A stretch of DNA of 64,000 nt from an uncultured archaeon (GTDB lineage: Archaea; Aenigmatarchaeota; Aenigmatarchaeia; CG10238-14; SCSR01): NCBI GenBank assembly GCA_964539655.1, contig CAZIJH010000004.1, positions 14,925 to 78,924 of the forward strand, in the 5' to 3' direction. The notes beneath the pieces were generated by a model that was not told the origin of the DNA, ran no database searches, and saw only the letters and a list, made by a program, of their open reading frames with translations. Below are positions 1-64,000 of this stretch, one piece after another. Both the position numbers and the translations under genes were made by a program. Numbering within the stretch: position 1 is the stretch's first letter; every line of letters begins with the position of its first letter.

Positions 1-140
1 GGAAAATAATTGTTCTCGGGCCCCAACAAGGTTTCGCCGATGAACTTTGCAAGCCCCGAAAAAATGGCGCCAAAAATTATCACGGCAATCGAAATTATGA
101 TTGCGATAGTTTTTATCGGCAGGCTTGGCAGTTTTGCCAT
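1..140 (-). CDS. hypothetical membrane protein, N-terminal part (continues beyond the window start)
   Basis: ATG at 138-140 on the minus strand opens MAKLPSLPIKTIAIIISIAVIIFGAIFSGLAKFIGETLLG..., a hydrophobic signal/TM segment. Reading frame runs off the window edge. Confidence 0.3.
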   Translation of the reverse strand, partial: MAKLPSLPIKTIAIIISIAVIIFGAIFSGLAKFIGETLLGPENNYF

Positions 141-279
141 GAAAATAATTGCTTCTCGGATAGCTTAAAATGATGAGCCAAAATAATCGATTCTAAAAAT
201 TGTTGTTATCGTTATATGTCATCACTTCGGTGACAGAGAACGCTATTTAACGATTTTTACGAACTTCTTTCCGATGTAA

Positions 280-431
280 ATGGGAATACTGACGTTTGTC
301 GTAGCCGTGATTCTGATTATATGGCTGCTGGGATTTGTTGCAAATATTGTCGGCGGCCTCATCCACATATTGCTCGTCATTGTTGTAGTGATTGTCATAA
401 TCAGGCTGCTTAGAGGGGAAAAGATTTTCTG
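280..431 (+). CDS. small hydrophobic membrane protein (lmo0937-like family, 50 aa)
   Basis: ORF not in the supplied track (<60 aa): MGILTFVVAVILIIWLLGFVANIVGGLIHILLVIVVVIVIIRLLRGEKIF. Pattern xIWLLGFxxxxxGGLIHxLLVxAxxxxIxxLxxGR matches the widespread lmo0937-type small membrane proteins, by recollection. Confidence 0.5.
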
Positions 432-434
432 AAG

Positions 435-650
435 GTGTCTGACATGTCTTTCTTCCGATATTTTTCCAATAGGAATATGCTGGCGTCCAGTTCCGAGTCC
501 AAAAGATCTTCCAGAAGAGCCTACCATCCTCCGTACAGCTGCCTGGGATGTAACTTGTATTTCGAGACAGAGTACCTTCTTAATTTGCACAAGGAACTAC
601 AGCATGGCAAACCGAGGAAGAGGAAAGAAGAATTCCAATATTCCAAATAG
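435..650 (+). CDS. small C2H2-type zinc-finger protein
   Basis: YSCLGCNLYFETEYLLNLHKELQH has exact C-x2-C-x12-H-x4-H spacing, followed by a basic tail (KPRKRKEE). Preferred over the overlapping 243..590 minus-strand ORF. Confidence 0.4.
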   Translation: MSDMSFFRYFSNRNMLASSSESKRSSRRAYHPPYSCLGCNLYFETEYLLNLHKELQHGKPRKRKEEFQYSK

Positions 651-767
651 GCTTTTATCCGAACGACACCAATTAGAATTGCCTTGCTCTAAAGCCTCTG
701 TTAAGTTTGCGAAAGCTTGCAGTGAGACAGAAGAACGGAGCGAGGCTATATTATTTTTAAAAAAATT

Positions 768-1316
768 TCATTTGGCAGCAACGTAAATTTTTCTCGGCCA
801 CTCTCCTCTGTCTGCTGGATCGTAAGGCAGTCCGCCACCTATGAAATGAGTTCTAACCTCGCACTTTTCAGCCGTTTCCAAGAGTGCCTTGTCAAACGAG
901 ACTATCGGCAACTTTTCATATTTGGCATGTAGGATCAATATTCTGTCAATCCTGCTTATCGGGTATTTTTCCAATTCTCTTCTCAGATCGCGTACGCCAA
1001 AATGATAATCGTTGTCGTGGTTCTGTTCGCAAGATACGAATCTGACAGAAGGATTGTCTAGCAAATTTTCCATTTTCTTTATATTTCCTCGTCTGTTAAG
1101 CAGTATGAGCTCCTGTAAATTTTCAGAATAGATTGTTTTCATCACGTTTGATTTCAGCCATTTTACGATTTTATTTCGGCTTATGTTCCAAAGAATGATT
1201 CGAGGTTCATTCAAGCCGTACATTATGACAGAAGTGTCGACTGCGTAGCCCTTTTCCAAATTTTTTTGGAGGGTCCTTGACAGTTTCGCTTTTTTCATCT
1301 CGCTGTAAATTGCCAT
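768..1316 (-). CDS. PIN-domain protein (putative nuclease)
   Basis: N-terminal VDTSVIM (first acidic residue) and C-terminal IVSFDKALLETAEK (the hhT/S-xD motif) are typical of PIN domains. Confidence 0.45.
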   Translation of the reverse strand: MAIYSEMKKAKLSRTLQKNLEKGYAVDTSVIMYGLNEPRIILWNISRNKIVKWLKSNVMKTIYSENLQELILLNRRGNIKKMENLLDNPSVRFVSCEQNHDNDYHFGVRDLRRELEKYPISRIDRILILHAKYEKLPIVSFDKALLETAEKCEVRTHFIGGGLPYDPADRGEWPRKIYVAAK

Positions 1317-1498
1317 CGATTATAAAAATATTTTAAGAGATTTAAGCTCCTTTAACGGACGCCGAAAATGTCGAGTATGAAGGAGATGAAAGCCGGCAGT
1401 CCCGAAGATATCGGATCATGTCCGCTGTTCTCCTAGGAGAAAATATAAAATGTTTTTTCATCGTTTGCCTGATCGGTCGTTCCCAATGAAAATCCTTG

Positions 1499-1798
1499 TT
1501 AAACTGTAATGTCAGGTTTCTCTTTTTTCCTGTAAAGAAAGCCGGATTTTTGCTCGATTGCCACAATGCCGTATTCTCCCAGTTTGTCTTGGGATCTGAT
1601 TTTTTGTAAAGTTGCCCTTACAATAGCCGGGTCGGCGCCTTCTATTGATCTGATAATGTCGATGCTTTTTACAGTTTTCCCCTGTCCGGTGAGTTCCACC
1701 AGCTTGTTGAAGACTTTTGTCTGTAACTGGTATTCCTTGCTCGCCGCCGATCTTTTCGATTGCAGTGCGAATTTCCTCTCGATCGCTTCCAAATACAA
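1499..1798 (-). CDS. hypothetical protein (possible winged-helix)
   Basis: 99-aa ORF, no recognisable motifs. Confidence 0.35.
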   Translation of the reverse strand: MYLEAIERKFALQSKRSAASKEYQLQTKVFNKLVELTGQGKTVKSIDIIRSIEGADPAIVRATLQKIRSQDKLGEYGIVAIEQKSGFLYRKKEKPDITV

Positions 1799-1837
1799 AT
1801 TTACCGGACAGAGAAAATTTTCGACTTTCTCTTCTAA

Positions 1838-2086
1838 CTAATCTTTAATAAGAAAGTCAATTCCATTTTCGTCAAACTCGTGCGCAATTTCGTTTGAAAG
1901 TCTCGAGCGCTGGGCGTTTAAAATAGAGTACGCTCCTTCTAAATAATGCGGAAGACCCATGCTCCTCAACAGGGGTTCGTAATTTTTAATTTTCTTTTCG
2001 ACTTGGGCGACTGAGTTTTGCAGAGAAAAATTAATTCGTTTGGATACCTCTTCTTTTACGACCTCGTTCCTCTTGAGTTTTACCAT
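1838..2086 (-). CDS. hypothetical protein
   Basis: 82-aa ORF, codirectional with its neighbours, no motifs recognised. Confidence 0.35.
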   Translation of the reverse strand: MVKLKRNEVVKEEVSKRINFSLQNSVAQVEKKIKNYEPLLRSMGLPHYLEGAYSILNAQRSRLSNEIAHEFDENGIDFLIKD

Positions 2087-2125
2087 GCTTTTTATAAAAA
2101 CAATTAAGGATTAAAACCCGTTGCA

Positions 2126-2833
2126 TCAAACAAACTTCTCAAGACCCGTCTTTGTCTTTTCCGTATCTATCACGACGATTCCCTGGTTCACCGGAAACGA
2201 GACGTTGACAACCGGAACCGAGTCGACGCGCGCCATATTGATTCCTTTGTGCGAATGTCCGTGGACAACAAGATTTGGTTTTCTCTTGATTATGACGTTC
2301 TCGTAAAGGTTGGATCCGAGAGAAGAATAGAAGTTCGGATTCTCTCCCCCGAGCGTCTTGAAAGTCGGCGCGTAATGGATAAGCAGTATTTTGAAGTTGG
2401 TATTCATCTTTTCGAGATTTTTGTCGACCAAATCGATTCTCTCGCGGAAAATATTTCCGATGTTCGGAACATTCGCAAGCTGCCACTGCGTCGGCCTTTC
2501 GAGGCTTCCGGTCGTTCCGAATATCCCGACGGATTTTTTGTTGATTTCAAGAACGGTGCTCTGGTCGTCCAAAAATTTTATCTCGCGGAATTTTCTTCTT
2601 ACCTCTTCCCGGATTTCGTCGAATTCGCTGTTCCCGAAACACGCGACAATCGGGCAGTTTATTTTTCCGAAAAGAGCGTTGTAAATCTTTTCATAATCGT
2701 CGACGCTTCCGCGGTGCACCATGTCTCCGGCCATCAGGAATAAGTCAGGTTTAATTGAGAAATTTTCAACCGCTTGGACGAACTGGTCGTAATATTTTGG
2801 AGAATGAACATCAGAGACAGCCGCAATTATCAT
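2126..2833 (-). CDS. metallophosphoesterase (calcineurin-like phosphoesterase)
   Basis: Motifs AVSDVHS, GDMVHRG, GNSEFD and VHGHSH match the conserved metallophosphoesterase metal-binding motifs. Confidence 0.85.
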   Translation of the reverse strand: MIIAAVSDVHSPKYYDQFVQAVENFSIKPDLFLMAGDMVHRGSVDDYEKIYNALFGKINCPIVACFGNSEFDEIREEVRRKFREIKFLDDQSTVLEINKKSVGIFGTTGSLERPTQWQLANVPNIGNIFRERIDLVDKNLEKMNTNFKILLIHYAPTFKTLGGENPNFYSSLGSNLYENVIIKRKPNLVVHGHSHKGINMARVDSVPVVNVSFPVNQGIVVIDTEKTKTGLEKFV

Positions 2834-2920
2834 TCTATCTATAGTTATTTGTCACGCAGTCGTCTTAACTTTGTGATTTTGGATTATTTATCGTTTAATT
2901 AGAAAATAATTTCGGAAACA

Positions 2921-3661
2921 ATGTTCGAAGGAAAAAACGGCAAGGATCTGTTTTTTGATGAATTCAACCGCAACATATCGCATCTGATCAGCGATCTGAT
3001 AAGAGAAAGCAAATTAGATGACAGACAAGCAAACAATCTTCGAAATTGTTCAAGGTCCATAAGAAGCGCCGCTAAGGCCAATCGCAAGACAAGCAACATT
3101 TTAGCTGCGCGCGCCACGTTGGTGCTGGCTAACAGCTATATTCTAGAAGGATATCATACCTTGACCGAATACAGGCTGAAAAATAGATTCAAGCATGCGA
3201 ATCCTGAATTGGTGACTGATCTTCTTGTAGAAAAAGGAAATGAAATTCAAGTGACGGAAGTTGAGAATGGCGGCGTTGCGCCTTACATTAGTTTGCATCC
3301 CAAATGGCACATACAAGAAGAGCTGTATCATGCCGCCCGCCTTGCATCGAAAATCGCCCGTTATAGTGGATACTCGGATGTCTTCAACGTCGGATTGGTT
3401 GCCGCGAGCCCGATAAACCTGAAATTGAAGGACGTTAGGAAATGTATAACATATTTCATGTCGGATTTTTCTTCTCGAAATCAGAAAGACACCGAGGACA
3501 TAAGACGTTTGGCAAATATGCTTTATTCCGAGCCGAAAATCACGTGCAAACAGATATACAATGCCCGCCTTGACGGTATTTTTGAAATAAATTCTATGGA
3601 GCATACGGTCAGGTCGCTGAACGACGAATTGTTTTCCAATGGGGCAACGCAACCCAAATAA
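2921..3661 (+). CDS. hypothetical protein
   Basis: 246-aa ORF with no recognisable motifs. Confidence 0.5.
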   Translation: MFEGKNGKDLFFDEFNRNISHLISDLIRESKLDDRQANNLRNCSRSIRSAAKANRKTSNILAARATLVLANSYILEGYHTLTEYRLKNRFKHANPELVTDLLVEKGNEIQVTEVENGGVAPYISLHPKWHIQEELYHAARLASKIARYSGYSDVFNVGLVAASPINLKLKDVRKCITYFMSDFSSRNQKDTEDIRRLANMLYSEPKITCKQIYNARLDGIFEINSMEHTVRSLNDELFSNGATQPK

Positions 3662-3684
3662 GTTTTGCCGTCAAATTACATTTT

Positions 3685-3843
3685 ATGATTCGCAAAAATA
3701 GATTGTTTGAAGAATATCAAACTCTTTCTCAAGGTATCGCAAGGATGTCTTCTATTGTAAAGGATGCGAAGAGAGATGTTTTATTTATCGGCGAGAACGA
3801 GGAAATATTGAGAAGATTGTTGATCGGACTTATTAGGCAGTGA
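3685..3843 (+). CDS. hypothetical small protein (52 aa)
   Basis: Unlisted ORF MIRKNRLFEEYQTLSQGIARMSSIVKDAKRDVLFIGENEEILRRLLIGLIRQ. Weak call. Confidence 0.2.
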   Translation: MIRKNRLFEEYQTLSQGIARMSSIVKDAKRDVLFIGENEEILRRLLIGLIRQ

Positions 3844-4249
3844 GAGCTGAAATTTCTGATTCCTTTGATTTTTTAATCTTAACTTGCCTTAAATTTTCAA
3901 TATACACCAAAAGGGTATCACACAATTCATATGCAGCTTGTATTTCGTATAGCGGAAACTTTGTTCGGCCTCCCGAGTATGCCTTGCACATACTGAAAAC
4001 ATTTTTGTCGTTACCCACGATGTTAGGGATTTCCTCATCGTGAGCGTCAAGCCATGCACTAACGATTGGTATTCTATCGGAAAATATTGATGCGGCATAC
4101 GCAGCAGTCTCCAGCATTCTTGAATCCACATTTTTGCATTCAACTTCCTGCCAAAATGTATGATTTTTTCCTAATGTTTCGTATAACTTATGAAAATACT
4201 TGGATGTTTTTGCAATTCTTTTATTTAGCTTCTCGTCGTTGACAGACAT
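3833..4249 (-). CDS. hypothetical protein
   Basis: 138-aa ORF, no motif recognised. Confidence 0.45.
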   Translation of the reverse strand: MSVNDEKLNKRIAKTSKYFHKLYETLGKNHTFWQEVECKNVDSRMLETAAYAASIFSDRIPIVSAWLDAHDEEIPNIVGNDKNVFSMCKAYSGGRTKFPLYEIQAAYELCDTLLVYIENLRQVKIKKSKESEISALTA

Positions 4250-4291
4250 CTAAAATTATCTTAGATATTAAAGATTTAAGCACAAATTTTG

Positions 4292-4365
4292 TGGACCGGT
4301 CGGGATTTGAACCCGAGACCTCCTCGTTGCGAACGAGGCTATCTACCGGACTGATATACCGGCCC
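4292..4365 (-). tRNA. tRNA-Ala (anticodon CGC)
   Basis: Reverse complement GGGCCGGTATATCAGTCCGGTAGATAGCCTCGTTCGCAACGAGGAGGTCTCGGGTTCAAATCCCGACCGGTCCA folds as a cloverleaf with a G3:U70 pair, anticodon loop TTCGCAA and T-loop TTCAAAT. No encoded CCA. Confidence 0.85.
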
Positions 4366-4452
4366 ATTGTTTAAAATAGATAATTCATTCTTATATTCAT
4401 TCTCAATAATTGAAGGCAATCTTTATTAGCGGGATTTCACGAAAGCTGACTC

Positions 4453-4725
4453 ATGCCGATTGAGAGGTTGAAGAAAGAAGTCAGCGAATTCCAGAAGGAG
4501 CTGAAGAAACATCTCTCTGAGTTTGTTACTGCCGCGTTTTCGTTTGTCGCCGCATTTTTGTGGAGAGATGCAATACAGAGTTCGCTTGACAAGCTAACAG
4601 CGGCGATACCGGCATTTGATCCAATCCTTGCAAAGTATTATACAGCAGCTATCATCACTTTTGTCGCAGTGATCTCGATAGTGGTTATCAGCAGGCTTTT
4701 GAAAGTCGAGGAAGAAACGAAATGA
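4453..4725 (+). CDS. small membrane protein (DUF5654-like, archaeal)
   Basis: 90 aa with an FxxAAFxFVAAFLWRDAIQS core and a C-terminal TM helix. Paralogous pattern to the ORF at 16114..16416. Confidence 0.45.
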   Translation: MPIERLKKEVSEFQKELKKHLSEFVTAAFSFVAAFLWRDAIQSSLDKLTAAIPAFDPILAKYYTAAIITFVAVISIVVISRLLKVEEETK

Positions 4726-4745
4726 TTATTCTCTCAGTGTAGGTT

Positions 4746-5018
4746 TTATTTTTTTTGCTGTACTTTGCTTTCACTGATTGCATAGAGTATGTCCAACGGC
4801 GTAGGAAGCATGAGTTTTCTTCTAGCCGTCGTCATGTTATTGCAGTATTCGATTTTTGTGATGTTCCTGATGTCATAACTCAGGTCGAGATCCTTTTTGT
4901 GCTGCCAGTACATTAGGCATTTCACTGCATATTCGGCAGCATATAAAAATGCGTAACCTCCAATTTGCATCAAAGGTTCACGAAGATTTTCCAAAGATTG
5001 GCCGAGCATAAAATACAA
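4746..5018 (-). CDS. hypothetical protein
   Basis: 90-aa ORF, no motif. Confidence 0.3.
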   Translation of the reverse strand: MYFMLGQSLENLREPLMQIGGYAFLYAAEYAVKCLMYWQHKKDLDLSYDIRNITKIEYCNNMTTARRKLMLPTPLDILYAISESKVQQKK

Positions 5019-5068
5019 TTAAATGAGAAATTTATAAATTAATATAAGCAATTTGTTGTATTAGCCAA

Positions 5069-5142
5069 GGACCCGTAGCTTAGCCTGGTGGAGCATCCGA
5101 CTGATAATCGGGAGGCCGAGAGTTCAAATCTCTCCGGGTCCA
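5069..5142 (+). tRNA. tRNA-Ile (anticodon GAU)
   Basis: GGACCCGTAGCTTAGCCTGGTGGAGCATCCGACTGATAATCGGGAGGCCGAGAGTTCAAATCTCTCCGGGTCCA has acceptor GGACCCG/CGGGTCC, anticodon loop CTGATAA and T-loop TTCAAAT. Confidence 0.85.
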
Positions 5143-5186
5143 TGACTTATAACTTACGGGAGTAGAGTTCCGGTAGACTACAATAC
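5143..5186 (+). repeat. left-end block of cassette unit 1, homologous to 6348..6391
   Basis: tgacttataacttacgggagtagagttccggtagactacaatac versus taaataacttacgggagtagaatgccgatagaattagtgtatac. Both copies begin immediately after a copy of ctccgggtccat. Confidence 0.5.
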
Positions 5187-5237
5187 TAGAGTCAAAGTTC
5201 GAATGATAATTTTAAGAATATGTATTCTAATTCTTGA

Positions 5238-6206
5238 TTGATGGTGAATATTACTAGCTTTGTTGTCGGTGCGAAGTGTTTTTTCGACGCTGATAAATCA
5301 GGAACAGATTTGGTCCCAAAAATTAATTCACTTATTGCGCAAAAGATGATTGGCAGAGGATTCTCGACAGATGACAATGTTGATTTGTTTCGAGGCATAC
5401 CAACTTTTATGATGCGATTCTACGCTAATCCAACTAAGCATAATCCTCCTCTTGTGATGAGAATTAAGAAGGGTCTCGGCATCATTAATCAGGAGGAATT
5501 AGACGATAAAGTCTTCTTTGATGCATTGAGTAGACTTGTTGATGAGCATCCACATAAGATATCATTCTCGATTAAAATCGGCCAGATTTCCAACAACAGG
5601 AATGGTTACCTGATAAAGATAGAAACTGAACCAGCAATAGTTGCAAAGAAGAGGAATTTGGGAATTGAACCGCGTGTAAATGCTACTCGTTACAACGAAA
5701 TTATCGACTATAACAAGAAACTTGTTCACGAAATAATCAATGAATTGGGGGCAGGCATTCTTGAAGAGCCTAAGGTGCTCGCGCCACTTGATAAGATATT
5801 ACCGGATAATTTGTTTGAAGAAAATTTCATGACAGATTTACCCAGAGAAGTAGCTGAATGTTTAACAGAGGTCAACAAATGTTTTTCGAATGATTGCTAC
5901 ATTGCGTCCTCAATTATGATACGAAAAGCATTGGAAGTTGCCGTTACCAAAAAACTCGATCAAGCGGGTCGGGGAAAGAAATTATTCGATGATAATGGAG
6001 ACGAGATTTCGTTGAAAAGAAAACTCAATCTATTACCAGAAGTTGCTCCCAATATCAAAAAAGATTTGGAAGCAATCAAGATAGTCAAATGGTTCGGAGA
6101 TAAGAGTGCACACAGTCCGAACAATCCTATTTTTGCAAAAGACATAGAACAAAACATCGTGCCGAAGATTAGATATTTCCTGATAAATCTAGGTTTAAAG
6201 AAATAG
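5238..6206 (+). CDS. protein with a C-terminal DUF4145-like domain (defence/Abi-associated domain family)
   Basis: The C-terminal ~110 aa (CYIASSIMIRKALEVAVTKKL...IKIVKWFGDKSAHSP...IVPKIRYFL) resemble DUF4145, which occurs at the C-termini of HsdR and Abi-like proteins. The N-terminal ~200 aa are unknown. Confidence 0.55.
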   Translation: MMVNITSFVVGAKCFFDADKSGTDLVPKINSLIAQKMIGRGFSTDDNVDLFRGIPTFMMRFYANPTKHNPPLVMRIKKGLGIINQEELDDKVFFDALSRLVDEHPHKISFSIKIGQISNNRNGYLIKIETEPAIVAKKRNLGIEPRVNATRYNEIIDYNKKLVHEIINELGAGILEEPKVLAPLDKILPDNLFEENFMTDLPREVAECLTEVNKCFSNDCYIASSIMIRKALEVAVTKKLDQAGRGKKLFDDNGDEISLKRKLNLLPEVAPNIKKDLEAIKIVKWFGDKSAHSPNNPIFAKDIEQNIVPKIRYFLINLGLKK

Positions 6207-6240
6207 AGACAACGCCGACTTCATTGTAATGTGTACATAA

Positions 6241-6347
6241 TTCCGCTAGAATAGCTAACTATTTATTTTTACACACACAATATTTCAAAACAAGCCGCAG
6301 ATTATGGCAAGAGACTTTAACTTAGGGTCGGTAACGCTCCGGGTCCA
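6241..6347 (+). repeat. conserved ~107-nt right-end block of cassette unit 1, ending in a copy of the tRNA-Ile 3' terminus
   Basis: attccgctagaatagctaactatttatttttac...atatttcaaaacaagcc.cagatt...ttaact.gggtcgg.aac.ctccgggtcca is near-identical to 6877..6984. The last 11 nt equal tRNA-Ile positions 5132-5142. Confidence 0.7.
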
Positions 6348-6391
6348 TAAATAACTTACGGGAGTAGAATGCCGATAGAATTAGTGTATAC
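6348..6391 (+). repeat. left-end block of cassette unit 2, homologous to 5143..5186
   Basis: See 5143..5186. Confidence 0.5.
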
Positions 6392-6437
6392 AAAAATAGT
6401 TGATTGCTTTATTAAGAGAAGTTTTTAAAAATTTAAT

Positions 6438-6845
6438 ATGGTAGATAGACAGAATATTAAACTCAATAATTTGATGTTTCTTGCTCTTGACCATGGTATA
6501 GATTCGATAAAAGCAGGTGGTCCATTAATATCTTTTGTAATTACAGAATCTAAAGGTAAACGCAATATCAAACGATTTGTGACCAAAAGATTAGAAGATG
6601 GTCAAAAAGAAGCAACACAATTTGTTTCTACATCAAAATCTAAAATAGACAGATACGCACTTGCTTATGACGGCTATGTAACAATAGAAAATAAAAAGTA
6701 TAGTGCTATAATTGTTCGGGCAGGAGAGCACGGAGATAAAGAATCAATGTTGATATGTCAAAGATATAGCCCAAAAAAATTTCTACACAAATTTGAAGTA
6801 ATAGGTAATCCAGCAATGATTGGAAATCAAAAAAATCTTCTTTAA
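6438..6845 (+). CDS. hypothetical protein (cargo of cassette unit 2)
   Basis: 135-aa ORF with no recognisable motif, lying between the repeat blocks. Confidence 0.45.
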   Translation: MVDRQNIKLNNLMFLALDHGIDSIKAGGPLISFVITESKGKRNIKRFVTKRLEDGQKEATQFVSTSKSKIDRYALAYDGYVTIENKKYSAIIVRAGEHGDKESMLICQRYSPKKFLHKFEVIGNPAMIGNQKNLL

Positions 6846-6876
6846 ATTATTCTTTACACGAATGTGTGTGAATGAC

Positions 6877-6984
6877 ATTCCGCTAGAATAGCTAACTATT
6901 TATTTTTACGCGGCCAATATTTCAAAACAAGCCACAGATTTGTCGCGGAGAGCTTAACTTTGGGTCGGCAACACTCCGGGTCCA
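6877..6984 (+). repeat. second copy of the ~107-nt block, ending in ctccgggtcca
   Basis: Direct repeat of 6241..6347, again terminated by the 11-nt tRNA-Ile 3' end (6974-6984). Confidence 0.7.
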
Positions 6985-7011
6985 CTCAACTATTCTTTAT
7001 CTGGTGAAATT

Positions 7012-7221
7012 ATGAAGAACGACGAATGCGTAATCTATGTTTACGGCCCTAAAGGCCGCTTGTTGCAAAAATACAGTAAGATAAAAGATATCTGGACCCA
7101 GACGACTATTTCTAACGGCAAAGTCAGAACAATGACTGCCGAACAGTTGTTGTCGCATCTGTTGCCGCCACTTGCTGGAGCGAGCGGTGCAAAAATAAAA
7201 GTCGTGAAGAAAAAAATCTAA
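7012..7221 (+). CDS. hypothetical small protein
   Basis: 69-aa ORF preceded by GGTGA, directly distal to the second repeat. Confidence 0.3.
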   Translation: MKNDECVIYVYGPKGRLLQKYSKIKDIWTQTTISNGKVRTMTAEQLLSHLLPPLAGASGAKIKVVKKKI

Positions 7222-7228
7222 ATGATCT

Positions 7229-7894
7229 TCATTTGCCCGACAATGTGTAGTTCTTTTTCGGAATCATTTCTAATCTTCTATTTAAAACGTATCTGGCATT
7301 CCTTTTTGCTTTCTTGCTAGATGTGCTCGGCTGATTCATCGTCTCAGTTAAAAATCTCAAATCAATTAGATACGGCATCTTATTCGTGTCAGACTTTAAT
7401 GGCATACATAAAGTCAAAATTAGTAGCCTGCTTGAAATTGTCGGCATCGCAAAAATTTCAAAATCAGCCGCGCATTTTCCAAATTCCCTTTCCGTGTTAA
7501 TCTTTCCGTGAATGTAGACGTCATCGGCTGTTCCGAGATAGATAGCGGGTTTTGCCTCCATCATTTTGATGTTATTGTTGTCGTATATTCTGTGCTGCGG
7601 AGATTGGTTCCTGAGATAATCTATCCTCCAAGAATAGTCTGCGTCCATTTCTCTGTTGGAGAAGCAGCTGTAAACGTCTTCCGGATTTGCCGGGAATCTT
7701 ACAGACATCAATTTTTTCGAAGATTCGTCCGCATTTCTATACATCTTCATTATTCTGTGCGCAGGAGGAACCTCCCGAAAAAGTGATTCTACCATGTTTG
7801 CGGGCAATTTTATTGCATCTATGATCTTTGCGACTTTCATGCGATTCAAAATAAATCCGAATTGAAAAAATTTAAGCAACAATGTTATGGTCAT
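7229..7894 (-). CDS. hypothetical protein co-oriented with and abutting the Ku/ligase genes
   Basis: 221 aa, end-to-end with the ligase gene. No LigD polymerase or phosphoesterase motif could be recognised by eye. Confidence 0.45.
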   Translation of the reverse strand: MTITLLLKFFQFGFILNRMKVAKIIDAIKLPANMVESLFREVPPAHRIMKMYRNADESSKKLMSVRFPANPEDVYSCFSNREMDADYSWRIDYLRNQSPQHRIYDNNNIKMMEAKPAIYLGTADDVYIHGKINTEREFGKCAADFEIFAMPTISSRLLILTLCMPLKSDTNKMPYLIDLRFLTETMNQPSTSSKKAKRNARYVLNRRLEMIPKKNYTLSGK

Positions 7895-8892
7895 TTGAAT
7901 GAAACTTCTTCCAAATTTTCATCGAGCGTGCATTCTTCTGGCAGCTTGTCCGTCCTTAATCTTTTGAAGGAAGGTGCCCTGAATTTCAGATTCCTGTTCA
8001 GGTGCAAAAATTCAACTTCGGCGACCAGTTCGGGCCTAACCCATTTCGTCTTGCTCAGGATGGAAGGTATTTCTTGGATTGGCTGGTCACCGAACGGATT
8101 TTTATCCGTCTCCAAATTTCTGACCTTGTCGGATATCGCGGAGTATCCCTGCTCGTCCAGTCCTGTGCCCACCCGGCCGAGATAGTGAAACTTCCTTTTG
8201 AAAAAAATTGCGCACAGCAGGGCCCCGAAGTATTTCGCCCGCCATCCTTCTCCTCTTGTGTACCCGACTATCACGCAATCGAGCGTCCGCAGAGTCTTGA
8301 ATTTTTTCCAGTCATTGGAACGTCGTCCTGTCTGGTAGCTCGAATCGATGCGCTTCGCCATCACTCCCTCGAAATTTTTCTCCTTTGCCAGTTTGAACAA
8401 TTTTTTCCCTTCGCCGAAAACGTGGAAAGATATCAGGAATATTTTGTTCGCTACTACTGTTTCCTGGAGGATTTTTTTCCTTTCCAAAATCGGAAGATCG
8501 GTCAAGTCCTTTCCGTCCTTGTGCAGAATGTCGAAGACGACATAAGTCGCTGGATAGATTTTGGACATCAGCTCTATCCTTGTCCTGTCTCCCGTAAGCT
8601 CCCTGCTCGCAAGCAATGAGAAATCGGGCTTCCCGTTTTTGAAAACTACTATCTCTCCGTCGAGGATGACGCGCTTTGCGTTTATGTCCTTCCATATGTT
8701 TTTGAATTCCGGATACCTTCCCTCGAAATAGTTGAACCTCCTGTTCAGCAGTTTGAGCGACTTGTTCTCCGTATCGATGTAGCTGATCGTCCTCGTGCCG
8801 TCGAACTTCAGCTCGAAAATGAATTTCTCGTCGTCGAACGGCTTTGAAATAAATGCCAGCATCGGTTTTATTTCTTGCCCCCACAGCGACAT
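7891..8892 (-). CDS. ATP-dependent DNA ligase (LigD-like ligase domain)
   Basis: Motif I ELKFDGTR (KxDGxR adenylation lysine), an OB-domain region, and a length typical of stand-alone LigD ligase domains. The track ORF starts at a TTG (8904); the first ATG gives MSLWGQ at 8892. Confidence 0.8.
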   Translation of the reverse strand: MSLWGQEIKPMLAFISKPFDDEKFIFELKFDGTRTISYIDTENKSLKLLNRRFNYFEGRYPEFKNIWKDINAKRVILDGEIVVFKNGKPDFSLLASRELTGDRTRIELMSKIYPATYVVFDILHKDGKDLTDLPILERKKILQETVVANKIFLISFHVFGEGKKLFKLAKEKNFEGVMAKRIDSSYQTGRRSNDWKKFKTLRTLDCVIVGYTRGEGWRAKYFGALLCAIFFKRKFHYLGRVGTGLDEQGYSAISDKVRNLETDKNPFGDQPIQEIPSILSKTKWVRPELVAEVEFLHLNRNLKFRAPSFKRLRTDKLPEECTLDENLEEVSFK

Positions 8893-8907
8893 TATAATCA
8901 ACAAAAA

Positions 8908-9699
8908 TTATTTTTTCCTTTTCTTTTTCGCGGATTCTACGCTGATCTTCAATGCCTCCATCAGATTCTTAGTCTCTGCAACCTTCTCTTCCTTGTACGC
9001 GAAAATCCTGCCTTCTGATTTTGCCTTTATCAAATCCTTCAACGCTTTTGTGTATGCGTCATTGAATCTTGACGCATCGAAATTTTCAACCACCAAATTT
9101 TCAACCAGCATCTTCGCGAGATCGAGTTCCTCTTTTTTTGTCTGGACCAATTCCTGAAGTTCCGGCAGCTCGTTGATGTTTCTGAGCTCGTCCGCGTAAT
9201 GCAGGATGTGCATGACAAGCCCGTTCTTGTACGGCCTCAGGGAAATGATGTATTCCTTGTCCCTCATCACGACTTTTCCGATCGCCGCCTTGTTTGTCAG
9301 CCTCATGACTTCGATGAAAAGCGAGTAGGCTTTTTCGCCCTGTTTGTCAGGCACGACATAATAAGATTTCTCGAAAAATATTGGATCTATCTGAGATACG
9401 TCAACGAATTCCTGCACGTCGATCATTTTTGTGGTCTTCGGCTTGACCTTCTGTATGTCATCCCTGCTTACGGCGACTATTTTATCTCTCGTTATCCTGT
9501 ATCCTTTCTCTATTTCGTTCCATTGCACCTCGTGCCCTTCAGGGCACCATCTCTTGTAGCTCAGCTGCTCATGATGCTCCTGACATAGCATGCTGAAATT
9601 TATTCTATTGTCGTCCGCCGCGGCGTACACCCTGACGGGTATTAGAACCATTCCGAATGATATGGAGCCTGTGAAGATCGCCCTCGCCACGTACGACAT
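8908..9699 (-). CDS. ku: Ku protein (non-homologous end joining)
   Basis: AIFTGSISFGMVLIPVRVY is the hallmark Ku N-terminus, with an acidic/basic C-terminal tail. The likely start MSYVARAI is at 9699; the track ORF extends to 9783. Confidence 0.8.
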   Translation of the reverse strand: MSYVARAIFTGSISFGMVLIPVRVYAAADDNRINFSMLCQEHHEQLSYKRWCPEGHEVQWNEIEKGYRITRDKIVAVSRDDIQKVKPKTTKMIDVQEFVDVSQIDPIFFEKSYYVVPDKQGEKAYSLFIEVMRLTNKAAIGKVVMRDKEYIISLRPYKNGLVMHILHYADELRNINELPELQELVQTKKEELDLAKMLVENLVVENFDASRFNDAYTKALKDLIKAKSEGRIFAYKEEKVAETKNLMEALKISVESAKKKRKK

Positions 9700-9802
9700 C
9701 GGCACGATCTTTTTTCCCTGAGCCACCGCTATTAGAGTGATGGAATTCGGATATAAAATTTTTCTTAAAATAAGATGGGACAACGCGTCATTTGATTAAA
9801 TT

Positions 9803-10447
9803 TTATTCTCCGGACCATTCCTGCTGCCTGTCGAATAAGATGTCGTGGTATTCCCAGTACTTGCCTTGCTCGCCGGCGCACTTGCTAGCTTCCGCTGCCT
9901 GGTACGACAGCTTGTGGAAGTTCAGCGGGAAATCCCTGTAATAGATTTTCACTTTGCCTTCGTAGTCCTGCAAAATCTGTTTCAACGTCAATTCTGCTTT
10001 CGCGCAGAACGGGCACTGGTAGTCAGAAAATTCAACGATTGTGACGTTTGCATTCGCTGACCCGAGCGGCGGATTCGTTCCTGTCCCTATCTGTGGATTT
10101 GCTGACGGATTCGAGAGTTCCGAATCGATTATTGATTTGAAATTTTCCAAAGGAACCGCGCCGACAAGATTTTTTCCGTTGATGAAAAATGTCGGGGTGC
10201 CTTCCACTCCATATGATTTCCCGTCACTGATATCGCTCTGTATTTCGGAATTGTATTTGTTTGTTGTCAGGCAAGTGCTGAATTGGTCTACGTCAAGTCC
10301 GAGTTCGCTTGCATACTGCCCGAATTTTGGAGAGATGACTGCGGGCTTCTGCTGCTGAAGTAAAAAGTATCCGCTGACGATTATCGTTAACAATATTAGT
10401 AATCCGACGTAGTGCTGGATTTTCAATTTCATTTTATCAATACTCAT
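9803..10447 (-). CDS. DsbA-like thiol:disulfide oxidoreductase, membrane-anchored, apparently circularly permuted
   Basis: N-terminal TM anchor. Then come the C-terminal-type DsbA elements (ELGLDVDQF...GVEGTPTFFINGK), a Pro/Gly-rich linker, and only then the N-terminal-type element VTIVEFSDYQCPFCAKAE with its CxxC, followed by the start of the helical domain. Confidence 0.75.
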   Translation of the reverse strand: MSIDKMKLKIQHYVGLLILLTIIVSGYFLLQQQKPAVISPKFGQYASELGLDVDQFSTCLTTNKYNSEIQSDISDGKSYGVEGTPTFFINGKNLVGAVPLENFKSIIDSELSNPSANPQIGTGTNPPLGSANANVTIVEFSDYQCPFCAKAELTLKQILQDYEGKVKIYYRDFPLNFHKLSYQAAEASKCAGEQGKYWEYHDILFDRQQEWSGE

Positions 10448-10473
10448 TGACGACGTGCTTGCTTAAATCTTAT

Positions 10474-10722
10474 TCAAAAGCATTGCTGGTATCTGTCAGG
10501 ATGGTGTGACATGTGCTCCTGCCATTCCGCGTCCGTGTATCCCGCGGGAGTCTGGCATATGTCGTTCGAGTTCTCGCTCGATATGGCTTTCTGGTAATTC
10601 AGGCCGTACTTGCCGAATACAAAAGTGTATGCGACTATGGAAAAAACAACGATGGTAATTATCAGAATTGCAGTCGTCATGGATACGGTCTTTTCTGATT
10701 TTTTCTTTTTCATATTACACAA
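10474..10722 (-). CDS. small membrane/secreted protein
   Basis: 82 aa with one TM helix and a His-rich C-terminus (HMSHHPDRYQQC). Confidence 0.35.
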   Translation of the reverse strand: MCNMKKKKSEKTVSMTTAILIITIVVFSIVAYTFVFGKYGLNYQKAISSENSNDICQTPAGYTDAEWQEHMSHHPDRYQQCF

Positions 10723-11110
10723 CTCCCAACGGAACTATATTCGCGTACAGCGATATGAAGCTTGCAACCATCACGAAGATGTTGAACGCCAGCCAGAAAT
10801 TTTGGCTACCCGTGAACTTCATTTTGCACGTTTTCTTTTTCCACATGTAAAATCCGATCGCCACGCTAGCGGAGGCAAGTCCCATTATCGAGAAGAACAG
10901 GCTGTAATCCTGCAAAAAAAGCAGCGGCATCCCAGTGACCACTATCCCGAAAGTTGCCAGAAAAACAATCACCACTTCGCATGCGACATGACAGATATTA
11001 TGCAAGCCGAGTATTCCCAGTCCTCCGCTAACTCCGCCAAAGATTCCGATGCTTTTCGTTTCCTTGATTTCATTTTTGCCTCTCGGCTTTTTTATTTTTC
11101 CATGCAGCAT
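10715..11110 (-). CDS. integral membrane protein with a Cys pair (CHVAC)
   Basis: 131 aa with 3-4 predicted TM helices, in a thiol-redox/metal neighbourhood. Confidence 0.4.
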   Translation of the reverse strand: MLHGKIKKPRGKNEIKETKSIGIFGGVSGGLGILGLHNICHVACEVVIVFLATFGIVVTGMPLLFLQDYSLFFSIMGLASASVAIGFYMWKKKTCKMKFTGSQNFWLAFNIFVMVASFISLYANIVPLGVV

Positions 11111-11210
11111 ACTACCACGTCTTCCAGAGTTTTTTTCAATTTCGCAGCCCAGCTTTTATTTTTCTTTTTCTCGATTTTTTTCTTCAGATTTTCAAGCATC
11201 GACATTCAAA

Positions 11211-11609
11211 TCATTCCTCTTTAGAGTTGGGCTTGTTCAAACACCAGAACAGGCTGTACAGGTCGAACGCGCTCTTCTCAAGTTTCATCGCTTCGTTGTT
11301 GTCCTTTCCCATGTACTTCGTCGAGCTCTCCATCAGGCGCATTGTCGCAGAGAGCAAGTGCTTGCTTATGCACCAGAGCTCCCCGTTCGGAGAGCCGATC
11401 AGTTTTTTTAAAAGTTCTACGCGAAGCTTGCGCACTTCCTGCAGAACGTCGAGGTACATGTCGTTCCCCGTCTTCATAGAAGTGAACGCGAGATGCTCCT
11501 CGACTGCGATGAGATTCATAATCGCTATGCTCAGGTCTTCCTTGTAAGTAAGGTCGACCTTTGCCTCGTCCGATATTTTTTTGTTGTCTTCCTCGCTCAA
11601 GCCGTCCAC
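11211..11609 (-). CDS. hypothetical protein
   Basis: 132 aa, acidic, no motif. Confidence 0.4.
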   Translation of the reverse strand: MDGLSEEDNKKISDEAKVDLTYKEDLSIAIMNLIAVEEHLAFTSMKTGNDMYLDVLQEVRKLRVELLKKLIGSPNGELWCISKHLLSATMRLMESSTKYMGKDNNEAMKLEKSAFDLYSLFWCLNKPNSKEE

Positions 11610-12148
11610 CCCATTGCATAAAACATCCCGGCGCTTATCGAAAGCAGAGCTATGGCGAGTACGATCGCCTGGAACGGAACGTAATTTTTGTTCCCGTTAT
11701 TTTTTCTCAACATATCATGCAACGCGAACGCCGCAACTGTGACAACGCTTCCGATAGTCGCCCCGACAAACAATTTGTCAATACCGAAAAGCATGAACTT
11801 AGGGACGCTACTGCCAAGGAACCCTGCGAAATAAAATGTCGCGACAACCGATATGTACGACAAAAGGATTATTATCGGGAGCTGGAATTTGATGTAGCCG
11901 CTTCCTTTGGATTTTTTGTTCAGCCAGTTGTTGATCCAGTAGCCCGTCGATATTATCAGCCCGCCTACGAAAGTGCTGACAATAAGATCGTCGATTCCGT
12001 ACCATCTAGCCGCCAGGACGGCCGCTCCGGTCGCCGCAGTGCAAAGAGGGCAGTGCGCCATGACGAAATTGGAAAATAGAGGTATCGATAACAGAGAAGA
12101 AATTAAGAAAATTCCAAACATTGCAATTTTGTTTTTTGTTTTTTCCAT
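11597..12148 (-). CDS. integral membrane protein with a CPLC motif
   Basis: Likely start MEKTKNK at 12148; the track ORF carries a spurious N-terminal extension. Multi-TM, with a HCPLCTAATGAA motif. Confidence 0.5.
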   Translation of the reverse strand: MEKTKNKIAMFGIFLISSLLSIPLFSNFVMAHCPLCTAATGAAVLAARWYGIDDLIVSTFVGGLIISTGYWINNWLNKKSKGSGYIKFQLPIIILLSYISVVATFYFAGFLGSSVPKFMLFGIDKLFVGATIGSVVTVAAFALHDMLRKNNGNKNYVPFQAIVLAIALLSISAGMFYAMGWTA

Positions 12149-12162
12149 TTCTAGTTCACCTT

Positions 12163-12336
12163 TTAATGGCAGCAGTTCGAGTGGTCGTGATGATCGCCCG
12201 ACTTTCCCTGGAATTCTTTCACGCATTCCTCGCTGCAGAATTTCTTGCCCTCTGCTTCGATCGCTTTCATGTCCTTCGTGATCTTCATCTTGCACACAGG
12301 GCAAGTTGCATTTCCGAAACTTATTCCGAATACCAT
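12163..12336 (-). CDS. small TRASH/YHS-like metal-binding protein (57 aa)
   Basis: Unlisted ORF MVFGISFGNATCPVCKMKITKDMKAIEAEGKKFCSEECVKEFQGKSGDHHDHSNCCH. It has CPVC...FCSEEC spacing like TRASH/YHS domains and a His/Cys-rich tail. An RBS-like GGTGA lies upstream. Confidence 0.55.
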   Translation of the reverse strand: MVFGISFGNATCPVCKMKITKDMKAIEAEGKKFCSEECVKEFQGKSGDHHDHSNCCH

Positions 12337-12348
12337 TCTTGTTTCACC

Positions 12349-12783
12349 TTAGTGCATGCTGTCCATGCTCGGAGTAGCGATTGTTCTTGTTATTTTCGCG
12401 TTTCCTTCCGAGTCAAGTATGTCGAGGAACACCTTTTCCTCACCGTACATGTGAAGGCAGGGCTGTACCGCCATCCTGTGTGAGTAATGGAAATTGAGCA
12501 CGCCGAATTCCTTGGTCCTGATTCCGGCATCGCATTGGGTAACGTCGTTACCTATGCAATTTGCGTCGTATGTCGTGAATCCCTCAACGGTTCCTGGAAC
12601 GAGATTCTTTCCGTCCGTGATTTTTCCCATGAAAATGTTCAACGGATTGTCACCAGGATTTCCCTGATAGGAGCTCATTCCAGTCGGAACGTATATCTTC
12701 GTCAGCATGTAGCCAGTTACCGCTACCAGCACGACTATCACTACCAAGCTTATCGCAGTGCTGTTCTTGAGTTCGATTTTCAT
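12349..12783 (-). CDS. secreted/membrane-anchored hypothetical protein
   Basis: 144 aa with an N-terminal TM/signal segment and several Cys and His residues. Confidence 0.45.
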   Translation of the reverse strand: MKIELKNSTAISLVVIVVLVAVTGYMLTKIYVPTGMSSYQGNPGDNPLNIFMGKITDGKNLVPGTVEGFTTYDANCIGNDVTQCDAGIRTKEFGVLNFHYSHRMAVQPCLHMYGEEKVFLDILDSEGNAKITRTIATPSMDSMH

Positions 12784-12849
12784 AACAAATTGATTAAAAA
12801 AACAGCATATAAAATAATATGTGAAACTAGTTTCACCTAGTAATTCATT

Positions 12850-13338
12850 TTATTTTGTCACAATTACGTTTGACATTCCTCTTCTTCTTCTTTCAACAAG
12901 TCCTTTGGTTTCTAATTTATCAAGCAAACGGGTGACTTTCACTTTATTCATTCCACTTCTTTCTACCAACTCATTCTGAAAAATAAGTCCGTCACTGTTT
13001 CCGATAAGTTCGTAGATTTTTTTCTCGTCTCCTTCAAGATTTTTCACAACTTTTTTCCATCTCTGCTGGCTTTCGACAACAGTTCTTTCAGACTGCCTTC
13101 TGCTCAAAATCAGCAAGGCTCCAAATCCGCCGAGACCGAAATCAACTATGTATCCGAGCACAGCGGGAATCGGTATGTTCGCCCTGAAGGGGCATATGTT
13201 GTCGGGCAGATCGCAGTCCTTGTGCAGAAGGGCCTGCAAAGAAAGTATCTCGTTCACCATGAAGGAATGTATAAGGAAAATCGTAACGGCTATCCCAATG
13301 AGCATCCATCCTATAGTTTTCGAGTTAATTGATTCCAT
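12850..13338 (-). CDS. membrane-anchored winged-helix transcriptional regulator
   Basis: Two N-terminal TM helices plus a C-terminal wHTH (IYELIGNSDGLIFQNELVERSGMNKVKVTRLLDKLETKGLVERRRRG). Confidence 0.55.
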   Translation of the reverse strand: MESINSKTIGWMLIGIAVTIFLIHSFMVNEILSLQALLHKDCDLPDNICPFRANIPIPAVLGYIVDFGLGGFGALLILSRRQSERTVVESQQRWKKVVKNLEGDEKKIYELIGNSDGLIFQNELVERSGMNKVKVTRLLDKLETKGLVERRRRGMSNVIVTK

Positions 13339-13380
13339 ATTTCTACCTCGTTAACATCAGTATAAAAGCTTTTAGAAATT

Positions 13381-13863
13381 TTGTTCGCCCCGTTTTTCCA
13401 TCAAGCATTTAAAATTAATTTTCGGTTTATTTTAACAATAGCTATGCCAGTGATAACGAAAAGTCCCGAAATTCAGCTTTACAATCTTGAAGAAATAAAA
13501 TTTCCGAAAGACTTCCCGACGAACGGGAATTCGTCCATAGGAAAAATATTGGACAGCATCGGCAACAGATGGGGAGCAAATATCTTGTTGGCTTCCGATA
13601 TATACCGCAAGCCACATGTTTTGAGATTCGACGACGCGTTATACGATTTTACATCGAGATACAATACGGTACCCACGTTGCAGCAAGTACCTCAGTCAAA
13701 TTACAATTGGCTTTGGTTCAGGGGCAAAGCGACATGCTTCCTGACATTGAAAGACATGGAAGTCGCTCAGGAAAAGGCGCAGGACCCGAAAAAAAACGCC
13801 GATTTTTGCGATGTGCGAGAAATTGGACAAGTACAGAAAAGAAATCGCCGTATGGAAGATTGA
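13381..13863 (+). CDS. hypothetical protein
   Basis: 160-aa ORF. The probable start is the internal MPVITK at 13444. Confidence 0.35.
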   Translation: MFAPFFHQAFKINFRFILTIAMPVITKSPEIQLYNLEEIKFPKDFPTNGNSSIGKILDSIGNRWGANILLASDIYRKPHVLRFDDALYDFTSRYNTVPTLQQVPQSNYNWLWFRGKATCFLTLKDMEVAQEKAQDPKKNADFCDVREIGQVQKRNRRMED

Positions 13864-13944
13864 CGAGGACAGATTGGGGGTGTTGATTAGTCCGAGCGGA
13901 TTGGCAAAGCCTTTCAGGATTACAAAAAATTAATTATCCAACTT

Positions 13945-16023
13945 TTAATTTCTCAACTTTGGCTTGTATCTTCTCATCAGCAAAGAATTGCCCACAACCG
14001 ACACGGAACTGAAAGCCATGGCAGCTCCCGCGATTATCGGGCTCAGCAGGAATCCGAAGAACGGATACAAAATTCCGGCCGCAATCGGTATGCCCGCAGT
14101 GTTGTACGCGAATGCGAAGAAAAGATTCTGTTTTATTTTCCTGATGGTGTACGCGCTCAAATCGATCGCAGTCACGACATCCCTCAAATCATTTTTGATA
14201 AGTACTATTTCTCCGGTCTCCATCGCGATGTCCGTCCCGCTTCCGATTGCGATTCCGACGTCGGCTTGTGCCAACATCGGTGCGTCGTTTATTCCGTCGC
14301 CTACGGTCGCAACCTTGTGTCCCTGCTCCTGAATTTTCTTTACGGCTTCGGATTTTTCTCCGGGAAGAACGTTGGCCATCACGTCGCTCATTTCCAATCC
14401 TATCTGCTTCGCTATTGCTGCGGCCGTCCTTTCGTTGTCTCCCGTGATCATCATGACTCTTTTTTTCATTTTTTTCAGTTCCTGGATCGCCTCGCTTGAA
14501 AATTGTTTCAAGGTGTCCGCTACAGCGATTGATCCGATGAGCTTCTTGTCGTACGCGACGAGTATCGGAGTCTTCCCCTCGTTCTCAAGTTTTTGCATAC
14601 TGTTCTCTATCTCCGAAGTTTCGATTCCGATCTCTTTCATGATGGCCCTGTTTCCCACCAGTATCTGCCTGTTGTTGTAGACCGCCTCGATCCCTTTTCC
14701 GGCATGAGTCTTGAATGAATTCGCGTCGGGGATTTTTTTGTTTGTCTCGCTAACTTTCTTGACGATCGCCTCTCCGATGGGATGCTCGCTTCCCTTTTCG
14801 ACGATTGCTGCATAAAGAAGAACGTCTTTCTCCTCGTGCCTTCCCATCACAATCACGTCGGTGACTTCGGGCTCGCCTTTCGTCAGGGTTCCCGTCTTGT
14901 CGAAGACTACCGTGTCAATCTGATTCGCAGTTTCCAAAGCCTCGCCGCTCTTTATCAAAATTCCGTTGTTGGCGCCAAGCTCAGTTCCGACAAGTATTGC
15001 GGTCGGCGTGGCCACTCCGAGAGCGCACGGGCATGCGATTATCAACACCGCGATGAAAATCGTGAGCGCGAAAATAAAATTACCCGATAGGAAATACCAA
15101 ACGAGCGCGGAAATTATTGCAATCGCGACGACTGTCGGTACAAAATACGATGAAACTTTGTCGGCGAGATTCTGTATCGGGGCTTTCGACGTCTGGGCTT
15201 CGTGGACAATTTTGATTATGTTCGCGAGCACAGTGTTCTCTCCGACCTTAGTCGCGCGGAATTTCAAAAGTCCGGATTTGTTTATCGTTGATCCTATCAC
15301 CTCGTCGCCTTTCTTCTTCTCGACAGGCATGCTTTCCCCGGTTATCATGCTCTCGTCTACGGCCGAGCTTCCTTCAATTATGATTCCGTCGACAGCAATC
15401 TTCTCCCCGGCTTTCACGATTACCGTGTCGTCGACTTTCACTTCCTCGATCGGAATGACAATTTCTTTTCCGTCGCGTATCACGGTGGCTGTCTTCGCCT
15501 GCAGACCCATCAGCTTTTTTATCGATTCTGATGCTTTCCCTTTCGCGATCTCCTCCAAAAATTTTCCCGTGAGAATAAGCGTGATGATGATCACCGAGGC
15601 GTCAAAGTAAACTTCGCCCATTGGAAAAAATGACGGAAAAAACGTGATAACTGTACTGTAAAGCCATGCTGCGGTAGTTCCTATTGCAATCAAAGTGTCC
15701 ATATTCGCAGTCATCGCGCGAAGGGCGTCGTACATTCCCTTGTAAAATCTCCATCCGGCTACGAATTGTATCGGAGTTGCGAGAAGGAACAGAACGTAAT
15801 TTTCGTATGGTATGTCAACCGCGAAAGATATTGCAATAACAGGAATCGATATGAGAATTCCAACTATCACGAGAGTTTTCAATTTCTTGAATTCGTCCTC
15901 CGGCTTCTCGTAAGTTTTCAGGCACTGTTCGGAGCAGAAATAAAGCGTCTTGCCGTCTACGACTTTTTTGTAAACTGCTTTGTTCTCGTCGACATGCATT
16001 CCGCAGACAGGGTCTATTGCCAT
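13945..16023 (-). CDS. copA: copper-translocating P-type ATPase (P1B type)
   Basis: N-terminal TRASH-like CGMHV metal-binding segment, CPC in TM6 (IIACPCALGVATP), DKTGTLT, GDGINDAP, and 692 aa. Confidence 0.9.
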   Translation of the reverse strand: MAIDPVCGMHVDENKAVYKKVVDGKTLYFCSEQCLKTYEKPEDEFKKLKTLVIVGILISIPVIAISFAVDIPYENYVLFLLATPIQFVAGWRFYKGMYDALRAMTANMDTLIAIGTTAAWLYSTVITFFPSFFPMGEVYFDASVIIITLILTGKFLEEIAKGKASESIKKLMGLQAKTATVIRDGKEIVIPIEEVKVDDTVIVKAGEKIAVDGIIIEGSSAVDESMITGESMPVEKKKGDEVIGSTINKSGLLKFRATKVGENTVLANIIKIVHEAQTSKAPIQNLADKVSSYFVPTVVAIAIISALVWYFLSGNFIFALTIFIAVLIIACPCALGVATPTAILVGTELGANNGILIKSGEALETANQIDTVVFDKTGTLTKGEPEVTDVIVMGRHEEKDVLLYAAIVEKGSEHPIGEAIVKKVSETNKKIPDANSFKTHAGKGIEAVYNNRQILVGNRAIMKEIGIETSEIENSMQKLENEGKTPILVAYDKKLIGSIAVADTLKQFSSEAIQELKKMKKRVMMITGDNERTAAAIAKQIGLEMSDVMANVLPGEKSEAVKKIQEQGHKVATVGDGINDAPMLAQADVGIAIGSGTDIAMETGEIVLIKNDLRDVVTAIDLSAYTIRKIKQNLFFAFAYNTAGIPIAAGILYPFFGFLLSPIIAGAAMAFSSVSVVGNSLLMRRYKPKLRN

Positions 16024-16113
16024 AAAATATAATATTGTTATATTTCCTTAATAAATCATTAGCAAAATAAAATGGCTTAAGATTGTTGACTACAATGATT
16101 ATTACTGATTATC

Positions 16114-16416
16114 ATGATGCACCAGATCGTAAAGAAAAAAGATGACTGGCGCACGCACAGCAGGAACATGTTCATCCAGGACGAGGTCGTAAAATTTACA
16201 AGGGCTTTCAGGGACAATTTTTTCACTCTTATCATTTCTTCGTTCGGTCTGTTGGTCGCTCTTAGCTGGAACAATTTCTGGACGACATGGGTAAATTCTC
16301 TTTCTCCCGAAAGTGGCATACCTTACAAGTTTATCATTGCGATCACCATGACGGTGCTCGCGGTCATCTTCACTTATTTATTTTCAAGAATAAAGGAATC
16401 AACAAGACACAAATGA
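16114..16416 (+). CDS. small membrane protein (DUF5654-like), paralogue of 4453..4725
   Basis: FFTLIISSFGLLVALSWNNFW core and a C-terminal TM helix. Confidence 0.45.
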   Translation: MMHQIVKKKDDWRTHSRNMFIQDEVVKFTRAFRDNFFTLIISSFGLLVALSWNNFWTTWVNSLSPESGIPYKFIIAITMTVLAVIFTYLFSRIKESTRHK

Positions 16417-16459
16417 AAATTTCATCTGATATTTAAAATCATATTTTCAAAAATCGATT

Positions 16460-16774
16460 ATGAGTTTAGTGCTAGGTTCGTTGAGAGGAAAGAAATCTAG
16501 AAGCACGTATGACGTACTCATGTACGAGAAGAGAATTGTGGGCATAGCTAATTGGAAGAGCAGCCAGAGAACTATTTTGGACAATCTGAAATTGATAATG
16601 GAGGATGTGAGCGACGTAGAAGAAGCTTTGATGATTGGCAGAAATTTCGGCCATGAAATAAGGACTTTGGCTAACAAGTACTCTCAAAACGGCTACAAGA
16701 TAAGATTGGTAGATATCGACGGATATGCGAACGTTCCTATTACAAAAATTCTCGAAATGGTCACGAGAAACTAA
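16460..16774 (+). CDS. hypothetical protein
   Basis: 104-aa ORF, no motif. Confidence 0.4.
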   Translation: MSLVLGSLRGKKSRSTYDVLMYEKRIVGIANWKSSQRTILDNLKLIMEDVSDVEEALMIGRNFGHEIRTLANKYSQNGYKIRLVDIDGYANVPITKILEMVTRN

Positions 16775-16781
16775 ATGATTT

Positions 16782-16943
16782 TTAAATCAGCGTATAGATG
16801 AACGGCGCGATCCCCGTCGCGTTGGCGAACATGAGGAATATTCCGAACATCAAAATGACAATCATGAACGGTATGAGCCACCACAGTTTTCTTTTCCACA
16901 AGAATTTGAAAAGCTCGCCGACGATTCCGAAAACGGATTTCAT
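16782..16943 (-). CDS. DUF5989-family small membrane protein (53 aa)
   Basis: Unlisted ORF MKSVFGIVGELFKFLWKRKLWWLIPFMIVILMFGIFLMFANATGIAPFIYTLI. The FLxxRKKxWLxPxxxxLxxFGxLLxxxxxxAxAPFIYTLF pattern is typical of DUF5989 proteins encoded next to carbamoyltransferases. Confidence 0.6.
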   Translation of the reverse strand: MKSVFGIVGELFKFLWKRKLWWLIPFMIVILMFGIFLMFANATGIAPFIYTLI

Positions 16944-17004
16944 GTTTGACAGGATTCCCATTCAGATTACCTTCAATCAAAAGATAATTCCGTCACGCCG
17001 ATAT

Positions 17005-18720
17005 TTAAGCCTTTTTTTCTATCACGAAATGATCAAGCACGAGAATGTCCATACCGCTGTTGCTGAAAGTGTTCCACGCGTTCTGCGGAGTATTCACTAT
17101 CGGCTCTCCTTTCAGGTTGAAGCTCGTGTTCAAAATCGTGTTCACTCCTGTCTGCTCGCCGAATCTTGAAATCAATTTGTGATAAAGCGGACTCTCTTCT
17201 TTGTACACCGTCTGCAGCCTCGCGGTTCCCATATGATTCACTGCGGGAATGACTTTCTGCTTGCTTTGTTTTACAGGAGCGACGTAGAGCATGAACCTCG
17301 CAGGTATGTGCCTGTCCGGATTTTCAAACTCGAAAAATTCCTGCGTGGCTTCCGAAATAATCGACGGCGCGAACGGCCTGAAGGGCTCCCTGAATTTTAT
17401 TTTCCTGTTGACGATGTCTTTCATCTCTGCGATTCTCGGATCTGCGATGATGCTTCGGTGGCCGAGCGCACGCGGACCCCATTCGAATCTTCCATGGAAC
17501 CATCCGATTACTTTTCCATTCGTTATGTGATCGACAGTCTCGCTGACGAGCTCAGAATCGTTCGGAATGAACCTGTATTTTATGTTGTTCTGCTCGAGAA
17601 AATCCTGTATCTCTCTTTTTTCGTACTCCTGCCCGAGATAGCTGCTCTTCATCACAGCTTTTCTCGGCTTGTTCAAGATTGTGTGGTAAGCCCACAGCGC
17701 AGCTCCCAATGCTCCTCCTGAATCTCCAGCCGCAGGTTGAATGTACACATCCTCGAACGGGCCTTCGCGCAAAATTCTTCCGTTTGCAACGGAATTCAAT
17801 GCGACTCCTCCGGCAAGGCAGATATTTTTGGATCCGGTGATCTTGTGCGCCTCTTTCACGATTTTCAAAATCATTTCTTCGGTGACTCTCTGTATGCTCG
17901 CTCCGACATCAGCGTAATATTGGTCCACGTTTTCCCTCCTCTTCGGGTCCTGCGGCGAGCCGAACTCCTTCTCGAATTTTTTGCTGAACGAGTTGGTCTC
18001 GGACCTGTGGAACGAAAAATAATCCATGTTGAGCGAGAAGCTTCCGTCGTCGTTGACGTTGATCATCTTCATGACCTTGTCTATGTATTTCGGCTGGCCG
18101 TACGGCGCCATTCCCATTACTTTGTACTCGCCTTCGTTCACCTCGAATCCTAGGAAAGCTGTGAACGCGCTGTACAGAAGTCCGAGCGAATGCGGGAATT
18201 TCATCTCCTTCAAAATTTTGATCTCGTTCCCGTTCGCGTGCCCTATCGTCGCGCTTGTCCACTCCCCGACCCCGTCGATGGTGACGACGGCCGACTCTTC
18301 GAAAGGGGAAACGAAGTACGAGCTCGCGGCGTGCGAAAGATGGTGCTCGCAGAAAAGAATTTTGTCTCCGTCGATTTTCAATTTCTCCATCATCTTGCTT
18401 TTTATCCACAGCTTGTCCTTCATCCAGTTCAGCATTCCCTCTCTGAAAACTCCGCCTGATCTAGGATAATTATTCAAGACTGACAAAATTATTCTCTCGA
18501 ATTTCAAAAACGGTTTTTCGTAAAAAACAACGAAGTCAAGTTCGTCGGCCTTTATTCCAGCTTTCTGCAAACAAAAATCAATTGCATTGGTCGGAAATCC
18601 GCTGTCGTGTTTCTTTCTCGAAAATCTTTCCTCTTCCGCTGCTGCGACAACATCGCCGTCTTTGATCAGGGCCGCGGCCGCGTCATGATAATAGCAGGAA
18701 ATTCCGAGTACGCTCACCAT
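17005..18720 (-). CDS. carbamoyltransferase (NodU/CmcH family)
   Basis: Starts MVSVLGISCYYHDAAAALIKDG, with the Kae1/HypF-like fold followed by a C-terminal carbamoyltransferase domain. The track ORF includes a 64-aa spurious extension, so the start is set at 18720. Confidence 0.9.
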   Translation of the reverse strand: MVSVLGISCYYHDAAAALIKDGDVVAAAEEERFSRKKHDSGFPTNAIDFCLQKAGIKADELDFVVFYEKPFLKFERIILSVLNNYPRSGGVFREGMLNWMKDKLWIKSKMMEKLKIDGDKILFCEHHLSHAASSYFVSPFEESAVVTIDGVGEWTSATIGHANGNEIKILKEMKFPHSLGLLYSAFTAFLGFEVNEGEYKVMGMAPYGQPKYIDKVMKMINVNDDGSFSLNMDYFSFHRSETNSFSKKFEKEFGSPQDPKRRENVDQYYADVGASIQRVTEEMILKIVKEAHKITGSKNICLAGGVALNSVANGRILREGPFEDVYIQPAAGDSGGALGAALWAYHTILNKPRKAVMKSSYLGQEYEKREIQDFLEQNNIKYRFIPNDSELVSETVDHITNGKVIGWFHGRFEWGPRALGHRSIIADPRIAEMKDIVNRKIKFREPFRPFAPSIISEATQEFFEFENPDRHIPARFMLYVAPVKQSKQKVIPAVNHMGTARLQTVYKEESPLYHKLISRFGEQTGVNTILNTSFNLKGEPIVNTPQNAWNTFSNSGMDILVLDHFVIEKKA

Positions 18721-18953
18721 TGCTCTTTCGCCTCTTCGAGTGTGTTGAAATATTTTTTCCTGTCGACCCAACGAGCGGGCTTTTTCTTGACTGCAAGGTA
18801 ATCCTTGAAAAGCGTCACGACAATCCCAGGAATCGCGAAAACTGTGAAATACATTAGGCCGAGAATAATTCTTCCCTGGAAATTTCCGATCCTTTCCGCG
18901 ACAGACTTCCATTTCTGCCAGAGGGTTTTTTTCTTTGCTTCTTGGCTGGACAT
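18714..18953 (-). CDS. SxtJ-family membrane protein
   Basis: 79 aa with one or two TM helices (GRIILGLMYFTVFAIPGIVVTLF). Overlaps the carbamoyltransferase start by 7 nt. This is the conserved SxtJ / carbamoyltransferase / DUF5989 arrangement. Confidence 0.55.
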   Translation of the reverse strand: MSSQEAKKKTLWQKWKSVAERIGNFQGRIILGLMYFTVFAIPGIVVTLFKDYLAVKKKPARWVDRKKYFNTLEEAKEQW

Positions 18954-19019
18954 ACTCTTACCTTGAATTATTGAACTGAAAGTTTATAAGTTGTGGCTAA
19001 AACTTGCGCTGAAGTTTAG

Positions 19020-19601
19020 TTAATTTATTTTTTTGTAAATATTAAGAATTCTATCAACGCTCACTACTAGACTTTTCAAATCTTTGTCGCCAGAATAAAC
19101 TTCAAAAAAGTTTTCATCTCTTGATATATTTATTGCAAGTTTATCTCGATACGAGTTTATTTGAGCAAAATTTTCAAACAATTGATAATCATAACCCGAT
19201 TTAGTATATTCTTCTATCAATGACCTTGAGACAATTGGATTAATTGTTCCTTTTGGTTTGACTTTTGTAACAAATTCTCCTGCCCACGATATTTTTGGCC
19301 GGATTTCTGCATCTTTGTACATAATAGTTTTTGCTACCAGTTCCTTACTAGATTCCGAATTTTCGAAGAATTTTTCAAGCTCAAAATACAAACTGATGGC
19401 TGCTGGATCTTTTCGTATAAATTCAAAATTTTCATTTTCAATTTTTCGTTCTCTTTCTTCGTCTTGCATTTTACCTGCCCATAACACGCCAGCAACTCCT
19501 GTGACACCGGATAAAATAATTGCAGATTTACCTATGGTACCCAGTCCACCTCTGACAAATTTTCTTCTGCCCATCTTTTGGTTCCAAAATTCGGATGACA
19601 T
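19020..19601 (-). CDS. secreted hypothetical protein with a twin-arginine signal
   Basis: N-terminal RRKFVRGGLG followed by a hydrophobic stretch (Tat motif). Confidence 0.5.
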   Translation of the reverse strand: MSSEFWNQKMGRRKFVRGGLGTIGKSAIILSGVTGVAGVLWAGKMQDEERERKIENENFEFIRKDPAAISLYFELEKFFENSESSKELVAKTIMYKDAEIRPKISWAGEFVTKVKPKGTINPIVSRSLIEEYTKSGYDYQLFENFAQINSYRDKLAINISRDENFFEVYSGDKDLKSLVVSVDRILNIYKKIN

Positions 19602-19682
19602 AATTTAAATTGAAATTTTTTAAGGATTTAAACGTTATACTCTAAGAAAAGTGAATTTAAGTTTCAAATTCGTTATCGAATT

Positions 19683-19985
19683 ATGATCACTCACATTGTC
19701 ATGCTCAAATTGAATCCTGGTGTTCCTTCTGACGAGATAGACACAATGTACGAGCGGGTTCTGGAAGCAAAACTGAATATTCCAGAAGTAAAGAGTATGG
19801 ACCTTGTGAAAAATATGGCGATTCCTAGGAGAAGCTTGGACTTCGATAACGGATTTGTCATGACATTTGACAACGAATCTGCATTGAATACTTATTACGG
19901 ACATCCTGCTCATAAAGTTCTTTCACAATATCTCCGTGGGATAGCCGAGCTCTATGTTCTAGATTACGAAATAGAAACAATATAA
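19683..19985 (+). CDS. Dabb-family stress-responsive alpha/beta-barrel protein
   Basis: ITHIVMLKLNPG at the N-terminus and YGHPAHKV near the C-terminus are typical of the Dabb domain. Confidence 0.7.
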   Translation: MITHIVMLKLNPGVPSDEIDTMYERVLEAKLNIPEVKSMDLVKNMAIPRRSLDFDNGFVMTFDNESALNTYYGHPAHKVLSQYLRGIAELYVLDYEIETI

Positions 19986-20061
19986 ATATTGTCCCGCAAT
20001 ACAAACTCTAGTTTAGCTTAATCAAGGATATATTTATAGTAGGTCTTAACAATATTTTAGT

Positions 20062-21009
20062 ATGAGAATTATTTTGAAAAAAGGTAAGCAAAAAGAACTG
20101 ATTGATTTAACCAAATCAAAATTATCTTTATCATGGTCAGAATTGGGAAGGCTCCTTGGAATTAAACCCAATTATTTGAGTGGTGATTTGCGATTTGAAA
20201 ATGTCACAATCAGCGATCAATTATATAAAAATTTGTCAAGAATGAGCGATGTTAATTTTGATAATTTCATTGAAAAAAAAGTTCCTAACAATTGGGGGCG
20301 AATAAAAGGAGGGAAGTTATCTACTCATAGACAGCGTCCTCGAAAGTTACTCATTAAACAACATTCTAGTAATCTTGCAGAAGCTATTGGTATAATTTTA
20401 GGTGATGGTAGTTTGTATAACAATAAAAAACATGGAATCAACCAATTAGTTGTAACTGGCCATATCAAAAATGATCAAATATATTTGTCTAAATTTGTGA
20501 AGCCGCTTTTTGAAAATTTGTTTAATTTAAAATTTAGTATTAAAAAAGATAACAAAAAACATGTAATAAGAATTTACAGCCAAAAGAAAGATGTTTTATA
20601 TACTTTAGAAAAACTTGGCATACCGATTGGAAATAAAATAAAGAATGATGTTGGAATACCGAATTGGATATTTTCGTCAAAAGATTTCGTTAAATCATGC
20701 ATACGTGGTATTGTCGACACTGACGGTTCTGTATTCCCAATAACTGGAAGAAACTATACATATGTAGAAATTACATCCGCTTGCAAAAATTTAAGAAAAT
20801 CTATAGACCAAAGCATGAAAATAATTGGATTAAAAACATCCAAATGGACCAAAAATGGAACTCCAAAAATTTATATAGCAAACAAACGAGATATTTCTCG
20901 CTATTACAATGAAGTGGGATTTAATAACCCATATCATAAAAATAGATTTAAGCTCCTATCGTCTAGTCCGGTCAAACAAAGCCGAAAGGACGCCGGGCTT
21001 TCGATCTAA
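20062..21009 (+). CDS. LAGLIDADG homing endonuclease, free-standing, with an N-terminal HTH-like domain
   Basis: Two LAGLIDADG motifs (AIGIILGDGSLY, IRGIVDTDGSVF) spaced ~110 aa apart. The ORF has no stop before 21009, so its last ~19 codons overlap the 5' part of the downstream tRNA. Confidence 0.7.
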   Translation: MRIILKKGKQKELIDLTKSKLSLSWSELGRLLGIKPNYLSGDLRFENVTISDQLYKNLSRMSDVNFDNFIEKKVPNNWGRIKGGKLSTHRQRPRKLLIKQHSSNLAEAIGIILGDGSLYNNKKHGINQLVVTGHIKNDQIYLSKFVKPLFENLFNLKFSIKKDNKKHVIRIYSQKKDVLYTLEKLGIPIGNKIKNDVGIPNWIFSSKDFVKSCIRGIVDTDGSVFPITGRNYTYVEITSACKNLRKSIDQSMKIIGLKTSKWTKNGTPKIYIANKRDISRYYNEVGFNNPYHKNRFKLLSSSPVKQSRKDAGLSI

Positions 21010-21079
21010 AAGCGAAAGCTTCGAAAAAAAAGATGAGAGAAGAAATCCGGCAACCCGGGTTCAAATCCCGGTGGGAGCA
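20952..21079 (+). tRNA. tRNA-Glu (anticodon UUC) with a ~41-nt anticodon-loop intron and extra nucleotides in the D-arm region
   Basis: Acceptor GCTCCTA/TGGGAGC+A, D-loop AGTCCGGTCAA, anticodon stem-loop CCGGG-CTTTCGA, then an insertion 21004-21044, then TCCGG, variable CAAC, and T-arm CCGGG-TTCAAAT-CCCGG. A T-run follows. About 12 extra nt between the D-loop and the anticodon stem are unexplained (possibly a second non-canonical intron). Confidence 0.55.
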
Positions 21080-21110
21080 TTTTTTATTCTTTTGCTAATA
21101 ATAGGATGTT

Positions 21111-21788
21111 ATGATAAAAGTTGTAATTAATGCGGACGACTTTGGATACAGCAGAATTTTCAATGCCAAAATTTTGGATTTGTTACAGAGAGGTGCAATT
21201 AAATCCGCGACTATATTAGTAAACAGGATTGATGACAAACAGCAGGATGTTTCGCAACTCATTTCCGTTCACAAAAATTTGGATGTCGGCATTGGAATCG
21301 AGTACGAATTGACAAGAAAAGAATCTGCAACTGAAGATATAGATGCTCAATATAAGAAATTTATTTCAGTTTTCGGTTTTTCTCCGTCGCATTTCAGCAT
21401 GCACTTGCCAAAAGTTTTGAGAGACAGGCATGACAGCTCTGAAATAATAAAAAGTCTGGCGTATAAAATTCAGAAATTTGCGCAAATTCAAAACATACCG
21501 ATGGATAACGACGGACCTTATGGAATTGAAGATTGGGGAAAAGTTCGCACAACAACTGTGCCCATTTTCATGGGAACTTACCATAATTTTAAAGAAATAC
21601 AAAATTACTTTGAAAAAATGAAAAACGGGAAAAGTTATGAAATTATTTTTCATCCAGGCGAGTACGATCCTGTAAATACATCCAGCCTTAATGCCGAACG
21701 GAAAAATGATTATGACAATATTTTGAGATTGCAGGAATGGCTTAAACCGCGCAAAGATATACAAATTATAAGTTTTCTGAATTTGTAA
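21111..21788 (+). CDS. ChbG/YdjC-family carbohydrate deacetylase
   Basis: The N-terminal INADDFG hallmark plus HPGEYD. Confidence 0.75.
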   Translation: MIKVVINADDFGYSRIFNAKILDLLQRGAIKSATILVNRIDDKQQDVSQLISVHKNLDVGIGIEYELTRKESATEDIDAQYKKFISVFGFSPSHFSMHLPKVLRDRHDSSEIIKSLAYKIQKFAQIQNIPMDNDGPYGIEDWGKVRTTTVPIFMGTYHNFKEIQNYFEKMKNGKSYEIIFHPGEYDPVNTSSLNAERKNDYDNILRLQEWLKPRKDIQIISFLNL

Positions 21789-21791
21789 CTT

Positions 21792-22376
21792 TTGAACAAT
21801 CAATTAATACTTAACGTACAATTTTTCTTTATGGAAAATATACACGAGAAAATTGCAGAGGGCGTAAAAGAGATAGCAATCCATTGTCAAAATGAATTAA
21901 AAGTTCCAATCGGGATTGACGGCGCTGTAATCTCTTACCTTGTCGATTTGTATTCCGTTAAAAAATTCGGACGTAATTATCTAGACAGCCTGCCGAACAC
22001 TGTATGCATAAGCTCGAAGCGAGAAGAATCGGATACAGAAAAATTTGTATCAATCTTGAAAAGTAGCCAAGGACGTACGGTTTGCGCAATAGACATGAGG
22101 ACCCAGTCAGGTAAAACTGGCAAGATGCTGAGAGAGCTCGCAAAAGGAATCGTGCCGAAATCTAAATTGAAGTACATTGTTCTTTTTGATCCAAATTCAC
22201 ATGCAGACTTGGGGGTATATTGGGAACCGCTTACAGATGACAGGCGTATTCAATGGCTTGACGAAGATACTTATAAAACGCTTTTTGTAAATACTGAAAC
22301 GGGATGGCAATATAATTTATCTTCCGAACTGATTGACAGTCTCGATGACGTGAAAGAAATCAAGAAGTATCTGTAG
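21792..22376 (+). CDS. hypothetical protein (weak PRTase-like segment)
   Basis: VCAIDMRTQSGKTG loosely resembles a phosphoribosyltransferase PRPP loop. Otherwise unknown. Confidence 0.45.
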   Translation: MNNQLILNVQFFFMENIHEKIAEGVKEIAIHCQNELKVPIGIDGAVISYLVDLYSVKKFGRNYLDSLPNTVCISSKREESDTEKFVSILKSSQGRTVCAIDMRTQSGKTGKMLRELAKGIVPKSKLKYIVLFDPNSHADLGVYWEPLTDDRRIQWLDEDTYKTLFVNTETGWQYNLSSELIDSLDDVKEIKKYL

Positions 22377-22422
22377 CAATCTTATATTCAAAGCATTTTA
22401 ACTTTAAAATGAAATTTCATTC

Positions 22423-22845
22423 GTGTCCAAAGTTGAATCGGCAATCGGAAATAGGACCGTTGTTGAGCCTGCCATAATCGAGGAATCTGTTTTCAAGGAC
22501 GAGCTGGGAACATACAGGATTTACAAAAATCACGAGGGTCTTTACAACGTCGATTTGGTGCTGAAAAACAGGCTTTATGACATTATTGGGTTGTCCGAAA
22601 AATTACATACGGCCCTGCGGAAATACAAGGTTATTCTTTTGGGCGCGCCGGATGCGGACCAGTACATCATGGTCTGCACAAAAAGAAACGGAAAGGAGCA
22701 CACCGTCAAAGCCCAGCTTACATCCAAAGTAAATTCCGAGAACCAGATTCTGCAGATTATGAGATACGATCCTAGGAGCGGGAAGGACACTTATCTCTCG
22801 GACATAGTTTTCCGGATTCTGTTTGACGAGCGGACCAAGAATTGA
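22423..22845 (+). CDS. hypothetical protein
   Basis: 140-aa ORF, codirectional with neighbours. Confidence 0.4.
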   Translation: MSKVESAIGNRTVVEPAIIEESVFKDELGTYRIYKNHEGLYNVDLVLKNRLYDIIGLSEKLHTALRKYKVILLGAPDADQYIMVCTKRNGKEHTVKAQLTSKVNSENQILQIMRYDPRSGKDTYLSDIVFRILFDERTKN

Positions 22846-22896
22846 ACATCCGATCAAAACAAGTTACTTTTATACTTTGATGATAATTTTATAATT

Positions 22897-23586
22897 ATGG
22901 AATCCGCAAGAGAGATTGATTCTTTTCGCAAAGATCGCGACCTCTTGATGGAAAATTCTTTTCTTCAGTTGACAGGTTCCAAAGAAATAAAATATGTCGA
23001 GATTGTTGGTGTTACGGGTAAGGTTGCTGGTTGGGGTAATAGAAAAAATGACACTTCAAGCGTAATTGATGACGAATGCAGGCTTGTCAAGGAATGGTCT
23101 GGCCGACAAAGGGATTCGAGAAATTTGCAAACGGATCCAGAAGGGCACGTATTGAGTATGAAGTTTACCACAAACGGGTATTTTTATTGCAACAAAGGAG
23201 GACCGACGATCACAACAAAGATAGACGCGACCCGCGAAGATTCCGATGTTCCGCAATATTTTTCAAGGGCTGTAGAGGAATTGAAAGTTCTTCATGATTG
23301 CATCGAAAAAGAAAGCGAGTGGCTTTGGAAGTATTTGGAACTTCTTACCCTTAGCGGCAAGTCGTTTGTCAAAAACAGAACCGAGCTCGAATACGACGGA
23401 AGAAAGTACGTGTTTACGGCCGACCCCAAAAGGGAAAATCTCGTGAGGCTGATAAGAAATTTTGGTGACAATAGAGCGTACGAATCGACTTCCATACAGG
23501 CGGACTTCTCGATACAAGACGTAAGCGAGCCGATTAATTTGTTATTAAAACATCAGCAGGAATATTTCGAGAAAGTGAAAGTGTAG
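22897..23586 (+). CDS. hypothetical protein
   Basis: 229-aa ORF, no motif. Confidence 0.45.
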   Translation: MESAREIDSFRKDRDLLMENSFLQLTGSKEIKYVEIVGVTGKVAGWGNRKNDTSSVIDDECRLVKEWSGRQRDSRNLQTDPEGHVLSMKFTTNGYFYCNKGGPTITTKIDATREDSDVPQYFSRAVEELKVLHDCIEKESEWLWKYLELLTLSGKSFVKNRTELEYDGRKYVFTADPKRENLVRLIRNFGDNRAYESTSIQADFSIQDVSEPINLLLKHQQEYFEKVKV

Positions 23587-23590
23587 AATG

Positions 23591-24439
23591 TTATAATTTC
23601 AATCCTTTCTTCCTGAACCAGTTCAAAATCAATGTGTTCTCGTCCGCGCTAGTCCAGAACGGCGAAGAATATTTTTCTATGTACCTCGCCAAATCTTCGA
23701 AATCACTAGGTTTGATCTTGTCGTCTACTTGCAAATACGCATCGTAAAGCTCCTTTGAACTGTAACTTGACCCGAGCAAGGACATTCCCAGTTCCTGCGT
23801 CAGAAAATAAAGTTTCACCTCGTCGTCGGTCAGGGTGCCGTTTTTTCTGTAGTTACGGCATATCTGTATCTCCAGGCTGATCGGAAATTTTTCCGTGGGA
23901 TAAACTGATTCGACTTGTTTGCCGAGCTTCTGAAATTCGATTTCTGGAAAATGGGCGATCCCTAAAATCCCCAACATCCTGCCGTCCTCCCCGTATTTCT
24001 TTTCCATTTCCAGGATATCGGCGGCGATCTTTTCGTCGCGCCTGCGGTCCGCTTCGAGATACTGAAGTTCTATTTTCTTTGTGATTGAAAATGCTTCCTC
24101 GGTATGGTTTTTGACGTACAGTTTAAACGACTTCAGCAAATCTTGTACGATGTCCATTTTCGGAGAATGCACAAATGGGGAATTTTCAACTTCTACCGGC
24201 TTCCCGCTATTTCTCAGATATCTGAAAAATTCCTTTTGTATCGGGACAAATATGTTTGAAAGTTTCACATTTGATTTCCCTTTGGAGGAGATGTCGTTGT
24301 ACAATTTTACCGTGCGATCCCTTACGAGGGTCCCGCTTTCCTCCATGAAAATAACGTTCGACCATTCGAAAAGCTCTCTGAATCTGTCTGTTCTCAGATA
24401 GATACTCTCGTGCGGAGATTTGAAAAATTTGACCTGCAT
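23591..24439 (-). CDS. hypothetical protein
   Basis: The track ORF starts at 24496. The first plausible ATG (MQVKFF) is at 24439. Confidence 0.45.
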   Translation of the reverse strand: MQVKFFKSPHESIYLRTDRFRELFEWSNVIFMEESGTLVRDRTVKLYNDISSKGKSNVKLSNIFVPIQKEFFRYLRNSGKPVEVENSPFVHSPKMDIVQDLLKSFKLYVKNHTEEAFSITKKIELQYLEADRRRDEKIAADILEMEKKYGEDGRMLGILGIAHFPEIEFQKLGKQVESVYPTEKFPISLEIQICRNYRKNGTLTDDEVKLYFLTQELGMSLLGSSYSSKELYDAYLQVDDKIKPSDFEDLARYIEKYSSPFWTSADENTLILNWFRKKGLKL

Positions 24440-24495
24440 GCAGTATAGAAGAACAATAAATCTTAAATATTTCACGAGCGAACTGATTATCAGCA

Positions 24496-24789
24496 ATGTT
24501 TGAAAAACTGGGACGCATCACGGCTGCCTTGCCCGCTGGGAAACAATTGCATACTGCGAGAACGTATCTTGATTACGCTTCGATTCTTACATTCGTTCTG
24601 AATTCTGCGGATGTCGTGTATAATCTAGCAACAAAATATCATTTGGACGAGACATATGTTAGACATCTGAAGACAGGCAATCCTGTGATTGACAATGGGT
24701 TATCCGTACTTGGGGCATACGGGGCTGCCAGATTGCTCTATATGTACATTACGAGAGACTTTTGCAAAACGAATGCGGAAAAGAAATAA
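24496..24789 (+). CDS. hypothetical protein
   Basis: 97-aa ORF. Confidence 0.35.
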   Translation: MFEKLGRITAALPAGKQLHTARTYLDYASILTFVLNSADVVYNLATKYHLDETYVRHLKTGNPVIDNGLSVLGAYGAARLLYMYITRDFCKTNAEKK

Positions 24790-25091
24790 ATTCAGAATCC
24801 TCTCGAGATGGTATGAAATGCCGATCGTGCAGGAATATTTCAAAAATCAGAAAAAATTGGCAAAGAAGACAATTAAAAAAATTTGATCGGATAGAAAAGA
24901 AAATTGAGTCGACTTAATTTCTTTATCTGTATCTGTCCTGTTTTTTGAATTTCTTCTTGGTTGTCCTTCGGTTCCTGATCTTTTGTTTTTCGCTCTTCAT
25001 AATTAGTATTTGTTTTCCGGATATAAAATGTTCAAATTGACCAAAATATGTTGCGGCTACGAATTTTTCCATATAAATCAAGGATCAATAA

Positions 25092-25586
25092 CTACAGATT
25101 GATGTTGAGATTTTTTTCGTCTTCGCCTTCGTGAGGTTCTTCTTCCTCGCCTTCTTGCTCTTCGTTCTCTTCTAAACTTTCTTTCGACTGCTCCTCCTCT
25201 TCCGATTTCTTCTGCTGGTCGGCCTGCTCTTTTGTTTCCTGTATCGTTCCCGGCTCGTGTTCGGGAGACGAGTATATCGTGTACAATTTCAGATCCTCGC
25301 TGCCAGTGTTTCTCACGTTGTGTTTCGTGCCGCATCCGACAAGGACAAGATGGCCGGGCCTGACGTCCTCCCTTTCGTCGTCGACTATTGCTTCTCCTTC
25401 GCCTTGCACAACTACGATCGCCTGGTCAGTATCATCGTGAACTTCTTCTCCTATCTCTCCCTGCGGAGGAATGCTCATCACCGTTACCTGAAGATCGTCG
25501 GCAGTGATCACCTCCTTCCTGTATGAGCTGTTCTGCTTCGCCAGCTCGAAAATGTTCTGGTTGAATCTCATCATTTTTCCATACAC
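25092..25586 (-). CDS. cupin-domain protein with a highly acidic C-terminal tail
   Basis: Cupin-type core (GEIGEEVHDD...AIVVVQGEGEA...PGHLVLV.CGTKHNV) and a Glu-rich tail. Confidence 0.65.
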   Translation of the reverse strand: MYGKMMRFNQNIFELAKQNSSYRKEVITADDLQVTVMSIPPQGEIGEEVHDDTDQAIVVVQGEGEAIVDDEREDVRPGHLVLVGCGTKHNVRNTGSEDLKLYTIYSSPEHEPGTIQETKEQADQQKKSEEEEQSKESLEENEEQEGEEEEPHEGEDEKNLNINL

Positions 25587-25593
25587 CTTTTGG

Positions 25594-25764
25594 CTAGGGT
25601 TTTATCGCGCCCTTGATCTGCTCCTCCATTTCAGGCGTCATCTTTTTCATGTTGTGGACCTTGCTTGCGTGTTCCTCTATCTTGCGCATGAGCTTGTCCT
25701 CGTTGTCGGCGTCTGTCTGGAACGAGCAGTCCATTCCTATGTCCTCGCATTTGAACGATGGCAT
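25594..25764 (-). CDS. DUF1059-family small protein
   Basis: MPSFKCEDIGMDCSFQTDADNEDKLMRKIEEHASKVH matches the DUF1059 pattern (xFxCxDIGMxCxF...). The start is taken at the internal Met (25764). Confidence 0.6.
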   Translation of the reverse strand: MPSFKCEDIGMDCSFQTDADNEDKLMRKIEEHASKVHNMKKMTPEMEEQIKGAIKP

Positions 25765-25865
25765 TCGAATCACCATGATGGTATGGACCGATTTCTATAT
25801 AAATTTTGAGTATTTTTTTGATAGCCATCATTCTGGAATCAGTTTCAAAAGGAAATTAAAAATTT

Positions 25866-26771
25866 TTAAATTGATTTCATTGAAAACGAATACGAGTGAG
25901 ATTTCACCAATGCGCTATATGTTCTTCGCTTTTTGGAGCCGCTTATTTCGAGTTGCGACATCACCAATCCGACTTGCATCAGTTGATCCAAATAAACATT
26001 AGGTGTGTATCCGACCTCCCTTGTCAAATCTCCCAGCGTCATCGACCCGCCGGATTTCAGATGCTCGTATAACTCCTTTGCTTTCGGACTCCTGGACAGG
26101 AGCAGTCTGCCGTTCCTCATTTCACGATAATAATCCTTTTTCTCTTTGTCAAACTGCCTGTATTTGGGTGTTACCAGATATTTGACATCGTCCCCAACCG
26201 GTGTCGAACTTATCCATCCCATACCGGTAAGATCATTTATGTGTCCGGTGGGATCTATTCCCAGAAGATTTCCCAATTCGTTTAACGTGCTTACTCTTCC
26301 GTCAGATATCGCATAGAACACCCTGTCAAGGTCGGTGAGGTCATGGAGATTTTCAAAACTTCCAAAAATGTCGTCGAATGTGAATTTCTTGCGCGGGATA
26401 TTTTCAGCTCCGACTCTCTTCCTGTCAGCCGGTTCTAGCACCAGTTCGAAATCGAATTTGTGCAATTTCTGCGCGTTCTCTTCCTCGTATCCTGAATTGA
26501 GAATTCTCTGCTCGAATTCTCCGTCCGTAAGGACAGTCAGCCCATACACACCTTTTTCCGTGTAAGTCTCCAAAAATTTGGAATAGGGATAAAAGCGGTC
26601 CCCGTCCACCTTCACCATCTTTTGTTTTTGCAACCCGGAAAAATGGGAGACATTTTCCGGACTTGTGACGAGTACGTATTTCTTGCCGATTTTTTTGACT
26701 TGTCCTGCGACCTCTGCCGAAAATCTTATGACGGCGACGTTCTTTACGATTGATGACTGGGATTCCATCAT
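25866..26771 (-). CDS. hypothetical protein with a C-terminal winged-helix-like region
   Basis: 301 aa; the C-terminus SMTLGDLTREVGYTPNVYLDQLMQVGLV is HTH-like. Confidence 0.45.
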   Translation of the reverse strand: MMESQSSIVKNVAVIRFSAEVAGQVKKIGKKYVLVTSPENVSHFSGLQKQKMVKVDGDRFYPYSKFLETYTEKGVYGLTVLTDGEFEQRILNSGYEEENAQKLHKFDFELVLEPADRKRVGAENIPRKKFTFDDIFGSFENLHDLTDLDRVFYAISDGRVSTLNELGNLLGIDPTGHINDLTGMGWISSTPVGDDVKYLVTPKYRQFDKEKKDYYREMRNGRLLLSRSPKAKELYEHLKSGGSMTLGDLTREVGYTPNVYLDQLMQVGLVMSQLEISGSKKRRTYSALVKSHSYSFSMKSI

Positions 26772-26854
26772 ATGTGATAATTTCAGCGCTCAGCTTTAAT
26801 AATGGATGATGCCATGAAAAATTGATTATATTCTCGAAAAATTATATTCAATTT

Positions 26855-27559
26855 ATGGCAAGCTCCAATTTCTTGCTGGAAGTCAGCAATTTGAGCGTTA
26901 AACTGAAAGACGAGGTCATTTTAGACAAAATCAGCTTCAAGGCGAGAAAGGGATCGACGACCGCGATAGTCGGCCCGAACGGCGCAGGCAAGACAACTCT
27001 TTTCAAGGCTCTTTTGAATCTTGTTCCGTACAGCGGAAAAATAAAATGGCACAAGAAAATAAAGATCGGGTACGTTCCGCAAAATCTTTCGGTCAGCGAC
27101 ATGCCAATTTCTGTGAAAGAATTTTTGCTGCTTAAAAACTGTTCTACCGATGACATGGAAGAATGCCTTAGCCGTGTGGGGCTGGAAGGCGAAGAAATAA
27201 TTGACAAAAGATTGGACTCGTTGTCCGGAGGAGAGCTGCAGAAAGTTTTGATTGCATGGGCCATCTCGGACAAACCTGACCTGCTTCTTTTTGACGAGCC
27301 CACTACCGGAGTCGATGTGGGAAGCGAGGAACTGATTTACGAGATGCTGGCGAAGCTCGAGAAAGAAACTAAGATGACAATGTTACTGATAACGCACAAC
27401 GTTCATTCGATAAAATATTATTCGGATTACGTGCTCGCGCTCGACAAGTCAGTTTTGTTTTTCGGAGAATCGAAGAAGATAACCGAGCCGCATCTGATAA
27501 AGGCAGTTTACGGGAGCCATTCCTTGTTCGACGAGCACAGCCACGAGGACGATCGGTAA
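26855..27559 (+). CDS. metal (Zn/Mn-type) ABC transporter ATP-binding protein
   Basis: Walker A GPNGAGKTT, signature LSGGELQK, Walker B LLLFDEPTTGVD. Similar to ZnuC/MntB. Confidence 0.85.
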   Translation: MASSNFLLEVSNLSVKLKDEVILDKISFKARKGSTTAIVGPNGAGKTTLFKALLNLVPYSGKIKWHKKIKIGYVPQNLSVSDMPISVKEFLLLKNCSTDDMEECLSRVGLEGEEIIDKRLDSLSGGELQKVLIAWAISDKPDLLLFDEPTTGVDVGSEELIYEMLAKLEKETKMTMLLITHNVHSIKYYSDYVLALDKSVLFFGESKKITEPHLIKAVYGSHSLFDEHSHEDDR

Positions 27560-28342
27560 ATGATAGACAACCTTACGATTAGCCTTCTGGCGGGAGCTTT
27601 CTTCGGTCTTGCCGCAGGATATCTCGGCTCACTGATGGTCCTCAAGAAAATGGCGCTCGTCGGTGACGCACTTTCCCATGTAGCGCTGCCGGGACTCGCG
27701 CTTGGAATAATTTTCAACTTCAATCCGTTCGTGGGCGCGTTCGTTTTCCTGCTCGCCGCCGCTCTCGCAACCGGGTACCTCCAGAATCTGACAAAACTAT
27801 CGTTCGATACGATAATTGGAATATTTTTTACTTTCTCGCTTTCGATTGGTATTCTTATAATGCCGGAAGCCGAGCTTCTCGAGTCGCTATTCGGAGACAT
27901 TGCTGGCATTAACTTGCTCGACGCGGCAATCGCAGTTTCATTTTCAATTGTTGCAATAATTCTGACAAAAATTTTCTACAAGAAAATTGTGCTCGGCACG
28001 ATTTCGGAGGACCTTGCGGCTTCGACTGGAATAAACACGAAAAGGGCTAACATAACGTATCTGTTGCTCGTCTCGCTTCTCGTCGCGATCGGAATAAAAT
28101 TCATCGGCGCGCTGCTCGTCGGAGCTCTTGTCATAATTCCTGCCGCCGCCGCGAAGATAGTGAGCTCGAGCCAGAAAATGTACGCCGTCTTGAGTTCTCT
28201 ATTCGGAGCTGCTAGCATAATCCTTGGAATTTTGTCGTCCAGCTATCTTAATCTGCCGGCTGGACCGCTCGCTATAGCCGCGGGAATCGGAATTTTCGTC
28301 ATTTCCGTAATCGTTGGAAGCATGCCGAAAAGCAAGGATTAA
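27560..28342 (+). CDS. metal ABC transporter permease (ABC-3 family)
   Basis: 260 aa with 7-8 TM helices and ABC-3 (ZnuB/MntC-like) architecture. The start is adjacent to the ATPase stop. Confidence 0.8.
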   Translation: MIDNLTISLLAGAFFGLAAGYLGSLMVLKKMALVGDALSHVALPGLALGIIFNFNPFVGAFVFLLAAALATGYLQNLTKLSFDTIIGIFFTFSLSIGILIMPEAELLESLFGDIAGINLLDAAIAVSFSIVAIILTKIFYKKIVLGTISEDLAASTGINTKRANITYLLLVSLLVAIGIKFIGALLVGALVIIPAAAAKIVSSSQKMYAVLSSLFGAASIILGILSSSYLNLPAGPLAIAAGIGIFVISVIVGSMPKSKD

Positions 28343-28375
28343 TAATCCAATTGGAAATTAGTTTAAGGACCAAGT

Positions 28376-29242
28376 ATGGAAAGGAAATTTTTCACTGACA
28401 TTTTTTCAGAAACGGAATCAAACGTGATAACGTTCGGCGTTCCGATAGGAAGGAAATCCAGGCAGTCTTTGTCTTCTATCCGCAACGTGAGCTGGTTCAT
28501 CGAACCTTTCGACATCGACAAGAAAAAAAATCTTATGGAAAATGTCAAAATTTTCGACAAAGGGGATATTGAAATTAAAAATTACGGCGAGATGGAAAAA
28601 GTTTCGGAAGCCGTGCGCGACATTGCGGGCAAAAATAAAATCCCGTTTGCGATCGGAGGCGGTCATCTCTTATCGTACTATACTGCAAAAGAGATGCCGA
28701 AAGATGCAAAGATCATTGTGTTCGACTGTCACGCGGACATGAAAGACGACTACATGGACGAAAAAATGGTTGATTTGGATTTCATTTCGGATGGCGCCGA
28801 GCTCAGTCCGAAGATGAACGACTCGGTTTGGTGCAGGCGGTTGAGCGAGAAAATCAATCCGGAAAATATTTTCCTGATCGGGCTGAGAACTTTTGACGAG
28901 GACGATTTGAAATACATGGAGGAGAAGAAAATTCATTTCGTGACTGCGTCCGACCTGAAGAAAAACATAAACGAAGTGAGGACCGCTCTCTGGAAATTCA
29001 CGGAAAATTCGAACGTTCACATCTCGCTTGACATGGATGTTTTTGATCCGTCGATCGCTCCTGCTGTCGATCATCCTGAACCGGGAGGGCTCACGTTCAG
29101 GGAATTCCAGAATCTTTTGCAGGACGTCAACGGAAAGATTGTCGGCATAGACTTATGCTGCCTGAAGCCGATTCCCGAAAACGAGGTTACCGAATTCTTG
29201 GCCGTACGTTCGGTTTTGGAAATCATGGGATTGGTCAAGTAA
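28376..29242 (+). CDS. arginase-family ureohydrolase (agmatinase-like)
   Basis: GGGHLLSY, DCHADMKDD and SLDMDVFDPSIAPAVDHPEPGGLT are arginase-family Mn-binding motifs. Confidence 0.75.
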   Translation: MERKFFTDIFSETESNVITFGVPIGRKSRQSLSSIRNVSWFIEPFDIDKKKNLMENVKIFDKGDIEIKNYGEMEKVSEAVRDIAGKNKIPFAIGGGHLLSYYTAKEMPKDAKIIVFDCHADMKDDYMDEKMVDLDFISDGAELSPKMNDSVWCRRLSEKINPENIFLIGLRTFDEDDLKYMEEKKIHFVTASDLKKNINEVRTALWKFTENSNVHISLDMDVFDPSIAPAVDHPEPGGLTFREFQNLLQDVNGKIVGIDLCCLKPIPENEVTEFLAVRSVLEIMGLVK

Positions 29243-29310
29243 TTGAGTATTCAGGAATGAAGTATCTTCTGCCAGACAAAAATTAGTAATAAATTTGGTC
29301 ATAAAATTAA

Positions 29311-29318
29311 GCGGGGGT
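29311..29318 (+). repeat. 8-nt copy (gcgggggt) of the 5' end of the downstream tRNA-Leu
   Basis: Identical to 30041-30048. Together they flank the ~720-bp LAGLIDADG gene segment. Confidence 0.4.
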
Positions 29319-29356
29319 ATAACAATTTAAATAATAAAAAAATAATAATAAACAAT

Positions 29357-30037
29357 ATGAATTTTCAAAAAACTGCAGAACTTGCAGAATTTGTGGCTGA
29401 CATTACCGGTGATGGTCATTTGCAATTTAATGAACATCGAGGAAATATTCAATTTACTTCAAAAAATCTATTTTCAATTAAAAATTTTAGAAAACTTTGT
29501 AAAAATTTGTTTGATACCGATACAAAATTAATGAAAATAAAGAAAGACGGCAAATCATTTACGCTTCGATATAGAACATATTTTTCTTCTTTTGCAATTG
29601 CTAGTGAATTAGTAAAATTAGGAGTTCCATTTGGGAACAAAACGAACAAAATTTTTAGTATACCCAATTGGATTTTGAAAGGAAATTCAGAACTCAAGAA
29701 AGCATATTTACGCGCATTCTATACTTGTGAAGGATCAGTTTATTGTACTAAAAATAAAGATAAACTGAGATGGAGGATAGAATTAGAACAATATAAAAAT
29801 GAAAAATTAAAACATAGAGGGAAAATTTTTATGAACCAGATAAAACATTTACTTGGAGATTTTGATGTTATAACATCACCAGTCAGATTTGGAAAGAAAC
29901 AGAAAAGAAAAGACGGATCATCTTCAATTGCATTGAAAATTGATATCGAAAAGTCATCATTTGAAAAATTTGCTAATAACATAGGGTTTAACGATAAGTT
30001 TAAGACTCAAAAATTACTAACTGCAATTGCAGAATAA
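29357..30037 (+). CDS. LAGLIDADG homing endonuclease, free-standing (paralogue of 20062..21009)
   Basis: Motifs VADITGDGHLQ and AFYTCEGSVY. The stop is 3 nt before tRNA-Leu. Confidence 0.7.
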   Translation: MNFQKTAELAEFVADITGDGHLQFNEHRGNIQFTSKNLFSIKNFRKLCKNLFDTDTKLMKIKKDGKSFTLRYRTYFSSFAIASELVKLGVPFGNKTNKIFSIPNWILKGNSELKKAYLRAFYTCEGSVYCTKNKDKLRWRIELEQYKNEKLKHRGKIFMNQIKHLLGDFDVITSPVRFGKKQKRKDGSSSIALKIDIEKSSFEKFANNIGFNDKFKTQKLLTAIAE

Positions 30038-30040
30038 TAT

Positions 30041-30126
30041 GCGGGGGTCAGATAGCCCGGTCAATTCTGCTGGCTTGAGGTGCCAGTCCTTTAGTAGGTA
30101 CGCGAGTTCGAATCTCGCCCCCCGCA
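30041..30126 (+). tRNA. tRNA-Leu (anticodon GAG), long variable arm
   Basis: GCGGGGG...CTGGC-TTGAGGT-GCCAG, a 14-nt variable arm, T-arm GCGAG-TTCGAAT-CTCGC, and acceptor CCCCCGC+A. Confidence 0.8.
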
Positions 30127-30144
30127 CTCTTATTTTCCGAAAAT

Positions 30145-30870
30145 CTAATGTTGCAAAACCTGCTCCCATGGGACATAGTTGAAATTCAGTTTCACAAACG
30201 AGCTTGATTTCTCGTCGAACATGTAGTGTATCAGCGAGCAGTTTTTGATGTATGTGTGATCGTTGTTAAACATTTCGACTGGAATATTTTCTATTTGTTT
30301 TACAAAAAGTTCGATTGGTTTGAGATGACTTACAAACAATAAATTTTTCCCTGCATATTTCGGAAATATTTCATTTGTGAAATTGAGAATTCTGATGCCA
30401 ACTTCTTCTGGGCTTTCGCTTTTTTCCCCAGGAGGTTTGTGCTTGTATCTGCCGATCTCTTTCTTTTTTGCCAAATGTTCTGGATACCTTTTTTCTATTC
30501 CCTTGTCGGTGAGTCTCTGCCATTCCCCGAATTCCCTTTCGCGCAATCTTTTGTCGAAAGATGTTTCTGGCATTGCGCATCCCAATTCGTACAATTGGCC
30601 AAGTATTATCTGCATCGTGTCGCGCGTCCTGCGATAAGGCGAACAAAAAATCGCATCAATTGGCGGGAATTTTTCTGCAATGTATCTGCCGGTAATTTGG
30701 GCCTGAGATTTTCCAATATCCGTCAAGCCAACCATTTCGTCTTCCTTGGCTATCTCAATTTCTTCCAGTCCAAGCTCTCTTGCCCTCATCCTTGCCTGGT
30801 TACCTTCCGAAAAGGCATGCCTTACTAGCAAAAGATTTTTCGGGCACGTGTTAGAATCTGACATATACAA
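30145..30870 (-). CDS. histidine phosphatase family protein (phosphoglycerate-mutase-like)
   Basis: LVRHAFSEGN (RHG catalytic motif) and RRTRDT. Confidence 0.7.
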   Translation of the reverse strand: MYMSDSNTCPKNLLLVRHAFSEGNQARMRARELGLEEIEIAKEDEMVGLTDIGKSQAQITGRYIAEKFPPIDAIFCSPYRRTRDTMQIILGQLYELGCAMPETSFDKRLREREFGEWQRLTDKGIEKRYPEHLAKKKEIGRYKHKPPGEKSESPEEVGIRILNFTNEIFPKYAGKNLLFVSHLKPIELFVKQIENIPVEMFNNDHTYIKNCSLIHYMFDEKSSSFVKLNFNYVPWEQVLQH

Positions 30871-30927
30871 TTAAGGATAGGATGAAAAAATTTAACTGGT
30901 TTATGGTTGCTCGAAATTTGAGCCGGT

Positions 30928-31485
30928 CTAGATTGATACGAAATTTATTTCGCATCTTGACATCTTCGAATAGAAATCAAGCTCGGGCTTCCTCTGCTTC
31001 CATGTCTGGAAAATGTTGTCAAGTCCTAGCCATATTGTGAACCATCCAGCTGGCTCGAGTAAAATGAAAAGGAGCCGCGAGACAAATCCCCATAATTCTG
31101 ACAGGCTGTCTACGAAAGTTGCACCTAGGCTGACCATAATTCCTATGGCAACAAAAATTATTCCGTTTTTCCTGATGTCCGAAATTTCTTTGTTCACCGC
31201 TTCGAAATGTTTCTTGAAATGAGCATGCAGTCTTTTCTTGATTGTGTTCTCCTGTTCGGCACTTCGCTTGCTTGCTGGTATCAGTAGTCTGAGTTCTATA
31301 TTGTCTGGATCCTTGTCCTTAGCCGCCTTCTTCGCTTCGAGAAGAAAATCATCGGAAAGCGATCTCACGGAATACGGCCTCGGGTCGAAGTCGGAAAATA
31401 TGTCGTCGTAATTGTCGAGCCAAAGGCTGATTTCTGATATTTGTAAAAGTTTTTGTTTTCCTGAAGAGGTTTGCTTTTCAGCCAT
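30928..31485 (-). CDS. hypothetical membrane protein
   Basis: 185 aa with C-terminal TM helices. Confidence 0.4.
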   Translation of the reverse strand: MAEKQTSSGKQKLLQISEISLWLDNYDDIFSDFDPRPYSVRSLSDDFLLEAKKAAKDKDPDNIELRLLIPASKRSAEQENTIKKRLHAHFKKHFEAVNKEISDIRKNGIIFVAIGIMVSLGATFVDSLSELWGFVSRLLFILLEPAGWFTIWLGLDNIFQTWKQRKPELDFYSKMSRCEINFVSI

Positions 31486-31519
31486 GAAAATTATTCGTGA
31501 AAATATGTCTTATAAGTTG

Positions 31520-32359
31520 TCATTTAAGAACTAACCCGATCACGTTCGAAATTTCTTTGACTTCCGAAACCTGTAATCCGGCTACATCTACATCCTGCCC
31601 CACCGGAACCAGAAAATTGGTCGCACCGTAGATGCGCGCAGCCTCGGCCTTTCCCTGAACACTGCCTACTTTTCCTATGCTTCCGTCATTTTCTATCGTC
31701 CCCGTCATCAAAACTTTTGTGTTCATCGTCTTGTTCTGCAGCGCGCCGATAAGAGTTATCGTTATCGCGGCTCCCGCTGAGGGCCCGTCGATCGCTACAA
31801 TCTCGTTGAGATCGTTTTTGAAAGTAACCTCGGTGTCCTTAGTCCCCAAATTGAATCCCGTGAAATCCTGCGCAACTGTCGCTGCCGTCCTTATTGATTG
31901 CTGCGCTCCCTCCAACATGTCAACGTTCCTTATGTTCGCTGAAATGGCTCCCGTGCCTTTTCTGATTTTTACTTCGAGCGGGATCACAACTCCCGTCCCG
32001 TCGGATTTCACGCCGACCGCATAATAACTTTTGATTATTGGAGTCAGCTCGGAGATTTCGCTTTCCGCAAGACCAAGCCTGTCGCTCAGGTCGACAATTA
32101 TCGTCTCCTTGCTCTTTACCGTGTTTCTTAGTCCGGAATTTTCGGACTGTATCGTGTCTATCTGGCCTTCCTTGACCTTGATGTCCAGATTCTTTTCGGC
32201 GATCACGGAATCAAGCGAATCGATTTTTTGATTTTTCGAATCGATCGTCAGGTACGAATAGATAGACAACGATATTACAGCTATCAGCAAAACATACACG
32301 AATTTTCCAGAACTTTTTTCCTGACCACCGTAATTTCTTGTAGCCGGCCTTGCTCCCAT
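31520..32359 (-). CDS. membrane-anchored Lon-type (S16) protease domain protein
   Basis: N-terminal TM, coiled-coil, and the C-terminal Lon proteolytic motif DGPSAGAAITITLIGAL. Confidence 0.7.
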   Translation of the reverse strand: MGARPATRNYGGQEKSSGKFVYVLLIAVISLSIYSYLTIDSKNQKIDSLDSVIAEKNLDIKVKEGQIDTIQSENSGLRNTVKSKETIIVDLSDRLGLAESEISELTPIIKSYYAVGVKSDGTGVVIPLEVKIRKGTGAISANIRNVDMLEGAQQSIRTAATVAQDFTGFNLGTKDTEVTFKNDLNEIVAIDGPSAGAAITITLIGALQNKTMNTKVLMTGTIENDGSIGKVGSVQGKAEAARIYGATNFLVPVGQDVDVAGLQVSEVKEISNVIGLVLK

Positions 32360-32461
32360 TCATTGATATTGTGTTTACAATAAAATAAAAATCAGCCTGT
32401 GCAAATTTGTCACGACGAATGTGGCATAGATTTTTAAGTCATGCGAGCGATAAGGTAGATT

Positions 32462-32716
32462 ATGGAAAAGAAGCTAATCGGGAAAATATCGGACTATCTC
32501 TCAAAAATCGGAGTCGCAATAGTGGAGCTTTCTGACACGCTTTCGGTCGGTGACAGCATCTCGATAGAAGGCACGGCTACGAACGTTCAGCAGACGGTTA
32601 ATAGCATTCAGATCGAACACGAGTCGGTCGATAGCGCAGAGAAGGGGTCTTCGGTCGGACTCAAAGTCGACAATGTTGTGAAACGCGGCGACAACGTCTA
32701 CAAAATTTCCGAGTAA
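32462..32716 (+). CDS. small beta-barrel protein (EF-Tu/IF2 domain-II-like), function unknown
   Basis: 84 aa with a GDSISIEG...GSSVGLKVDNVVKRGDNVY pattern. Confidence 0.4.
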   Translation: MEKKLIGKISDYLSKIGVAIVELSDTLSVGDSISIEGTATNVQQTVNSIQIEHESVDSAEKGSSVGLKVDNVVKRGDNVYKISE

Positions 32717-32742
32717 AATATTTAAAATCCGTAACAGCATAT

Positions 32743-33078
32743 TTGGATATGGCTGAAATTCCTTACAGTGATTTCGAAAGGTTGGAATTGAGAGTTGGAC
32801 AAATAATTTCTGCGGAAGATTTAGTGGATTCTGAAAAACTTGTCAGGCTTCAGGTGGATTTTGGTGACGAGAAGAGACAGGCTATTGCTGGAATTAAAAA
32901 GCATTTCACTCCGGAAAATCTTGTCGGGAAAAAATTTGTTTTTGTGACGAACCTGGAGAAAAGGAAAATAATGGGCGAGGAATCGCAGTGCATGGTGCTC
33001 GCCGCGACTGACGACGAAGGCAAGATGGCCTTGCTCGAGCCTTCCGAAGATGTTAAGATCGGAGCGAGGATAAGATAG
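32743..33078 (+). CDS. tRNA-binding domain protein (Trbp111/CsaA/MetRS C-terminal-like)
   Basis: LELRVGQIISAE...LVRLQVDFGDE...VTNLEKRKIMGEESQCMVLAA is typical of the OB-fold tRNA-binding domain. Confidence 0.7.
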   Translation: MDMAEIPYSDFERLELRVGQIISAEDLVDSEKLVRLQVDFGDEKRQAIAGIKKHFTPENLVGKKFVFVTNLEKRKIMGEESQCMVLAATDDEGKMALLEPSEDVKIGARIR

Positions 33079-33158
33079 GGAATAAAATTGTTTCGAAAAT
33101 GATAAAACCTTCCTGAAAACCAAGCATAAATAATATTTCGCACATAGGTAACTGTGCT

Positions 33159-33632
33159 GTGAAAAACAAGATTAAAAATTTTCTCGGTAATTTGAAAAAT
33201 CCTCACGTCCAGCTCGTGGCGATACCTCTGGGGCTCGAGACGTACAACAAACTTTTCGACAGGGTCTTTTTCGAGAAGCTCGACAGCGTCGCATTGACCG
33301 CGCATTTTTCGATTTCGTACGGCGCGGCAAAACTTATCCACGACTATCTGAAAAAATCGGACCGCCTGAAAAAATACGGCCTGATAAGGAGATGCGTGGA
33401 AAATCCGTATTCGAGGCTTGCGATAACTTCCGCGATAGTCATAGGCGGAGGGCTGTCGAAAGAACTGATGTACGACGAAATATTCACGACGAACGATGTC
33501 GCGGCGGACTTGCTCGGGTTCGGATTTTTCCTCAAGAACGAGATTAAGGACGCGTACAACCACAGGAACACCGAACATTTTATGCTGAAAGCCGACCGTC
33601 TGAAACTGCCGAGTTACCCCAAATCAGTCTGA
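33159..33632 (+). CDS. hypothetical protein
   Basis: 157-aa ORF. Confidence 0.4.
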   Translation: MKNKIKNFLGNLKNPHVQLVAIPLGLETYNKLFDRVFFEKLDSVALTAHFSISYGAAKLIHDYLKKSDRLKKYGLIRRCVENPYSRLAITSAIVIGGGLSKELMYDEIFTTNDVAADLLGFGFFLKNEIKDAYNHRNTEHFMLKADRLKLPSYPKSV

Positions 33633-33708
33633 GATCTGAATTCGGAATTCTAGCATGTCACCCAATAGATTTAACTGATTAACAGAGAAATTTTAAAAGA
33701 ACCGTATC

Positions 33709-33782
<74 letters not shown>

Positions 33783-33838
33783 TTTCCGTCACTCCAGTGA
33801 CAGGGAAAATTCTTCTTGGTTACCGGCAATGAATCCGA

Positions 33839-36800
33839 GTGGAGACAGCTAAAATATGCCTGGCTCTTCTTTTTATTTTCGTGATTTTGCCGAAACCTGG
33901 CCTGGGTGCGAATCCTGTTCCTTCGCCGATGGATAGTCTGTTCGGAAAAAATCTTTACAAGGCGATCATCCATGTCAACGCGGCCGACAAGGGCGAGATC
34001 AGCGCGTACTATCACAAGAATTTCGCCGGGTACGGCGACAACGGTTTCGACGCAGTCTTTTTCACTCTAGACGACAACCTGATGAATATAACAAGCGAGG
34101 AGCCGTACAACGGCGGATTCGAATCATTCACTTCATGGTCGTCAAAGGAGTCCACCGTTCCCGGCGAATATGTCGGAGAGAAAAGTTCGGCAAAATATCT
34201 GAGAGGCGGCAATTCTTTGCACGCGTCCGCGAAAGTTTCCGGCGAGAATTTCGGATACGCAGGCGCGTACCAGGACATGCTCTGGCAGGTTTCGGCCGTC
34301 GCGGCGGACTTGAATTTCAACTTCTCGATCTACCCTGTCGCGATGGATAACAAGACCGAATTTCCTGATTCGCTGTTTGCCGTAGAGTTCGGTTTCAATT
34401 ACTACAATTCGAGGAACTACACGCCGAAGATGGTGCTGCTTTTCCAGGAAAATTCTTCCGAGACATTTTCGGACGGGTCGCCATTCTCAAACGACTTCGA
34501 CACGGTCTACCACGTGATGAATCCGCAGGACCAATTGAAATTCAACTTGTGGAACACCTTCAGCCTGAACCTCACTGATTTGATTGTAAATTATTACGGA
34601 AGCGAAAAGGCTCTCAACCTGAAGATCAACAACATCGGGATATACGCGTACAGCCGCAACGGCGCCGATTCCGAATTTTATGCCGACGTCGTGAAGCTTT
34701 CCGGCAACAACGCAGTCCAAGAGACTTTTTCAACGCTGACGGGCTCGATAAAAAATTACGACAGCCAGGAGCTGAGGATGGTTCCGGGAGAGAGACTGGA
34801 AATGCAGAACGTCATGCTGTATCTCAACAAACAAGATTATTTCCAGAAGGCGGGATACGGAGTCGACAACACAAGGAAAACAATCAAAATGGCGCATGAC
34901 GACGGAGGCTATCTTTTTGTTTCAAAGCCTGACAGCAGCGCAGAATACAGGACAAACATGTTCGAAAACCTTTGGCCGGTCGACGGGATGGCCGTGTACT
35001 TTTCAAGAAACATGGGACGCGAAGGCTTCGCAACCGACATCTGGGATTATTATCTTACGAACGGAATTTTTGCGCAGGGGATTGCCGAAGCCCATCCGAT
35101 GTACGTCAGCGACGCGGAATCGTACGCGAAATGGCTGCCCGCGCAGTACGTGTATGCAGATGACAATTCTCCGGAGAGCATAGTCGAGGCTCTGGCGCAG
35201 GGAAGGAGCTTCGTGGAGCGCAACAGGGCGAAGGTTCCAATGATGATTTTTTTCTCCGCAGAAAACAGCCAAGTTCCTGCGGGAAAATTCCCCGTCTACG
35301 TCGACTCGAGCAGGGACGAAGCCGTCCTCGATATAGAGCTGACAAATATTCCGCCCGAGGCGAAAATTCTTAGGCTGATAAGAAACGGTACTTTTTTGTC
35401 AGACGAGCCCATATCCGGAACTTCTTTCAGCAAAACATACACGCCGTCGCTGCCGGACAAATCTAATTATTTCAGGATCGAGATTTTGAATTCGTCGAGC
35501 GTCATGGCGTTCAGCAATCCGATAGTGTACATAAAGAAAAACATTGATCCGGATATCTGGATGGCTCTCGCCCCCTCTCTCCAGCAGGGATCCGCGAGTT
35601 CGTCGATAGAATCCATAAGTTATTCCGGAAAAAATCTCAGCTTCGTTGTGAAATCCAAGCGGGACGTTTCAGTCACCACGAAAATATTTTCCGAAAAGCC
35701 TCCGTCAGAGGTGATGAATGCGGAGAGCTGGGACTACGATCCTGCCGCGAAAATAGTTAGAGTCGAGACTGCTGGAAAAAATTCCGACAAAACAATTGTT
35801 TCTTTTGACAGTAAGCACAATCGTGCGCCGACATGGAAGGACAATTCGACTTCTCCGCTGAATCCTACGTTCTATTTTGCAAATGCGGAATACAACTTCC
35901 GTATATCGTGGGAAGACGATGACGGAATCGGCGAAGTCGTTTTTGAACTGAACGGGGCTAATTTTACCGTTGAAGGGAACGGAGATTATTCCTTTGCCGC
36001 GAAAGATTTGGCTGCTGGGAATTATGAGTACAGATGGTATGCAAGAGACGCAATGGGGATGTGGAATTACACTCCGATCCAGAATTACGAGATTAAAAAA
36101 TCTCCGATAAATTTGGTCACGCTGTTCCTGAACGGCTTGGCAAATTCCGATGCGACAACGTACGAATCGGAAATAAACGCGACGGCAATTTCACAGTCTG
36201 GCAAACCTTTCCTGTGGCGCGACGGGAAAAATGTGGGAAATCCCGAAATTGAAAATCTTCCTGCCGGAAAATATTTGTACAAGGCAAATGCAAGTGGAAA
36301 TGAAAATTACAGTTCTAACCACGATGGGGTTTCTTTCTACTTTACGATTGACAAAGATTTCACGGACACCGATCCGCCGAAACTGAACTCTCATTCGATC
36401 GAAGCCTTTATGGAAGGCGGAAAAGTTTTTGTGAATGTCACTGCTTTTTGGTCGGACAATTTGGAGATAAGCGAAAATTTGATCGAGGAAAATTTTACGG
36501 GAATTGTCCGAAATACTACGATGGAAAACCAATTTGTCCAACCAGTAGACCAAGGCGAATTTCTGTTCAGACTGCTGGCGAACGACACGTCCAACAATTT
36601 TAATGCGACCGATTTCACCGCAGCGGTAGTCGACATCCAGGCCGGAAAAGTTTTCGTCAATTTCAGCGGGTTCGGAGGGGACATAACTTACGAATTCGTT
36701 ACGAAAAATCAGACGGAGCCTGAAAATAAAAATACGACTTCCTATTTCCAAATTTTGTCCGACGGAAAAATCCTAAATGCGACGGTGATTATCGAAAGTT

Positions 36801-37585
36801 ATTCGCAGGAGGATATTCCCCAGAACAGCGAAACGCTGCGGTTGAACAAATTTATAGGAGTGCTGATTTTGAACGAGGTTTCGGACGGATGGTCCATAGT
36901 GAAAATCTATTACGATGATTCGGAAGTTTCGTTGTCCGGAATTGACGAGAGATCATTGAGGATATGGGAATTGTATCCTGAAAAAAAATCCTGGTACAAG
37001 TTCGATTCTCCCGACGGCAATGTTGACACGAATAACAATATCGTCTGGGCGAACGTCTCGAATTCTGGAATTTACGGCGTGTTTGGTTCGGTGCATCAGG
37101 AAGAACCTGTCCAAGGTTCTCAGCCGAGTTCGTCTGGCGGAAGCGGTGGAGGAGTCGGCGGGGGCGGAAGTGGAGGAAATGTCGCGGGAAAAATTGAAAA
37201 GGAATCGCCACCAGATGAAGAAACAACTGACGAAAATATAAAGAATGACAAAAAAGACGAAAATGAAAATATTCGGGAATCAAAATCAGAAGAAGCCACT
37301 GACCACGACAACAAACCTTCTGAAAAATCGGAAAAGAATGTCCAATCAATAGCTCCGACGGGATTTTTTTTCTTTGTTCAGCCAAACTTGGGGATAATTT
37401 TCAGTGGAGCAGCACTGGCAACGGCTGCATTCATAGTTTACGGTAAAAATTTCCTGCCGAAATCAAATGGTGAAATTTTAGATCTTGCAAAGGAAAGATG
37501 GCGAAAAATTTGCAAAAAGTTGAAGTCGTTTGTCAGCAAAGGAAGGGCTCAGAAAACAATAGATTTATATATCACTAAGGAGTAG
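33839..37585 (+). CDS. large secreted surface (S-layer-like) glycoprotein candidate with a C-terminal TM anchor
   Basis: GTG start with a signal peptide, many N-x-S/T sequons, and a Gly/Ser-rich linker (SSSGGSGGGVGGGGSGGN). An acidic/Lys-rich spacer, a single TM helix preceded by PTGFFFF, and a ~50-aa basic cytoplasmic tail complete the protein. Confidence 0.65.
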   Translation: METAKICLALLFIFVILPKPGLGANPVPSPMDSLFGKNLYKAIIHVNAADKGEISAYYHKNFAGYGDNGFDAVFFTLDDNLMNITSEEPYNGGFESFTSWSSKESTVPGEYVGEKSSAKYLRGGNSLHASAKVSGENFGYAGAYQDMLWQVSAVAADLNFNFSIYPVAMDNKTEFPDSLFAVEFGFNYYNSRNYTPKMVLLFQENSSETFSDGSPFSNDFDTVYHVMNPQDQLKFNLWNTFSLNLTDLIVNYYGSEKALNLKINNIGIYAYSRNGADSEFYADVVKLSGNNAVQETFSTLTGSIKNYDSQELRMVPGERLEMQNVMLYLNKQDYFQKAGYGVDNTRKTIKMAHDDGGYLFVSKPDSSAEYRTNMFENLWPVDGMAVYFSRNMGREGFATDIWDYYLTNGIFAQGIAEAHPMYVSDAESYAKWLPAQYVYADDNSPESIVEALAQGRSFVERNRAKVPMMIFFSAENSQVPAGKFPVYVDSSRDEAVLDIELTNIPPEAKILRLIRNGTFLSDEPISGTSFSKTYTPSLPDKSNYFRIEILNSSSVMAFSNPIVYIKKNIDPDIWMALAPSLQQGSASSSIESISYSGKNLSFVVKSKRDVSVTTKIFSEKPPSEVMNAESWDYDPAAKIVRVETAGKNSDKTIVSFDSKHNRAPTWKDNSTSPLNPTFYFANAEYNFRISWEDDDGIGEVVFELNGANFTVEGNGDYSFAAKDLAAGNYEYRWYARDAMGMWNYTPIQNYEIKKSPINLVTLFLNGLANSDATTYESEINATAISQSGKPFLWRDGKNVGNPEIENLPAGKYLYKANASGNENYSSNHDGVSFYFTIDKDFTDTDPPKLNSHSIEAFMEGGKVFVNVTAFWSDNLEISENLIEENFTGIVRNTTMENQFVQPVDQGEFLFRLLANDTSNNFNATDFTAAVVDIQAGKVFVNFSGFGGDITYEFVTKNQTEPENKNTTSYFQILSDGKILNATVIIESYSQEDIPQNSETLRLNKFIGVLILNEVSDGWSIVKIYYDDSEVSLSGIDERSLRIWELYPEKKSWYKFDSPDGNVDTNNNIVWANVSNSGIYGVFGSVHQEEPVQGSQPSSSGGSGGGVGGGGSGGNVAGKIEKESPPDEETTDENIKNDKKDENENIRESKSEEATDHDNKPSEKSEKNVQSIAPTGFFFFVQPNLGIIFSGAALATAAFIVYGKNFLPKSNGEILDLAKERWRKICKKLKSFVSKGRAQKTIDLYITKE

Positions 37586-37594
37586 TATAAATAC

Positions 37595-38062
37595 ATGCTA
37601 AAGCCTGGATTAAAATGTAATCTGGCGTTTACGGAATCAATTCTTTCGGAAGACGAAGCTGTCGAATTATTGAAAGACAAAAGAAAGTCAGACGAGAATT
37701 TTCTTGACATAAGATTTTTCCAAAGGATATCAGACCCTGGCACGATAATCTACAGGGATCCTGCAAGGCTTGTGTTATACAGCAATGAAATGGGTAACAT
37801 GGATGAACCGCTTTATCCTGTATTTATACGAAGCAACTATCCGGCTGTCTATCCTGACATTCCTTTCACGCCGCGAATGATCAACGCTGAAATAAACAAT
37901 AGGTCTGTGCAAAGTAGGATTGAAGATCCTTCTGTCTGGATCGAAGAATACGAGAAAGAAGCAAAATTCTTTAAAATACAACTCTACTCAAGATATGAGA
38001 ACACTGCAGTCGGAAGAGGTTTGCTCAAAATCCAAAAACAGATCCATCCTATTCTCGCCTAA
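37595..38062 (+). CDS. hypothetical protein
   Basis: 155-aa ORF. Confidence 0.4.
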   Translation: MLKPGLKCNLAFTESILSEDEAVELLKDKRKSDENFLDIRFFQRISDPGTIIYRDPARLVLYSNEMGNMDEPLYPVFIRSNYPAVYPDIPFTPRMINAEINNRSVQSRIEDPSVWIEEYEKEAKFFKIQLYSRYENTAVGRGLLKIQKQIHPILA

Positions 38063-38069
38063 ATTATTT

Positions 38070-40406
38070 TTATTTTTTCTTCAAAACATCCTGCAAAATT
38101 TTCCTTTCCGCTTCGGCGACCTTGCTTCTGACTTTTTCGATCGCGTCAATGTTAACCGAAATGCTGTTGATTCCCTGTCCGACCAAAAATTCCACCAGAT
38201 CGAGATTGTTGCTTGGACCTTCGCCGCATATCGAAATTTCTACATTTTTTTTCTTGCAAGTTTTTATCACATAGGCGAACATCTTCTTCATCGCCGGATG
38301 CATCTCGTCGTACCTCTCGATCAATTTTGGATTGTTCCTGTCGAGCCCGAGCGTGAGCATCGTGAGATCATTTGATCCGAAGCTCGCAAATTTTATTCCG
38401 GCGTTGCACAAATCGTCAATGATATTGACTGCCGCGGGAGTCTCGATCATTACTCCAAGTTTCACTGTTTCGGGAAGCCCGACCTCGCTCGCGATTTCTT
38501 TTGCTTTCAAAAATTCGCCGACTGTAATCACAAACGGAATCATGACGTGAACATTCGTAAGTCCGTTATCATGCAATCTTTTTATCGCTTCGAACTCCGC
38601 CTTCAAAATCCCGGGCTCGTCCAATCCTCTTCGGATTCCGTGCCATCCCAGCATCGGGTTGTCTTCTTTCGGCTCGTCCTGGCCTCCGTCCAAATTTCTG
38701 AACTCGTCGCTTCTCGCATCGAGCGTACGGACCCAGACCGGTTTGGGATTGAATGCTTCTGCGATCGGGCTTATCCCGTCCATCAAAATTTTTATGTAAT
38801 CTTCCGAGCGGTCTTCGCGAATCAATTTCGCTGGATGAATTCCGGCCTTCGCTACGATGTGCTCGATTCTCATCAATCCAACTCCGTCAGCCTTTCCCAA
38901 AATTTCGTTTAATTTTTCTGCAAAGACAAGGTTGACTTTTACGTTGGTCACAGTTTGCGAAACTGCTGGATTTAATTTTTCTCGTGACGGCTCCGAAAAT
39001 TGTTCTGGTAATAACTGTTCCGATTTTTCTTCTCCGGTTTCGGCGGGTTGTTCCATGGAAATTTCTCCGGAATATATCATGCCATGATACGCATCGACTG
39101 TCACTATATCGCCGTCTTTGAAAATCTGCGTAGCTTTTTCTGTACCGACTATCGCGGGGATTCCCATCTCTCTGGATACTATAGCGGCGTGACTCGTTGC
39201 TCCCCCTAGATCCGTTATGATTGCTCCAGCCTTTTGCATCGTCGGAACCAAATCTGGAGAAGTCATCGTCGTTACAAGAATGTCTCCTTTCTCGACTTTT
39301 TCAATATCAACAAGTCCGCGAACAATTCTTATTTTTCCAGTTGCGATTCCCGGAGAAGCTCCGAGCCCTTTCAAAATCGGTTCGGATTCGGTTTTGAATT
39401 CCTCGACTTTTTTCGCTTTCGTTGTTATCGCGCGGGTTTGCACGATTTGCATCCTTGCCTTTTCAATCGCGAATTCCACGTCCTGCGGATTTTCGTAGTG
39501 TGCCTCGAGAAGCACTCCATACTCTGCGAGCCTGATAATTTCCTGGTCGGTCAAAACTTGCGATTCGATCTTGTCGCGCGGGACATTCAATTCTATTGTG
39601 TCGTCGGTCGCGTAATCGCGGATTTTCATCCTCGTCTTTTTCCCGATTTTCTTGCTGAGTATTTTTTCGTCGCGAGAAACGACGTACATGTCGGGCTCTA
39701 CGGATCCCGAGACAAGCATCTCGCCGAGACCCCACGTCGCCTCGATCACGATATTGTCTTCGCCCGTCGTCGGGTTCACTGTAAACATCACGCCGGATTT
39801 GTCCGAACTCACCATTCGCTGAACAATTACGGATATGCTCGAACGGTTTACCCCGTTTTTCTTCCTGTAAAAAATCGCGCGCGGCTCGTAGAGAGAGGCC
39901 CAGCAATTTTTAACTGCGTCAATCAAATTTTTTATTCCCTTGACATTCAGAAAACTTGCCTGCTGTCCAGCAAACGACGCGCTTGGAAGATCTTCGGCCG
40001 TCGCGGAACTCCTCACTGCAACAAGCGCCATGTCCCTCCCGGCGGAAATCAGCGACATTATTTTCTCGCTGGGCATCCTTTCGGAATAGGAAAGATTTCT
40101 GTAAACCTCAGTTATCTGATTTTTTATCGCGGCAGGCATGTCCTGAACAATTATCAATCTTTTTATTTTCTCGGAAGCCGCGATCAGGCTTTTTGTATCG
40201 TCGACATTCGTATTGTCGATTATCTGGTTGATCGCATTTCCGTTGTTGTTCAGTCCCATGAAATAGTCGAAAGCTTTCGTAGTCACTGCGAAGCCGAACG
40301 GCACTGGAAGTCCGAGTCCTATCATCTCACCGAGATTTGCTCCCTTGCCTCCGACGGTCGGGCCGTCGTCTTTTCCGACCTTGTCGAGCCAAACAACGTA
40401 ATCCAT
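38070..40406 (-). CDS. ppsA: phosphoenolpyruvate synthase (pyruvate, water dikinase)
   Basis: N-terminal ATP-grasp, the phosphohistidine motif GGATSHAAIVSREMGIPAIVG, and a C-terminal PEP-utilising domain. 778 aa. Confidence 0.9.
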   Translation of the reverse strand: MDYVVWLDKVGKDDGPTVGGKGANLGEMIGLGLPVPFGFAVTTKAFDYFMGLNNNGNAINQIIDNTNVDDTKSLIAASEKIKRLIIVQDMPAAIKNQITEVYRNLSYSERMPSEKIMSLISAGRDMALVAVRSSATAEDLPSASFAGQQASFLNVKGIKNLIDAVKNCWASLYEPRAIFYRKKNGVNRSSISVIVQRMVSSDKSGVMFTVNPTTGEDNIVIEATWGLGEMLVSGSVEPDMYVVSRDEKILSKKIGKKTRMKIRDYATDDTIELNVPRDKIESQVLTDQEIIRLAEYGVLLEAHYENPQDVEFAIEKARMQIVQTRAITTKAKKVEEFKTESEPILKGLGASPGIATGKIRIVRGLVDIEKVEKGDILVTTMTSPDLVPTMQKAGAIITDLGGATSHAAIVSREMGIPAIVGTEKATQIFKDGDIVTVDAYHGMIYSGEISMEQPAETGEEKSEQLLPEQFSEPSREKLNPAVSQTVTNVKVNLVFAEKLNEILGKADGVGLMRIEHIVAKAGIHPAKLIREDRSEDYIKILMDGISPIAEAFNPKPVWVRTLDARSDEFRNLDGGQDEPKEDNPMLGWHGIRRGLDEPGILKAEFEAIKRLHDNGLTNVHVMIPFVITVGEFLKAKEIASEVGLPETVKLGVMIETPAAVNIIDDLCNAGIKFASFGSNDLTMLTLGLDRNNPKLIERYDEMHPAMKKMFAYVIKTCKKKNVEISICGEGPSNNLDLVEFLVGQGINSISVNIDAIEKVRSKVAEAERKILQDVLKKK

Positions 40407-40470
40407 GAAAATATTTTGATTTGTTTTAAAATATAGACGCAGTTTTATTTAGCCGACAACAAATAATCTT

Positions 40471-41172
40471 ATGGCCATTAGCGAAAGGATGGATGCTCTT
40501 AATAAAAAATTGTACGTAATCACAAATAACTTGCAGGAATCCGGCAAGGAGATTTCCGCAAAAATCGAGCAAGGATTCGAAAATCATGGAAATCTGGCGA
40601 ACAAAGATAGAAAAGAGATGGACAAGTTCATTTCGAATTATCTGGATCTTTTCAGGCTTTATCAGAGGCAAATAATGGACGAGACGTACGATCTCCGCAA
40701 ATACGTAAAGGAGAGCGACAGAGAGAGGTTCACAGTCAAGGGACAGCTGATCGAGGACGAGCTTAAGGAGCTGTACAGAATCTCGAAATCCATGAAATCC
40801 GCCGAAAAAAACAAAGAAAGCATGCTGAAATATACCAGCGAAATGGTGAAAACAATGAGAATCATTGCGGAAGAATACAACGCATTCAGAGAATTCTTGC
40901 CCGAAAAACACAAAGAAAAAATGATGCACTCAGAAAGAGAAAAATACAGCAAGTACTTGGACATGAAAAATTTCTTCTCGATAGCGTTGGGAACAATTCT
41001 CATCGGATCGTTGCCTCTTTTCTCGTACCTGTCGAAGACAAATTCTTCTTCCGTGACAGGTTACGTTTCGCTGGGCACTCTCAATCCGACTTACATGATT
41101 GTTGCAACCGTGATAGGAGCTATGATTCTTGCGGCGTTCGCATTCCTGATTTTCAGGAAGAAAAGGAAATAA
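40471..41172 (+). CDS. hypothetical coiled-coil membrane protein
   Basis: Charged N-terminus, two C-terminal TM helices. Confidence 0.4.
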   Translation: MAISERMDALNKKLYVITNNLQESGKEISAKIEQGFENHGNLANKDRKEMDKFISNYLDLFRLYQRQIMDETYDLRKYVKESDRERFTVKGQLIEDELKELYRISKSMKSAEKNKESMLKYTSEMVKTMRIIAEEYNAFREFLPEKHKEKMMHSEREKYSKYLDMKNFFSIALGTILIGSLPLFSYLSKTNSSSVTGYVSLGTLNPTYMIVATVIGAMILAAFAFLIFRKKRK

Positions 41173-41177
41173 TTTTT

Positions 41178-41696
41178 TTATTCTTCAATTACCACCCTGA
41201 GCGGGGTGGAAATCTTCAATCCGAATTTCTTGACGGCGAGCTTCGCTATCTGAAGATTCGTTTTTGAAACTTTCATCTGGATGAGCCTTTCGCCGGAATG
41301 CAGCTGCACCGCAGTGCCGACCGGCTTTCCGAAAGCGTGGGCCATTCCCTGAGAATAACGGTCGGCTCCCGCTCCTGTCGCGATAGGCTTCTCGCGGAGG
41401 ACGTGATGCGGATATTTCAAAATTTTCATGAAATAGTTTGTCGGTCCGGCCTTCGTGTCCAAGAACTTGTTCGCGACTATTCTTGCTGCCTCGAGCGCGT
41501 TGTCGCGTATCTGAACAGACTTCACAGCAACTGCGAAAACATTGGTGTCATAAGTTCCTGTCCTGTTTCCCATTTCGAACTGGTGGGTCTTAGGGAAGGG
41601 AACACCGACTACGTAAGATTTCTTAGGAACCCTCTGGCTCTGCCTCGTGTAAGGCCTTTCCAGATTCCTGATTGTTCGTCCTGGTCTCAGCGGCAT
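41178..41696 (-). CDS. rpl10e: 50S ribosomal protein L10e (uL16)
   Basis: MPLRPGRTIRNLERPYTR is the canonical archaeal L10e N-terminus. Confidence 0.9.
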   Translation of the reverse strand: MPLRPGRTIRNLERPYTRQSQRVPKKSYVVGVPFPKTHQFEMGNRTGTYDTNVFAVAVKSVQIRDNALEAARIVANKFLDTKAGPTNYFMKILKYPHHVLREKPIATGAGADRYSQGMAHAFGKPVGTAVQLHSGERLIQMKVSKTNLQIAKLAVKKFGLKISTPLRVVIEE

Positions 41697-41793
41697 CGAA
41701 TCACTTTACTTATTGTTGTAAGATTCGATTTAAATCTTTTTAAAACTTGCCCGGATTCAAATATTTATCCGAAAAGGCCGAAAAATTCCATAT

Positions 41794-42297
41794 ATGGCAA
41801 GGCCCAGCTGGGACGAATATTTCATGCAGCTCGCAAGAGCCGTTGCCGAGCGCGCGACGTGCGACCGCGGAAAAAGCGGATGCATAATTGTGAAAAACAA
41901 GAGGGTTCTCTGCACAGGATACGTCGGATCCACGCCGGGGATGCCGCACTGCGACGAGGCGGGACATCTGTTGAGGAAGGTCACTTACGAAAACGGGGAA
42001 ACAAAGGAACACTGCATGAGGACGATCCATGCGGAGCAGAACGCGATATTGCAGGCCGCGAAATTCGGGATATCGATAGATGGCGCCACAATATATTGCA
42101 AGATGACTCCGTGCAGGAACTGCGCGATGGCGATAAGCAATGCGGGCATACAGAGGGTCGTCGCCGAGAAGGATTACCAGGCGGGCCAGGATTCAAAAGA
42201 AATTTTCAAGGTCGCGAACATAGAGCTCGCAATTCTAAATCCGGAAGTGGAAGCTTACGCGAACGTAAATCCTGTAAACGCGGCAATCAATCCTTAA
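41794..42297 (+). CDS. dCMP deaminase (cytidine/deoxycytidylate deaminase family)
   Basis: HAEQNAIL (zinc His/Glu) and TPCRNCAMAI (PCxxC). Confidence 0.85.
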   Translation: MARPSWDEYFMQLARAVAERATCDRGKSGCIIVKNKRVLCTGYVGSTPGMPHCDEAGHLLRKVTYENGETKEHCMRTIHAEQNAILQAAKFGISIDGATIYCKMTPCRNCAMAISNAGIQRVVAEKDYQAGQDSKEIFKVANIELAILNPEVEAYANVNPVNAAINP

Positions 42298-42353
42298 ATA
42301 CCACGTAGAATCAATATTTTAATTATTCAATTCAAAAACTCGGAGGTGAAAAG

Positions 42354-42518
42354 ATGGCATTAGTAGTCAAGTCTGCTGTTCGCGGTGCGTTGAAAGGAAT
42401 GCGAGCAAGCGGCGATTTCTTCAAGGCTCTTGACAAGCATGTTGCCGAGGAATTATCCAGAGCAATAGCGAGAGCGAAGGGAAACGGAAGAAAGACGCTC
42501 AGACCGGAAGACTTGTAA
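42354..42518 (+). CDS. DUF1931-family small protein (54 aa)
   Basis: Unlisted ORF MALVVKSAVRGALKGMRASGDFFKALDKHVAEELSRAIARAKGNGRKTLRPEDL, preceded by GGAGGTGA. Pattern typical of archaeal DUF1931 histone-fold-like proteins. Confidence 0.5.
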   Translation: MALVVKSAVRGALKGMRASGDFFKALDKHVAEELSRAIARAKGNGRKTLRPEDL

Positions 42519-42565
42519 TTAACAAACTAGTGCCGAGCCAAAATCTCGGCCTAATTTTTTCTTAC

Positions 42566-43267
42566 TTACCCGATAATTTTTATCGAGCTTCTCACAAAAT
42601 CTTCAAAATTACTTTTGGAAAATTTCTTAATCTTGTTCCACATTGTTTTGTGCTGAGGATATATTTTGAATTTGTATCTGAAGCCCGGCAATTTTAGTTT
42701 TAGCATAGGATAATTCACCGCTATTTCTGAAAGATCCCAGACAGTTCCCTTTGATTTTTCCTTCTCGTTTTTATTGTATTTTATTTTCATCCTGTCCAGC
42801 GATTCCCAAAAATGCAGATGAACAAGCTCATGTATGACGACCTCCAACGCATCAGCATGAGTGATTGAAGGAAATACTGACACAAGATTGCCAACTTTGG
42901 CATCGTAACATCCTCCACAAATGAATGTCGAACTCAAATGGCATTTGTATGCGCGATATTTGAAATCGAATCCTGTGATATCTTTCACTTGGTTGAAAAA
43001 TTTCGCACCAATCTTATTCCATTTTCTTTCCAAAATCTTGCCGTCTTTTTTGGTTTTTTGTAGTATCTTGCGCTTGTTCTGTTTGAAATATTTTATCAAT
43101 TGTTTGTCGCTTTTGCCCATTGCTTCTGGATAGTATCTTCTAAGGAAAAAATCATTAAACATCTTTTCTCCGAAAACTTCTCTGACTCTTGGAAAGAACT
43201 TTTTAATAAAATAAATGTCCTTGTCGAAATCTGTCACAAAAATTAATTTTTGGTTATCTTTTTTCAT
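42566..43267 (-). CDS. hypothetical protein with an HExxH motif (putative zinc metallopeptidase)
   Basis: VIHELVHLHFWE. Confidence 0.45.
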   Translation of the reverse strand: MKKDNQKLIFVTDFDKDIYFIKKFFPRVREVFGEKMFNDFFLRRYYPEAMGKSDKQLIKYFKQNKRKILQKTKKDGKILERKWNKIGAKFFNQVKDITGFDFKYRAYKCHLSSTFICGGCYDAKVGNLVSVFPSITHADALEVVIHELVHLHFWESLDRMKIKYNKNEKEKSKGTVWDLSEIAVNYPMLKLKLPGFRYKFKIYPQHKTMWNKIKKFSKSNFEDFVRSSIKIIG

Positions 43268-43321
43268 TGCTACCTTTCTATAAATTACTACCTTTTATAT
43301 TTTAAAGTCGAATTTCTCTTA

Positions 43322-43888
43322 ATGAAAGTCGTCGGTCTCACCGGGACGATCGGTTCCGGAAAGGAAGTCGTCAAGGAATTTCTGGAAAAGAATTTCAACA
43401 CGGCGACTGTCACGCTTTCAAGCTTGCTTAAAGAAGAGTCTTTGATAAAAAAAGGAATTAAGATAACAAGAGATATCAGGCAGAATCTGGGCAACGAATT
43501 GAGAAAACAATACGGTCCGGAAATTTTGGTGAAGATCGCGATAGGATTCATGCCGAGGAACAAGGACTTACTGGTTATTGACGGGCTGAGGAATCCCGCC
43601 GAATCGGATTTCCTCAAGAAAAATTTCGGAGAAAATTACAAGTTGGTGGGAGTTGACGCGCCGAAAGAAGTCAGGTTCGACAGGACTTTGAAAAGAGGAA
43701 AGGAGTCTGATCCGAAAACTTTCGAAGAATTTTTGCAGGTAGACGAGAGGGACCAGGGAAAAGGCGAGCCGTCGTACGGTCAGCAGGTTGGAGAATGCAT
43801 GCAGATGGCCGATTTCGTTGTCGACAACAGCGGGACGATGGAAGAGCTGAAAAGAAAATTGCAGGAACTTCTGAAAGTTCTCGAGTGA
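43322..43888 (+). CDS. P-loop nucleotide kinase (dNMP/dephospho-CoA-kinase-like)
   Basis: Walker A GLTGTIGSGKE. Sits in a dCMP-deaminase/thymidylate-kinase neighbourhood. Confidence 0.55.
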   Translation: MKVVGLTGTIGSGKEVVKEFLEKNFNTATVTLSSLLKEESLIKKGIKITRDIRQNLGNELRKQYGPEILVKIAIGFMPRNKDLLVIDGLRNPAESDFLKKNFGENYKLVGVDAPKEVRFDRTLKRGKESDPKTFEEFLQVDERDQGKGEPSYGQQVGECMQMADFVVDNSGTMEELKRKLQELLKVLE

Positions 43889-43934
43889 AAAATACTTTTT
43901 TATAGTTTGCATCTCATCTAATAATTAGATTTTA

Positions 43935-44546
43935 ATGAAAGGCTCGCTGATTGTCATCGAGGGAATCGACGGCGCGGGCGGGGAGACCCAGACAAGGCTC
44001 CTGAAGGATTATCTCAATTCGAGAGGAAAAAATGTTCTGCCTTTGTCGTATCCCGAATATTCCGGAGGAATCGGCAGTCTCATCAACGATTTTCTGCATA
44101 AGAAATACGATTTTGACGCCGACGTGCAGTTCGCATTGTACGCGGCGGACATGGTGAAGGACAGGAAAAAGATTTCCGATTTCATTTCGGACGGAGGCGT
44201 GATAGTCGCGAACCGCTACCTGACTTCGACCTTGACGTACCAGACGATCAAGGGATTCGAGCTCGAGAAAGGTTTGAAGTTCGCGGAACTTTTCGGCCTG
44301 CCTGTTCCGAATCTTGTGATTTTTGTGGACATCGATGCCGAAACTTCCATGCGAAGAAAAATGGGCGAGAAAAATAGTCTCGACAGGCACGAGGCCGACA
44401 AGCAGCTGCTGGAAAATGTGAGAGGACGCTACCTTGAATTGGCGAGCAAAAATGTTTTTGCAAAAGAATGGAAAGTCATTGACGGCACGAAGCCGATAGA
44501 CGAAGTCGCAAAAGAAATCCAGCAGATAGTTTTGAAGTTACTCTGA
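43935..44546 (+). CDS. tmk: thymidylate kinase
   Basis: IEGIDGAGGETQ P-loop, DRY-like NRYLTS, and a lid region. 203 aa. Confidence 0.85.
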   Translation: MKGSLIVIEGIDGAGGETQTRLLKDYLNSRGKNVLPLSYPEYSGGIGSLINDFLHKKYDFDADVQFALYAADMVKDRKKISDFISDGGVIVANRYLTSTLTYQTIKGFELEKGLKFAELFGLPVPNLVIFVDIDAETSMRRKMGEKNSLDRHEADKQLLENVRGRYLELASKNVFAKEWKVIDGTKPIDEVAKEIQQIVLKLL

Positions 44547-44894
44547 TTTCTTAGTGTTTTCTCGAAGTTTTTCCTGGAGAAGTTCTACGCATGGCTCGTC
44601 CTCGATTTTGTTGTCAGGGACTCTGAAGACTGAGAGGCTCGAGGATCCGTAATATGCCGAAGCAGCATTATACAGGCTGCGTTTACTGCTCTGCCCGCAA
44701 AGAATTCCTTTCTGATAAGCTACATATGTTCCCCTGTATCTTTCAAGTGTGCCTGTAAGAAGATCGTTGATGAAGCACGCTGCGTTGCCTTCTGTAGAAT
44801 TTGCACGATCGTCATGAGCCGCCAGCTCACCGTGACTGTAAAGAAATTCGCTGAGACTGATTATATTTAATTTATCTTTTTCTTCAACTGACAT
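44538..44894 (-). CDS. hypothetical protein
   Basis: 118-aa ORF. Confidence 0.35.
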   Translation of the reverse strand: MSVEEKDKLNIISLSEFLYSHGELAAHDDRANSTEGNAACFINDLLTGTLERYRGTYVAYQKGILCGQSSKRSLYNAASAYYGSSSLSVFRVPDNKIEDEPCVELLQEKLRENTKKSE

Positions 44895-44934
44895 GAACTA
44901 GAATTAATACGCTAAACATTTAACTTTAAAGAAA

Positions 44935-46134
44935 TTACATTCCCAGGAATCTGTGCGCAAAAGAATTCTCGTGCTTCTTTTCCTTTTCCTCGTTCACTTT
45001 TACTATTTTCGCTATGCGCCTGATCTCTTCAGAAATTTTCTTCGCGGATTCCTCGTTGTTTCCCACACCGACACAATTTCCAACTCCGACAACAACAATA
45101 TTGTTTCCCTTGGTGTTCGCTATGTTTTTCTCGACCATCTTTATCACATTTGGCACGGCGTCAAGCACTTCCGTCCTCATAGGCATTATCGCTTCCTCCT
45201 GGCCCATCTTTATTGCGACCGCGTCAAGGGGAATTCCTTTCTCTGCCGAAAGATTGTCAATGTAGGCGCTGTCTATCCCGATTCCTCCAATCGCAACTCC
45301 TATTCCTTCTGCTATGGATCCGGTCTTCTCGCCCTCAAGTTTCCCAGCTGCATCGACCGTTATAATTTTAGAAATTTTCTGTTTCTTAGAAATGTTCTCA
45401 ATTACCTTTCCGATTCTTCCAAGCCTTCCACCCGGGCCTTTTGCGCGGACAATGTAAACAGTTTTTCCCTTGATTTTTTTCTTCGCGACAATCGTGTCGT
45501 CTTCGACTTCTTTCACTGGGCTCTTGCCGATCAAATACGAAGCGACTAGCGGTCCTACGGAATCACCGACCGGCCAGCCGTTTGCGAACGCCTCGGTTCC
45601 TTTGAGAAGGGCCTTCGAGAATTTTTCAATCATTGGAAGCTGCATTTGGAGCATCATTGCTATCTGCAGGTTCTTGGTTTTCTTTACAGTCTCGACGAAA
45701 TGCCTGACTATCTTCGCGATCTGGTTCAGCGTCATCGCGCCAGACAGGCTCATTACCAAATTCGCCTTTTCTTCTTTCGGCATCTTAGGCGCGACCTGGT
45801 CCGCAAAATAATTCATCTTCTTGTCGTGCATGACAACCACGTTTTCAATTTTCTTCATTATTCCGAACGGGTCCGTCGTCACTGGTCCGATCAAAAAGAA
45901 TTCCAGAAAATTCGAGACCGCTTCCCTTATTTCCCTGGTAGGATTCTTGCTGATTTTTCTCAGGACGATGTTTTTTCCGCTGTGCCTGAAATTCTCGAGC
46001 ATGATCGCGGACCTTTCCAATACCAAGACCATCTGCGCGACCATCAGTCTTGGATAGAAAAATATGAAAAGCGAGAAAGATACGATTACCCAAATCATGT
46101 TAATGACGAAATCGTCTGAAATGCCGAATACCAA
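44935..46134 (-). CDS. DUF1512-family archaeal membrane protein
   Basis: N-terminal TM, with overall length and pattern recalled for DUF1512. Confidence 0.5.
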   Translation of the reverse strand: MVFGISDDFVINMIWVIVSFSLFIFFYPRLMVAQMVLVLERSAIMLENFRHSGKNIVLRKISKNPTREIREAVSNFLEFFLIGPVTTDPFGIMKKIENVVVMHDKKMNYFADQVAPKMPKEEKANLVMSLSGAMTLNQIAKIVRHFVETVKKTKNLQIAMMLQMQLPMIEKFSKALLKGTEAFANGWPVGDSVGPLVASYLIGKSPVKEVEDDTIVAKKKIKGKTVYIVRAKGPGGRLGRIGKVIENISKKQKISKIITVDAAGKLEGEKTGSIAEGIGVAIGGIGIDSAYIDNLSAEKGIPLDAVAIKMGQEEAIMPMRTEVLDAVPNVIKMVEKNIANTKGNNIVVVGVGNCVGVGNNEESAKKISEEIRRIAKIVKVNEEKEKKHENSFAHRFLGM

Positions 46135-46215
46135 ATTGTCACCTTTTTAAGAATGTATACCTAAATAATATATTAACTTACTTATAAAGCACTGCTTAAA
46201 AAAAGATGGAATTTT

Positions 46216-46911
46216 ATGTCGAAATGGAAAATTATAGTATCCGCGGTCGTAATAGTCGCAATATTCGCTCTCGTTTTCGTTTCGCCCGCGGGAAACATCA
46301 TAACAGACATGTCGAACATACAGCTCCCCAGCACGGAAAAAATATTTTCGGGGCTGTCGACTTTGATCAACCCCCTGCCTTCGGGAGCCTACTTCACATT
46401 CATCGCGAATTCCGACGAGCACGCGCTTGACGGGAGAAGCTTCGGGATAGAGAATGGCACTGTTGTTTTCTCGGGAACTTTCGTGACCGACATCTTTGTC
46501 GGGAATACGGCATACGACGTGAGCATGGACGAGGCGACTGTCTCCGTGCAGAATTTCAACGGGAATGTTAATTTCGATCCGTACGGGACTGCGATCGTTT
46601 CGGGAAAGGCGACCGGCGTTTCTGTTAACGACGGCGTTTCTGTGAGGCCTTCCGGCAAAGAGATGTCCGTGAAGTTCGAGATAAATCCGTCCGAATATTT
46701 CGTCGGCCCGATTGTCGAGAACAGCATGAAGATTTCGAACGTGGCGGGGGAGATAGAGCGCACCGGAGATACGAATTCCGTGCAGAATTTCGAGGGCCAG
46801 GACATCGAGATAATACCGTTCATCGGGAACATAAAACTTTCTGACGGCGAGATCGTTTTCAGCGGAGCGGCAAAGTTGGTGAAGGGCAGCAACTTCGTCT
46901 GGACCGGCTAA
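46216..46911 (+). CDS. secreted hypothetical protein
   Basis: Signal peptide and a beta-rich repetitive composition. Confidence 0.45.
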   Translation: MSKWKIIVSAVVIVAIFALVFVSPAGNIITDMSNIQLPSTEKIFSGLSTLINPLPSGAYFTFIANSDEHALDGRSFGIENGTVVFSGTFVTDIFVGNTAYDVSMDEATVSVQNFNGNVNFDPYGTAIVSGKATGVSVNDGVSVRPSGKEMSVKFEINPSEYFVGPIVENSMKISNVAGEIERTGDTNSVQNFEGQDIEIIPFIGNIKLSDGEIVFSGAAKLVKGSNFVWTG

Positions 46912-46986
46912 TTCTCAAATTTTCTAAAAGCTTTTAAGCTAGAAATTTGAACAAGAAAGAAGCAAAAATCAAACAAAAGGAGTTAG

Positions 46987-47490
46987 GTGATTATGCAAAA
47001 ATTGGAGAAACAAGAGAAGGCTGAAAGAGCGGACGTCGTAGAAGACGTTCCGAAGCAGCTTAAAGAGACAAAGGTCGCGATTTTCGTCGACGGTCCGAAC
47101 ATGCTCAGGAAGGAGTTCATGGTGGACCTTCGCGAGCTCAGGAGAAAGGCTGAGAAGTACGGCCGTGTGGTTATTGCACGTGCGTTCGTAAACCAGTTCG
47201 CTCCGGAGAAGCTCATCGAGGCTATAATCAACGAGGGATTCCAGTCCATAATGGTTCTCGCTGTCCAGGAGGACGACGCGAACGACGTTGACGTTTCGAT
47301 GGCATGCGCCGCGTGCGAAGCGGCGATCTCGACCGACATAGAGTACATCGTGCTCGCGACAAGGGACGCTGATTTCCTGCCCGTGATACAGCTTGCGAAA
47401 GCGCACGGCAAGAAGGTCGTCATCATGGCGGCAGAGCCGGGATTCTCTAGCAGCTTGAGAAACGCAGCCGACTACGTCGAAGAATTGTAG
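46987..47490 (+). CDS. NYN-domain (LabA-like) protein
   Basis: VAIFVDGPN, an acidic DVD motif, and VLATRDADF. Confidence 0.7.
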   Translation: MIMQKLEKQEKAERADVVEDVPKQLKETKVAIFVDGPNMLRKEFMVDLRELRRKAEKYGRVVIARAFVNQFAPEKLIEAIINEGFQSIMVLAVQEDDANDVDVSMACAACEAAISTDIEYIVLATRDADFLPVIQLAKAHGKKVVIMAAEPGFSSSLRNAADYVEEL

Positions 47491-47525
47491 GAAAAATTTG
47501 AAATTTTTTTATTTCATTTTATTTC

Positions 47526-47750
47526 TTATCGGGACTTGATTACCCAAAATCCTGCCCTATTTTTGACGCCGTGATATTCCATTGCGTCAATTAATTTTGC
47601 TAGTTCGACAGTCCTGTGCTTCGGAACATTTTTCTCGGGATCGACCAATTGGACGAGTGCGTGCTCACTGGTTTGCATGCTTTCTATTACTGAAACATGC
47701 CCCCAATTGCCTTCTCCGTACAACCTTCCGTAATTAAAACAGGCGAGCAC
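47526..47750 (-). pseudogene. possible C-terminal remnant of a papain/NlpC-like cysteine peptidase
   Basis: 74 aa with GNWGHVSVI (catalytic-His-like). No intact N-terminal part upstream. Confidence 0.25.
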
Positions 47751-47890
47751 GTCGTTGTTGTTTTTGATGTTGAAAGATATTCATTTAAAGTTAGAATTAC
47801 GAAAATTACATAAGTTTCATGTTAATCCACGGCGCAAATAGTGAGTAGACATGTAATTATGGTGATTTTATCAAAGAGAGAAATATACTT

Positions 47891-48331
47891 GTGCTTTACG
47901 GTTTTCATCCAAATGAAGATTATTCATGTGAAGTGGCGCTTGAGTTATTCAAGCTGAATCTTGATGATGTGATCGTTAGTAGGTCTCCACCTCCACCACG
48001 AGATTTTAGAGAAATTATGAAGAAGCATGATGCAAGCTGGTCATTCGATCTTCATTCTGAACGCAACCCCACTTTACCAGAGGAGTCAGTTTTACGCTCT
48101 TCAAACCTAGGATATATAACATGGGGATGGAATCGCGATTATTATGGAATCTTTAGAGAATTCTTCAGCAAATACTATGAGGGTAACGAGGTCCTAGATT
48201 ATGGGCCTCGCGATCATAGGAAAGGAGCGGCGGGCTCATTAGGTTTGGCCCTTCTATGGTATCGCCCTCTAAATCAGAGTGTTAATCTCCTCAAGGGGCT
48301 TTCTCAATACCTCAAGACTTGTTCTGCGTAA
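47891..48331 (+). CDS. hypothetical protein (AstE/AspA-like zinc-site fragment?)
   Basis: YGFHPNEDYS resembles the H-x-x-E zinc motif of succinylglutamate desuccinylase/aspartoacylase. Too short for the full enzyme. Confidence 0.3.
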   Translation: MLYGFHPNEDYSCEVALELFKLNLDDVIVSRSPPPPRDFREIMKKHDASWSFDLHSERNPTLPEESVLRSSNLGYITWGWNRDYYGIFREFFSKYYEGNEVLDYGPRDHRKGAAGSLGLALLWYRPLNQSVNLLKGLSQYLKTCSA

Positions 48332-48398
48332 ATTATTTTCGGTGCATCGAAAGTTTAAATCCATATGCCACCAAATATTGTTAGCAAGTTGGTTTTTA

Positions 48399-48728
48399 AT
48401 GGGATTGTTAGACGGCTTATTTGGAAAGAAAAACGATAACGAAGAGCCTACAGAGTTGCAGGCCGAGGAAGAGACGACCGAGAAAGTGAGCGTCCGCGTC
48501 GAGAACCTTGGCGGGCTGAACGACGTGGAAAGGATGATGAAATTTTTGCGCGACGGCAACATTCTTTTCCTGAAGACGCGCGAGCTGCAGAGGAGGGATA
48601 TAGGGCAGTTCCAGACGGCGGTCCAGAAATTGAAGCGCGTCTGCGGACAGTACGGATGGGACATAGCCGGAACGGAAGAAGGGTACCTTGTCGTCACTCC
48701 CAGGTTCGCACAGATTCTCAGAGAGTAA
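48399..48728 (+). CDS. sepF: SepF-like cell division protein (DUF552)
   Basis: MGLLDGLFGKK start, an acidic linker, and a conserved C-terminal domain (ILFLKTRELQRRDIGQF...YLVVTP). Confidence 0.6.
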   Translation: MGLLDGLFGKKNDNEEPTELQAEEETTEKVSVRVENLGGLNDVERMMKFLRDGNILFLKTRELQRRDIGQFQTAVQKLKRVCGQYGWDIAGTEEGYLVVTPRFAQILRE

Positions 48729-49389
48729 GCAGCTTCTCGAAATTTTTCCGGAATTCCACGAGATTTTTAAAAACCTTGACTGCCCCGTTTCTTTCCAATG
48801 CTGATTGGGGATATTCTCCAGTCGCGACTCCCACGCCGTTCATTCTTGCGCGCCTCGCGGAAATTATTTCGTAGATCGAATCGCCGATGTACAGACACTG
48901 CTTTGCGTTAACCTTCAAAATTTTCGCAGCCTTTATCAGGGGATCTGGATGAGGCTTGTGAAGTCTCGTGTCTTCGGACGAAATCACGAGATCGAAAAAT
49001 TTTCCGATTCCTGTCTTTCTGAAACCCAGATCGATATTTTTTCTTGATCCGGAAGAAACGAGCGCGATTTTCAATTTCTTTTTTGCAAGGAAACTTAAAA
49101 ATTCCTTCGCGCCTTTCATCAATTTTATTCCATTCTTTTCCACGATCGATTTGTAGACCACGTCCCTTTCTGTCGTGAATTTTTTCAGTTCCCTGGCAGT
49201 TATTTTAGGATAGATTTCTTTCATAATCTCGTTAGCAGACTTCCCGAACTCGTGATAGATTTTTCTTATTTGATTATGGTTCAATTTCATGCCGGATTTT
49301 TCCGCAGCGATCACAAAAGAATCCACGTGGTCATTGTAAGAATCTATCAGCACCTGATCGAAATCGAAAATAACCGCGCGGACTTCCAT
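48718..49389 (-). CDS. HAD-superfamily hydrolase (phosphatase)
   Basis: Motif I VIFDFDQVLIDS, plus a C-terminal GDS motif. Confidence 0.8.
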   Translation of the reverse strand: MEVRAVIFDFDQVLIDSYNDHVDSFVIAAEKSGMKLNHNQIRKIYHEFGKSANEIMKEIYPKITARELKKFTTERDVVYKSIVEKNGIKLMKGAKEFLSFLAKKKLKIALVSSGSRKNIDLGFRKTGIGKFFDLVISSEDTRLHKPHPDPLIKAAKILKVNAKQCLYIGDSIYEIISARRARMNGVGVATGEYPQSALERNGAVKVFKNLVEFRKNFEKLLTL

Positions 49390-49441
49390 TAGAATTATTT
49401 GTCAGGCTGGATTATAAAATCGGCCGAAAAAGTTTAATTCG

Positions 49442-50962
49442 TTGAATTACGCTTTTAATTACAAGGTGATTTGTTTCACGGCAGCGAAGAAGAAAAAATT
49501 CTACATAACGACCGCAATCGCGTACACTAATGGCCCGCCACACATGGGTCACGCCTACCAGTTCATCGTGTCTGATGTAATCGCACGCTGGCATCGTCTT
49601 AAAGGAGAGGATGTATTTTTCTTGACGGGTACGGATGAATACGGTACCAAGCTGCAGAAGACGGCAGAAAAAATGGGGATATCTCCTCAGCAGCTCACTG
49701 ATCAGAATACTGAAAAATTCAGGGAGATTGACAAACTGCTCGACATTTCGTTCGACAATTTTATCAGGACGACGGACAAAAAGGTCCATTGGCCGACTGC
49801 ACAGAAGATTTGGGCCACGCTCGTGAAAAGCGGGGACATCTACAAAAAGAAATACAGGGGGCTGTATTGTTCCGGCTGCGAGGGATTCAAGACGGAAAAG
49901 GAATTGGTAAACGGACTGTGTCCTGAACACCAGAAGGCTCCCGAGATTTTCGAGGAGGAAAATTATTTTTTCAAGCTCACGAAATACACGAAAAGGATTG
50001 CTGAATTGATCGAGAACAAAGATATTCTTTTGCTGCCGGAATCCAGAAAACATGAGGCGCTGAACATTTTGAAAAATATAGACGACATTAGCTTCTCTCG
50101 TTCCGTATCCGCACTCGAATGGGGAATCCCAGTTCCCGGCGACGATTCGCAAGTGATCTACGTATGGTGCGACGCGCTGACAAATTATCTTTCCGGAATA
50201 GGTTTCACTTCAAACCCGAAGAATTTTAAAAAATATTGGCCGGCTGATTTGCACATACTTGGGAAAGACAATCTGAAATTCCACACAATATTTTGGCCTG
50301 CGATGCTGCTTTCCGCTAAATTGAAATTGCCTAAAAAAATATTCGTGCACGGATTCGTGACATCGGGAGGGCTGAAGATGAGCAAAAGCATAGGCAACGT
50401 GATAGACCCGTTGAAGATGCTGAAAAAATACGGCACGGAACCTCTGCGGTATTTTCTGGCGAGAGAAATAATTTTCGGGGAAGACGGAGACTTTTCAGAA
50501 CAGTCGTTAATCAACAGAGTGAATGGCGAGCTTGCTTCGGATTTGGGAAATCTCGTCTATCGTGCTTTGTCTCTTGCGGAAAAATACAAGGGACCGGTTG
50601 CGGGCAAAAAGGAATTAGAAAGAAGATTGGACATTTCGAAAATCGAAAAATCTTTCGACGAATTAAAAATCAACGAAGGATTGGAAGAGATCTGGAATTT
50701 CATCCGAGCGACAAACAAGTACATCAACGAAAACGAGCCTTGGAAGCTGGAAGGAAAAGAATTGGGAAACGTGATCTACAATCTTCTCGAATCCCTGAGA
50801 ATAATTTCGATTTTGGTTTCTCCCTTCCTGCCAGACACCAGCAGAAAAATTAACGAACAGATTGGCGTGAAATCTGGAAAACTGAAAGATTGTAAATTCA
50901 AAAAATTCTTGGGCAAGGTAAAGAAAGGTGAAATACTTTTTAAGAAAATAGAGGATTCCTAA
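49442..50962 (+). CDS. metG: methionyl-tRNA synthetase (catalytic core, no C-terminal tRNA-binding domain)
   Basis: HMGHAY, a CSGC zinc knuckle, and KMSKS. Confidence 0.9.
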   Translation: MNYAFNYKVICFTAAKKKKFYITTAIAYTNGPPHMGHAYQFIVSDVIARWHRLKGEDVFFLTGTDEYGTKLQKTAEKMGISPQQLTDQNTEKFREIDKLLDISFDNFIRTTDKKVHWPTAQKIWATLVKSGDIYKKKYRGLYCSGCEGFKTEKELVNGLCPEHQKAPEIFEEENYFFKLTKYTKRIAELIENKDILLLPESRKHEALNILKNIDDISFSRSVSALEWGIPVPGDDSQVIYVWCDALTNYLSGIGFTSNPKNFKKYWPADLHILGKDNLKFHTIFWPAMLLSAKLKLPKKIFVHGFVTSGGLKMSKSIGNVIDPLKMLKKYGTEPLRYFLAREIIFGEDGDFSEQSLINRVNGELASDLGNLVYRALSLAEKYKGPVAGKKELERRLDISKIEKSFDELKINEGLEEIWNFIRATNKYINENEPWKLEGKELGNVIYNLLESLRIISILVSPFLPDTSRKINEQIGVKSGKLKDCKFKKFLGKVKKGEILFKKIEDS

Positions 50963-51005
50963 ATCTGCCAATTTGGCATGTTTCTAAATTAAATTTATAC
51001 TTATT

Positions 51006-51392
51006 ATGTCATGTAATGTCATGCCAAAAATTGGAAGAGCGTACGGATTCTTCAATTGCAATGCCGAGAAAGAAAAAGTTGAAAATGAGTTTTCTACAGT
51101 TCGTGAATTGGTTCGAACACCGCGCGAAATGGAACTTTATTTTAGTGAAGACATGGACAGTTTGAAAAATGAAAATGACATTGATTTGACACCAATTATT
51201 GAAAAGGCTAAGGAAGCCGGGATGAGATACGTATTGAAGGCAGAATATCCTCGGGCCACCAACAGAAAAACTGCAGACAATCTGGCGGCAATTTTAAATC
51301 AATTATACAATACACCTTTGTACAGTGAGGGGGAAAATTTTAATGGAGAGATTGTCTATAAAAAAGGGTGTGCTTACGTCTTTAGAGATTAA
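51006..51392 (+). CDS. hypothetical protein
   Basis: 128-aa ORF. Confidence 0.4.
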   Translation: MSCNVMPKIGRAYGFFNCNAEKEKVENEFSTVRELVRTPREMELYFSEDMDSLKNENDIDLTPIIEKAKEAGMRYVLKAEYPRATNRKTADNLAAILNQLYNTPLYSEGENFNGEIVYKKGCAYVFRD

Positions 51393-51464
51393 GGAAGATG
51401 TTCTTTTCAAAGAAAAATAGAATGAATAAAGGTTTAAACGTAGAAACCGAATTTTAATCAAAGG

Positions 51465-51941
51465 TTGTTCGGTTTGAAGCTTGTCAAACACTACATGAAA
51501 AAAAGAGTCGTTAAATTTTCTCCGAATGATTCCGTATTCGAAGTCGCCAAAGTTTTTTCGAAAAATAACATATCTGGCGCGCCAGTTGTGAAGAATGACA
51601 AAGTTGTTGGCGTAATCACCGAGGGAGATTTGCTTAATTTTCTGAAAATAAAGCTTCCAGAAGTCAACGGCCTCGCGGAGGAGCCTCATGTTCTTACATT
51701 GATGATTGCGAACTTCGTCAAGGAAGGATTGGAATTTATCAACGAGGCGAAAAAGATTTCGAAGACCAAGGTGGACAACTTCATGTCGAAGGAAATAATT
51801 TCGATCGGTCCCGAAGCGAACATACTCGAGGCCGCTCAGATAATGGCGACTTGCAAGGTGAACGGGCTTCCAGTGATTTCCAATGACAAGCTTGTCGGAA
51901 TAATTTCACGGGCCGATTTGATCAAGGCGCTTCTGGAATAA
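51465..51941 (+). CDS. CBS-pair domain protein
   Basis: Two CBS motifs. Confidence 0.7.
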   Translation: MFGLKLVKHYMKKRVVKFSPNDSVFEVAKVFSKNNISGAPVVKNDKVVGVITEGDLLNFLKIKLPEVNGLAEEPHVLTLMIANFVKEGLEFINEAKKISKTKVDNFMSKEIISIGPEANILEAAQIMATCKVNGLPVISNDKLVGIISRADLIKALLE

Positions 51942-51945
51942 ACAT

Positions 51946-52869
51946 TCAGCTCTTATAAAATACTTTTGAGAATTTTCTGGACAAATCTGTTTTGTCGGAG
52001 CCAACTACAACAGGTATTTCAAAAAACTTTATTTCAGCGTCCTTTATTTCGGATGCTTTTGCAACGCAGTAAGCATCTGCTCCTGTGCCGCGTGCGATGA
52101 CGTAAAGTGGCATATAGTCCTCCATTCTTGTAATGTTCTGGCCGGTTCTGACAATGACGATTTTCCCGTTCTTTCTTCCTACTATGTCCCTTCTTTCCAA
52201 ACTGTATGTCTCGCTGCCGTTTCCTTTCAAAGTCATCGGGCCCCATTCGACGTCGTACCCCGCGCTTTCCAGCACCGGAGAAACGTCGACATCCAATTTA
52301 ATTAACATCTTTTTTGCGTCTTCCGACAAGACATATGTTTTGATTTCTTTCGATTTGGCTTCTCTGAACAGAAATCCGCTTCCGCAACTGGTGCATGTGT
52401 ATTTTACATTATCCGGCTTAGCTTCGGAAAATTCGTCTCCCTTGTTGCATTTCAAGGATGTCCCAAAAGTTTTGTATTCTTTTTCGACTTCTTTGTCGCA
52501 ATGTGGGCAGATAGGATTTTTATTCTCTCCAAATTTTTCAGATTTGAAATTGTGAGAACCATTTTTGTGAGAATAAATCCCCATCTTTCTGATGTCGGAA
52601 TTTATTATACCCTGTTTTAGACATTCTGGACATACTGTCTGATTCAGAAGGAAAATATTTTCACAAGACGGGCAACAAGTATACTTGTCAATCTTTCCAA
52701 CAGCCAACAAATTCCTACTTTCCAGATTTTTTACCAAACCGGGAATTTCATTTGCAGTTTTCTTGGTTAAAATTTCTAATTCGCGACTATTCAAATCTGG
52801 AGTGATTTCTTTACCAAACAATGCATCCAACAAAATTTCATCTTGCTTGCTGAGAGTTTCCCTGTTCAT
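51946..52869 (-). CDS. zinc-ribbon-rich hypothetical protein
   Basis: Several CxxC pairs (CPSCE...CPEC, CPHCD, CTSCG). Confidence 0.45.
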   Translation of the reverse strand: MNRETLSKQDEILLDALFGKEITPDLNSRELEILTKKTANEIPGLVKNLESRNLLAVGKIDKYTCCPSCENIFLLNQTVCPECLKQGIINSDIRKMGIYSHKNGSHNFKSEKFGENKNPICPHCDKEVEKEYKTFGTSLKCNKGDEFSEAKPDNVKYTCTSCGSGFLFREAKSKEIKTYVLSEDAKKMLIKLDVDVSPVLESAGYDVEWGPMTLKGNGSETYSLERRDIVGRKNGKIVIVRTGQNITRMEDYMPLYVIARGTGADAYCVAKASEIKDAEIKFFEIPVVVGSDKTDLSRKFSKVFYKS

Positions 52870-52927
52870 CTGTAACAGAGACTTGTTAAAGCTTATAAGC
52901 TTAACTATATTTCAATTCAAAAATTTG

Positions 52928-53023
52928 CGCCCAGGATGGGATTTGAACCCACAAGAGCTTGCGCTCGCAGCGTTTCAGTAAATTTTTCCAGCGCTGTGCC
53001 ATACCGGGTTAGGCGACCTGGGC
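52928..53023 (-). tRNA. tRNA-Ser (anticodon GGA) with a ~12-nt anticodon-loop intron
   Basis: Reverse complement GCCCAGG...CAGCG-CTGGAA-[AAATTTACTGAA]-A-CGCTG, a long variable arm CGAGCGCAAGCTCTT, T-arm GTGGG-TTCAAAT-CCCAT, and acceptor CCTGGGC+G. Confidence 0.6.
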
Positions 53024-53071
53024 ATCAGATAATAGATTAACATTTAAAGTTAAAACCAATTTTATTGTTCC

Positions 53072-53824
53072 ATGGATAAGTACGCTATTTTCGGACCTTT
53101 TGATTTACAGGAGGCGAGAGCATTATCGACATCCGATCCAATGGAATGCACACCATTCGCATGGAATGACAAGACTCATTTGGAGAGCGTGGGCCAAAGT
53201 TGCTTGAATTATGGAGGGATGAAATATCAGAAAGGGCACAGCAGGCATAGCAGCCACCATTTCGGAGGCAAATTCTCAACGATAATTTACAATGATGTCC
53301 GTATGGTTCTGTGCCAATTGGACGACACTTCTGGAATTTATGCGTGCGAAGTTCCGATCGATTCAATCTTTTTGAGGGGATTTGACGAACTGCTTGCGCA
53401 GAAGAAGAATCCGGAAAGCGGACTCAACAATGCCTTGGACAAAAGACGTTTGGAATTGCGGAAAAGGGTCGAGGCAGAACCCAATAAGTCACATCCTTGG
53501 ATTTTGAAAATAAAAGAATCAGGTGTGATGGAACGGAGCAATCAAAAATTATTGGACGCCGTAAAAGCGAAACGAGAACCGGAATATTTCACAGAATCGG
53601 AATTAAAATCGCTCATCGAAAAATTTTACGATGTAGGCATTTTCGGCAGGTACACACACATGGGAATGGCGTTACGACATCTGGGAATATCCACGGCTCA
53701 TCTCGTAAAAGACGCAAAAGAAGAACAATTATTCGGAGCTAAACAGATGTCTGATACGTATTACCAATTTTGTGCCAAATATTTGGAAGAAAATACAGAA
53801 GAAAAGTTATTTGAAGAAATATGA
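53072..53824 (+). CDS. hypothetical protein
   Basis: 250-aa ORF. Confidence 0.45.
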   Translation: MDKYAIFGPFDLQEARALSTSDPMECTPFAWNDKTHLESVGQSCLNYGGMKYQKGHSRHSSHHFGGKFSTIIYNDVRMVLCQLDDTSGIYACEVPIDSIFLRGFDELLAQKKNPESGLNNALDKRRLELRKRVEAEPNKSHPWILKIKESGVMERSNQKLLDAVKAKREPEYFTESELKSLIEKFYDVGIFGRYTHMGMALRHLGISTAHLVKDAKEEQLFGAKQMSDTYYQFCAKYLEENTEEKLFEEI

Positions 53825-53942
53825 TAAAAAATTCTTCTTAAACGTCTATAAATTTGATTCGAAATTTAGACCAATGTTCCACTAAATTTATCCATACCCA
53901 TTGCAATGAAGTATTCTGGAAAAATTATTTTCTTGGCTCGCA

Positions 53943-55091
53943 TTGGAGGTTGAAATGAAAGTCTCTGAGCTGATGATAAAGAACGTTGTAACAGCCGATT
54001 GTGACGAACATATTTCTAAAGTACTTCCAAAATTTGAGAATTACGGAATTCACCAGATGCCGGTCACTTGTCACGGAGAATATGAGGGGATGATTGTTTT
54101 GAAGGATCTTCTGTCTGCAGCGTACGATCCCGTAAAAACAAAGATTGGCAATTTCAAGATAAGCACGGATGTCCTCGGTCCGGACGACGAAATCGATGAC
54201 GCTGTTGTGAGAATTGTTAATTCCGGCCACAGGGCGCTGCCTGTACTCTCCGACGGCTATCTTGTCGGGATTTTGAGCCTGACAGATTTGGTAAAAAACG
54301 TCAAGTACAGGGAGGAAGAGATGGTAGATCACTTCATAAAGAATGTCATAAAGGTAAAGAATGTCAGCAACCTCGGAGAGGCGCTCTGCCTTATGGACGA
54401 AAACAATGTTTCCAGGCTGCCGGTTGTCAACAGTGAAGAAGAAATTGTTGGATGTTTCGACGCACTGAGCATGGTAAAATTCCTGAAAGTGCCGCACGAG
54501 TCGATAAGGTTTTCAAAACTGACAGCGATCGAGAAGGAGTCTCTCAGAGGATTCGAGGTTAAGAATTATATGAGGCCCACCGCGACGATGGACGTAAAGG
54601 AATTTTCTGCGTCGAAAATAATTGAAAGGCTCCAGCAGCACGAGGAAGTCATTTTGACCGAGAACAAATCGCCCGTCGGAATCGTCATTCCGAAAGATCT
54701 GCTGAAGCACGCGATTGTGGAGGATTTGCCAAAAATCCGGATTTCGCAGTACACAAAAATGGATCCCGTCTTTTACCAAAGATTTGTGAACCTAGTAGAA
54801 AAATTTGCCAAAAGGTTTTCAAGGCTGAACGAAATAAAAGAAGTTTCCATTCATGTCAATTCCCATCAAACCAACGGCAAAGGATTGCGATATTATTTAA
54901 AAGGAAAGGTTATAACGACGAGCAAATCTTTCCCTGCCAAGGCGGAATCCTGGAATCTGATAGACACCGCGCACGACCTGCTCGGCAATTTGGAAAAGCA
55001 ACTGATGAAACGACGGCTACCGAAATTTTCCGGATTGAAAATTAAGAACAGACAAAAAGAAACGCAGTTCGCTGCAGAAGAAGAAGTTTAA
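53943..55091 (+). CDS. CBS-domain protein with a C-terminal RaiA/HPF-like (ribosome hibernation factor) domain
   Basis: Four CBS motifs followed by KEVSIHVNSHQ...AKAESWNLIDTAHDLLGNLEKQLMKRR. This resembles the HPF/YfiA C-terminal signature. Confidence 0.55.
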   Translation: MEVEMKVSELMIKNVVTADCDEHISKVLPKFENYGIHQMPVTCHGEYEGMIVLKDLLSAAYDPVKTKIGNFKISTDVLGPDDEIDDAVVRIVNSGHRALPVLSDGYLVGILSLTDLVKNVKYREEEMVDHFIKNVIKVKNVSNLGEALCLMDENNVSRLPVVNSEEEIVGCFDALSMVKFLKVPHESIRFSKLTAIEKESLRGFEVKNYMRPTATMDVKEFSASKIIERLQQHEEVILTENKSPVGIVIPKDLLKHAIVEDLPKIRISQYTKMDPVFYQRFVNLVEKFAKRFSRLNEIKEVSIHVNSHQTNGKGLRYYLKGKVITTSKSFPAKAESWNLIDTAHDLLGNLEKQLMKRRLPKFSGLKIKNRQKETQFAAEEEV

Positions 55092-55174
55092 ATTTACTAT
55101 TAAATTGAAGTTTTCAAAATTGATTAAGAAAATTAGTAGCTAAGTATTTCCATAGTCCATCCAAAATAATATTA

Positions 55175-57850
55175 ATGACTGGCCAAAAATGGCACGCGAA
55201 AAATATAGAAGAAATATTTAAAATTCTCAAGACGTCAAAAGACGGTTTGAAAAAAACAGATGTCAAATCCGGACTAAGACAATTCGGTTCGAATGATATA
55301 AAAGAGGCAAGGAAAATAAATACACCCCTGATATTTCTCCGTCAGTTAAAAAGTTATTTCATACTTATTCTTGTGTTGGCTGCGACAGTTTCGTTTCTGA
55401 TTGGAAAAACAGCAGAATCTTTCTTGATTTTTATTCTGGTTGTCGCCACTTGTGTGATGGGATTCGTTCAAGAATATAGGGCAGAAAAAGCGATGCGTGC
55501 ATTGAAAAAACTCTTTGTCCCAAAATCAAAGGTGATAAGAAATGGTGTCGTAAGAGAAATATCATCACGTAAGTTGGTCCCTGGTGACATAATTTTATTG
55601 CAGGCTGGTGACAGAGTTCCTGCAGATGCGCGACTGATCGAACTTGCAAATCTTCGAGTTGACGAATCTACGCTCACTGGAGAATCAACACCGGTCACAA
55701 AACATGAAATGTCAATTGCCGAAGATACTGAATTGGCGGAAAAGAAAAACATGGTTTTCATGGGAACTGCCATCATTTACGGCAGAGCAAAAGCTGTAGT
55801 TGTGGAAACGGGTGTGCGGACCGAACTAGGTAAGATTGCTACACTAATCAAAGAGAAGGAAATCGAAACCCCCCTTCAGGTCAAGCTGACACAGTTCACA
55901 AAATGGTTTGGAATGCTTGTTCTTCTCATTTCAATCTCGCTATTCATCCTGGGAATTTTGAGAGGTGAGGAGATTTTCGGAATGTTCTTACTCGTGACAG
56001 CATTGTCTGTGGCGGCGGTGCCCGAAGTTCTGCCTACCCTCATTACAGTAACTTTGTCTTTTGGAGTCCATACTATGGCGAAAAGTCACGCAATTGTAAG
56101 GAAGATGTCTGCTGTGGAGACTCTTGGAGCTGTGACTGTGATATGCACTGACAAGACTGGGACATTAACTTCTAATGAAATGACAGTCAGAAAAATATAC
56201 GCTGGCGGCGAAACAATCGAAGTTGGTGGAATTGGTTTCGAGCCAATTGGCGAATTCATGAAAAAAGGAAAAATAATAGATACGGAAAAAATTCGTGATT
56301 TGAACATGTTGTTTAAAATTTCTGCACTATGCAACGATACAAAACTGATTAAAAATGGAAGTTGGAATGTTATCGGAGATCCAACTGAAGGTGCATTGAC
56401 GGTTCTGGCTGCAAAAGCAAATTTTTTGCAGAGTGAATTATTTAAGAGTTCGCCGAGGATAGCGGAACTTCCATTCTCGTCAGAAAGGAAAAGGATGACA
56501 ACTATCCATTCGTCTAAAAACGGAGTTTTTTCATGTACAAAAGGCGCTCCGGAAGAAGTTATTAAAATATGCAGATATCTTACAAAAGATTCCAAAATCA
56601 AGAAATTGAGTGAGAAGGATAAAAAAATCGTAATTGAACAGTCAAAAATAATGGCGAAAGAAGGGCTTAGAGTTTTGGCTTTGGCGTACAAAAAATTACC
56701 GAATAAAGATTTCAGATCAAAGTCGGTCGAGAGAAATCTGGTATTTGTTGGGTTGGTTGGAATGTACGACCCGCCGAGAGCAGAAGTCGCCGAGGCTATA
56801 CGTACTTGCAGGCAGGCTGGAATAAAAGTAGTTATGGTCACTGGGGACCACTTGCTGACCGCGACTTCTGTTGCAAAAGAAGTTGGCTTGCTTTTGGATG
56901 ACGGAAAAATTTTGACAGGGGAAGAGTTGAGCAAATTAAAAGATGGCGAGTTTGGAAAAATAGTCGAGGACGTTTTGGTGTATGCGAGGGTGACCCCCGA
57001 GCATAAATTGAGAATAGTAAAAATGCTGAAGAAGAAGGGACATGTTGTAGCTGTCACTGGTGATGGGGTCAACGACGCACCTGCCTTGAAATTTTCTGAC
57101 ATAGGAGTAGCCATGGGAATGAAGGGCGCCGATGTTGCGAAGGAGGCTTCAAATGTTGTTTTGACTGACGATAACTTTGCGACCATAGTGAAGGCGATTG
57201 AGGAAGGCAGGCACATTTACGACAATCTGAGAAAATTCATGAGATACCTGCTGGCAATAAATTTGAGCGAAATATTTTTTGTATCAATAACAACCCTAGC
57301 CAGATTACCATTGCCTTTGCTGCCTCTTCAGATACTCTGGCTAAACTTGGTCACTGACGGTCCTCCAGCTTTGGCACTGAGCACAGATAAAAAAAATAAA
57401 GAACTCATGAACAGGAAACCTAGAAATCCTCGACACGGTATTTTGCATGGAATGAAATTGTTTCTCGTGACAGCAGGTATCTTAGCTTTGGTTACCGAAC
57501 TGAGTATTTTCATTTATTACTTGTTTATCGGCAGTAGCATAGAGAAAGCCAGAACCATGGCATTCACCGTCGCTGTCATGTTCCAGTTAATTTTTGTTTT
57601 CAACTGCAGATCTGAAAACAAGTCAATATCAACATCTGCCATAATTTCGAACAAGTATCTTCTACTTAGCGTTGGAATCTCGATTGCGATGCAACTCATT
57701 GTAATTTACACACCATTCTTGCAACCCGTTTTTGGAACTACTGAATTGGGATTGTCGGAATGGATGATTGTGCTAGGTCTTGCGAGTTCTGGACTACTGT
57801 TGTCTCCGAAATATCTGATTAGAACGGAAGAAAAGATTACTTCGGACTGA
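55175..57850 (+). CDS. cation (Ca2+-type, P2A) P-type ATPase
   Basis: DKTGTLT, TGDHLLTA, GDGVNDAPAL, and 10-TM architecture. 891 aa. Confidence 0.9.
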   Translation: MTGQKWHAKNIEEIFKILKTSKDGLKKTDVKSGLRQFGSNDIKEARKINTPLIFLRQLKSYFILILVLAATVSFLIGKTAESFLIFILVVATCVMGFVQEYRAEKAMRALKKLFVPKSKVIRNGVVREISSRKLVPGDIILLQAGDRVPADARLIELANLRVDESTLTGESTPVTKHEMSIAEDTELAEKKNMVFMGTAIIYGRAKAVVVETGVRTELGKIATLIKEKEIETPLQVKLTQFTKWFGMLVLLISISLFILGILRGEEIFGMFLLVTALSVAAVPEVLPTLITVTLSFGVHTMAKSHAIVRKMSAVETLGAVTVICTDKTGTLTSNEMTVRKIYAGGETIEVGGIGFEPIGEFMKKGKIIDTEKIRDLNMLFKISALCNDTKLIKNGSWNVIGDPTEGALTVLAAKANFLQSELFKSSPRIAELPFSSERKRMTTIHSSKNGVFSCTKGAPEEVIKICRYLTKDSKIKKLSEKDKKIVIEQSKIMAKEGLRVLALAYKKLPNKDFRSKSVERNLVFVGLVGMYDPPRAEVAEAIRTCRQAGIKVVMVTGDHLLTATSVAKEVGLLLDDGKILTGEELSKLKDGEFGKIVEDVLVYARVTPEHKLRIVKMLKKKGHVVAVTGDGVNDAPALKFSDIGVAMGMKGADVAKEASNVVLTDDNFATIVKAIEEGRHIYDNLRKFMRYLLAINLSEIFFVSITTLARLPLPLLPLQILWLNLVTDGPPALALSTDKKNKELMNRKPRNPRHGILHGMKLFLVTAGILALVTELSIFIYYLFIGSSIEKARTMAFTVAVMFQLIFVFNCRSENKSISTSAIISNKYLLLSVGISIAMQLIVIYTPFLQPVFGTTELGLSEWMIVLGLASSGLLLSPKYLIRTEEKITSD

Positions 57851-57899
57851 TCTTATTTTATTTATAAGCAAATCTCCAAATTAATTAAGGTGATTTTTG

Positions 57900-58070
57900 A
57901 TGGGATTGTTCGCAGGAAAGAAGAAAGCTTTTGGTGGCTACAGTGTCAGTTTCAAAAAAGTGGCTGATTTGCCGATATCGAAAATTTTTGGAACAGGCGA
58001 TTTGGCACCAAGCGAAATGACAAAGAAACTTTGGCAGTTCGTGAAATCAAACAAGCTTTCCAGCAAATAA
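57900..58070 (+). CDS. small SWIB/MDM2-like domain protein (56 aa)
   Basis: Unlisted ORF MGLFAGKKKAFGGYSVSFKKVADLPISKIFGTGDLAPSEMTKKLWQFVKSNKLSSK. KKLWQFVKSNKL resembles the SWIB motif. An AAGGTGA RBS lies upstream. Confidence 0.35.
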   Translation: MGLFAGKKKAFGGYSVSFKKVADLPISKIFGTGDLAPSEMTKKLWQFVKSNKLSSK

Positions 58071-58094
58071 AATTAAATTCGAAAAATTTTTCAT

Positions 58095-58373
58095 TTAGAT
58101 CGGCAGGCCGAAAGCCGCCGAAAGTTTTTCTATTTTTCTGAATTCCTGCACGAACTCGCGTCCTTTTTTCGTGATCTTGTAATAAACTTTGTCTCCCCTC
58201 AGTTCCTGCTCGAGAAAACCTTTCTGCATCAGCGTGTTAAGATGATCCTTCAGAAGTTTGTGCGACAGGTTCGCCTTGTACATTATGTGCGTCGGCTTAA
58301 CGGAGGTATTTTCGCGCTGGACGACTCTGAGGACGTCGACAAGGACAGTGATCTTCGACCGTCTCTCGCTCAT
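58095..58373 (-). CDS. winged-helix DNA-binding protein
   Basis: 92 aa; KITVLVDVLRVVQ...KANLSHKLLKDHLNTLMQKGFL is wHTH-like. Confidence 0.5.
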   Translation of the reverse strand: MSERRSKITVLVDVLRVVQRENTSVKPTHIMYKANLSHKLLKDHLNTLMQKGFLEQELRGDKVYYKITKKGREFVQEFRKIEKLSAAFGLPI

Positions 58374-59065
58374 TTTCTGTTCACCTGCGCAACCATCAAC
58401 AGCAGAGAGGAAAACCCAAACAGCAACGAAAAGTGCGCAAGCGCGAAGAACGATGGATCGAAAGGAATCAGAAACATTAGCACGTGATAAAATTCTATCG
58501 CTGCGAACCCGGAGAAGACCAGCAGACTGTCATTTGTTTTTGTCCTGAAATAATTAAGGAAGGTCTTGATAGCTATGTACGTAAGCAGGACTATCGATGC
58601 AGAATGGAAAATTTGGAAATAGGAATTCATGAAGGGATACAAGACCGAATCTGCTTCCTGCAGTTGGAAAAACAGTTCGATTCCCATCGGTGCGCCAGCG
58701 GCAAAAATCTTCATCCTGTTGGTTTTGAAATAGCTGAGCGCGAGCAAAGAGTATCCGATGAGCGTCGCCAAATAATAACCGTAATTGCCGAACCTGATCC
58801 AAAAATATGTCGGATCGACCGGATTGAATTGGCACTGCGGCTTGCACGATTCGAAATTAATGTAGCTGTACAGGTTTCCGACAGTAAGCGCCAAAAGTCC
58901 GAACGATATGAAGACGAACGCAGCGTGGAAAAGTATGTGCTGTTTTTTTGACGTGATCGAGAAAAGTTTGAACGAGTAGTAGGAAAGAAGGATCGCCGCG
59001 AATGTCGCGACAAGATACATAGCTGACCCGAATTCGTAAAACCAGATTGGGACAACTATTGCCAT
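58370..59065 (-). CDS. integral membrane protein
   Basis: 231 aa with ~7 TM helices, translationally coupled to the wHTH gene. Confidence 0.5.
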   Translation of the reverse strand: MAIVVPIWFYEFGSAMYLVATFAAILLSYYSFKLFSITSKKQHILFHAAFVFISFGLLALTVGNLYSYINFESCKPQCQFNPVDPTYFWIRFGNYGYYLATLIGYSLLALSYFKTNRMKIFAAGAPMGIELFFQLQEADSVLYPFMNSYFQIFHSASIVLLTYIAIKTFLNYFRTKTNDSLLVFSGFAAIEFYHVLMFLIPFDPSFFALAHFSLLFGFSSLLLMVAQVNRK

Positions 59066-59374
59066 TTTTTCAACGATCCTTTGTTTGAATTTGCCCGCTA
59101 AAGCCTTAATTTAATATGGAACATTGTTCTATATCAAATTTTCACAATGGAGGTATACTCCCGAAACGATGTATTTTTGTGGCTGATTGAATTAACCATC
59201 CTGCCCAGTCTGCCACACTTATAGTATAGTCAAACCGTCGCGTGTTTGCCTTGAAGAAGGAGAGGGAGGTGATGCAACAAACATCCGCACCCCGCAAATG
59301 AGCTTCGCTCCTTCTTTCACCAATTTTCAAAATTCAATAAGACATTAATCCTTTACCATACAGTTTTATTTTAA

Positions 59375-60466
59375 ATGTCCGAACCTTACGACCCAAAAAA
59401 GCCGTTTAATGAGCAAATTAAACAAATCATAAAATCGACTCATCCTGACGACAGCATCATTCAAGTTAAGCAAATCGGCAAACGTTTCAAAGTAATTATG
59501 GATCCGAAATTTATGGGACTGTTCCAGCGTCTAAGCGGAACAGACGGGATTGGAACAAAGGCCAAGTTACATTCGGACATGCGAACTTTCAGCAACGGTG
59601 CTCAAGATGCAGTTGCAATGGTGTTTGACGATTTGATAGAATACGGATTCGAGCCAGTCGAACTTCAAGATCACATTTTGATGCAGACAGAAGATAACGA
59701 AGCTATATTCGAGTTAACAAATTCACTAAAAGATTTGTGCATAAAAAATGCGTGGACTGCTCCATGGAAAACAACATATCCGGTAATAATCACGGGCGGA
59801 GAGACTGCAATAATCAACACTCTTCAAGGATTTGAAATGGGAATCACAGCAACTGGCTATGCGTTACCTGAAAATATTTTGGTACCTCATGCTGATCTCG
59901 GACACGAATTGATTGGGATTGCCAGTAACGGAGTACATTCAAACGGGTATTCATTTTTGAGGAAGCAAGTTTTGAACGATTATAAATTGGAAGACGAAGC
60001 ACCGTGGGATCCACGTACAACCGTAGGAGAAGAACTAACGAAGCCTACCCATATTTACTTGAATACTCTCCGCAGGATTCTGCAAAAGCATAGGGAAGAC
60101 ATTAGTGGACTTGTCCATATCACCGGCGGTGGATTTACAAAATTAAAAGAATTGGCACCGGGAAATAAGAATGTCAAAATTATTGTACACGATTATGATC
60201 ACAATGATAACAAAAATTTCAGACGTCCTTTGAGATTGTTCAAATGGTTGCAACAAAAATATAATATATCAGACGAAAGCATGTACGAAAGATTTAATAA
60301 CGGAGTCGGGTATGTTGTCGCCGTACCGATGAGCGCGAGATACGATGTTTTGTCAGATATCAGGAAAGATTTTGATGCTGATGCCATCGGTCAAATTTGG
60401 CCTGGATCAGGTAGTATAAGCATAAGGTCAGTTTATACCGGTAAAGAAGTTTTGTATCCGATTTAA
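59375..60466 (+). CDS. purM: AIR synthase-related protein (PurM family)
   Basis: GTDGIGTK, ITGGETA, and the PurM-type SNGVHSNGYS. Confidence 0.75.
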   Translation: MSEPYDPKKPFNEQIKQIIKSTHPDDSIIQVKQIGKRFKVIMDPKFMGLFQRLSGTDGIGTKAKLHSDMRTFSNGAQDAVAMVFDDLIEYGFEPVELQDHILMQTEDNEAIFELTNSLKDLCIKNAWTAPWKTTYPVIITGGETAIINTLQGFEMGITATGYALPENILVPHADLGHELIGIASNGVHSNGYSFLRKQVLNDYKLEDEAPWDPRTTVGEELTKPTHIYLNTLRRILQKHREDISGLVHITGGGFTKLKELAPGNKNVKIIVHDYDHNDNKNFRRPLRLFKWLQQKYNISDESMYERFNNGVGYVVAVPMSARYDVLSDIRKDFDADAIGQIWPGSGSISIRSVYTGKEVLYPI

Positions 60467-60481
60467 TTTTTTTGTAAATTT

Positions 60482-61231
60482 TTAGTCTTCGCTCACTCTC
60501 GGCGCGAGAACGAACTGCAAGCTCGCCTTGTCTCCGGCCTTGAACGAAAGTTTCATCGGATAGTCTTGTCCAAATTGCAACGAAACAGATTCAGCAATCT
60601 TCGCGGCCTTGATCATTTTCTTCAGGTATTCGAGAGGGTATCTCGATTTTATTTCTCCGTTTGACTGCAGACTCAATAAGGATCCGTTTCCGGTTTCCAA
60701 TTCTAATTCCGCCCTGCTCACGTCGCCTTCCGCGCGCATCGTGAACTTTGTAGGAGAAGTTTGGAACATTACAGAATCGGCGACAATCTCCGCGTCGTCA
60801 AGACCCGATTGAATTACGTCGGGTTTCAATTCAGACTTGACCGCGAACTCTAACTGGTCGACAGGAGGAACTTCTTCCTGGCTGATGTCCAGAATAGGAA
60901 CGACGAATTTTCTTTTGCTCTGTCCGGAAATCTCGACCTGCATCTTGTTGTCCTGCAGATTCAATGTGAGTTTGTCTTTCCCGGTCGCGCGCTTCAGAAC
61001 CGATAAAAAATTTCCAATATTCAGGCCGATTGACTTGTCTTCGTCAATCTCGTAAGTTTCGAACGCGCTCGAAAAAATCCTGAAATCGACTACCGCCACC
61101 ATCGCGCGGTCCGCGGCGACAAGAGATATTCCTTCTTTTGAAACCTTGAAAAGTCCCTCGTCAATGAGCTCTGCTATCGAGGAAATAGAATCCGTCAATA
61201 ATGCGGGATTTGCGAGAGTTGCCTTGAACAT
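60482..61231 (-). CDS. pcn: DNA polymerase sliding clamp (PCNA)
   Basis: 249 aa. The N-terminus MFKATLANPALLTDSISSIAELIDEGLFKVSKEGISLVAADRAMVAVV is typical of archaeal PCNA. Confidence 0.85.
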   Translation of the reverse strand: MFKATLANPALLTDSISSIAELIDEGLFKVSKEGISLVAADRAMVAVVDFRIFSSAFETYEIDEDKSIGLNIGNFLSVLKRATGKDKLTLNLQDNKMQVEISGQSKRKFVVPILDISQEEVPPVDQLEFAVKSELKPDVIQSGLDDAEIVADSVMFQTSPTKFTMRAEGDVSRAELELETGNGSLLSLQSNGEIKSRYPLEYLKKMIKAAKIAESVSLQFGQDYPMKLSFKAGDKASLQFVLAPRVSED

Positions 61232-61525
61232 TTACACACCGATTCTGTTGTATAACTCTTTTATCTTTCTATAAAGATTTAAATCAAAATTGTCCAAGTT
61301 CTGGATCGCGTCCGCCTTCAGCCTTCCTTCGATCACGGTGCAGAACGCCCTCACGAGCTTGTCCGACTCTACATTTTCCTCTGAAAATACTTCCACCTTG
61401 CCGGATTCGTCGCCGATCACGAAGGAATTTTCTTCCGACTGGATTACTGTTCCGATTATCGAGACTTTTCTGTCGTCCTTGTTTACTTCGGAAATTTTTT
61501 TCGGGGTGTAATGAGTTGGCTGCAC
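61232..61525 (-). CDS. small OB-fold-like protein (possible ssDNA-binding)
   Basis: 97 aa; VSIIGTVIQSEENSFVIGDESGKVEV resembles an OB-fold nucleic-acid-binding core. Abuts PCNA. Confidence 0.4.
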   Translation of the reverse strand: MQPTHYTPKKISEVNKDDRKVSIIGTVIQSEENSFVIGDESGKVEVFSEENVESDKLVRAFCTVIEGRLKADAIQNLDNFDLNLYRKIKELYNRIGV

Positions 61526-61599
61526 GATAAAATTAATCGGCTCTAAAAAATAAATAGCTTGAGAGCTGTTTAAATTATTTCACGGTATTATTAGTTTCG

Positions 61600-62148
61600 A
61601 TGGAAAAGGCGTACAAAATACTCACTGTTAAACCAAACCACAGTCTGGATTACGGCAAAGGCCATGCTGGGATAGATTACGATTCGAAAGAATATCTGCA
61701 ATTGGAATGGGGAGACTGCGTCGAGCTCACAAACATTCTTAGAGGCAGGAGGCGCACGTTCGCGAAGGCTCGTTCTCTTATGCCAGCCGACGAGGGGCTT
61801 GATTTTGTAAGAATCGATTTTCTTACGCTCACAAACCTGGACGCAGTCATCAACCAGAAAATAGAATTAAGGAATGCGTCATCAAAGGTAAAGGATGCGG
61901 AAGTGTTGAGCGTAAGGCCGCTATGCAGGGTGCCTTCTCTCGCTCACGACATAATTTCGGAAAGGCTCAACGGACAATACGTGACGACCGACAATTTGAT
62001 AGAAATTACAAAGGCGGTGGTGTATCCGGAGACCACGATGTCGCCATCATATGGTTCCCCGCAGATATACAAATTCAAAGTCGATTCATTCGAGCCACAT
62101 GCCGAAGTCGTGAAAGTCAGTCTTGAAACGAGAATAAGAATAGTTTGA
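61600..62148 (+). CDS. stand-alone CDC48/VAT N-terminal-domain-like protein
   Basis: Double-psi-barrel-like pattern (YGKGHAGIDYDSKEYLQLEWGDCVEL...RGRRRTFAKA). Confidence 0.45.
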   Translation: MEKAYKILTVKPNHSLDYGKGHAGIDYDSKEYLQLEWGDCVELTNILRGRRRTFAKARSLMPADEGLDFVRIDFLTLTNLDAVINQKIELRNASSKVKDAEVLSVRPLCRVPSLAHDIISERLNGQYVTTDNLIEITKAVVYPETTMSPSYGSPQIYKFKVDSFEPHAEVVKVSLETRIRIV

Positions 62149-62155
62149 AAAAATT

Positions 62156-62497
62156 TTAACCGTAGCTTCTCCATCTGTGCCCGCATCTCTTGCACTTGTA
62201 GAATATCGTCGGGGGCTCGTCCGCGGACCTCGTCTGCTGCATCCACCAGTTCGCCTCTCCGAATTCGCATTCCGGACACATTATCTTCGTCGACGGAAGC
62301 TCGGACGCGATTTCCTCTTTGGCCATAACAACGATCCCCTTTTTCAGCTGCTGCGAAGTTTCGGAAATAGTCATCTTCTCGCCCTTCAGCCTGTATTTCC
62401 TGCCGCATTTCCTGCAGACAAGCATCGTGACCTTGGTTCCCTTCTTCGGCTTCTGCACCACGAGCAGGTTACCGCACTTCTCACAGAATCTAATCAT
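62156..62497 (-). CDS. tfs: transcription factor S (TFS / RNA polymerase subunit M)
   Basis: N-terminal zinc ribbon CEKCGN...CRKCG, and the C-terminal TFIIS-type ribbon CPECEFGEANWWMQQTRSADEPPTIFYKCKRCGHRWR. Confidence 0.85.
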   Translation of the reverse strand: MIRFCEKCGNLLVVQKPKKGTKVTMLVCRKCGRKYRLKGEKMTISETSQQLKKGIVVMAKEEIASELPSTKIMCPECEFGEANWWMQQTRSADEPPTIFYKCKRCGHRWRSYG

Positions 62498-62591
62498 TGT
62501 CGCATTTACCTCGGAATTTTTTATTTTGCTAAAGTTCTTTAGGCTCAGGCGTCGGTCGGGTTGTTAATTTCAATATATTTGATTCGAAAGC

Positions 62592-63179
62592 TCAAATACC
62601 GAAAGTCTCGGTCAATAGCACCTTTAAATAACCTATTTTGGGGATTATAAAGATAACTTTTCCCTGTATCTGCGATTTTTTCACTTCCTTCTCGTACGGA
62701 TTCTGTCCGGGATTGTGGTCTCCTTTAGTCTGGTACGTTCCGTCGGAATTTATTTCGATTATCCTGTGTATTATCGGCGCCGGCTGCGAGGGAACGTTGT
62801 AAACTATCACGTCGCCCACGTTATATTCGTCGGATCCGAAAATTATCGGCATGTCGCCTTTCTTGAAACCGTCGCTGAAAGGGAAATTTCTGAATTCGGA
62901 TTTTGTTATACCGAAGCTGTCGTAATAGAACCTGCACATCTCCCACCAGTTGTCGAAATTTTCCCTGTAGTCGAAAACTTTTTTCCCGCACGGCTGTCCG
63001 CCATCGTTCTCTCCATGATCCATCGAGCCGCTGACAACAACTACAACGGGAAAGCTTGTGCCCAGCGCGACAGACAGAATCCAGTGCAACAAAAACGCGA
63101 AAAATATTCCCAGCAGTCCGTACGTTACATACCCCATCGCGCCGGTGGTAAGTTTTTCCCAGATGTCCCTCATTCCCAT
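62592..63179 (-). CDS. signal peptidase I (archaeal/ER type, S26B)
   Basis: VVVSGSMDHG (catalytic Ser box) and TKGDHN. Confidence 0.7.
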   Translation of the reverse strand: MGMRDIWEKLTTGAMGYVTYGLLGIFFAFLLHWILSVALGTSFPVVVVVSGSMDHGENDGGQPCGKKVFDYRENFDNWWEMCRFYYDSFGITKSEFRNFPFSDGFKKGDMPIIFGSDEYNVGDVIVYNVPSQPAPIIHRIIEINSDGTYQTKGDHNPGQNPYEKEVKKSQIQGKVIFIIPKIGYLKVLLTETFGI

Positions 63180-63183
63180 TTGC

Positions 63184-63765
63184 TCACGCCCTTCCGCTGC
63201 TCTCTCCCTTGACTATCGCGGTTCCGATCAGGTGCGCGACACGAAGTACTTCGGGAATCTGGCTGTGCGTTGTCGAGAGCCTTATCGCATCTTCCGCGTC
63301 GCTGTCGGGAATTCCGAGCGACTGGTAAAAAATATTTATTCCGCTTCTCAACGAGCATTTTTTGATCTGTCCGGCATTTTCTATCATTCTCCATCTTTTC
63401 TCCCAGTCTTCGAAATTTTTCTCCAGCGCGGCCTTCACTTTTTTCAAATCCGGATGAATCCTGTTTATGACAATCACGGGCAGATTTGTTTCTTCGTTCA
63501 ATTTGATTGCATCAACAATGTTGAATCCTCCCATCGTTATTCCGTCCAGCATTATCATTTTTAACTGTTGTTTGTGCCTGCTCGAATTTATAGATTTTAT
63601 TAATTTTTCAGTCGCGTCGTTTCCGTCAACCTCCACGTCGGTCCTCAGCACTCCGTCGAGCCACTTGCCTCCGCGGAAAATCACGCCGATAACCGGGACC
63701 TTTCCTTTCCTGGAATCGAACGAGCCGTCGTCGAAACCGAGAATTCTTATTTCAGATTTGAACAT
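63184..63765 (-). CDS. DUF99 (UPF0215) family protein
   Basis: IRILGFDDGSF N-terminus, typical of archaeal DUF99. Confidence 0.55.
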   Translation of the reverse strand: MFKSEIRILGFDDGSFDSRKGKVPVIGVIFRGGKWLDGVLRTDVEVDGNDATEKLIKSINSSRHKQQLKMIMLDGITMGGFNIVDAIKLNEETNLPVIVINRIHPDLKKVKAALEKNFEDWEKRWRMIENAGQIKKCSLRSGINIFYQSLGIPDSDAEDAIRLSTTHSQIPEVLRVAHLIGTAIVKGESSGRA

Positions 63766-63818
63766 TCAAAGAGAGTTTGAATTTACTGTATTTAAAATTT
63801 TATAATTAGATTATTATC

Positions 63819-64000
63819 ATGCAAAGAGAGACTGTTGCAGTTTTGGATTGCGGCGCTCAATATGCTCATCTAATCGTGCAAGGAGTCAGAAGCTTGGGTG
63901 TTTATTCTAAAATATACGCACCAGATGTTTCGAAACATACACTGGAAAATGTGAACGCGATAATAATTTCTGGAAGCAAATACAGCGTGTACGATCCCGA
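63819..64000 (+). CDS. guaA: GMP synthase, glutamine amidotransferase subunit (5' partial, truncated by the window end)
   Basis: MQRETVAVLDCGAQYAHLIVQGVRSLGVYSKIYAP is a class-I GATase N-terminus. Confidence 0.65.
   Translation, partial: MQRETVAVLDCGAQYAHLIVQGVRSLGVYSKIYAPDVSKHTLENVNAIIISGSKYSVYDP

Follow-up and report, generated by a model that had tools for sequence, protein, structure and literature searches.

The window analysed here is a 64-kb stretch of DNA from an Aenigmatarchaeota (DPANN) archaeon (contig CAZIJH010000004.1 of assembly GCA_964539655.1, positions 14,925 to 78,924, forward strand). At its tRNA-Ile(GAT) gene stand two single-gene inserts with matching ends, in the order B-O-P'-cargo1-P-O-P'-cargo2-P-O-B' (Table 1). 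This agrees in coordinates and genes with an earlier note on the sequence, which had described a tRNA followed by a unit with a DUF4145 gene, a unit with a 135-aa gene and the chromosome. The units measure 1.2 kb (unit 1) and 0.64 kb (unit 2) and hold one intact gene each, and no pseudogene remains or gene fragments were found in either. Both are compact, with 95–97 nt between the core and the start codon and 31–33 nt between the stop codon and the P arm. Each cargo gene has a TATA-like box of its own at about −28 (TTTTAAGA, ∼28 nt upstream of the ATG, in the case of cargo 1). The base composition is foreign, with a GC content of 37.3% in unit 1 and 32.5% in unit 2 against 42.8% for the window, and the units form the GC minimum of the first 12 kb.

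Table 1. Positions of the features at and near the tRNA-Ile(GAT) locus, numbered from the first nucleotide of the window
Feature	Position	Strand	Basis
tRNA-Ile(GAT), intact, integration target (attB side B plus core O)	5069..5142	+	ARAGORN; Rfam RF00005, 68.5 bits
Core copy 1 (O), CTCCGGGTCCA, final 11 nt of the tRNA	5132..5142	+	Exact-match count
Left arm (P') of unit 1, homologous to 6348-6391; motif TAACTTACGGG at 5150-5160	5143..5186	+	Comparison
Cargo 1, 321 aa, C-terminal DUF4145 (divergent HEPN) domain	5241..6206	+	Pfam, PHROG
Right arm (P) of unit 1; T-rich run TTTATTTTT; motif TAACTTAGGG at 6318-6327	6240..6336	+	Comparison
Core copy 2 (O), centre of the complete attP-like P-O-P' junction where the two units meet	6337..6347	+	Exact-match count
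Left arm (P') of unit 2; motif TAACTTACGGG at 6352-6362	6348..6391	+	Comparison
Cargo 2, 135 aa	6438..6845	+	ORF; no Pfam match
Right arm (P) of unit 2; motif TAACTTTGGG at 6955-6964	6877..6973	+	Comparison; Logan contigs L009/L010
Core copy 3 (O), then chromosomal flank B' (CTCAAC...) without P' homology	6974..6984	+	Exact-match count
Ligase	7891-8904		ORF list/Pfam
Ku	8908-9783		ORF list/Pfam

The last 11 nt of the tRNA, CTCCGGGTCCA, occur exactly three times in the 64 kb, always on the plus strand, where shuffled sequences lead one to expect none. The recurrence of the tRNA tail at 6337 and 6974 that the earlier note had pointed out is thus exact, and no repeats of the 3' end were found for the other three tRNAs of the window. 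The tRNA-Ile is regenerated intact and direct repeats of its 3' end bound the units, as they do in integrative elements. The P' arm follows cores 1 and 2 only and the P arm precedes cores 2 and 3 only, a distribution predicted by crossover inside O. The twelfth base is T after cores 1 and 2 and C after core 3, which fits a model in which the T comes from the P' arm and the C from the chromosomal flank. The three junctions (tRNA-O-P', P-O-P' and P-O-flank) bear out the view, also put forward before, that this is the footprint of repeated site-specific integration, and the layout is the anatomy expected of two successive tyrosine-recombinase-type integrations of related elements at one tRNA 3' end. 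A core of 11 bp is short and was counted against the explanation proposed below, although the att cores of Thaumarchaeota span 8–26 bp and so reach down to 8 bp (PMC6563490).

The right-hand blocks (6240-6347 and 6877-6984, ∼108 nt) are homologous and lie 637 nt apart. They have identical runs of 33 nt (ATTCCGCTAGAATAGCTAACTATTTATTTTTAC) and 17 nt, and their two ungapped segments match at 59/64 and 32/37 positions. Sequence has been replaced in two intervening patches, ACACACA/GCGGCCA and ATGGCAAGAGAC/TGTCGCGGAGAGC, and there is an indel of 1 nt; the homology of the ∼107-nt blocks of the earlier note is upheld, and their near-identity was an overstatement. The replaced patches of the P arm are 70% different and adjoin the identical 33-nt and 17-nt runs, so that the conservation looks like that of constrained sites with free spacers between them. 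The ∼44 nt that follow the tRNA (5143-5186) and the ∼44 nt that follow the first repeat (6348-6391), correctly taken as homologous before, have an exact 18-mer in common and match at 26/29 positions (90%) in an ungapped segment (5149-5177 and 6351-6379), with a 3-nt indel immediately before it. The motif TAACTT[AT]C?GGG occurs four times in the window, all on the plus strand and in the arms only, with 0.31 occurrences expected. The arm boundaries rest on two copies and say nothing of the minimal functional site. A repeat comparison found no terminal inverted repeat that the two units share. A transposon or casposon with a target-site duplication was rejected, as the arm motif is direct rather than inverted and there is no shared terminal inverted repeat.

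No integrase gene lies inside the units, whose only genes are the DUF4145 gene of unit 1 and the 135-aa gene of unit 2, and none of the 69 ORFs of at least 100 aa in the window matched Phage_integrase or another recombinase family. The absence of a recombinase from both units, as stated earlier, therefore extends to every window ORF of this length. The units hold attL/attR-type ends without integration or transfer genes, as do cis-mobilizable elements (CIMEs).

The two cargo proteins are unrelated (local alignment score 30, against 33 ± 5 for shuffles). Cargo 1 matches DUF4145 in Pfam (E = 1.2e-8), a divergent HEPN RNase domain (PMC3710099, PMC13017515), and a homologue that is 43% identical adjoins a type I restriction-modification (R-M) system. 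Cargo 1 is a defence-type DUF4145/HEPN protein, and the description of the cargo as defence-like made previously is supported for cargo 1. Proteins identical to cargo 1 are encoded on Logan contigs from three SRA runs. Two contigs with DUF4145 homologues, one in a type I R-M island (L018) and one in a non-informative context (L019), showed no arms and no tRNA. Cargo 2 has no Pfam match, and its predicted model (pLDDT 92) has no significant fold match in the PDB. Its homologues occur in bacterial metagenome contigs, where canonical attC sites (GCCTAAC...GTTAGGC) enclose at least 9 of 73, suggesting that the family often circulates in bacteria as single-gene integron cassettes. No tRNA and no arms were found at the cargo 2 homologue loci (L020-L022 and 80 metagenome loci). 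PADLOC assigned neither cargo to a defence family; a marginal JetA match (E = 0.0045) was disregarded.

The earlier note had suggested a search for further copies of the arms. The window contains none, even when three mismatches are allowed, and exact-pattern scans of three public collections yielded none either. A 20-mer of the P arm had no match in the genome, viral and metagenome contig collections, and neither the P' 18-mer nor degenerate P-O and O-P' patterns had one in the viral contigs. The central 18-mer gave two viral matches of 18–19 nt only, which were judged to be due to chance. The 25-nt 3' end of the tRNA had six matches in genome contigs, all from unrelated lineages and none with arms. 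A parental autonomous element with the same att specificity was likewise seen neither in the window nor in the exact-pattern scans of the collections. In the nearest relatives available (62% ligase identity, L011-L014) the Ku-ligase pair is present with no tRNA-Ile nearby, and the locus is not syntenic. Among the Logan contigs of the three runs there was no empty site, no single-unit variant and no circle or excised junction.

We propose, with a probability of about one half, that a pair of related non-autonomous integrative elements of very small size occupies the 3' end of tRNA-Ile(GAT), one behind the other. Each unit would consist of a P' arm (∼44 nt), one accessory gene, presumed to be expressed, and a P arm (∼97 nt). 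A circular P-O-P' form would have recombined with the 11-bp core O, regenerating the tRNA and leaving O at both ends, and a second, related unit would then have entered at one of the resulting O sites to give B-O-P'-cargo1-P-O-P'-cargo2-P-O-B'. The recombinase would have come from outside the units and the 64 kb and acted in trans; candidates are a host enzyme and the integrase, probably of tyrosine type, of an autonomous element related to the units. A candidate binding site for it is TAACTTA(C)GGG, which flanks the cores in direct orientation. Nothing shows that the units still move. Mobilisation in trans, as put forward in the earlier note, found no direct backing, since no other arm copy, integrase-bearing relative, empty site or alternative junction was seen. 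We infer the type of recombinase, its action in trans, insertion at the present small size rather than later trimming, and any present-day mobility.

It is possible, though in our judgement less probable, that the units are instead decayed remnants of two related integrase-bearing elements (provirus, plasmid or island) that integrated in succession at tRNA-Ile and were reduced to one useful gene each. The units would then never have been mobile at 0.6–1.2 kb and would now be fixed, by the standard CIME route. DPANN genomes are streamlined and useless DNA is expected to be trimmed from them, which was counted in favour of such decay. The integration footprint would be the same as that of small elements, and the lack of an integrase in the 64 kb, the lack of other arm copies in the window and the exactly scanned collections, and the absence of junction polymorphism across the three SRA runs all suit remnants. 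Tandem att-flanked remnants are also accepted to arise by decay followed by accretion (PMC5704250), and degenerate elements with partial tRNAs are common beside island tRNAs (bioRxiv 10.1101/2020.12.28.424599). Against this, both units must have lost all but one intact gene with its promoter and yet kept both non-coding arms (44 + 97 nt) at 85–92% identity, with no gene fragments and, at each of the four boundaries, less than 55 nt of DNA left unexplained. Moreover, the GC content of 32–37% suggests inserts too young for slow piecemeal trimming.

A further reading goes beyond the two small elements and is improbable: a working gene-capture platform of a new kind, in which a recombinase from elsewhere inserts and excises tRNA-anchored miniature single-gene cassettes, with arms of about 44 nt and 97 nt, at the 11-bp tRNA-derived core. 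Such a platform would be functionally integron-like and mechanistically unrelated to attC/IntI. It would tap the same pool of accessory and defence genes, because the cargo 2 family circulates as bacterial integron cassettes.

Local duplication in the absence of a mobile element, by unequal crossing-over or replication slippage that copied the region of the tRNA tail, would have a parallel in the repeats distal to E. coli tyrT. It would account for the direct repeats of the tRNA 3' end and for blocks ∼637 nt apart. However, the intervening gene should then have been copied, and the cargo genes are unrelated while the arms are homologous; in addition, nothing corresponding to the P arm is present within the tRNA or upstream of it, and both units are of foreign base composition. 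Local duplication is effectively refuted.

We consider it very improbable that the locus is an integron-type cassette array (CALIN), with the blocks as attC sites recombined by IntI and the similarity to the tRNA incidental. Short single-ORF cassettes separated by conserved non-coding repeats of ∼100–150 nt, with sites less than 4 kb apart (637 nt here), have the appearance of such an array, the attC-flanked homologues of cargo 2 point the same way, and Aenigmatarchaeota MAGs are reported to contain integrons and CALINs (PMC9668308). However, no RYYYAAC...GTTRRRY pair was found on either strand between 5001 and 7300, whereas the same regular expression finds attC beside 9 of the 73 homologues. 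The single-stranded fold of the P-O-P' junction (6245-6410) is worse than that of shuffles (z = +0.86 on the minus strand and +1.03 on the plus strand), homology past the crossover point extends over 44 nt rather than 6 nt, and IntI is absent. P' is missing from the last block and P from the first junction, which places the crossover in the tRNA-derived core and not at an R' site.

An assembly artefact, in which a metagenome repeat was misthreaded and unit 2 does not truly lie between unit 1 and the right flank, is scarcely credible. The cargo 2 protein is recorded only from the NCBI MAG contig and from no Logan contig, and Logan contigs from SRR12113383, -84 and -85, which are 100% identical to the window, stop or start at the shared 33-mer (L015-L017 end at 6269; L009 and L010 start at 6880), so that they do not prove the order of the units. 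Breaks exactly at the shared 33-mer nevertheless mean that the repeat, in both block variants, is present in the reads, with a genuine branch in three runs, and all Logan contigs that carry the right flank, again from three SRA runs, have the identical junction. The repeat is thus real in the raw-read assemblies. The blocks differ at ∼15% of positions and the sole exact repeat, 33 nt, is shorter than a read, which normal assemblers resolve; a contig of unit 2 is expected to measure ∼664 nt and the matched Logan contigs are all at least ∼1 kb, which would explain the missing record.

CIMEs arise in Firmicutes by decay of identifiable ICEs or IMEs and are several kilobases long. The two units share with those of the ICESt1/ICESt3 family of Streptococcus thermophilus the attL/attR boundaries without integration or transfer genes, the tandem position at a tRNA 3' end, the internal hybrid att site and the dependence of any mobility on the integrase of another element (PMC5704250). 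They differ in measuring 0.64 and 1.2 kb with one gene each, in their DPANN host and in having no known parental element or integrase. The re-use of one tRNA or tmRNA site is shared with the ssrA islands of Dehalococcoides (PMC3146451), the tycheposons of Prochlorococcus and their remnants (bioRxiv 10.1101/2020.12.28.424599) and archaeal integrated elements (PMC6563490). In such arrays, as here, older elements are pushed inward, partial tRNA copies lie between them and the cargo is adaptive or defensive; however, they contain integrases or their fragments, whereas in the present locus there are none and the units have no sequence but the arms in common. Att-flanked elements without an integrase (CIMEs) and tandem tRNA/tmRNA arrays are established concepts (PMC5704250, PMC6563490, PMC3146451, bioRxiv 10.1101/2020.12.28.424599) and are the closest known kinds, which makes the earlier label of a previously undescribed type too strong.

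Integrase-less elements are also known among IMEX elements and pdif modules, which sometimes carry a single gene, form tandem arrays at one site and are moved by the host XerC/D. Their sites are 28-bp dif-like imperfect palindromes, whereas the site here is an asymmetric tRNA 3' end in which only a 4-bp TCGG/CCGG symmetry can be made out by eye. Integron cassettes and CALINs, including archaeal ones (PMC9668308), are likewise compact single-gene units with conserved non-coding sites and no recombinase in the array, but the present units have neither attC cores nor a hairpin; they have an 11-bp tRNA-derived core with 44-nt and 97-nt arms and are anchored at a tRNA, not at attI. Elements with an SSV-type ‘suicidal’ integrase (PMC7253208, PMC8371274) are also archaeal, target tRNAs and retain no intact integrase after integration, because attP lies inside the int gene. 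In contrast to these, which leave int(N) and int(C) at their two ends, the arms here abut intact, unrelated genes.

We found little literature on integrated mobile elements of DPANN archaea, and a full-text search for Aenigmatarchaeota together with integrase and tRNA returned nothing relevant. In this DPANN genome accessory and defence genes have landed at a tRNA 3' end on at least two occasions. If the units were inserted at 0.6–1.2 kb by a recombinase acting in trans, this would be an integron-like solution reached by another route, and they would be the smallest att-flanked integrative elements known to us. Should they be remnants, the locus is no more than an ordinary scar, yet a clean example of a streamlined genome that keeps only the useful gene of an invader. 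With just two units from one genome known, the finding is at present a lead and not yet a system.

Two other interpretations of the conserved blocks were rejected. For an SSV-type split integrase or a small minus-strand gene across the core, the frame is open for ∼31 codons, with no start codon and no family match; three of the four isolated differences in it are synonymous, which is not significant. For a structured RNA, a bridge-RNA-like guide or a tRNA half, the consensus fold of the blocks is weak (−8.3 kcal/mol), with three compensatory pairs that carry little weight with two sequences, and no consistent complementarity is seen in the two variable patches. The blocks have no Rfam match: between 4000 and 8000 only tRNAs reach the gathering score, and the three matches far below gathering (E ≤ 1) at 5069-5143, 5111-5171 and 4293-4365 overlap tRNAs.

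Ku and the ligase lie where the earlier note had placed them as the nearest recombination genes. They form an NHEJ gene pair, and no link to the integration site was seen. A relative whose ligase is 62% identical has the two genes side by side as well.

The 11 nt that terminate tRNA-Ile, CTCCGGGTCCA, occur as three exact copies in the 64 kb, all on the plus strand, where the chance expectation is 0, and each copy adjoins conserved blocks, as the earlier note had described. We refer to this core as O, to the conserved blocks before and after it as P and P', and to the chromosomal sides as B and B'. The two P blocks have identical runs of 33 nt and 17 nt and agree at 59 of 64 and 32 of 37 bases in their ungapped segments, the remaining differences being a 1-nt indel and two short patches that are replaced almost wholly; their actual identity is about 85-90%, below the near-identity first claimed for them. 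The P' arms have an exact 18-mer in common and, past a 3-nt indel, an ungapped segment with 26/29 matches; the two arms diverge after ∼44 nt. No further arm copies were found in the window in a search allowing up to three mismatches. Four matches to the motif TAACTT[AT]C?GGG were counted in the window, against 0.31 expected. All are on the plus strand and inside the arms: two stand 9 nt ahead of cores 2 and 3, the other two 4-7 nt past cores 1 and 2. These direct repeats are candidate recombinase-binding sites.

Features of the tRNA-Ile locus and of integron arrays that carry homologues of its second cargo protein (L numbers, metagenome contigs)
Feature	Sequence	Position	Strand	Remarks
tRNA-Ile(GAT)	window	5069-5142	+	intact; Rfam 68.5 bits
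Core copies O	window	start 5132, 6337, 6974	+	exact match to tRNA-Ile tail
P blocks including core	window	6240-6347 and 6877-6984	+	closed by core copies 2 and 3
P' arms	window	5143-5186 and 6348-6391	+	∼44 nt each, directly after core copies 1 and 2
Unit 1	window	5143-6347		1205 nt; one gene (cargo 1), 5241-6206
Unit 2	window	6348-6984		637 nt; one gene (cargo 2), 6438-6845
Cargo 2 homologue	L028	375-761
Cargo 2 homologue	L033	2702-3091
Cargo 2 homologue	L035	1217-1603
Cargo 2 homologue	L036	235-618
Cargo 2 homologue	L040	2563-2946
Cargo 2 homologue	L055	834-1223
Cargo 2 homologues	L041, L042, L030

Logan contigs derived from SRR12113383, -84 and -85 are 100% identical to the window. Three of them (L015, L016 and L017) end together at window position 6269 and two (L009 and L010) start together at 6880. 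An exact 33-nt repeat that can be entered and left by two paths each would force k = 31 unitigs to stop at just these positions, so the repeat is present in the reads of three runs and is not the invention of a single assembler. The unit 2 gene is recorded only on the NCBI contig; its Logan unitig would be ∼664 nt, and its absence is probably due to a length cut-off, since no Logan contig below ∼1 kb was seen. No empty site, one-unit variant or excision was seen, and every contig with the right flank has the identical left end.

Comparison of the three junctions in register gives the order tRNA(B)-O-P'-cargo1-P-O-P'-cargo2-P-O-B', with no P before the first core and no P' after the last, and with T, T and C as the bases following core copies 1, 2 and 3. 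The middle junction, P-O-P', is a complete attP-like site. This pattern matches reciprocal crossover within O by two related circular P-O-P' elements integrating successively, and it backs the original proposal of repeated site-specific integration at the tRNA 3' end. We consider an integration footprint at tRNA-Ile to be well supported, with a probability of about 0.8.

Cargo 1 (321 aa) has a C-terminal DUF4145 domain (Pfam, E = 1.2e-8), a divergent HEPN RNase domain characteristic of abortive-infection proteins and of those linked to restriction-modification (PMC3710099; RAZR, PMC13017515). It has only two homologues among 5.8 billion proteins, one of which (43% identity) adjoins an AlbA_2 gene, a complete type I restriction-modification system and another DUF4145 gene. 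Cargo 2 (135 aa; 14 homologues) belongs to a family with no Pfam model and no fold match in the PDB, yet its AlphaFold model, built from the homologue alignment, is confident (pLDDT 92). The units are the lowest-GC stretch within the first 12 kb of the window (37.3% and 32.5%, against 42.8% for the window) and are built alike: the core lies 95-97 nt before the start codon, 44 nt of it arm, a TATA-like box stands ∼28 nt before each ATG, and the stop codon is 31-33 nt from the P arm, which contains the T-run TTTATTTTT that could be an archaeal transcription terminator.

Neither unit encodes an integrase or recombinase, as first noted; each holds one gene of another kind. When all 69 non-overlapping window ORFs of at least 100 aa were compared with Pfam as a set, and every one except the last (63184-63765) individually again, none matched a family of integrases, resolvases or transposases, or Cas1. 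The Ku and LigD-like ATP-dependent ligase genes (7891-9783, minus strand), proposed earlier as the nearest recombination genes, are an NHEJ pair in a DPANN archaeon that we see no reason to connect with the site. The two genes also stand side by side in a relative whose ligase is 62% identical (L011-L013). One database entry, from an NCBI contig of 92 kb, is 100% identical to the ligase; it has 5,154 homologues at E ≤ 1e-20, and among the best 120 every organism-named source is an Aenigmatarchaeota MAG, which makes the host a DPANN archaeon. An exact P-arm 20-mer was absent from 185,579 species genomes, IMG/VR and JGI metagenomes, other arm patterns gave nothing beyond chance 18-mers in viral contigs, and the arms are therefore known from the host genome only, by exact-match scans that copies with a few substitutions would escape. 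The 25-nt tRNA-Ile end was found in six genomes, all of unrelated lineages, and the locus is not syntenic in the closest available relatives (62% ligase identity).

There is, in our estimation, an even chance that a recombinase supplied in trans inserted the units as small elements that were not autonomous. Such insertion is favoured because both units are extremely compact, being intact single genes with no debris, because both non-coding arms are retained with a patchy conservation that resembles constrained sites, because unit composition has still not drifted toward that of the host, and because the cargo family elsewhere moves as single-gene cassettes. That the units are instead the leftovers of two larger, decayed elements seems rather unlikely. 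Such decay accords with the lack of a recombinase, a second locus or polymorphism, and a minimal site cannot be defined from two copies. Loss of useless DNA is to be expected in the streamlined genomes of DPANN archaea, which also counts for decay. Decay followed by accretion is moreover the documented origin of CIMEs (PMC5704250). The locus resembles these integrase-less, att-flanked elements, its units standing in tandem behind a tRNA gene. Comparable arrays have been described for streptococcal ICE/IME families (PMC5704250), Dehalococcoides ssrA islands (PMC3146451), tycheposons and their remnants (bioRxiv 10.1101/2020.12.28.424599) and archaeal integrated elements (PMC6563490); the present locus differs in size (0.64 and 1.2 kb, one gene each), in its DPANN host and in having no identifiable parent element. 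A tRNA-anchored cassette platform would be the more novel reading, unproven and improbable.

The layout and cargo pool of the locus are like those of integron cassettes, and cargo 2 homologues (∼45% identity) lie in classical integron arrays on GC-rich, presumably bacterial, metagenome contigs, between canonical attC sites (GCCTAAC...GTTAGGC, 73-126 nt, ∼10 nt downstream of the stop and ∼48 nt upstream of the start). The attC pattern stands beside at least 9 of 73 homologue loci, as on L028, where GGCCTAAC...GTTAGGC is found 10 nt past the stop and ∼48 nt ahead of the start; neighbouring attCs have 22-58 identical nt in common, and 80 homologue loci (337 kb) contain no tRNA gene. However, reading the present junctions as attC fails on both tests: the R''/R' pair is absent from both strands of 5001-7300, and shuffled sequences fold better than the P-O-P' junction does. 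Homology past the crossover is also 44 nt, not 6 nt.

A transposon with target-site duplication is unlikely because terminal inverted repeats are missing from the units, and local duplication is excluded, the two cargo proteins being unrelated in sequence. A structured RNA was rejected, as only tRNAs reach the Rfam gathering score in 4000-8000, three further matches (E ≤ 1) overlap tRNAs rather than the conserved blocks, and the consensus fold of the two blocks is -8.3 kcal/mol. A split SSV-type integrase was also dismissed: the minus-strand frame across the core (6285-6391 and 6922-6984; ...STPVSY(L/KS)WTRSV(T/A)DPKL...ICGLF*) is open for only ∼31 codons and lacks a start codon. Its copies show four isolated differences, three of them synonymous, and a P' indel of 3 nt, a sample too small for significance; the frame could be the fossil of a gene once spanning attP.

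Cargo 2 homologues have repeats of their own on other contigs. In a second, co-occurring Aenigmatarchaeota MAG (GCA_964646855.1, contig L020; same sequence in Logan SRR12113383, L021) a homologue with 68% identity follows a YchF-type GTPase gene and has the contig end 109 nt behind it, with no tRNA. A 24-nt inverted repeat (9924-9947 and 10447-10470, 88% complementary) encloses the gene, and downstream the motif TCAATA...TGCGACAG.AACC recurs in tandem as a third copy. The end of L021 (SRR12113383_453135, 6020-6038) is the Nextera adaptor CTGTCTCTTATACACATCT, hence technical and not biological. On L022 (also L029) the perfect 12-nt direct repeat TTCGAATTCCAA abuts the homologue on both sides (5027-5038 and 5480-5491), with a third, degenerate copy 216 nt upstream.

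Elsewhere in the window, beyond the 3' end of tRNA-Ala(CGC) (4291-4365, minus strand), a run of ORFs without family matches (138, 246, 82 and 99 aa; 768-4249), broken by a weak PIN domain (768-1316) and a metallophosphoesterase (2126-2833), could be a further insertion at a tRNA 3' end; no repeat of that end lies within the window, whose start is only 4.3 kb away. A 1248-aa plus-strand ORF (33839-37585) with no Pfam match starts 57 nt past tRNA-Thr(GGT) (33709-33782), the 3' end of which is not repeated in the window. Two free-standing LAGLIDADG_3 homing-endonuclease-like genes lie on the plus strand (20062-21009, E = 1.9e-9; 29357-30037, E = 1.2e-7), the second ending 4 nt before tRNA-Leu(GAG) at 30041-30127. 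Two plus-strand DUF5654 paralogues (4453-4725 and 16114-16416) are 11 kb apart, one of them directly upstream of the tRNA-Ile locus.

Follow-up and report, generated by a model that had tools for sequence, protein, structure and literature searches.

The open reading frame (ORF) at positions 5241-6206 of the window (i.e., the whole 64,000-nucleotide stretch of archaeal DNA that was analysed) probably encodes, at a probability that we put at about 0.6, a stand-alone abortive-infection (Abi) effector in which an N-terminal sensor domain is fused to a C-terminal HEPN RNase domain; a role in defence, exerted through the mechanism outlined below, is the best-supported interpretation of the data. 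The HEPN effector domain as well as the design logic of a sensor joined to an effector are already known, while the N-terminal domain has not been described before, the Lys variant of the active site is unusual, the host is archaeal, and the mobile element that carries the gene is unusually minimal. To our knowledge, single-protein HEPN Abi effectors have been studied in bacteria (e.g., RAZR), and archaeal counterparts are hardly known. The findings on the HEPN family that are reported here extend current ideas and overturn none of them.

The gene and its DUF4145/HEPN domain

In the ORF listing, the gene appears as a plus-strand ORF of 322 aa (5238..6206) that opens with TTG-ATG, and the peptides quoted in an earlier, sequence-only reading of this DNA were located in its translation. 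The ATG at 5241 is the probable start because P0001, an identical protein in the database, has a length of 321 aa and homologues align from that Met. The resulting coding sequence (5241..6206, plus strand) specifies 321 aa in two domains, of which the N-terminal one is uncharacterised and the C-terminal one is of the DUF4145/HEPN type, and the protein was identical in three independent sequencing runs. An AT-rich, TATA-like element, ATAATTTTAAGAATATG (5206..5222, plus strand), was found by inspection with its centre ~27 nt upstream of this ATG and could represent a candidate archaeal promoter of a leaderless mRNA.

A first structure model, built with five sequences, reached a pLDDT of 78.6; a model built with an alignment of 85 family sequences (alignment A3) reached a pLDDT of 94.6 and a pTM of 0.77. 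In this high-confidence model, on which our description of the fold is based, residues 1-180 (5241..5780, plus strand) are predicted to fold into an alpha+beta domain (five main strands, accompanied by five to six helices), a linker is predicted for residues 181-193, and residues 194-317 (5820..6191, plus strand) are predicted to form a helical bundle with the all-alpha HEPN fold. Structural matches include HEPN-MNT toxins. Pfam family PF13643 (DUF4145) matches aa 211-305 with an E-value of 1.2e-8 and a score of 35.3 bits (hmmscan; profile positions 2-82 of 88), which is well past chance level, the curated Pfam cut-off for this family being 23.1 bits; a DUF4145 Pfam match is also found in 14 of the 85 family members. 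The sequence-only reading had recognised the C-terminal ~110 aa as DUF4145-like and had proposed a Pfam search, with the absence of a significant DUF4145 match to count against it; since the match is significant, this assignment stands, and the domain identity of the protein is secure. No NCBIfam match was obtained for the 321-aa protein, and its sole PADLOC match was weak and partial (PD-Lambda-5_A, E 0.019).

Anantharaman et al. [quoted passage not shown] The DUF4145 domain of RAZR/PD-T7-4, a defence protein of E. coli, has since been characterised as a divergent HEPN RNase, which cleaves ssRNA once assembled on phage proteins and in which the R-x7-H site (R146 and H154) is needed for defence as well as for ssRNA cleavage (Nature 2026, PMC13017515). 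With regard to the view that DUF4145 is typical of restriction and abortive-infection proteins, which the sequence-only reading had taken, the match is thus genuine, while the domain is not merely restriction-associated and is better described as a divergent HEPN RNase domain.

Metal-independent endoribonuclease activity is a defining property of the HEPN superfamily, whose domains usually act in dimeric or oligomeric form, the active site being a composite one. Among the 85 aligned family members, the catalytic His is kept (as H291) in 80, with gaps in 4 others, E232 is found in 70 and is replaced by Asp in 8 more, and R228 is present in 59. The catalytic Arg is absent from the window protein, which has Lys at position 283, as do all ten full-length members of its close clade (the close-clade alignment comprises 12 sequences, two of which are truncated and lack the motif region); across the 85 family members, column 283 holds K in 20, S in 13, R in 9, and a gap in 20. 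The motifs S[IV]M[IL]RKxxE and VKW[FLY]GDxxAH recur in the five closest sequences as well as in the ten full-length clade members. Based on column counts and alignments, the segment K283-W-F-G-D-K-S-A-H291 (6087..6113, plus strand) is the counterpart of the catalytic R-x7-H motif of DUF4145/RAZR, with Lys in place of Arg; K283 sits eight residues before H291, a spacing equal to that between R146 and H154 in RAZR. Selection on H291 is clear in the family, and the presence of VKWxGDxxAH in 10 of 10 full-length close-clade members argues for purifying selection on the site. Because the HEPN Arg is replaced by Lys in the clade, and because the Arg position is not conserved family-wide, RNase activity of the window protein is uncertain.

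The N-terminal domain and its modular family

The N-terminal ~200 aa had resembled nothing recognisable in the sequence-only reading, and indeed belong to no Pfam, NCBIfam, or PADLOC family. Structure prediction, which that reading had recommended for this part of the protein, yielded the alpha+beta domain described above; comparison of this domain with the PDB and with viral structure models identified no significant structural relative, and a sequence search of the PDB with the family profile gave nothing meaningful. A word-indexed search found only four relatives, and an exhaustive HMMER search with a profile of the N-domain alone (A2) identified, at E<=1e-3, representatives of 102 clusters. 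Almost all of them are 300-340 aa long, and the layout in two domains is thus fixed. The best-conserved positions of the N-domain across the family are Pro104, Pro131, Pro177, Leu96, and Gly122, with no glutamate among them.

The C-terminal domains that accompany this N-domain are of several kinds. The clade of the window protein carries the Lys-variant DUF4145 domain; a second, large class is marked by LTDLRxALE...YLSDKPVH[KG]RE, in which the His is present and the Arg absent; and a third class has the canonical Rx4H motif in the form ERRW[IM]AHH. In addition, P0070 ends in a canonical DUF4145 R-x7-H motif (RQNANAEAH), and the C-terminus of P0053 is a strong match to Hypoth_Ymh (E 6.7e-31). 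A constant N-terminal module on swappable effectors is a hallmark of sensor-effector Abi proteins. Given that one N-domain is paired here with interchangeable effector domains, we infer from the architecture a sensing or regulatory role for the N-domain.

A similar arrangement has been described by Anantharaman et al. (PMC3710099) for AbiJ and AbiTii, in which one N-domain occurs with interchangeable effector domains; AbiTii consists of an alpha+beta domain of ~180 aa that is fused to c2405 and occasionally to Ymh, with c2405 representing a DUF4145-like HEPN domain with a conserved His and no Arg. The family of the window protein thus resembles AbiTii-c2405 and AbiJ in that an N-terminal alpha+beta domain (of ~100-180 aa in those proteins) is placed on alternative HEPN types, including H-only and Ymh types. 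For a direct comparison, c2405 of E. coli CFT073 was located as C_RS11400 (L045, 17575-18744, minus strand), a protein that has HHH_3 at its C-terminus and matches DUF4145 weakly. In hhalign, alignment A3 matched the c2405 family alignment (A6; 21 members) with a probability of 0.33% and the single c2405 sequence with a probability of 0.27%; homology between the N-domain and AbiTii was rejected, as no profile-profile relation was detectable despite the similar architecture. Pfam negatives are uninformative on this point, since Pfam names no AbiTii family even for c2405.

In one soil lineage (L007, L027-29), the gene is present as a frameshifted copy of 248 aa; L007 is a MAG titled Crenarchaeota archaeon. 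No homologues were found in IMG/VR, INPHARED (GenBank phages), or the BFVD structures, and a viral origin of the family was rejected on these grounds; a clade-B member had no homologue among plasmids. As a side observation, the C-terminus of P0099 is not of the HEPN type and contains an HxR...D...G.S motif that recalls HKD/PLD, without Pfam support.

The tRNA-Ile array and the neighbourhoods of homologues

The HEPN gene is the sole ORF of the first of two cassette units that follow a tRNA-Ile(GAT) gene (5069..5142, plus strand; ARAGORN, with an Rfam tRNA score of 68.5 bits). These units, unit 1 (5143-6347; 1.2 kb) and unit 2 (6348-6984; 0.64 kb), have homologous left and right ends and contain one ORF each, the two ORFs being unrelated. 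The last 11 nt of the tRNA-Ile gene (5132-5142, plus strand) form the att core CTCCGGGTCCA on the attL side of the array, and this core is found at 5132, 6337, and 6974, i.e., in three copies versus 0 expected by chance. A left-end repeat, ATAACTTACGGGAGTAGA..., which was identified by repeat search at 90% identity (family D5) and by junction alignment, is shared by unit 1 (5149..5177, plus strand) and unit 2 (6351..6379, plus strand); an 18-nt left-end block is present in two copies versus 0.04 expected. The right-end repeat of unit 1 (6240..6347, plus strand; 108 nt; repeat families D1 and D4) ends in the core copy at 6337-6347, and that of unit 2 (6877..6984, plus strand) ends in the core copy at 6974-6984, on the attR side of the array. 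The 108-nt right ends of both units begin with an identical 33-mer (two copies, with a chance expectation of about 0) and include an oligo-T run, located at 6259-6272 in unit 1; three Logan contigs with an identical gene all end 63 nt past the stop codon, inside this 33-nt repeat. The GC content of the cassette region is 0.34-0.38 versus ~0.43 for the window. The tRNA-anchored cassette context proposed in the sequence-only reading is borne out by the three cores and the shared unit ends, and its proposal of a single-gene module fits with the one ORF of unit 1 and with the lack of a conserved neighbour in 38 homologue loci.

The ~46 larger window ORFs scanned include no integrase, and searches of genome, viral, and metagenome contig collections for the right-end repeat together with the att core gave 0 matches each; neither an integrase nor an empty site or excised form of the cassette was thus detected. 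Rfam detected no RNA besides tRNAs, and no direct repeats of the tRNA-Ala 3' end were found left of 4291. An integron-like reading with attC sites was rejected because the right ends have no significant hairpin; in single-strand folding, they fold no better than shuffled sequences (z -0.07 to +1.2). Also unlike integron cassettes, the array has no integrase in the ORFs scanned and a core that is the 3' end of a tRNA. With regard to a split integrase of the SSV type, inspection of the sequence across the att junctions revealed no part of an int gene and only an ORF of 16 codons whose stop lies directly past the core, and this candidate was rejected as well. The array does show the features of integrase-less, att-flanked (CIME-like) elements, in that direct repeats of the core bound units without a recombinase. 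CIME-type cis-mobilisable elements in Streptococcus are integrase-less, att-flanked, and stacked by tandem accretion, and tRNA-linked gene capture is known for archaeal integrative elements. The window units share with CIME-type elements the direct tRNA 3'-end repeats, the absence of a recombinase, ends that are homologous around unlike cargo, and a tandem arrangement at one tRNA gene; what sets them apart is their very small size (1.2 and 0.64 kb), each unit holding just one gene. The simplest reading would be that the array reflects successive site-specific integrations of integrase-less, cis-mobilisable mini-elements, with mobilisation of the units presumably occurring in trans.

Unit 2 carries a coding sequence (6438..6845, plus strand) for a 135-aa protein that belongs to a small family (15 homologues) and has no Pfam match. 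Its closest relative, P0107 (68% identity), is encoded in MAG GCA_964646855.1 as well as in the same sample series, where its gene follows that of a YchF-like GTPase, at a chromosomal, non-tRNA site without the cassette ends found in the window. The sequence-only reading had suggested that this protein may be a partner of the HEPN protein; a role as partner or antitoxin was rejected, given that none of its homologues adjoins a member of the HEPN-gene family in the 38 loci and that its closest relative sits at a non-tRNA site.

The window is archaeal, since its products include PCNA (60482-61231) and a member of DUF1512, which is an archaeal family. The nearest neighbours of the array, i.e., DUF5654, Ku, and ligase genes, are not classical defence genes; the Ku gene and the ATP-dependent ligase gene form a pair right of the array. 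No restriction-modification (R-M) genes were found among the window ORFs scanned. Two free-standing LAGLIDADG ORFs were also observed in low-GC patches of the window.

The surroundings of the homologues are diverse. P0003 (L004) is found with SLFN_AlbA_2, a type I R-M system (hsdM/S/R), and a second DUF4145 gene, and P0004 (L005) in a hypothetical-rich island with HEPN_Swt1 that is followed by type I R-M; in both loci, the type I R-M operons are 1-6 kb from the homologue. P0006 (L008) is accompanied by AbiEi_2 and a 270-aa gene in a small islet flanked by housekeeping genes, the archaeal surroundings consisting of rpS8e, SRP19, Gar1, RNase P p30, and Nre. P0012 (L012) is found with M78/Macro, an AAA/adenylosuccinate-synthase-like protein, NUDIX, and SIR2_2, and P0020, a member of the H-only clade (L042-44), with DpnII R-M and Dam methylase, DUF3800, IS240, and a TIR-WD40 protein. 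A metagenome scan added 25 further loci, and Pfam and PADLOC searches with 33 neighbouring ORFs of metagenome loci identified SLFN_AlbA_2, an OLD/GajA-like ATPase, type II methylases, a tyrosine integrase, and DUF4238. All-against-all BLAST of ORFs found no neighbour gene that was conserved across the 38 loci; two neighbours were recurrent, i.e., a 425-aa SLFN_AlbA_2 protein (L004, L018, L019) and a 113-122-aa protein that is DUF559/Vsr-like by eye only (L012, L018, L019). The gene of P0002, which is 45% identical to the window protein, shares an AT-rich insertion of 3.1 kb at tRNA-Ser(CGA) with a single further gene; this insertion contains no integrase, and the tRNA end is repeated perfectly, over 20 bp, at its borders; the P0002 lineage was seen again in L016. 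The contexts of the homologues are thus patchy, island-borne, variable, and sometimes decaying, which is the pattern of defence genes and unlike that of housekeeping genes, as judged from ~10 independent loci without a statistical background model. Genomic neighbourhoods had been named in the sequence-only reading as a means of telling these two patterns apart, and those recovered here are variable and defence-rich or mobile rather than housekeeping operons.

Proposed mechanism and alternatives

Under the mechanism that we propose, the HEPN gene would be transcribed from its own TATA-like element, and the N-terminal alpha+beta domain of ~180 aa would act as a sensor or autoinhibitory module. 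A viral cue would then lead to activation of the C-terminal DUF4145-type HEPN effector, which would cleave cellular as well as viral RNA and thereby stop growth of the infected cell. A tyrosine recombinase whose gene lies elsewhere would be responsible for integrating or mobilising unit 1 itself. In this scheme, we infer the RNase activity, the trigger by infection, and the sensor role of the N-domain.

The window protein resembles RAZR/PD-T7-4 in being a single polypeptide with a C-terminal HEPN domain of the DUF4145 type, and the N-terminal module of RAZR, which is non-catalytic, is linked to its activation by phage proteins. RAZR, however, is about half the size and has a Cys4 zinc-ribbon as its N-domain in place of the ~180-aa alpha+beta domain found here, and the window protein differs further in its Lys for the catalytic Arg and in its archaeal host. 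It has no Cys4 zinc-ribbon and, in PADLOC, no match to the PD-T7-4 model, the two features by which members of the RAZR group would be recognised. Type I HsdR subunits and REases with a C-terminal DUF4145 domain share the same Pfam domain, and R-M operons are found at some of the homologue loci; unlike these enzymes, the window protein is stand-alone and contains no HSDR_N, helicase, ResIII, or REase domain. Finally, HEPN-MNT systems are characterised by an adjacent minimal nucleotidyltransferase gene; there is no such gene beside the HEPN gene, unit 1 consisting of a single ORF.

Other functions were weighed against that of an Abi effector. HEPN domains are frequent as toxins of toxin-antitoxin (TA) systems, and a HEPN toxin could stabilise the cassette through post-segregational killing, with the N-domain or an unrecognised RNA as antitoxin. 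This frequency, the HEPN-MNT toxins among the structural matches, the small mobile unit on which the gene travels, and the AbiE-type TA component that adjoins the homologue in L008 are all consistent with an addiction module. We nevertheless regard such a module as unlikely, since unit 1 contains no second ORF or MNT-like gene and, as far as Rfam detects, no RNA besides tRNAs, no conserved partner is found in the 38 loci, and most homologues are located in islands that are not demonstrably mobile; a constant N-domain with varied effectors also suits a sensor better than an antitoxin. About equally improbable, in our judgement, is a catalytically inactive HEPN-like scaffold, which would act as a decoy, regulator, or adaptor (as does MtlR) and would not cleave RNA. 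The Lys that replaces the catalytic Arg throughout the clade and the variable Arg position in the family point in this direction, as do the DUF4145-like c2405, which has no Arg, and the non-catalytic MtlR (PMC3710099). On the other hand, His291 is near-invariant over ~80 divergent sequences, along with E232 and R228, Lys is a conservative and invariant substitution, and sister clades with the same N-domain carry the canonical Rx4H or R-x7-H motifs, which argues that the common function of the family is catalytic.

An accessory subunit that is active only with an R-M complex would explain why type I R-M systems are found within 1-6 kb of the homologues in L004 and L005 and a DpnII R-M system in L042, and would agree with the fusions of DUF4145 to REase and helicase modules (PMC3710099); however, no R-M gene is present in the window ORFs scanned or in L006, L008, and L012, and the nearby R-M systems vary in type and have no fixed adjacent order, so that we consider this function very improbable. 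We assign a similarly low likelihood to a decaying passenger, i.e., a non-functional ORF left behind in an integrated element that is itself dead. The absence of an integrase from the unit and the frameshifted copy in one soil lineage would fit such decay; however, the window ORF is intact, full length, and identical in the three sequencing runs, and the residues that are conserved family-wide are kept in the window protein.

A defence effector with a sensor N-domain, the reading that we prefer, may tentatively be extended to a broader one, which we consider possible and clearly less probable than the function itself. The N-domain could represent an undescribed sensor that defines a new single-protein Abi family of ~100 clusters with four or more kinds of HEPN effector (the Lys-for-Arg variant being one of them), and the array in the window could represent an archaeal, integron-like capture platform that traffics single defence genes. 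Being part of a compact, well-modelled protein, having no known relative, and being reused on several HEPN types, the N-domain is a good candidate for a new viral-sensing domain; the natural Arg-to-Lys variant provides a probe of how strict the HEPN motif is, and a putative defence gene that is carried alone in a minimal cassette at a tRNA gene is relevant to the assembly of archaeal defence islands. In the data searched here, members of the N-domain family were seen mostly in archaeal or uncultivated lineages.

Single-gene units and insertions at tRNA genes

At the 3' end of the tRNA-Ile(GAT) gene, positions 5069-6984 of the window include a tandem pair of single-gene units of 1.2 kb and 0.64 kb, the first carrying the family gene, i.e., the gene for the 321-aa protein with a C-terminal DUF4145/HEPN domain. 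These units share a homologous left end of approximately 30 nt as well as a homologous right end of 108 nt, and each terminates in the 11-nt tRNA core. Neither unit in this interval encodes an integrase, hairpin formation was not seen in the unit ends, and the end sequence had no match in any searchable collection (i.e., genome, viral, and metagenome contigs).

A separate AT-rich insertion of 3.1 kb was observed at tRNA-Ser(CGA) in locus L006, outside the window (positions 123-3279; also found in L016). Identical 20-bp direct repeats (AATCCCTTCCTCTGCGCCAA) flank this insertion, which contains a homologue with 45% identity to the window protein together with a convergent 301-aa gene, the product of which includes an RNSIGH motif (RNxxxH, HEPN-like); no integrase was found between positions 123 and 3279. 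With regard to the 135-aa cargo of the second tRNA-Ile unit, its closest homologue, P0107 (locus L039), is flanked by a perfect 15-bp inverted repeat (9924-9938 and 10457-10471; arms CGGTTCTGTCGCAAA and TTTGCGACAGAACCG), and P0107 and this repeat adjoin a gene for a YchF-like GTPase in MAG GCA_964646855.1.

Variation in context and architecture of the family gene

At three loci, the family gene is directly followed downstream by a 425-aa SLFN_AlbA_2 (Schlafen-like) gene (L004, 4287-5564; L018, 1616-2893; L019, 4416-4646), with 70% identity between L004 and L018; within one sub-clade, the two genes may form a pair that recurs across loci. One lineage of soil archaea carries the family gene in interrupted form (L007, 9986-10943; also L027, L028, and L029), with an ORF of 248 aa and tblastn similarity that continues to residue 321. 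Because the same 248-aa truncation was found in several samples of this lineage, these data suggest a decaying copy.

Another family member, P0099 (338 aa), retains the conserved N-domain and has a non-HEPN C-terminus, in which the motif LHDRIIID...GHSLKD is reminiscent of HKD/PLD nucleases, without Pfam support for this resemblance. For the "c2405" HEPN family, which has an AbiTii N-domain, the prototype is c2405 of E. coli CFT073 (C_RS11400; L045, 17575-18744). In RefSeq, the annotation of this protein does not go beyond "ComEA family DNA-binding protein"; the Pfam copy used reported HHH_3 and, weakly, DUF4145, and no AbiTii-named family.

Other features of the window

Directly to the right of the tRNA-Ile units, an archaeal NHEJ-type gene string (7229-9783, minus strand) encodes Ku (8908-9783), an ATP-dependent DNA ligase (7891-8904), and a 221-aa ORF that overlaps the ligase ORF (7229-7894; no Pfam match). 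Two free-standing LAGLIDADG_3 ORFs (20062-21009 and 29357-30037) are located in the lowest-GC patches (GC 0.30-0.33), the second ending 4 nt ahead of tRNA-Leu(GAG) at 30041. Finally, to the left of tRNA-Ala, a borderline PIN-domain ORF (768-1316; 23.3 bits versus a cut-off of 23.6) is preceded upstream by two small ORFs with no Pfam match (1499-1798 and 1838-2086), all on the minus strand; this region (768-2086) may represent a TA-like or VapC-like arrangement.

Follow-up and report, generated by a model that had tools for sequence, protein, structure and literature searches.

A predicted Ku-ligase end-joining pair typical of an Aenigmatarchaeota-like clade and the orphan reading frame that adjoins it

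We analysed a 64-kb stretch of DNA, referred to below as the window, in which a Ku gene, a gene for an ATP-dependent DNA ligase and a 221-aa open reading frame (ORF) lie beside a tRNA-Ile cassette array. A sequence-only reading had described the Ku gene and a ligase gene with the motif KFDGTR as adjoining and co-oriented; this was confirmed, the three ORFs being encoded by the minus strand at the coordinates listed below. The gap of 16 nt that it gave between Ku and the ligase is indeed short, its exact length being 15 nt (a trivial difference), and the array that it placed about 250 nt from the operon was found 245 nt away, counted from the end of the last att-like copy to position 7229. The features of the locus are the following.

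5069-5142: tRNA-Ile, followed by two tandem cassette units
6337-6347 and 6974-6984: att-like exact copies of the last 11 nt of the tRNA, each of which ends one cassette unit
7229..7894, minus strand: orphan ORF, 221 aa from ATG 7894 or 203 aa from ATG 7840
7865..7876, minus strand: block CTTAAATTTTTT, which follows closely on the ligase stop and lies 25-36 nt ahead of ATG 7840
7891..8892, minus strand: stand-alone NHEJ-type ATP-dependent DNA ligase, 333 aa, matching PF01068, PF04679 and TIGR02779
8893..8907, minus strand: Ku-ligase spacer of 15 nt with no promoter-like box
8908..9726, minus strand: Ku gene of the single-domain bacterial/archaeal type, matching PF02735 and TIGR02772
9751..9758, minus strand: TATA-like box TTTTATAT, picked out by eye, 25-32 nt before the Ku start GTG 9726

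The open frame of Ku extends from 8908 to 9783 on the minus strand and includes the stretch AIFTGSISFGMVLIPVRVY. Two start codons are candidates, GTG 9726 (272 aa), which was the gene caller's pick, and ATG 9699 (263 aa), which agrees with the N-termini of the homologues in the alignment. The Ku domain PF02735 was matched at 4.4e-45 (154 bits for a cut-off of 25) and is the sole Pfam domain of this 263-272 aa protein, vWA and SAP domains being absent. The match to the NCBIfam profile TIGR02772 (Ku_bact) reached 260.5 bits for a cut-off of 150 and covered positions 1-259 of the 259 of the profile. The C-terminus, as read from the translation, is Lys-rich and basic (…SAKKKRKK), and the nearest structures in the PDB are the bacterial Ku proteins 9vnq, 8v53 and 9i91.

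The open frame of the ligase (7891-8904, minus strand) contains KFDGTR, and its start at ATG 8892 (MSLWGQ...) is common to the homologues. Pfam showed nucleotidyltransferase and OB domains only (PF01068, 4e-32; PF04679, 8.2e-22), and the score against the NCBIfam profile TIGR02779 (NHEJ_ligase_lig) was 256.5 bits for a cut-off of 227.75. The ligase motifs were read from the translation as KFDGTR (I), DGEIVV (III), VVFDIL (IIIa), EGVMAK (IV), WKKFK (V) and RAPSFKRLRTDK (VI). The protein has no N-terminal DNA-binding domain and aligns to Lig1-type chains of the PDB (550-690 aa) only from about residue 220-290 of these chains on; its best solved relative is the ligase domain of Mycobacterium tuberculosis LigD (1vs0, 8e-38). 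The profile of full, multi-domain LigD (TIGR02776 / PRK09632) was not reached (203 bits for a cut-off of 373), the ligase part alone being aligned, and PF21686 and PF13298 were absent from the ligase in Pfam, which means that no PolDom or PE is fused to it.

The tight spacing of Ku and the ligase, with no promoter-like box between them, suggests that the two genes are probably co-transcribed. Promoters and terminators were assigned by matching A/T boxes by eye. TTTTATAT, which has A/T-box counterparts at the same spacing before many genes of the window, probably serves as the promoter of a Ku-ligase transcript with a short leader or none. The block CTTAAATTTTTT may act as the TATA-like box of a separate transcript of the 203-aa version of the ORF, as an oligo-T terminator of the Ku-ligase transcript, or as both. 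A near-identical block, GTGCTTAAATCTTT, is found at the same distance upstream of the gene at 3833-4249 (repeat families D3 and D7).

The best named matches of the MetRS encoded in the window were to Aenigmatarchaeota (54-68% identity), and most of the named entries in the top 120 matches of Ku came from Aenigmatarchaeota/Aenigmarchaeota MAGs. Archaeal-type DUF1512 and TackOD1 domains are also encoded in the window. Since both MetRS and Ku have their nearest relatives in Aenigmatarchaeota, the contig is, on sequence evidence, archaeal and assigned to this DPANN group. A bacterial contig is thereby excluded, and the proposal of a bacterial-type Ku with an ATP-dependent NHEJ ligase in an archaeal genome was borne out.

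Comparison with 11 related DPANN-type loci showed that Ku is followed directly by the ligase in eight of them (L004, L005, L007, L008, L011, L014, L019 and L035, with gaps of 0-87 nt) and that one or two genes are inserted in the other three. Identity to these relatives was 54-63% for Ku and 47-60% for the ligase, values comparable to that of MetRS with its named Aenigmatarchaeota matches. The phylogenies proposed as a check on horizontal origin were run as quick, rough NJ trees of 37 sequences, and both Ku and the ligase were placed inside the DPANN clade. The proposed comparison of GC and codon usage with the flanks was also made: the GC3 of Ku and the ligase is 0.62, at the host-gene end of the range of the window (median 0.55). 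The redox cluster upstream of Ku (DsbA, Cys-membrane, MarR) is shared with an Aenigmatarchaeota locus (L007). The genes flanking the pair differ from locus to locus among the DPANN-type relatives, and the gene after the ligase encodes GatD, a thioredoxin-reductase-like protein, a 187-aa membrane protein or others. By these sequence comparisons the Ku-ligase pair is typical of an Aenigmatarchaeota-like DPANN clade, within which the unit is common, and the description of Ku-based NHEJ as sporadic did not hold here.

PE and PolDom HMMs were built from LigD proteins, and that of PolDom was sensitive enough to find, at 8.5e-72, a stand-alone PolDom of Thermoplasmatota that it had not been built from. 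Searched in all frames, the 64-kb window and the DPANN loci within 8 kb of Ku yielded no match to PolDom (PF21686) at E <= 10 and none to PE (PF13298). Since neither domain was found in the window or beside the module in its relatives, end processing would be either absent, in which case only clean ends could be joined, or supplied by unlinked enzymes.

The closest known systems share parts of this arrangement. According to the account of Bartlett et al. (2013) as relayed in PMC7554672 and PMC12993045, Ku, Lig, Pol and PE are separate genes in the NHEJ system of Methanocella paludicola. That system resembles the present one in its archaeal host, its bacterial-type single-domain Ku and its stand-alone ligase gene next to Ku. 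The locus studied here, however, has two genes rather than four, with no PolDom or PE gene in the ranges searched, and its host is a DPANN archaeon rather than a methanogen. With the bacterial Ku/LigD systems (M. tuberculosis Rv0937c/Rv0938 and Bacillus subtilis YkoV/YkoU) it shares TIGR02772, TIGR02779 and the adjoining position of Ku and ligase, but bacterial LigD is a multi-domain protein, in which Pfam showed PE, ligase and PolDom (L028, L070) or ligase and PolDom (L049), whereas the 333-aa protein of the window is a ligase domain alone. The NHEJ genes of Nitrososphaerales, terrestrial ammonia-oxidising archaea, have been reported as acquired from bacteria (PMC7554672). Their Ku is 42-46% identical to that of the window, but their ligase, unlike ours, is part of a PE-Lig-Pol fusion (LigD, 880-1000 aa), which grouped with bacterial LigD in the rough tree, in which the DPANN ligases and the stand-alone ligases of Thermoplasmata formed a clade of their own. 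The greatest likeness is to the pairs of Aenigmatarchaeota, Woesearchaeota and Haiyanarchaeum MAGs, in which Ku (about 260-270 aa) is followed by the ligase (about 320-330 aa) after a short spacer, with 47-63% identity; only in the window is the 221-aa ORF present downstream.

This ORF has two candidate starts. The start at ATG 7894, where the ORF and the ligase stop share 4 nt (ATGA), is that of the NCBI annotation, and the start at 7840 is that of the 203-aa product called in Logan assemblies, in which no clear transmembrane segment was seen. Two Logan contigs were 99.97-100% identical to the window, and their three differences, all at 11228-11242, are outside Ku, the ligase and the ORF. The ORF sits in a lower-GC variable stretch between the Ku-ligase module and the tRNA-Ile hot spot. 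A word-indexed and an exhaustive phmmer search, which covered 5.8 billion proteins and 1.84 billion representatives, returned self-matches only, back-translated pattern scans showed no relatives in IMG/VR or JGI metagenome contigs, tblastn showed no paralogues in the window, and nothing was found in Pfam, NCBIfam, PHROGs or PADLOC. A PDZ_5 match (E 0.047) was sub-threshold and was regarded as noise, and the one match to a PDB sequence (E 0.97) was a chance match. The earlier remark that the ORF has no assignable motif was thus upheld by all family libraries, and by these searches the ORF is a strict orphan, with no detectable homologue in the databases covered, and hence no unrelated one encoded away from Ku and the ligase. 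It was missing downstream of the ligase in all 10 of the DPANN-type loci that extend past the ligase (the eleventh, L004, ends inside it), in a set of relatives whose Ku is at most 63% identical to that of the window. No conserved third gene was found beside Ku and the ligase among the related loci. An origin of the ORF as a decayed copy of the post-ligase gene of relatives was considered and rejected, there being no similarity to any ORF of the archaeal loci at E <= 1e-8.

We consider it fairly probable that the locus combines a two-gene NHEJ module inherited within the clade with a lineage-specific orphan that is not a conserved NHEJ partner, the two having different histories. By analogy with the bacterial Ku/LigD and M. 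paludicola systems, a homodimeric ring of Ku would thread onto the ends of a double-strand break, the C-terminal region of Ku would recruit the ligase, and the ligase, adenylated through the motif I lysine of KFDGTR, would seal the break. The orphan would most likely have been left behind or carried in by mobile elements that passed through the locus, or else be a young and fast-evolving gene.

An alternative, which we think unlikely, is that the frame of 221 codons is open by chance and is no gene, in DNA that is decaying, non-coding or once was mobile. The orphan status of the ORF agrees with that explanation, as do a single-sequence AlphaFold2 model with no confident fold (pLDDT 33.6, pTM 0.25), which was too poor for a fold search, a GC1 of 0.36, about 2 sd under that of the genes of the window, and the odd composition of the 203-aa product (Gly 2%, Met 6.4%). 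However, in 200 simulated 64-kb sequences of local composition an ORF of at least 221 codons never occurred, and one of at least 203 codons occurred once. Host codon usage clearly favoured the ORF frame, the best of the six at +0.118 bits per codon (-0.20 or lower for the other five) and within the range of genes with Pfam matches. The opposite strand, moreover, carries no longer gene able to cast a shadow ORF. Length and codon usage together indicate that the ORF is probably a real gene.

We judge it very improbable that this gene encodes a new accessory protein of NHEJ, restricted to the lineage, which is translationally coupled to the ligase by the ATGA overlap and processes or bridges ends in place of the missing Pol or PE activities. 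In favour of this reading, the ORF runs in the direction of the ligase gene and, from the start used by NCBI, begins within its last 4 nt, as in a translationally coupled operon; PolDom and PE were undetected in the window; and the protein is basic (pI 9.5 for the 203-aa product), which is compatible with nucleic-acid binding. Against this, the ORF matched neither PF21686 nor PF13298 in Pfam at E <= 0.1, nor the purpose-built HMMs; hhalign gave probabilities of 0.3% for the PE alignment and 0.1% for that of PolDom; and direct reading of the ORF showed neither the PE motif HxDxRxE nor the Pol motifs DxD and SGxxGxH. The composition of the ORF is also unlike that of its neighbours, with a GC3 of 0.47 and a GC1 of 0.36 in the 203-aa version (7229-7840) for 0.62 and 0.46-0.48, respectively, in Ku and the ligase. 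Between the stop of the ligase and the start at 7840 there are a TATA-like box and a T6 run, which also count against this reading; the ORF probably has its own TATA-like promoter and its start at 7840. Finally, neither the ORF nor any conserved third gene accompanies Ku and the ligase in the related loci, and these relatives evidently manage on Ku and the ligase alone. The suggestion that the ORF might supply one of the Pol and PE activities or be a new partner, which had been proposed for checking with PolDom and PE profiles, was therefore not supported. The ORF showed no detectable link to NHEJ and there was no positive evidence for one; it would matter only if such a link existed.

The searches around the array showed that CTCCGGGTCCA, with at most one mismatch, occurs only at 5132, 6337 and 6974, that the left and right ends of the cassettes do not recur beyond 6984, and that the cassette end repeat has no exact match in metagenome and viral contigs. 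Because the last att-like copy ends at 6984, the ORF, Ku and the ligase all lie outside the array. The sequence-only reading had thought acquisition with the tRNA-Ile island possible, but a joint horizontal arrival of the three genes in an island integrated at tRNA-Ile is most improbable: the three genes are within 3 kb of a tRNA-Ile that carries two tandem att-bounded cassettes, the GC content drops between kb 5 and 8 of the window, and Ku is horizontally mobile among prokaryotes (PMC11936186), yet all three genes are beyond the last repeat, no integrase is present, the GC3 of Ku and the ligase is host-like rather than that of the cassette genes (0.18-0.38), both proteins group with those of DPANN, with identities on a par with those of MetRS, and the other flank of Ku is syntenic with an Aenigmatarchaeota genome.

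The reading of the locus as an inherited two-gene module beside a lineage-specific orphan bears on how widespread archaeal NHEJ is. Archaeal NHEJ has been called extremely rare (PMC7554672, PMC12993045, PMC11936186), or limited in reviews to M. paludicola (PMC7554672, PMC12993045), and a 2025 survey of Ku contained 19 archaeal sequences, none of them from DPANN (PMC11936186). The compact Ku-ligase unit recurs in Aenigmatarchaeota-like DPANN genomes with no linked polymerase or phosphoesterase. It is more likely that end joining by two proteins, Ku and the ligase, is vertically inherited and in use across the DPANN archaea than that the ORF is an accessory factor. If this were true of DPANN as a group, archaeal NHEJ would be much more widespread than the picture of Methanocella only. 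If functional, the unit would be the simplest cellular NHEJ system and could offer a repair option to symbionts with tiny genomes and possibly low ploidy, which may have no template for homologous recombination. This significance attaches to the clade and not particularly to the window, and in public MAG and NCBI records genes of this kind already bear the label 'Ku protein'.

The minus strand between 7229 and 9783 carries three ORFs, all co-oriented:

8908-9726, minus strand: Ku (PF02735, TIGR02772)
7891-8892, minus strand: ligase (PF01068, PF04679, TIGR02779)
7229-7894 or 7229-7840, minus strand: orphan ORF of 221 or 203 aa

The reading of the ORFs and the profile matches confirmed that Ku and the ligase are adjacent and co-oriented, as the sequence-only reading had proposed, the ligase (333 aa) lying 15 nt downstream of Ku. 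Ku matched PF02735 at 4.4e-45 and TIGR02772 with 260.5 bits (cut-off 150), and its closest solved relatives are bacterial Ku proteins. Comparison with homologues leaves two candidate starts, GTG 9726 (picked by the gene caller) and ATG 9699. The ligase is a two-domain, ATP-dependent enzyme whose MSLWGQ start is common to its homologues; in the NCBIfam profile comparison it passed the curated NHEJ ligase-domain model TIGR02779 (256.5 bits, cut-off 227.75) and did not pass the full-length LigD models. All six ligase motifs, KFDGTR among them, were read directly in it. Among solved structures it is closest to the LigD ligase domain of M. tuberculosis (1vs0, 8e-38). Both proteins are unremarkable within their families, Ku and the NHEJ ligase domain, respectively.

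The MetRS (49442-50962) has its best named matches in Aenigmatarchaeota (54-68% identity), the archaeal-type domains DUF1512 and TackOD1 were found in the window, and the 120 best Ku matches, where they carry a name, come mostly from Aenigmatarchaeota/Aenigmarchaeota MAGs; these results rule out the possibility that the contig is bacterial. Introns in tRNAs are common in archaea, and one within a 96-nt tRNA (52928-53023, minus strand), seen by Rfam (41.9 bits), is probably why ARAGORN missed it. Together with this tRNA, the MetRS, domain and Ku results identify the contig as archaeal and DPANN-like.

Our Ku search returned 570 proteins at E <= 1e-20. Among species-representative genomes, the closest Ku loci belong to Aenigmatarchaeota, Woesearchaeota, Haiyanarchaeum and unclassified archaeal MAGs, and the next closest to Nitrososphaeraceae and Thermoplasmata, then to bacteria. 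The view that Ku-based NHEJ is sporadic and unusual here was not borne out, the Ku-ligase unit recurring in this clade. In 8 of the 11 DPANN-type loci the ligase directly follows Ku, with gaps of 0-87 nt. One or two genes separate them in the remaining three (773-aa and 111-aa genes at 8902-11524 of locus L009, a 257-aa gene at 3468-4241 of L010 and a 173-aa gene at 1908-2429 of L013); these insertions are unrelated, and the pair thus tolerates being split. What surrounds the pair changes with the locus; genes for CTP synthase, an Obg-like GTPase and GatD/GatE and PheRS-like genes are among these neighbours.

Quick NJ trees placed the window Ku and ligase each inside the DPANN clade, and the fused LigD of Nitrososphaeraceae with bacterial LigD. 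Identity to DPANN relatives (54-63% for Ku and 47-60% for the ligase) is of the same order as that of the MetRS to named Aenigmatarchaeota. The GC3 of the two genes (0.62) is host-like, at the host-gene end of the window distribution (median 0.55, sd 0.10). Just upstream of Ku lies a further cluster:

9803-13338, minus strand: redox/metal cluster (DsbA-like protein, two Cys-motif membrane proteins, MarR/DUF7343 regulator)

Homologues of these DsbA, Cys-rich membrane and MarR-like proteins, 40-57% identical, are found a few kb from Ku-ligase in L007, an Aenigmatarchaeota locus, and this neighbourhood could be conserved or could simply be synteny that has remained. The L007 counterparts of the first four genes (12230-15149) are in inverted orientation; the window cluster is co-oriented, with a YHS-domain P-type ATPase after the regulator.

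Recurrence in the clade, kept adjacency, tree placement, composition and synteny argue for inheritance of Ku-ligase within the clade and not for its delivery by the adjacent tRNA-Ile island, an acquisition once thought possible and not supported by the trees, the GC3 and the L007 synteny. By these lines of evidence, the pair is neither unusual nor foreign in this genome.

The island itself was confirmed as the tRNA-Ile cassette array first described; the analysis resolved in it two tandem units, shared ends and copies of the tRNA end:

5069-5142: tRNA-Ile
5143-6347: cassette 1, 322-aa DUF4145 protein
6348-6984: cassette 2, 135-aa orphan

The left end of both cassettes is ATAACTTACGGGAGTAGA; at the right end, some 108 nt are shared and close with an exact copy of the last 11 nt of the tRNA, the final copy stopping at 6984. 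As defined by the repeats, the array leaves out the two ORFs between 6984 and the ligase, namely the 221-aa ORF and a plus-strand ORF of 69 aa (7012-7221). These two are convergent, with stops 7 nt apart, and the 69-aa ORF had no match in Pfam, PHROGs or PADLOC. The cassettes (5143-6984), which are without an integrase, have the look of an integron-like array or of site-specific integration that recurred at the tRNA. The cassette repeat had no exact match in JGI metagenome or IMG/VR contigs, and both Logan assemblies end at its edge (6880).

The third ORF begins at ATG 7894, in an ATGA overlap with the ligase stop (221 aa), or at ATG 7840 (203 aa), and both versions are present in public annotations. 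It is probably a real gene, because 200 simulated 64-kb sequences of local composition yielded no ORF of at least 221 codons and, at +0.118 bits per codon, the annotated frame clearly tops the six frames in host codon usage. Database comparison marks it as a strict orphan: it retrieved only itself, both from 5.8 billion clustered proteins and, by exhaustive phmmer, from 1.84 billion representatives, and it had no relative in IMG/VR or JGI metagenome contigs and no match in Pfam, NCBIfam, PHROGs, PADLOC or PDB. A CTTAAATTTTTT block 25-36 nt upstream of ATG 7840 resembles A/T boxes at the same distance from many window genes, most closely that upstream of gene 3833-4249; this position and likeness suggest that the 203-aa version may be on an independent, leaderless-type transcript.

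The proposal that this ORF supplies a LigD polymerase (PolDom) or phosphoesterase (PE) activity was not supported: PF21686 and PF13298 gave no match, purpose-built HMMs were negative, and hhalign returned probabilities of 0.3% (PE) and 0.1% (PolDom). These HMMs, built from Pfam-delimited domains of Nitrososphaeraceae and bacterial LigD, found nothing at E <= 10 in the six frames of the window and nothing within ~8 kb of Ku in the DPANN loci and two Thermoplasmata loci. As the PolDom HMM did find a stand-alone Thermoplasmatota PolDom not used in building it (8.5e-72), the DPANN module is, by these searches, locally of two genes. Neither a homologue of the 221-aa ORF nor any conserved third gene was found in related Ku loci. 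The 203-aa version is unlike Ku and the ligase (GC3 0.47, GC1 0.36, Gly 2%, pI 9.5), and the AlphaFold2 model of the ORF was too poor for use (pLDDT 33.6). We consider it very improbable that this orphan is an NHEJ accessory factor. Ku and the ligase in an archaeal genome are what stands of the original NHEJ reading; the third partner and the arrival with the island are not supported.

By analogy with established Ku/LigD biochemistry, a Ku homodimer ring would bind and bridge the break ends, and the Ku C-terminal region, which ends in a Lys-rich tail, would recruit the stand-alone ligase, which would seal the nick via a lysine-AMP intermediate at motif I. With no linked Pol or PE, the system would be restricted to ligatable ends unless unlinked enzymes were borrowed for end processing.

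The module is like that of Methanocella paludicola in its separate Ku and ligase genes and differs from it in having no linked Pol or PE, whereas bacteria and Nitrososphaerales have a fused LigD. Archaeal NHEJ is still called extremely rare (PMC7554672, PMC12993045, PMC11936186), and no discussion of Ku in DPANN archaea was found in the searchable literature; the clade-level pattern is therefore under-reported, though public MAGs already carry annotations of the genes.

An orphan tRNA 3' half (21040-21079, plus strand; T-arm and acceptor, GGGTTCAAATCCCGGTGGGAGCA), with no 5' half detectable nearby, comes right after a LAGLIDADG-domain ORF (20062-21009) in the 19-22 kb stretch, where GC is 0.30-0.35. 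Another integrated element could have left it as an att remnant, or it could be one half of a tRNA that is split or has a long intron. A 1248-aa ORF (33839-37585, plus strand), with no Pfam match at all, has host-like codon usage.
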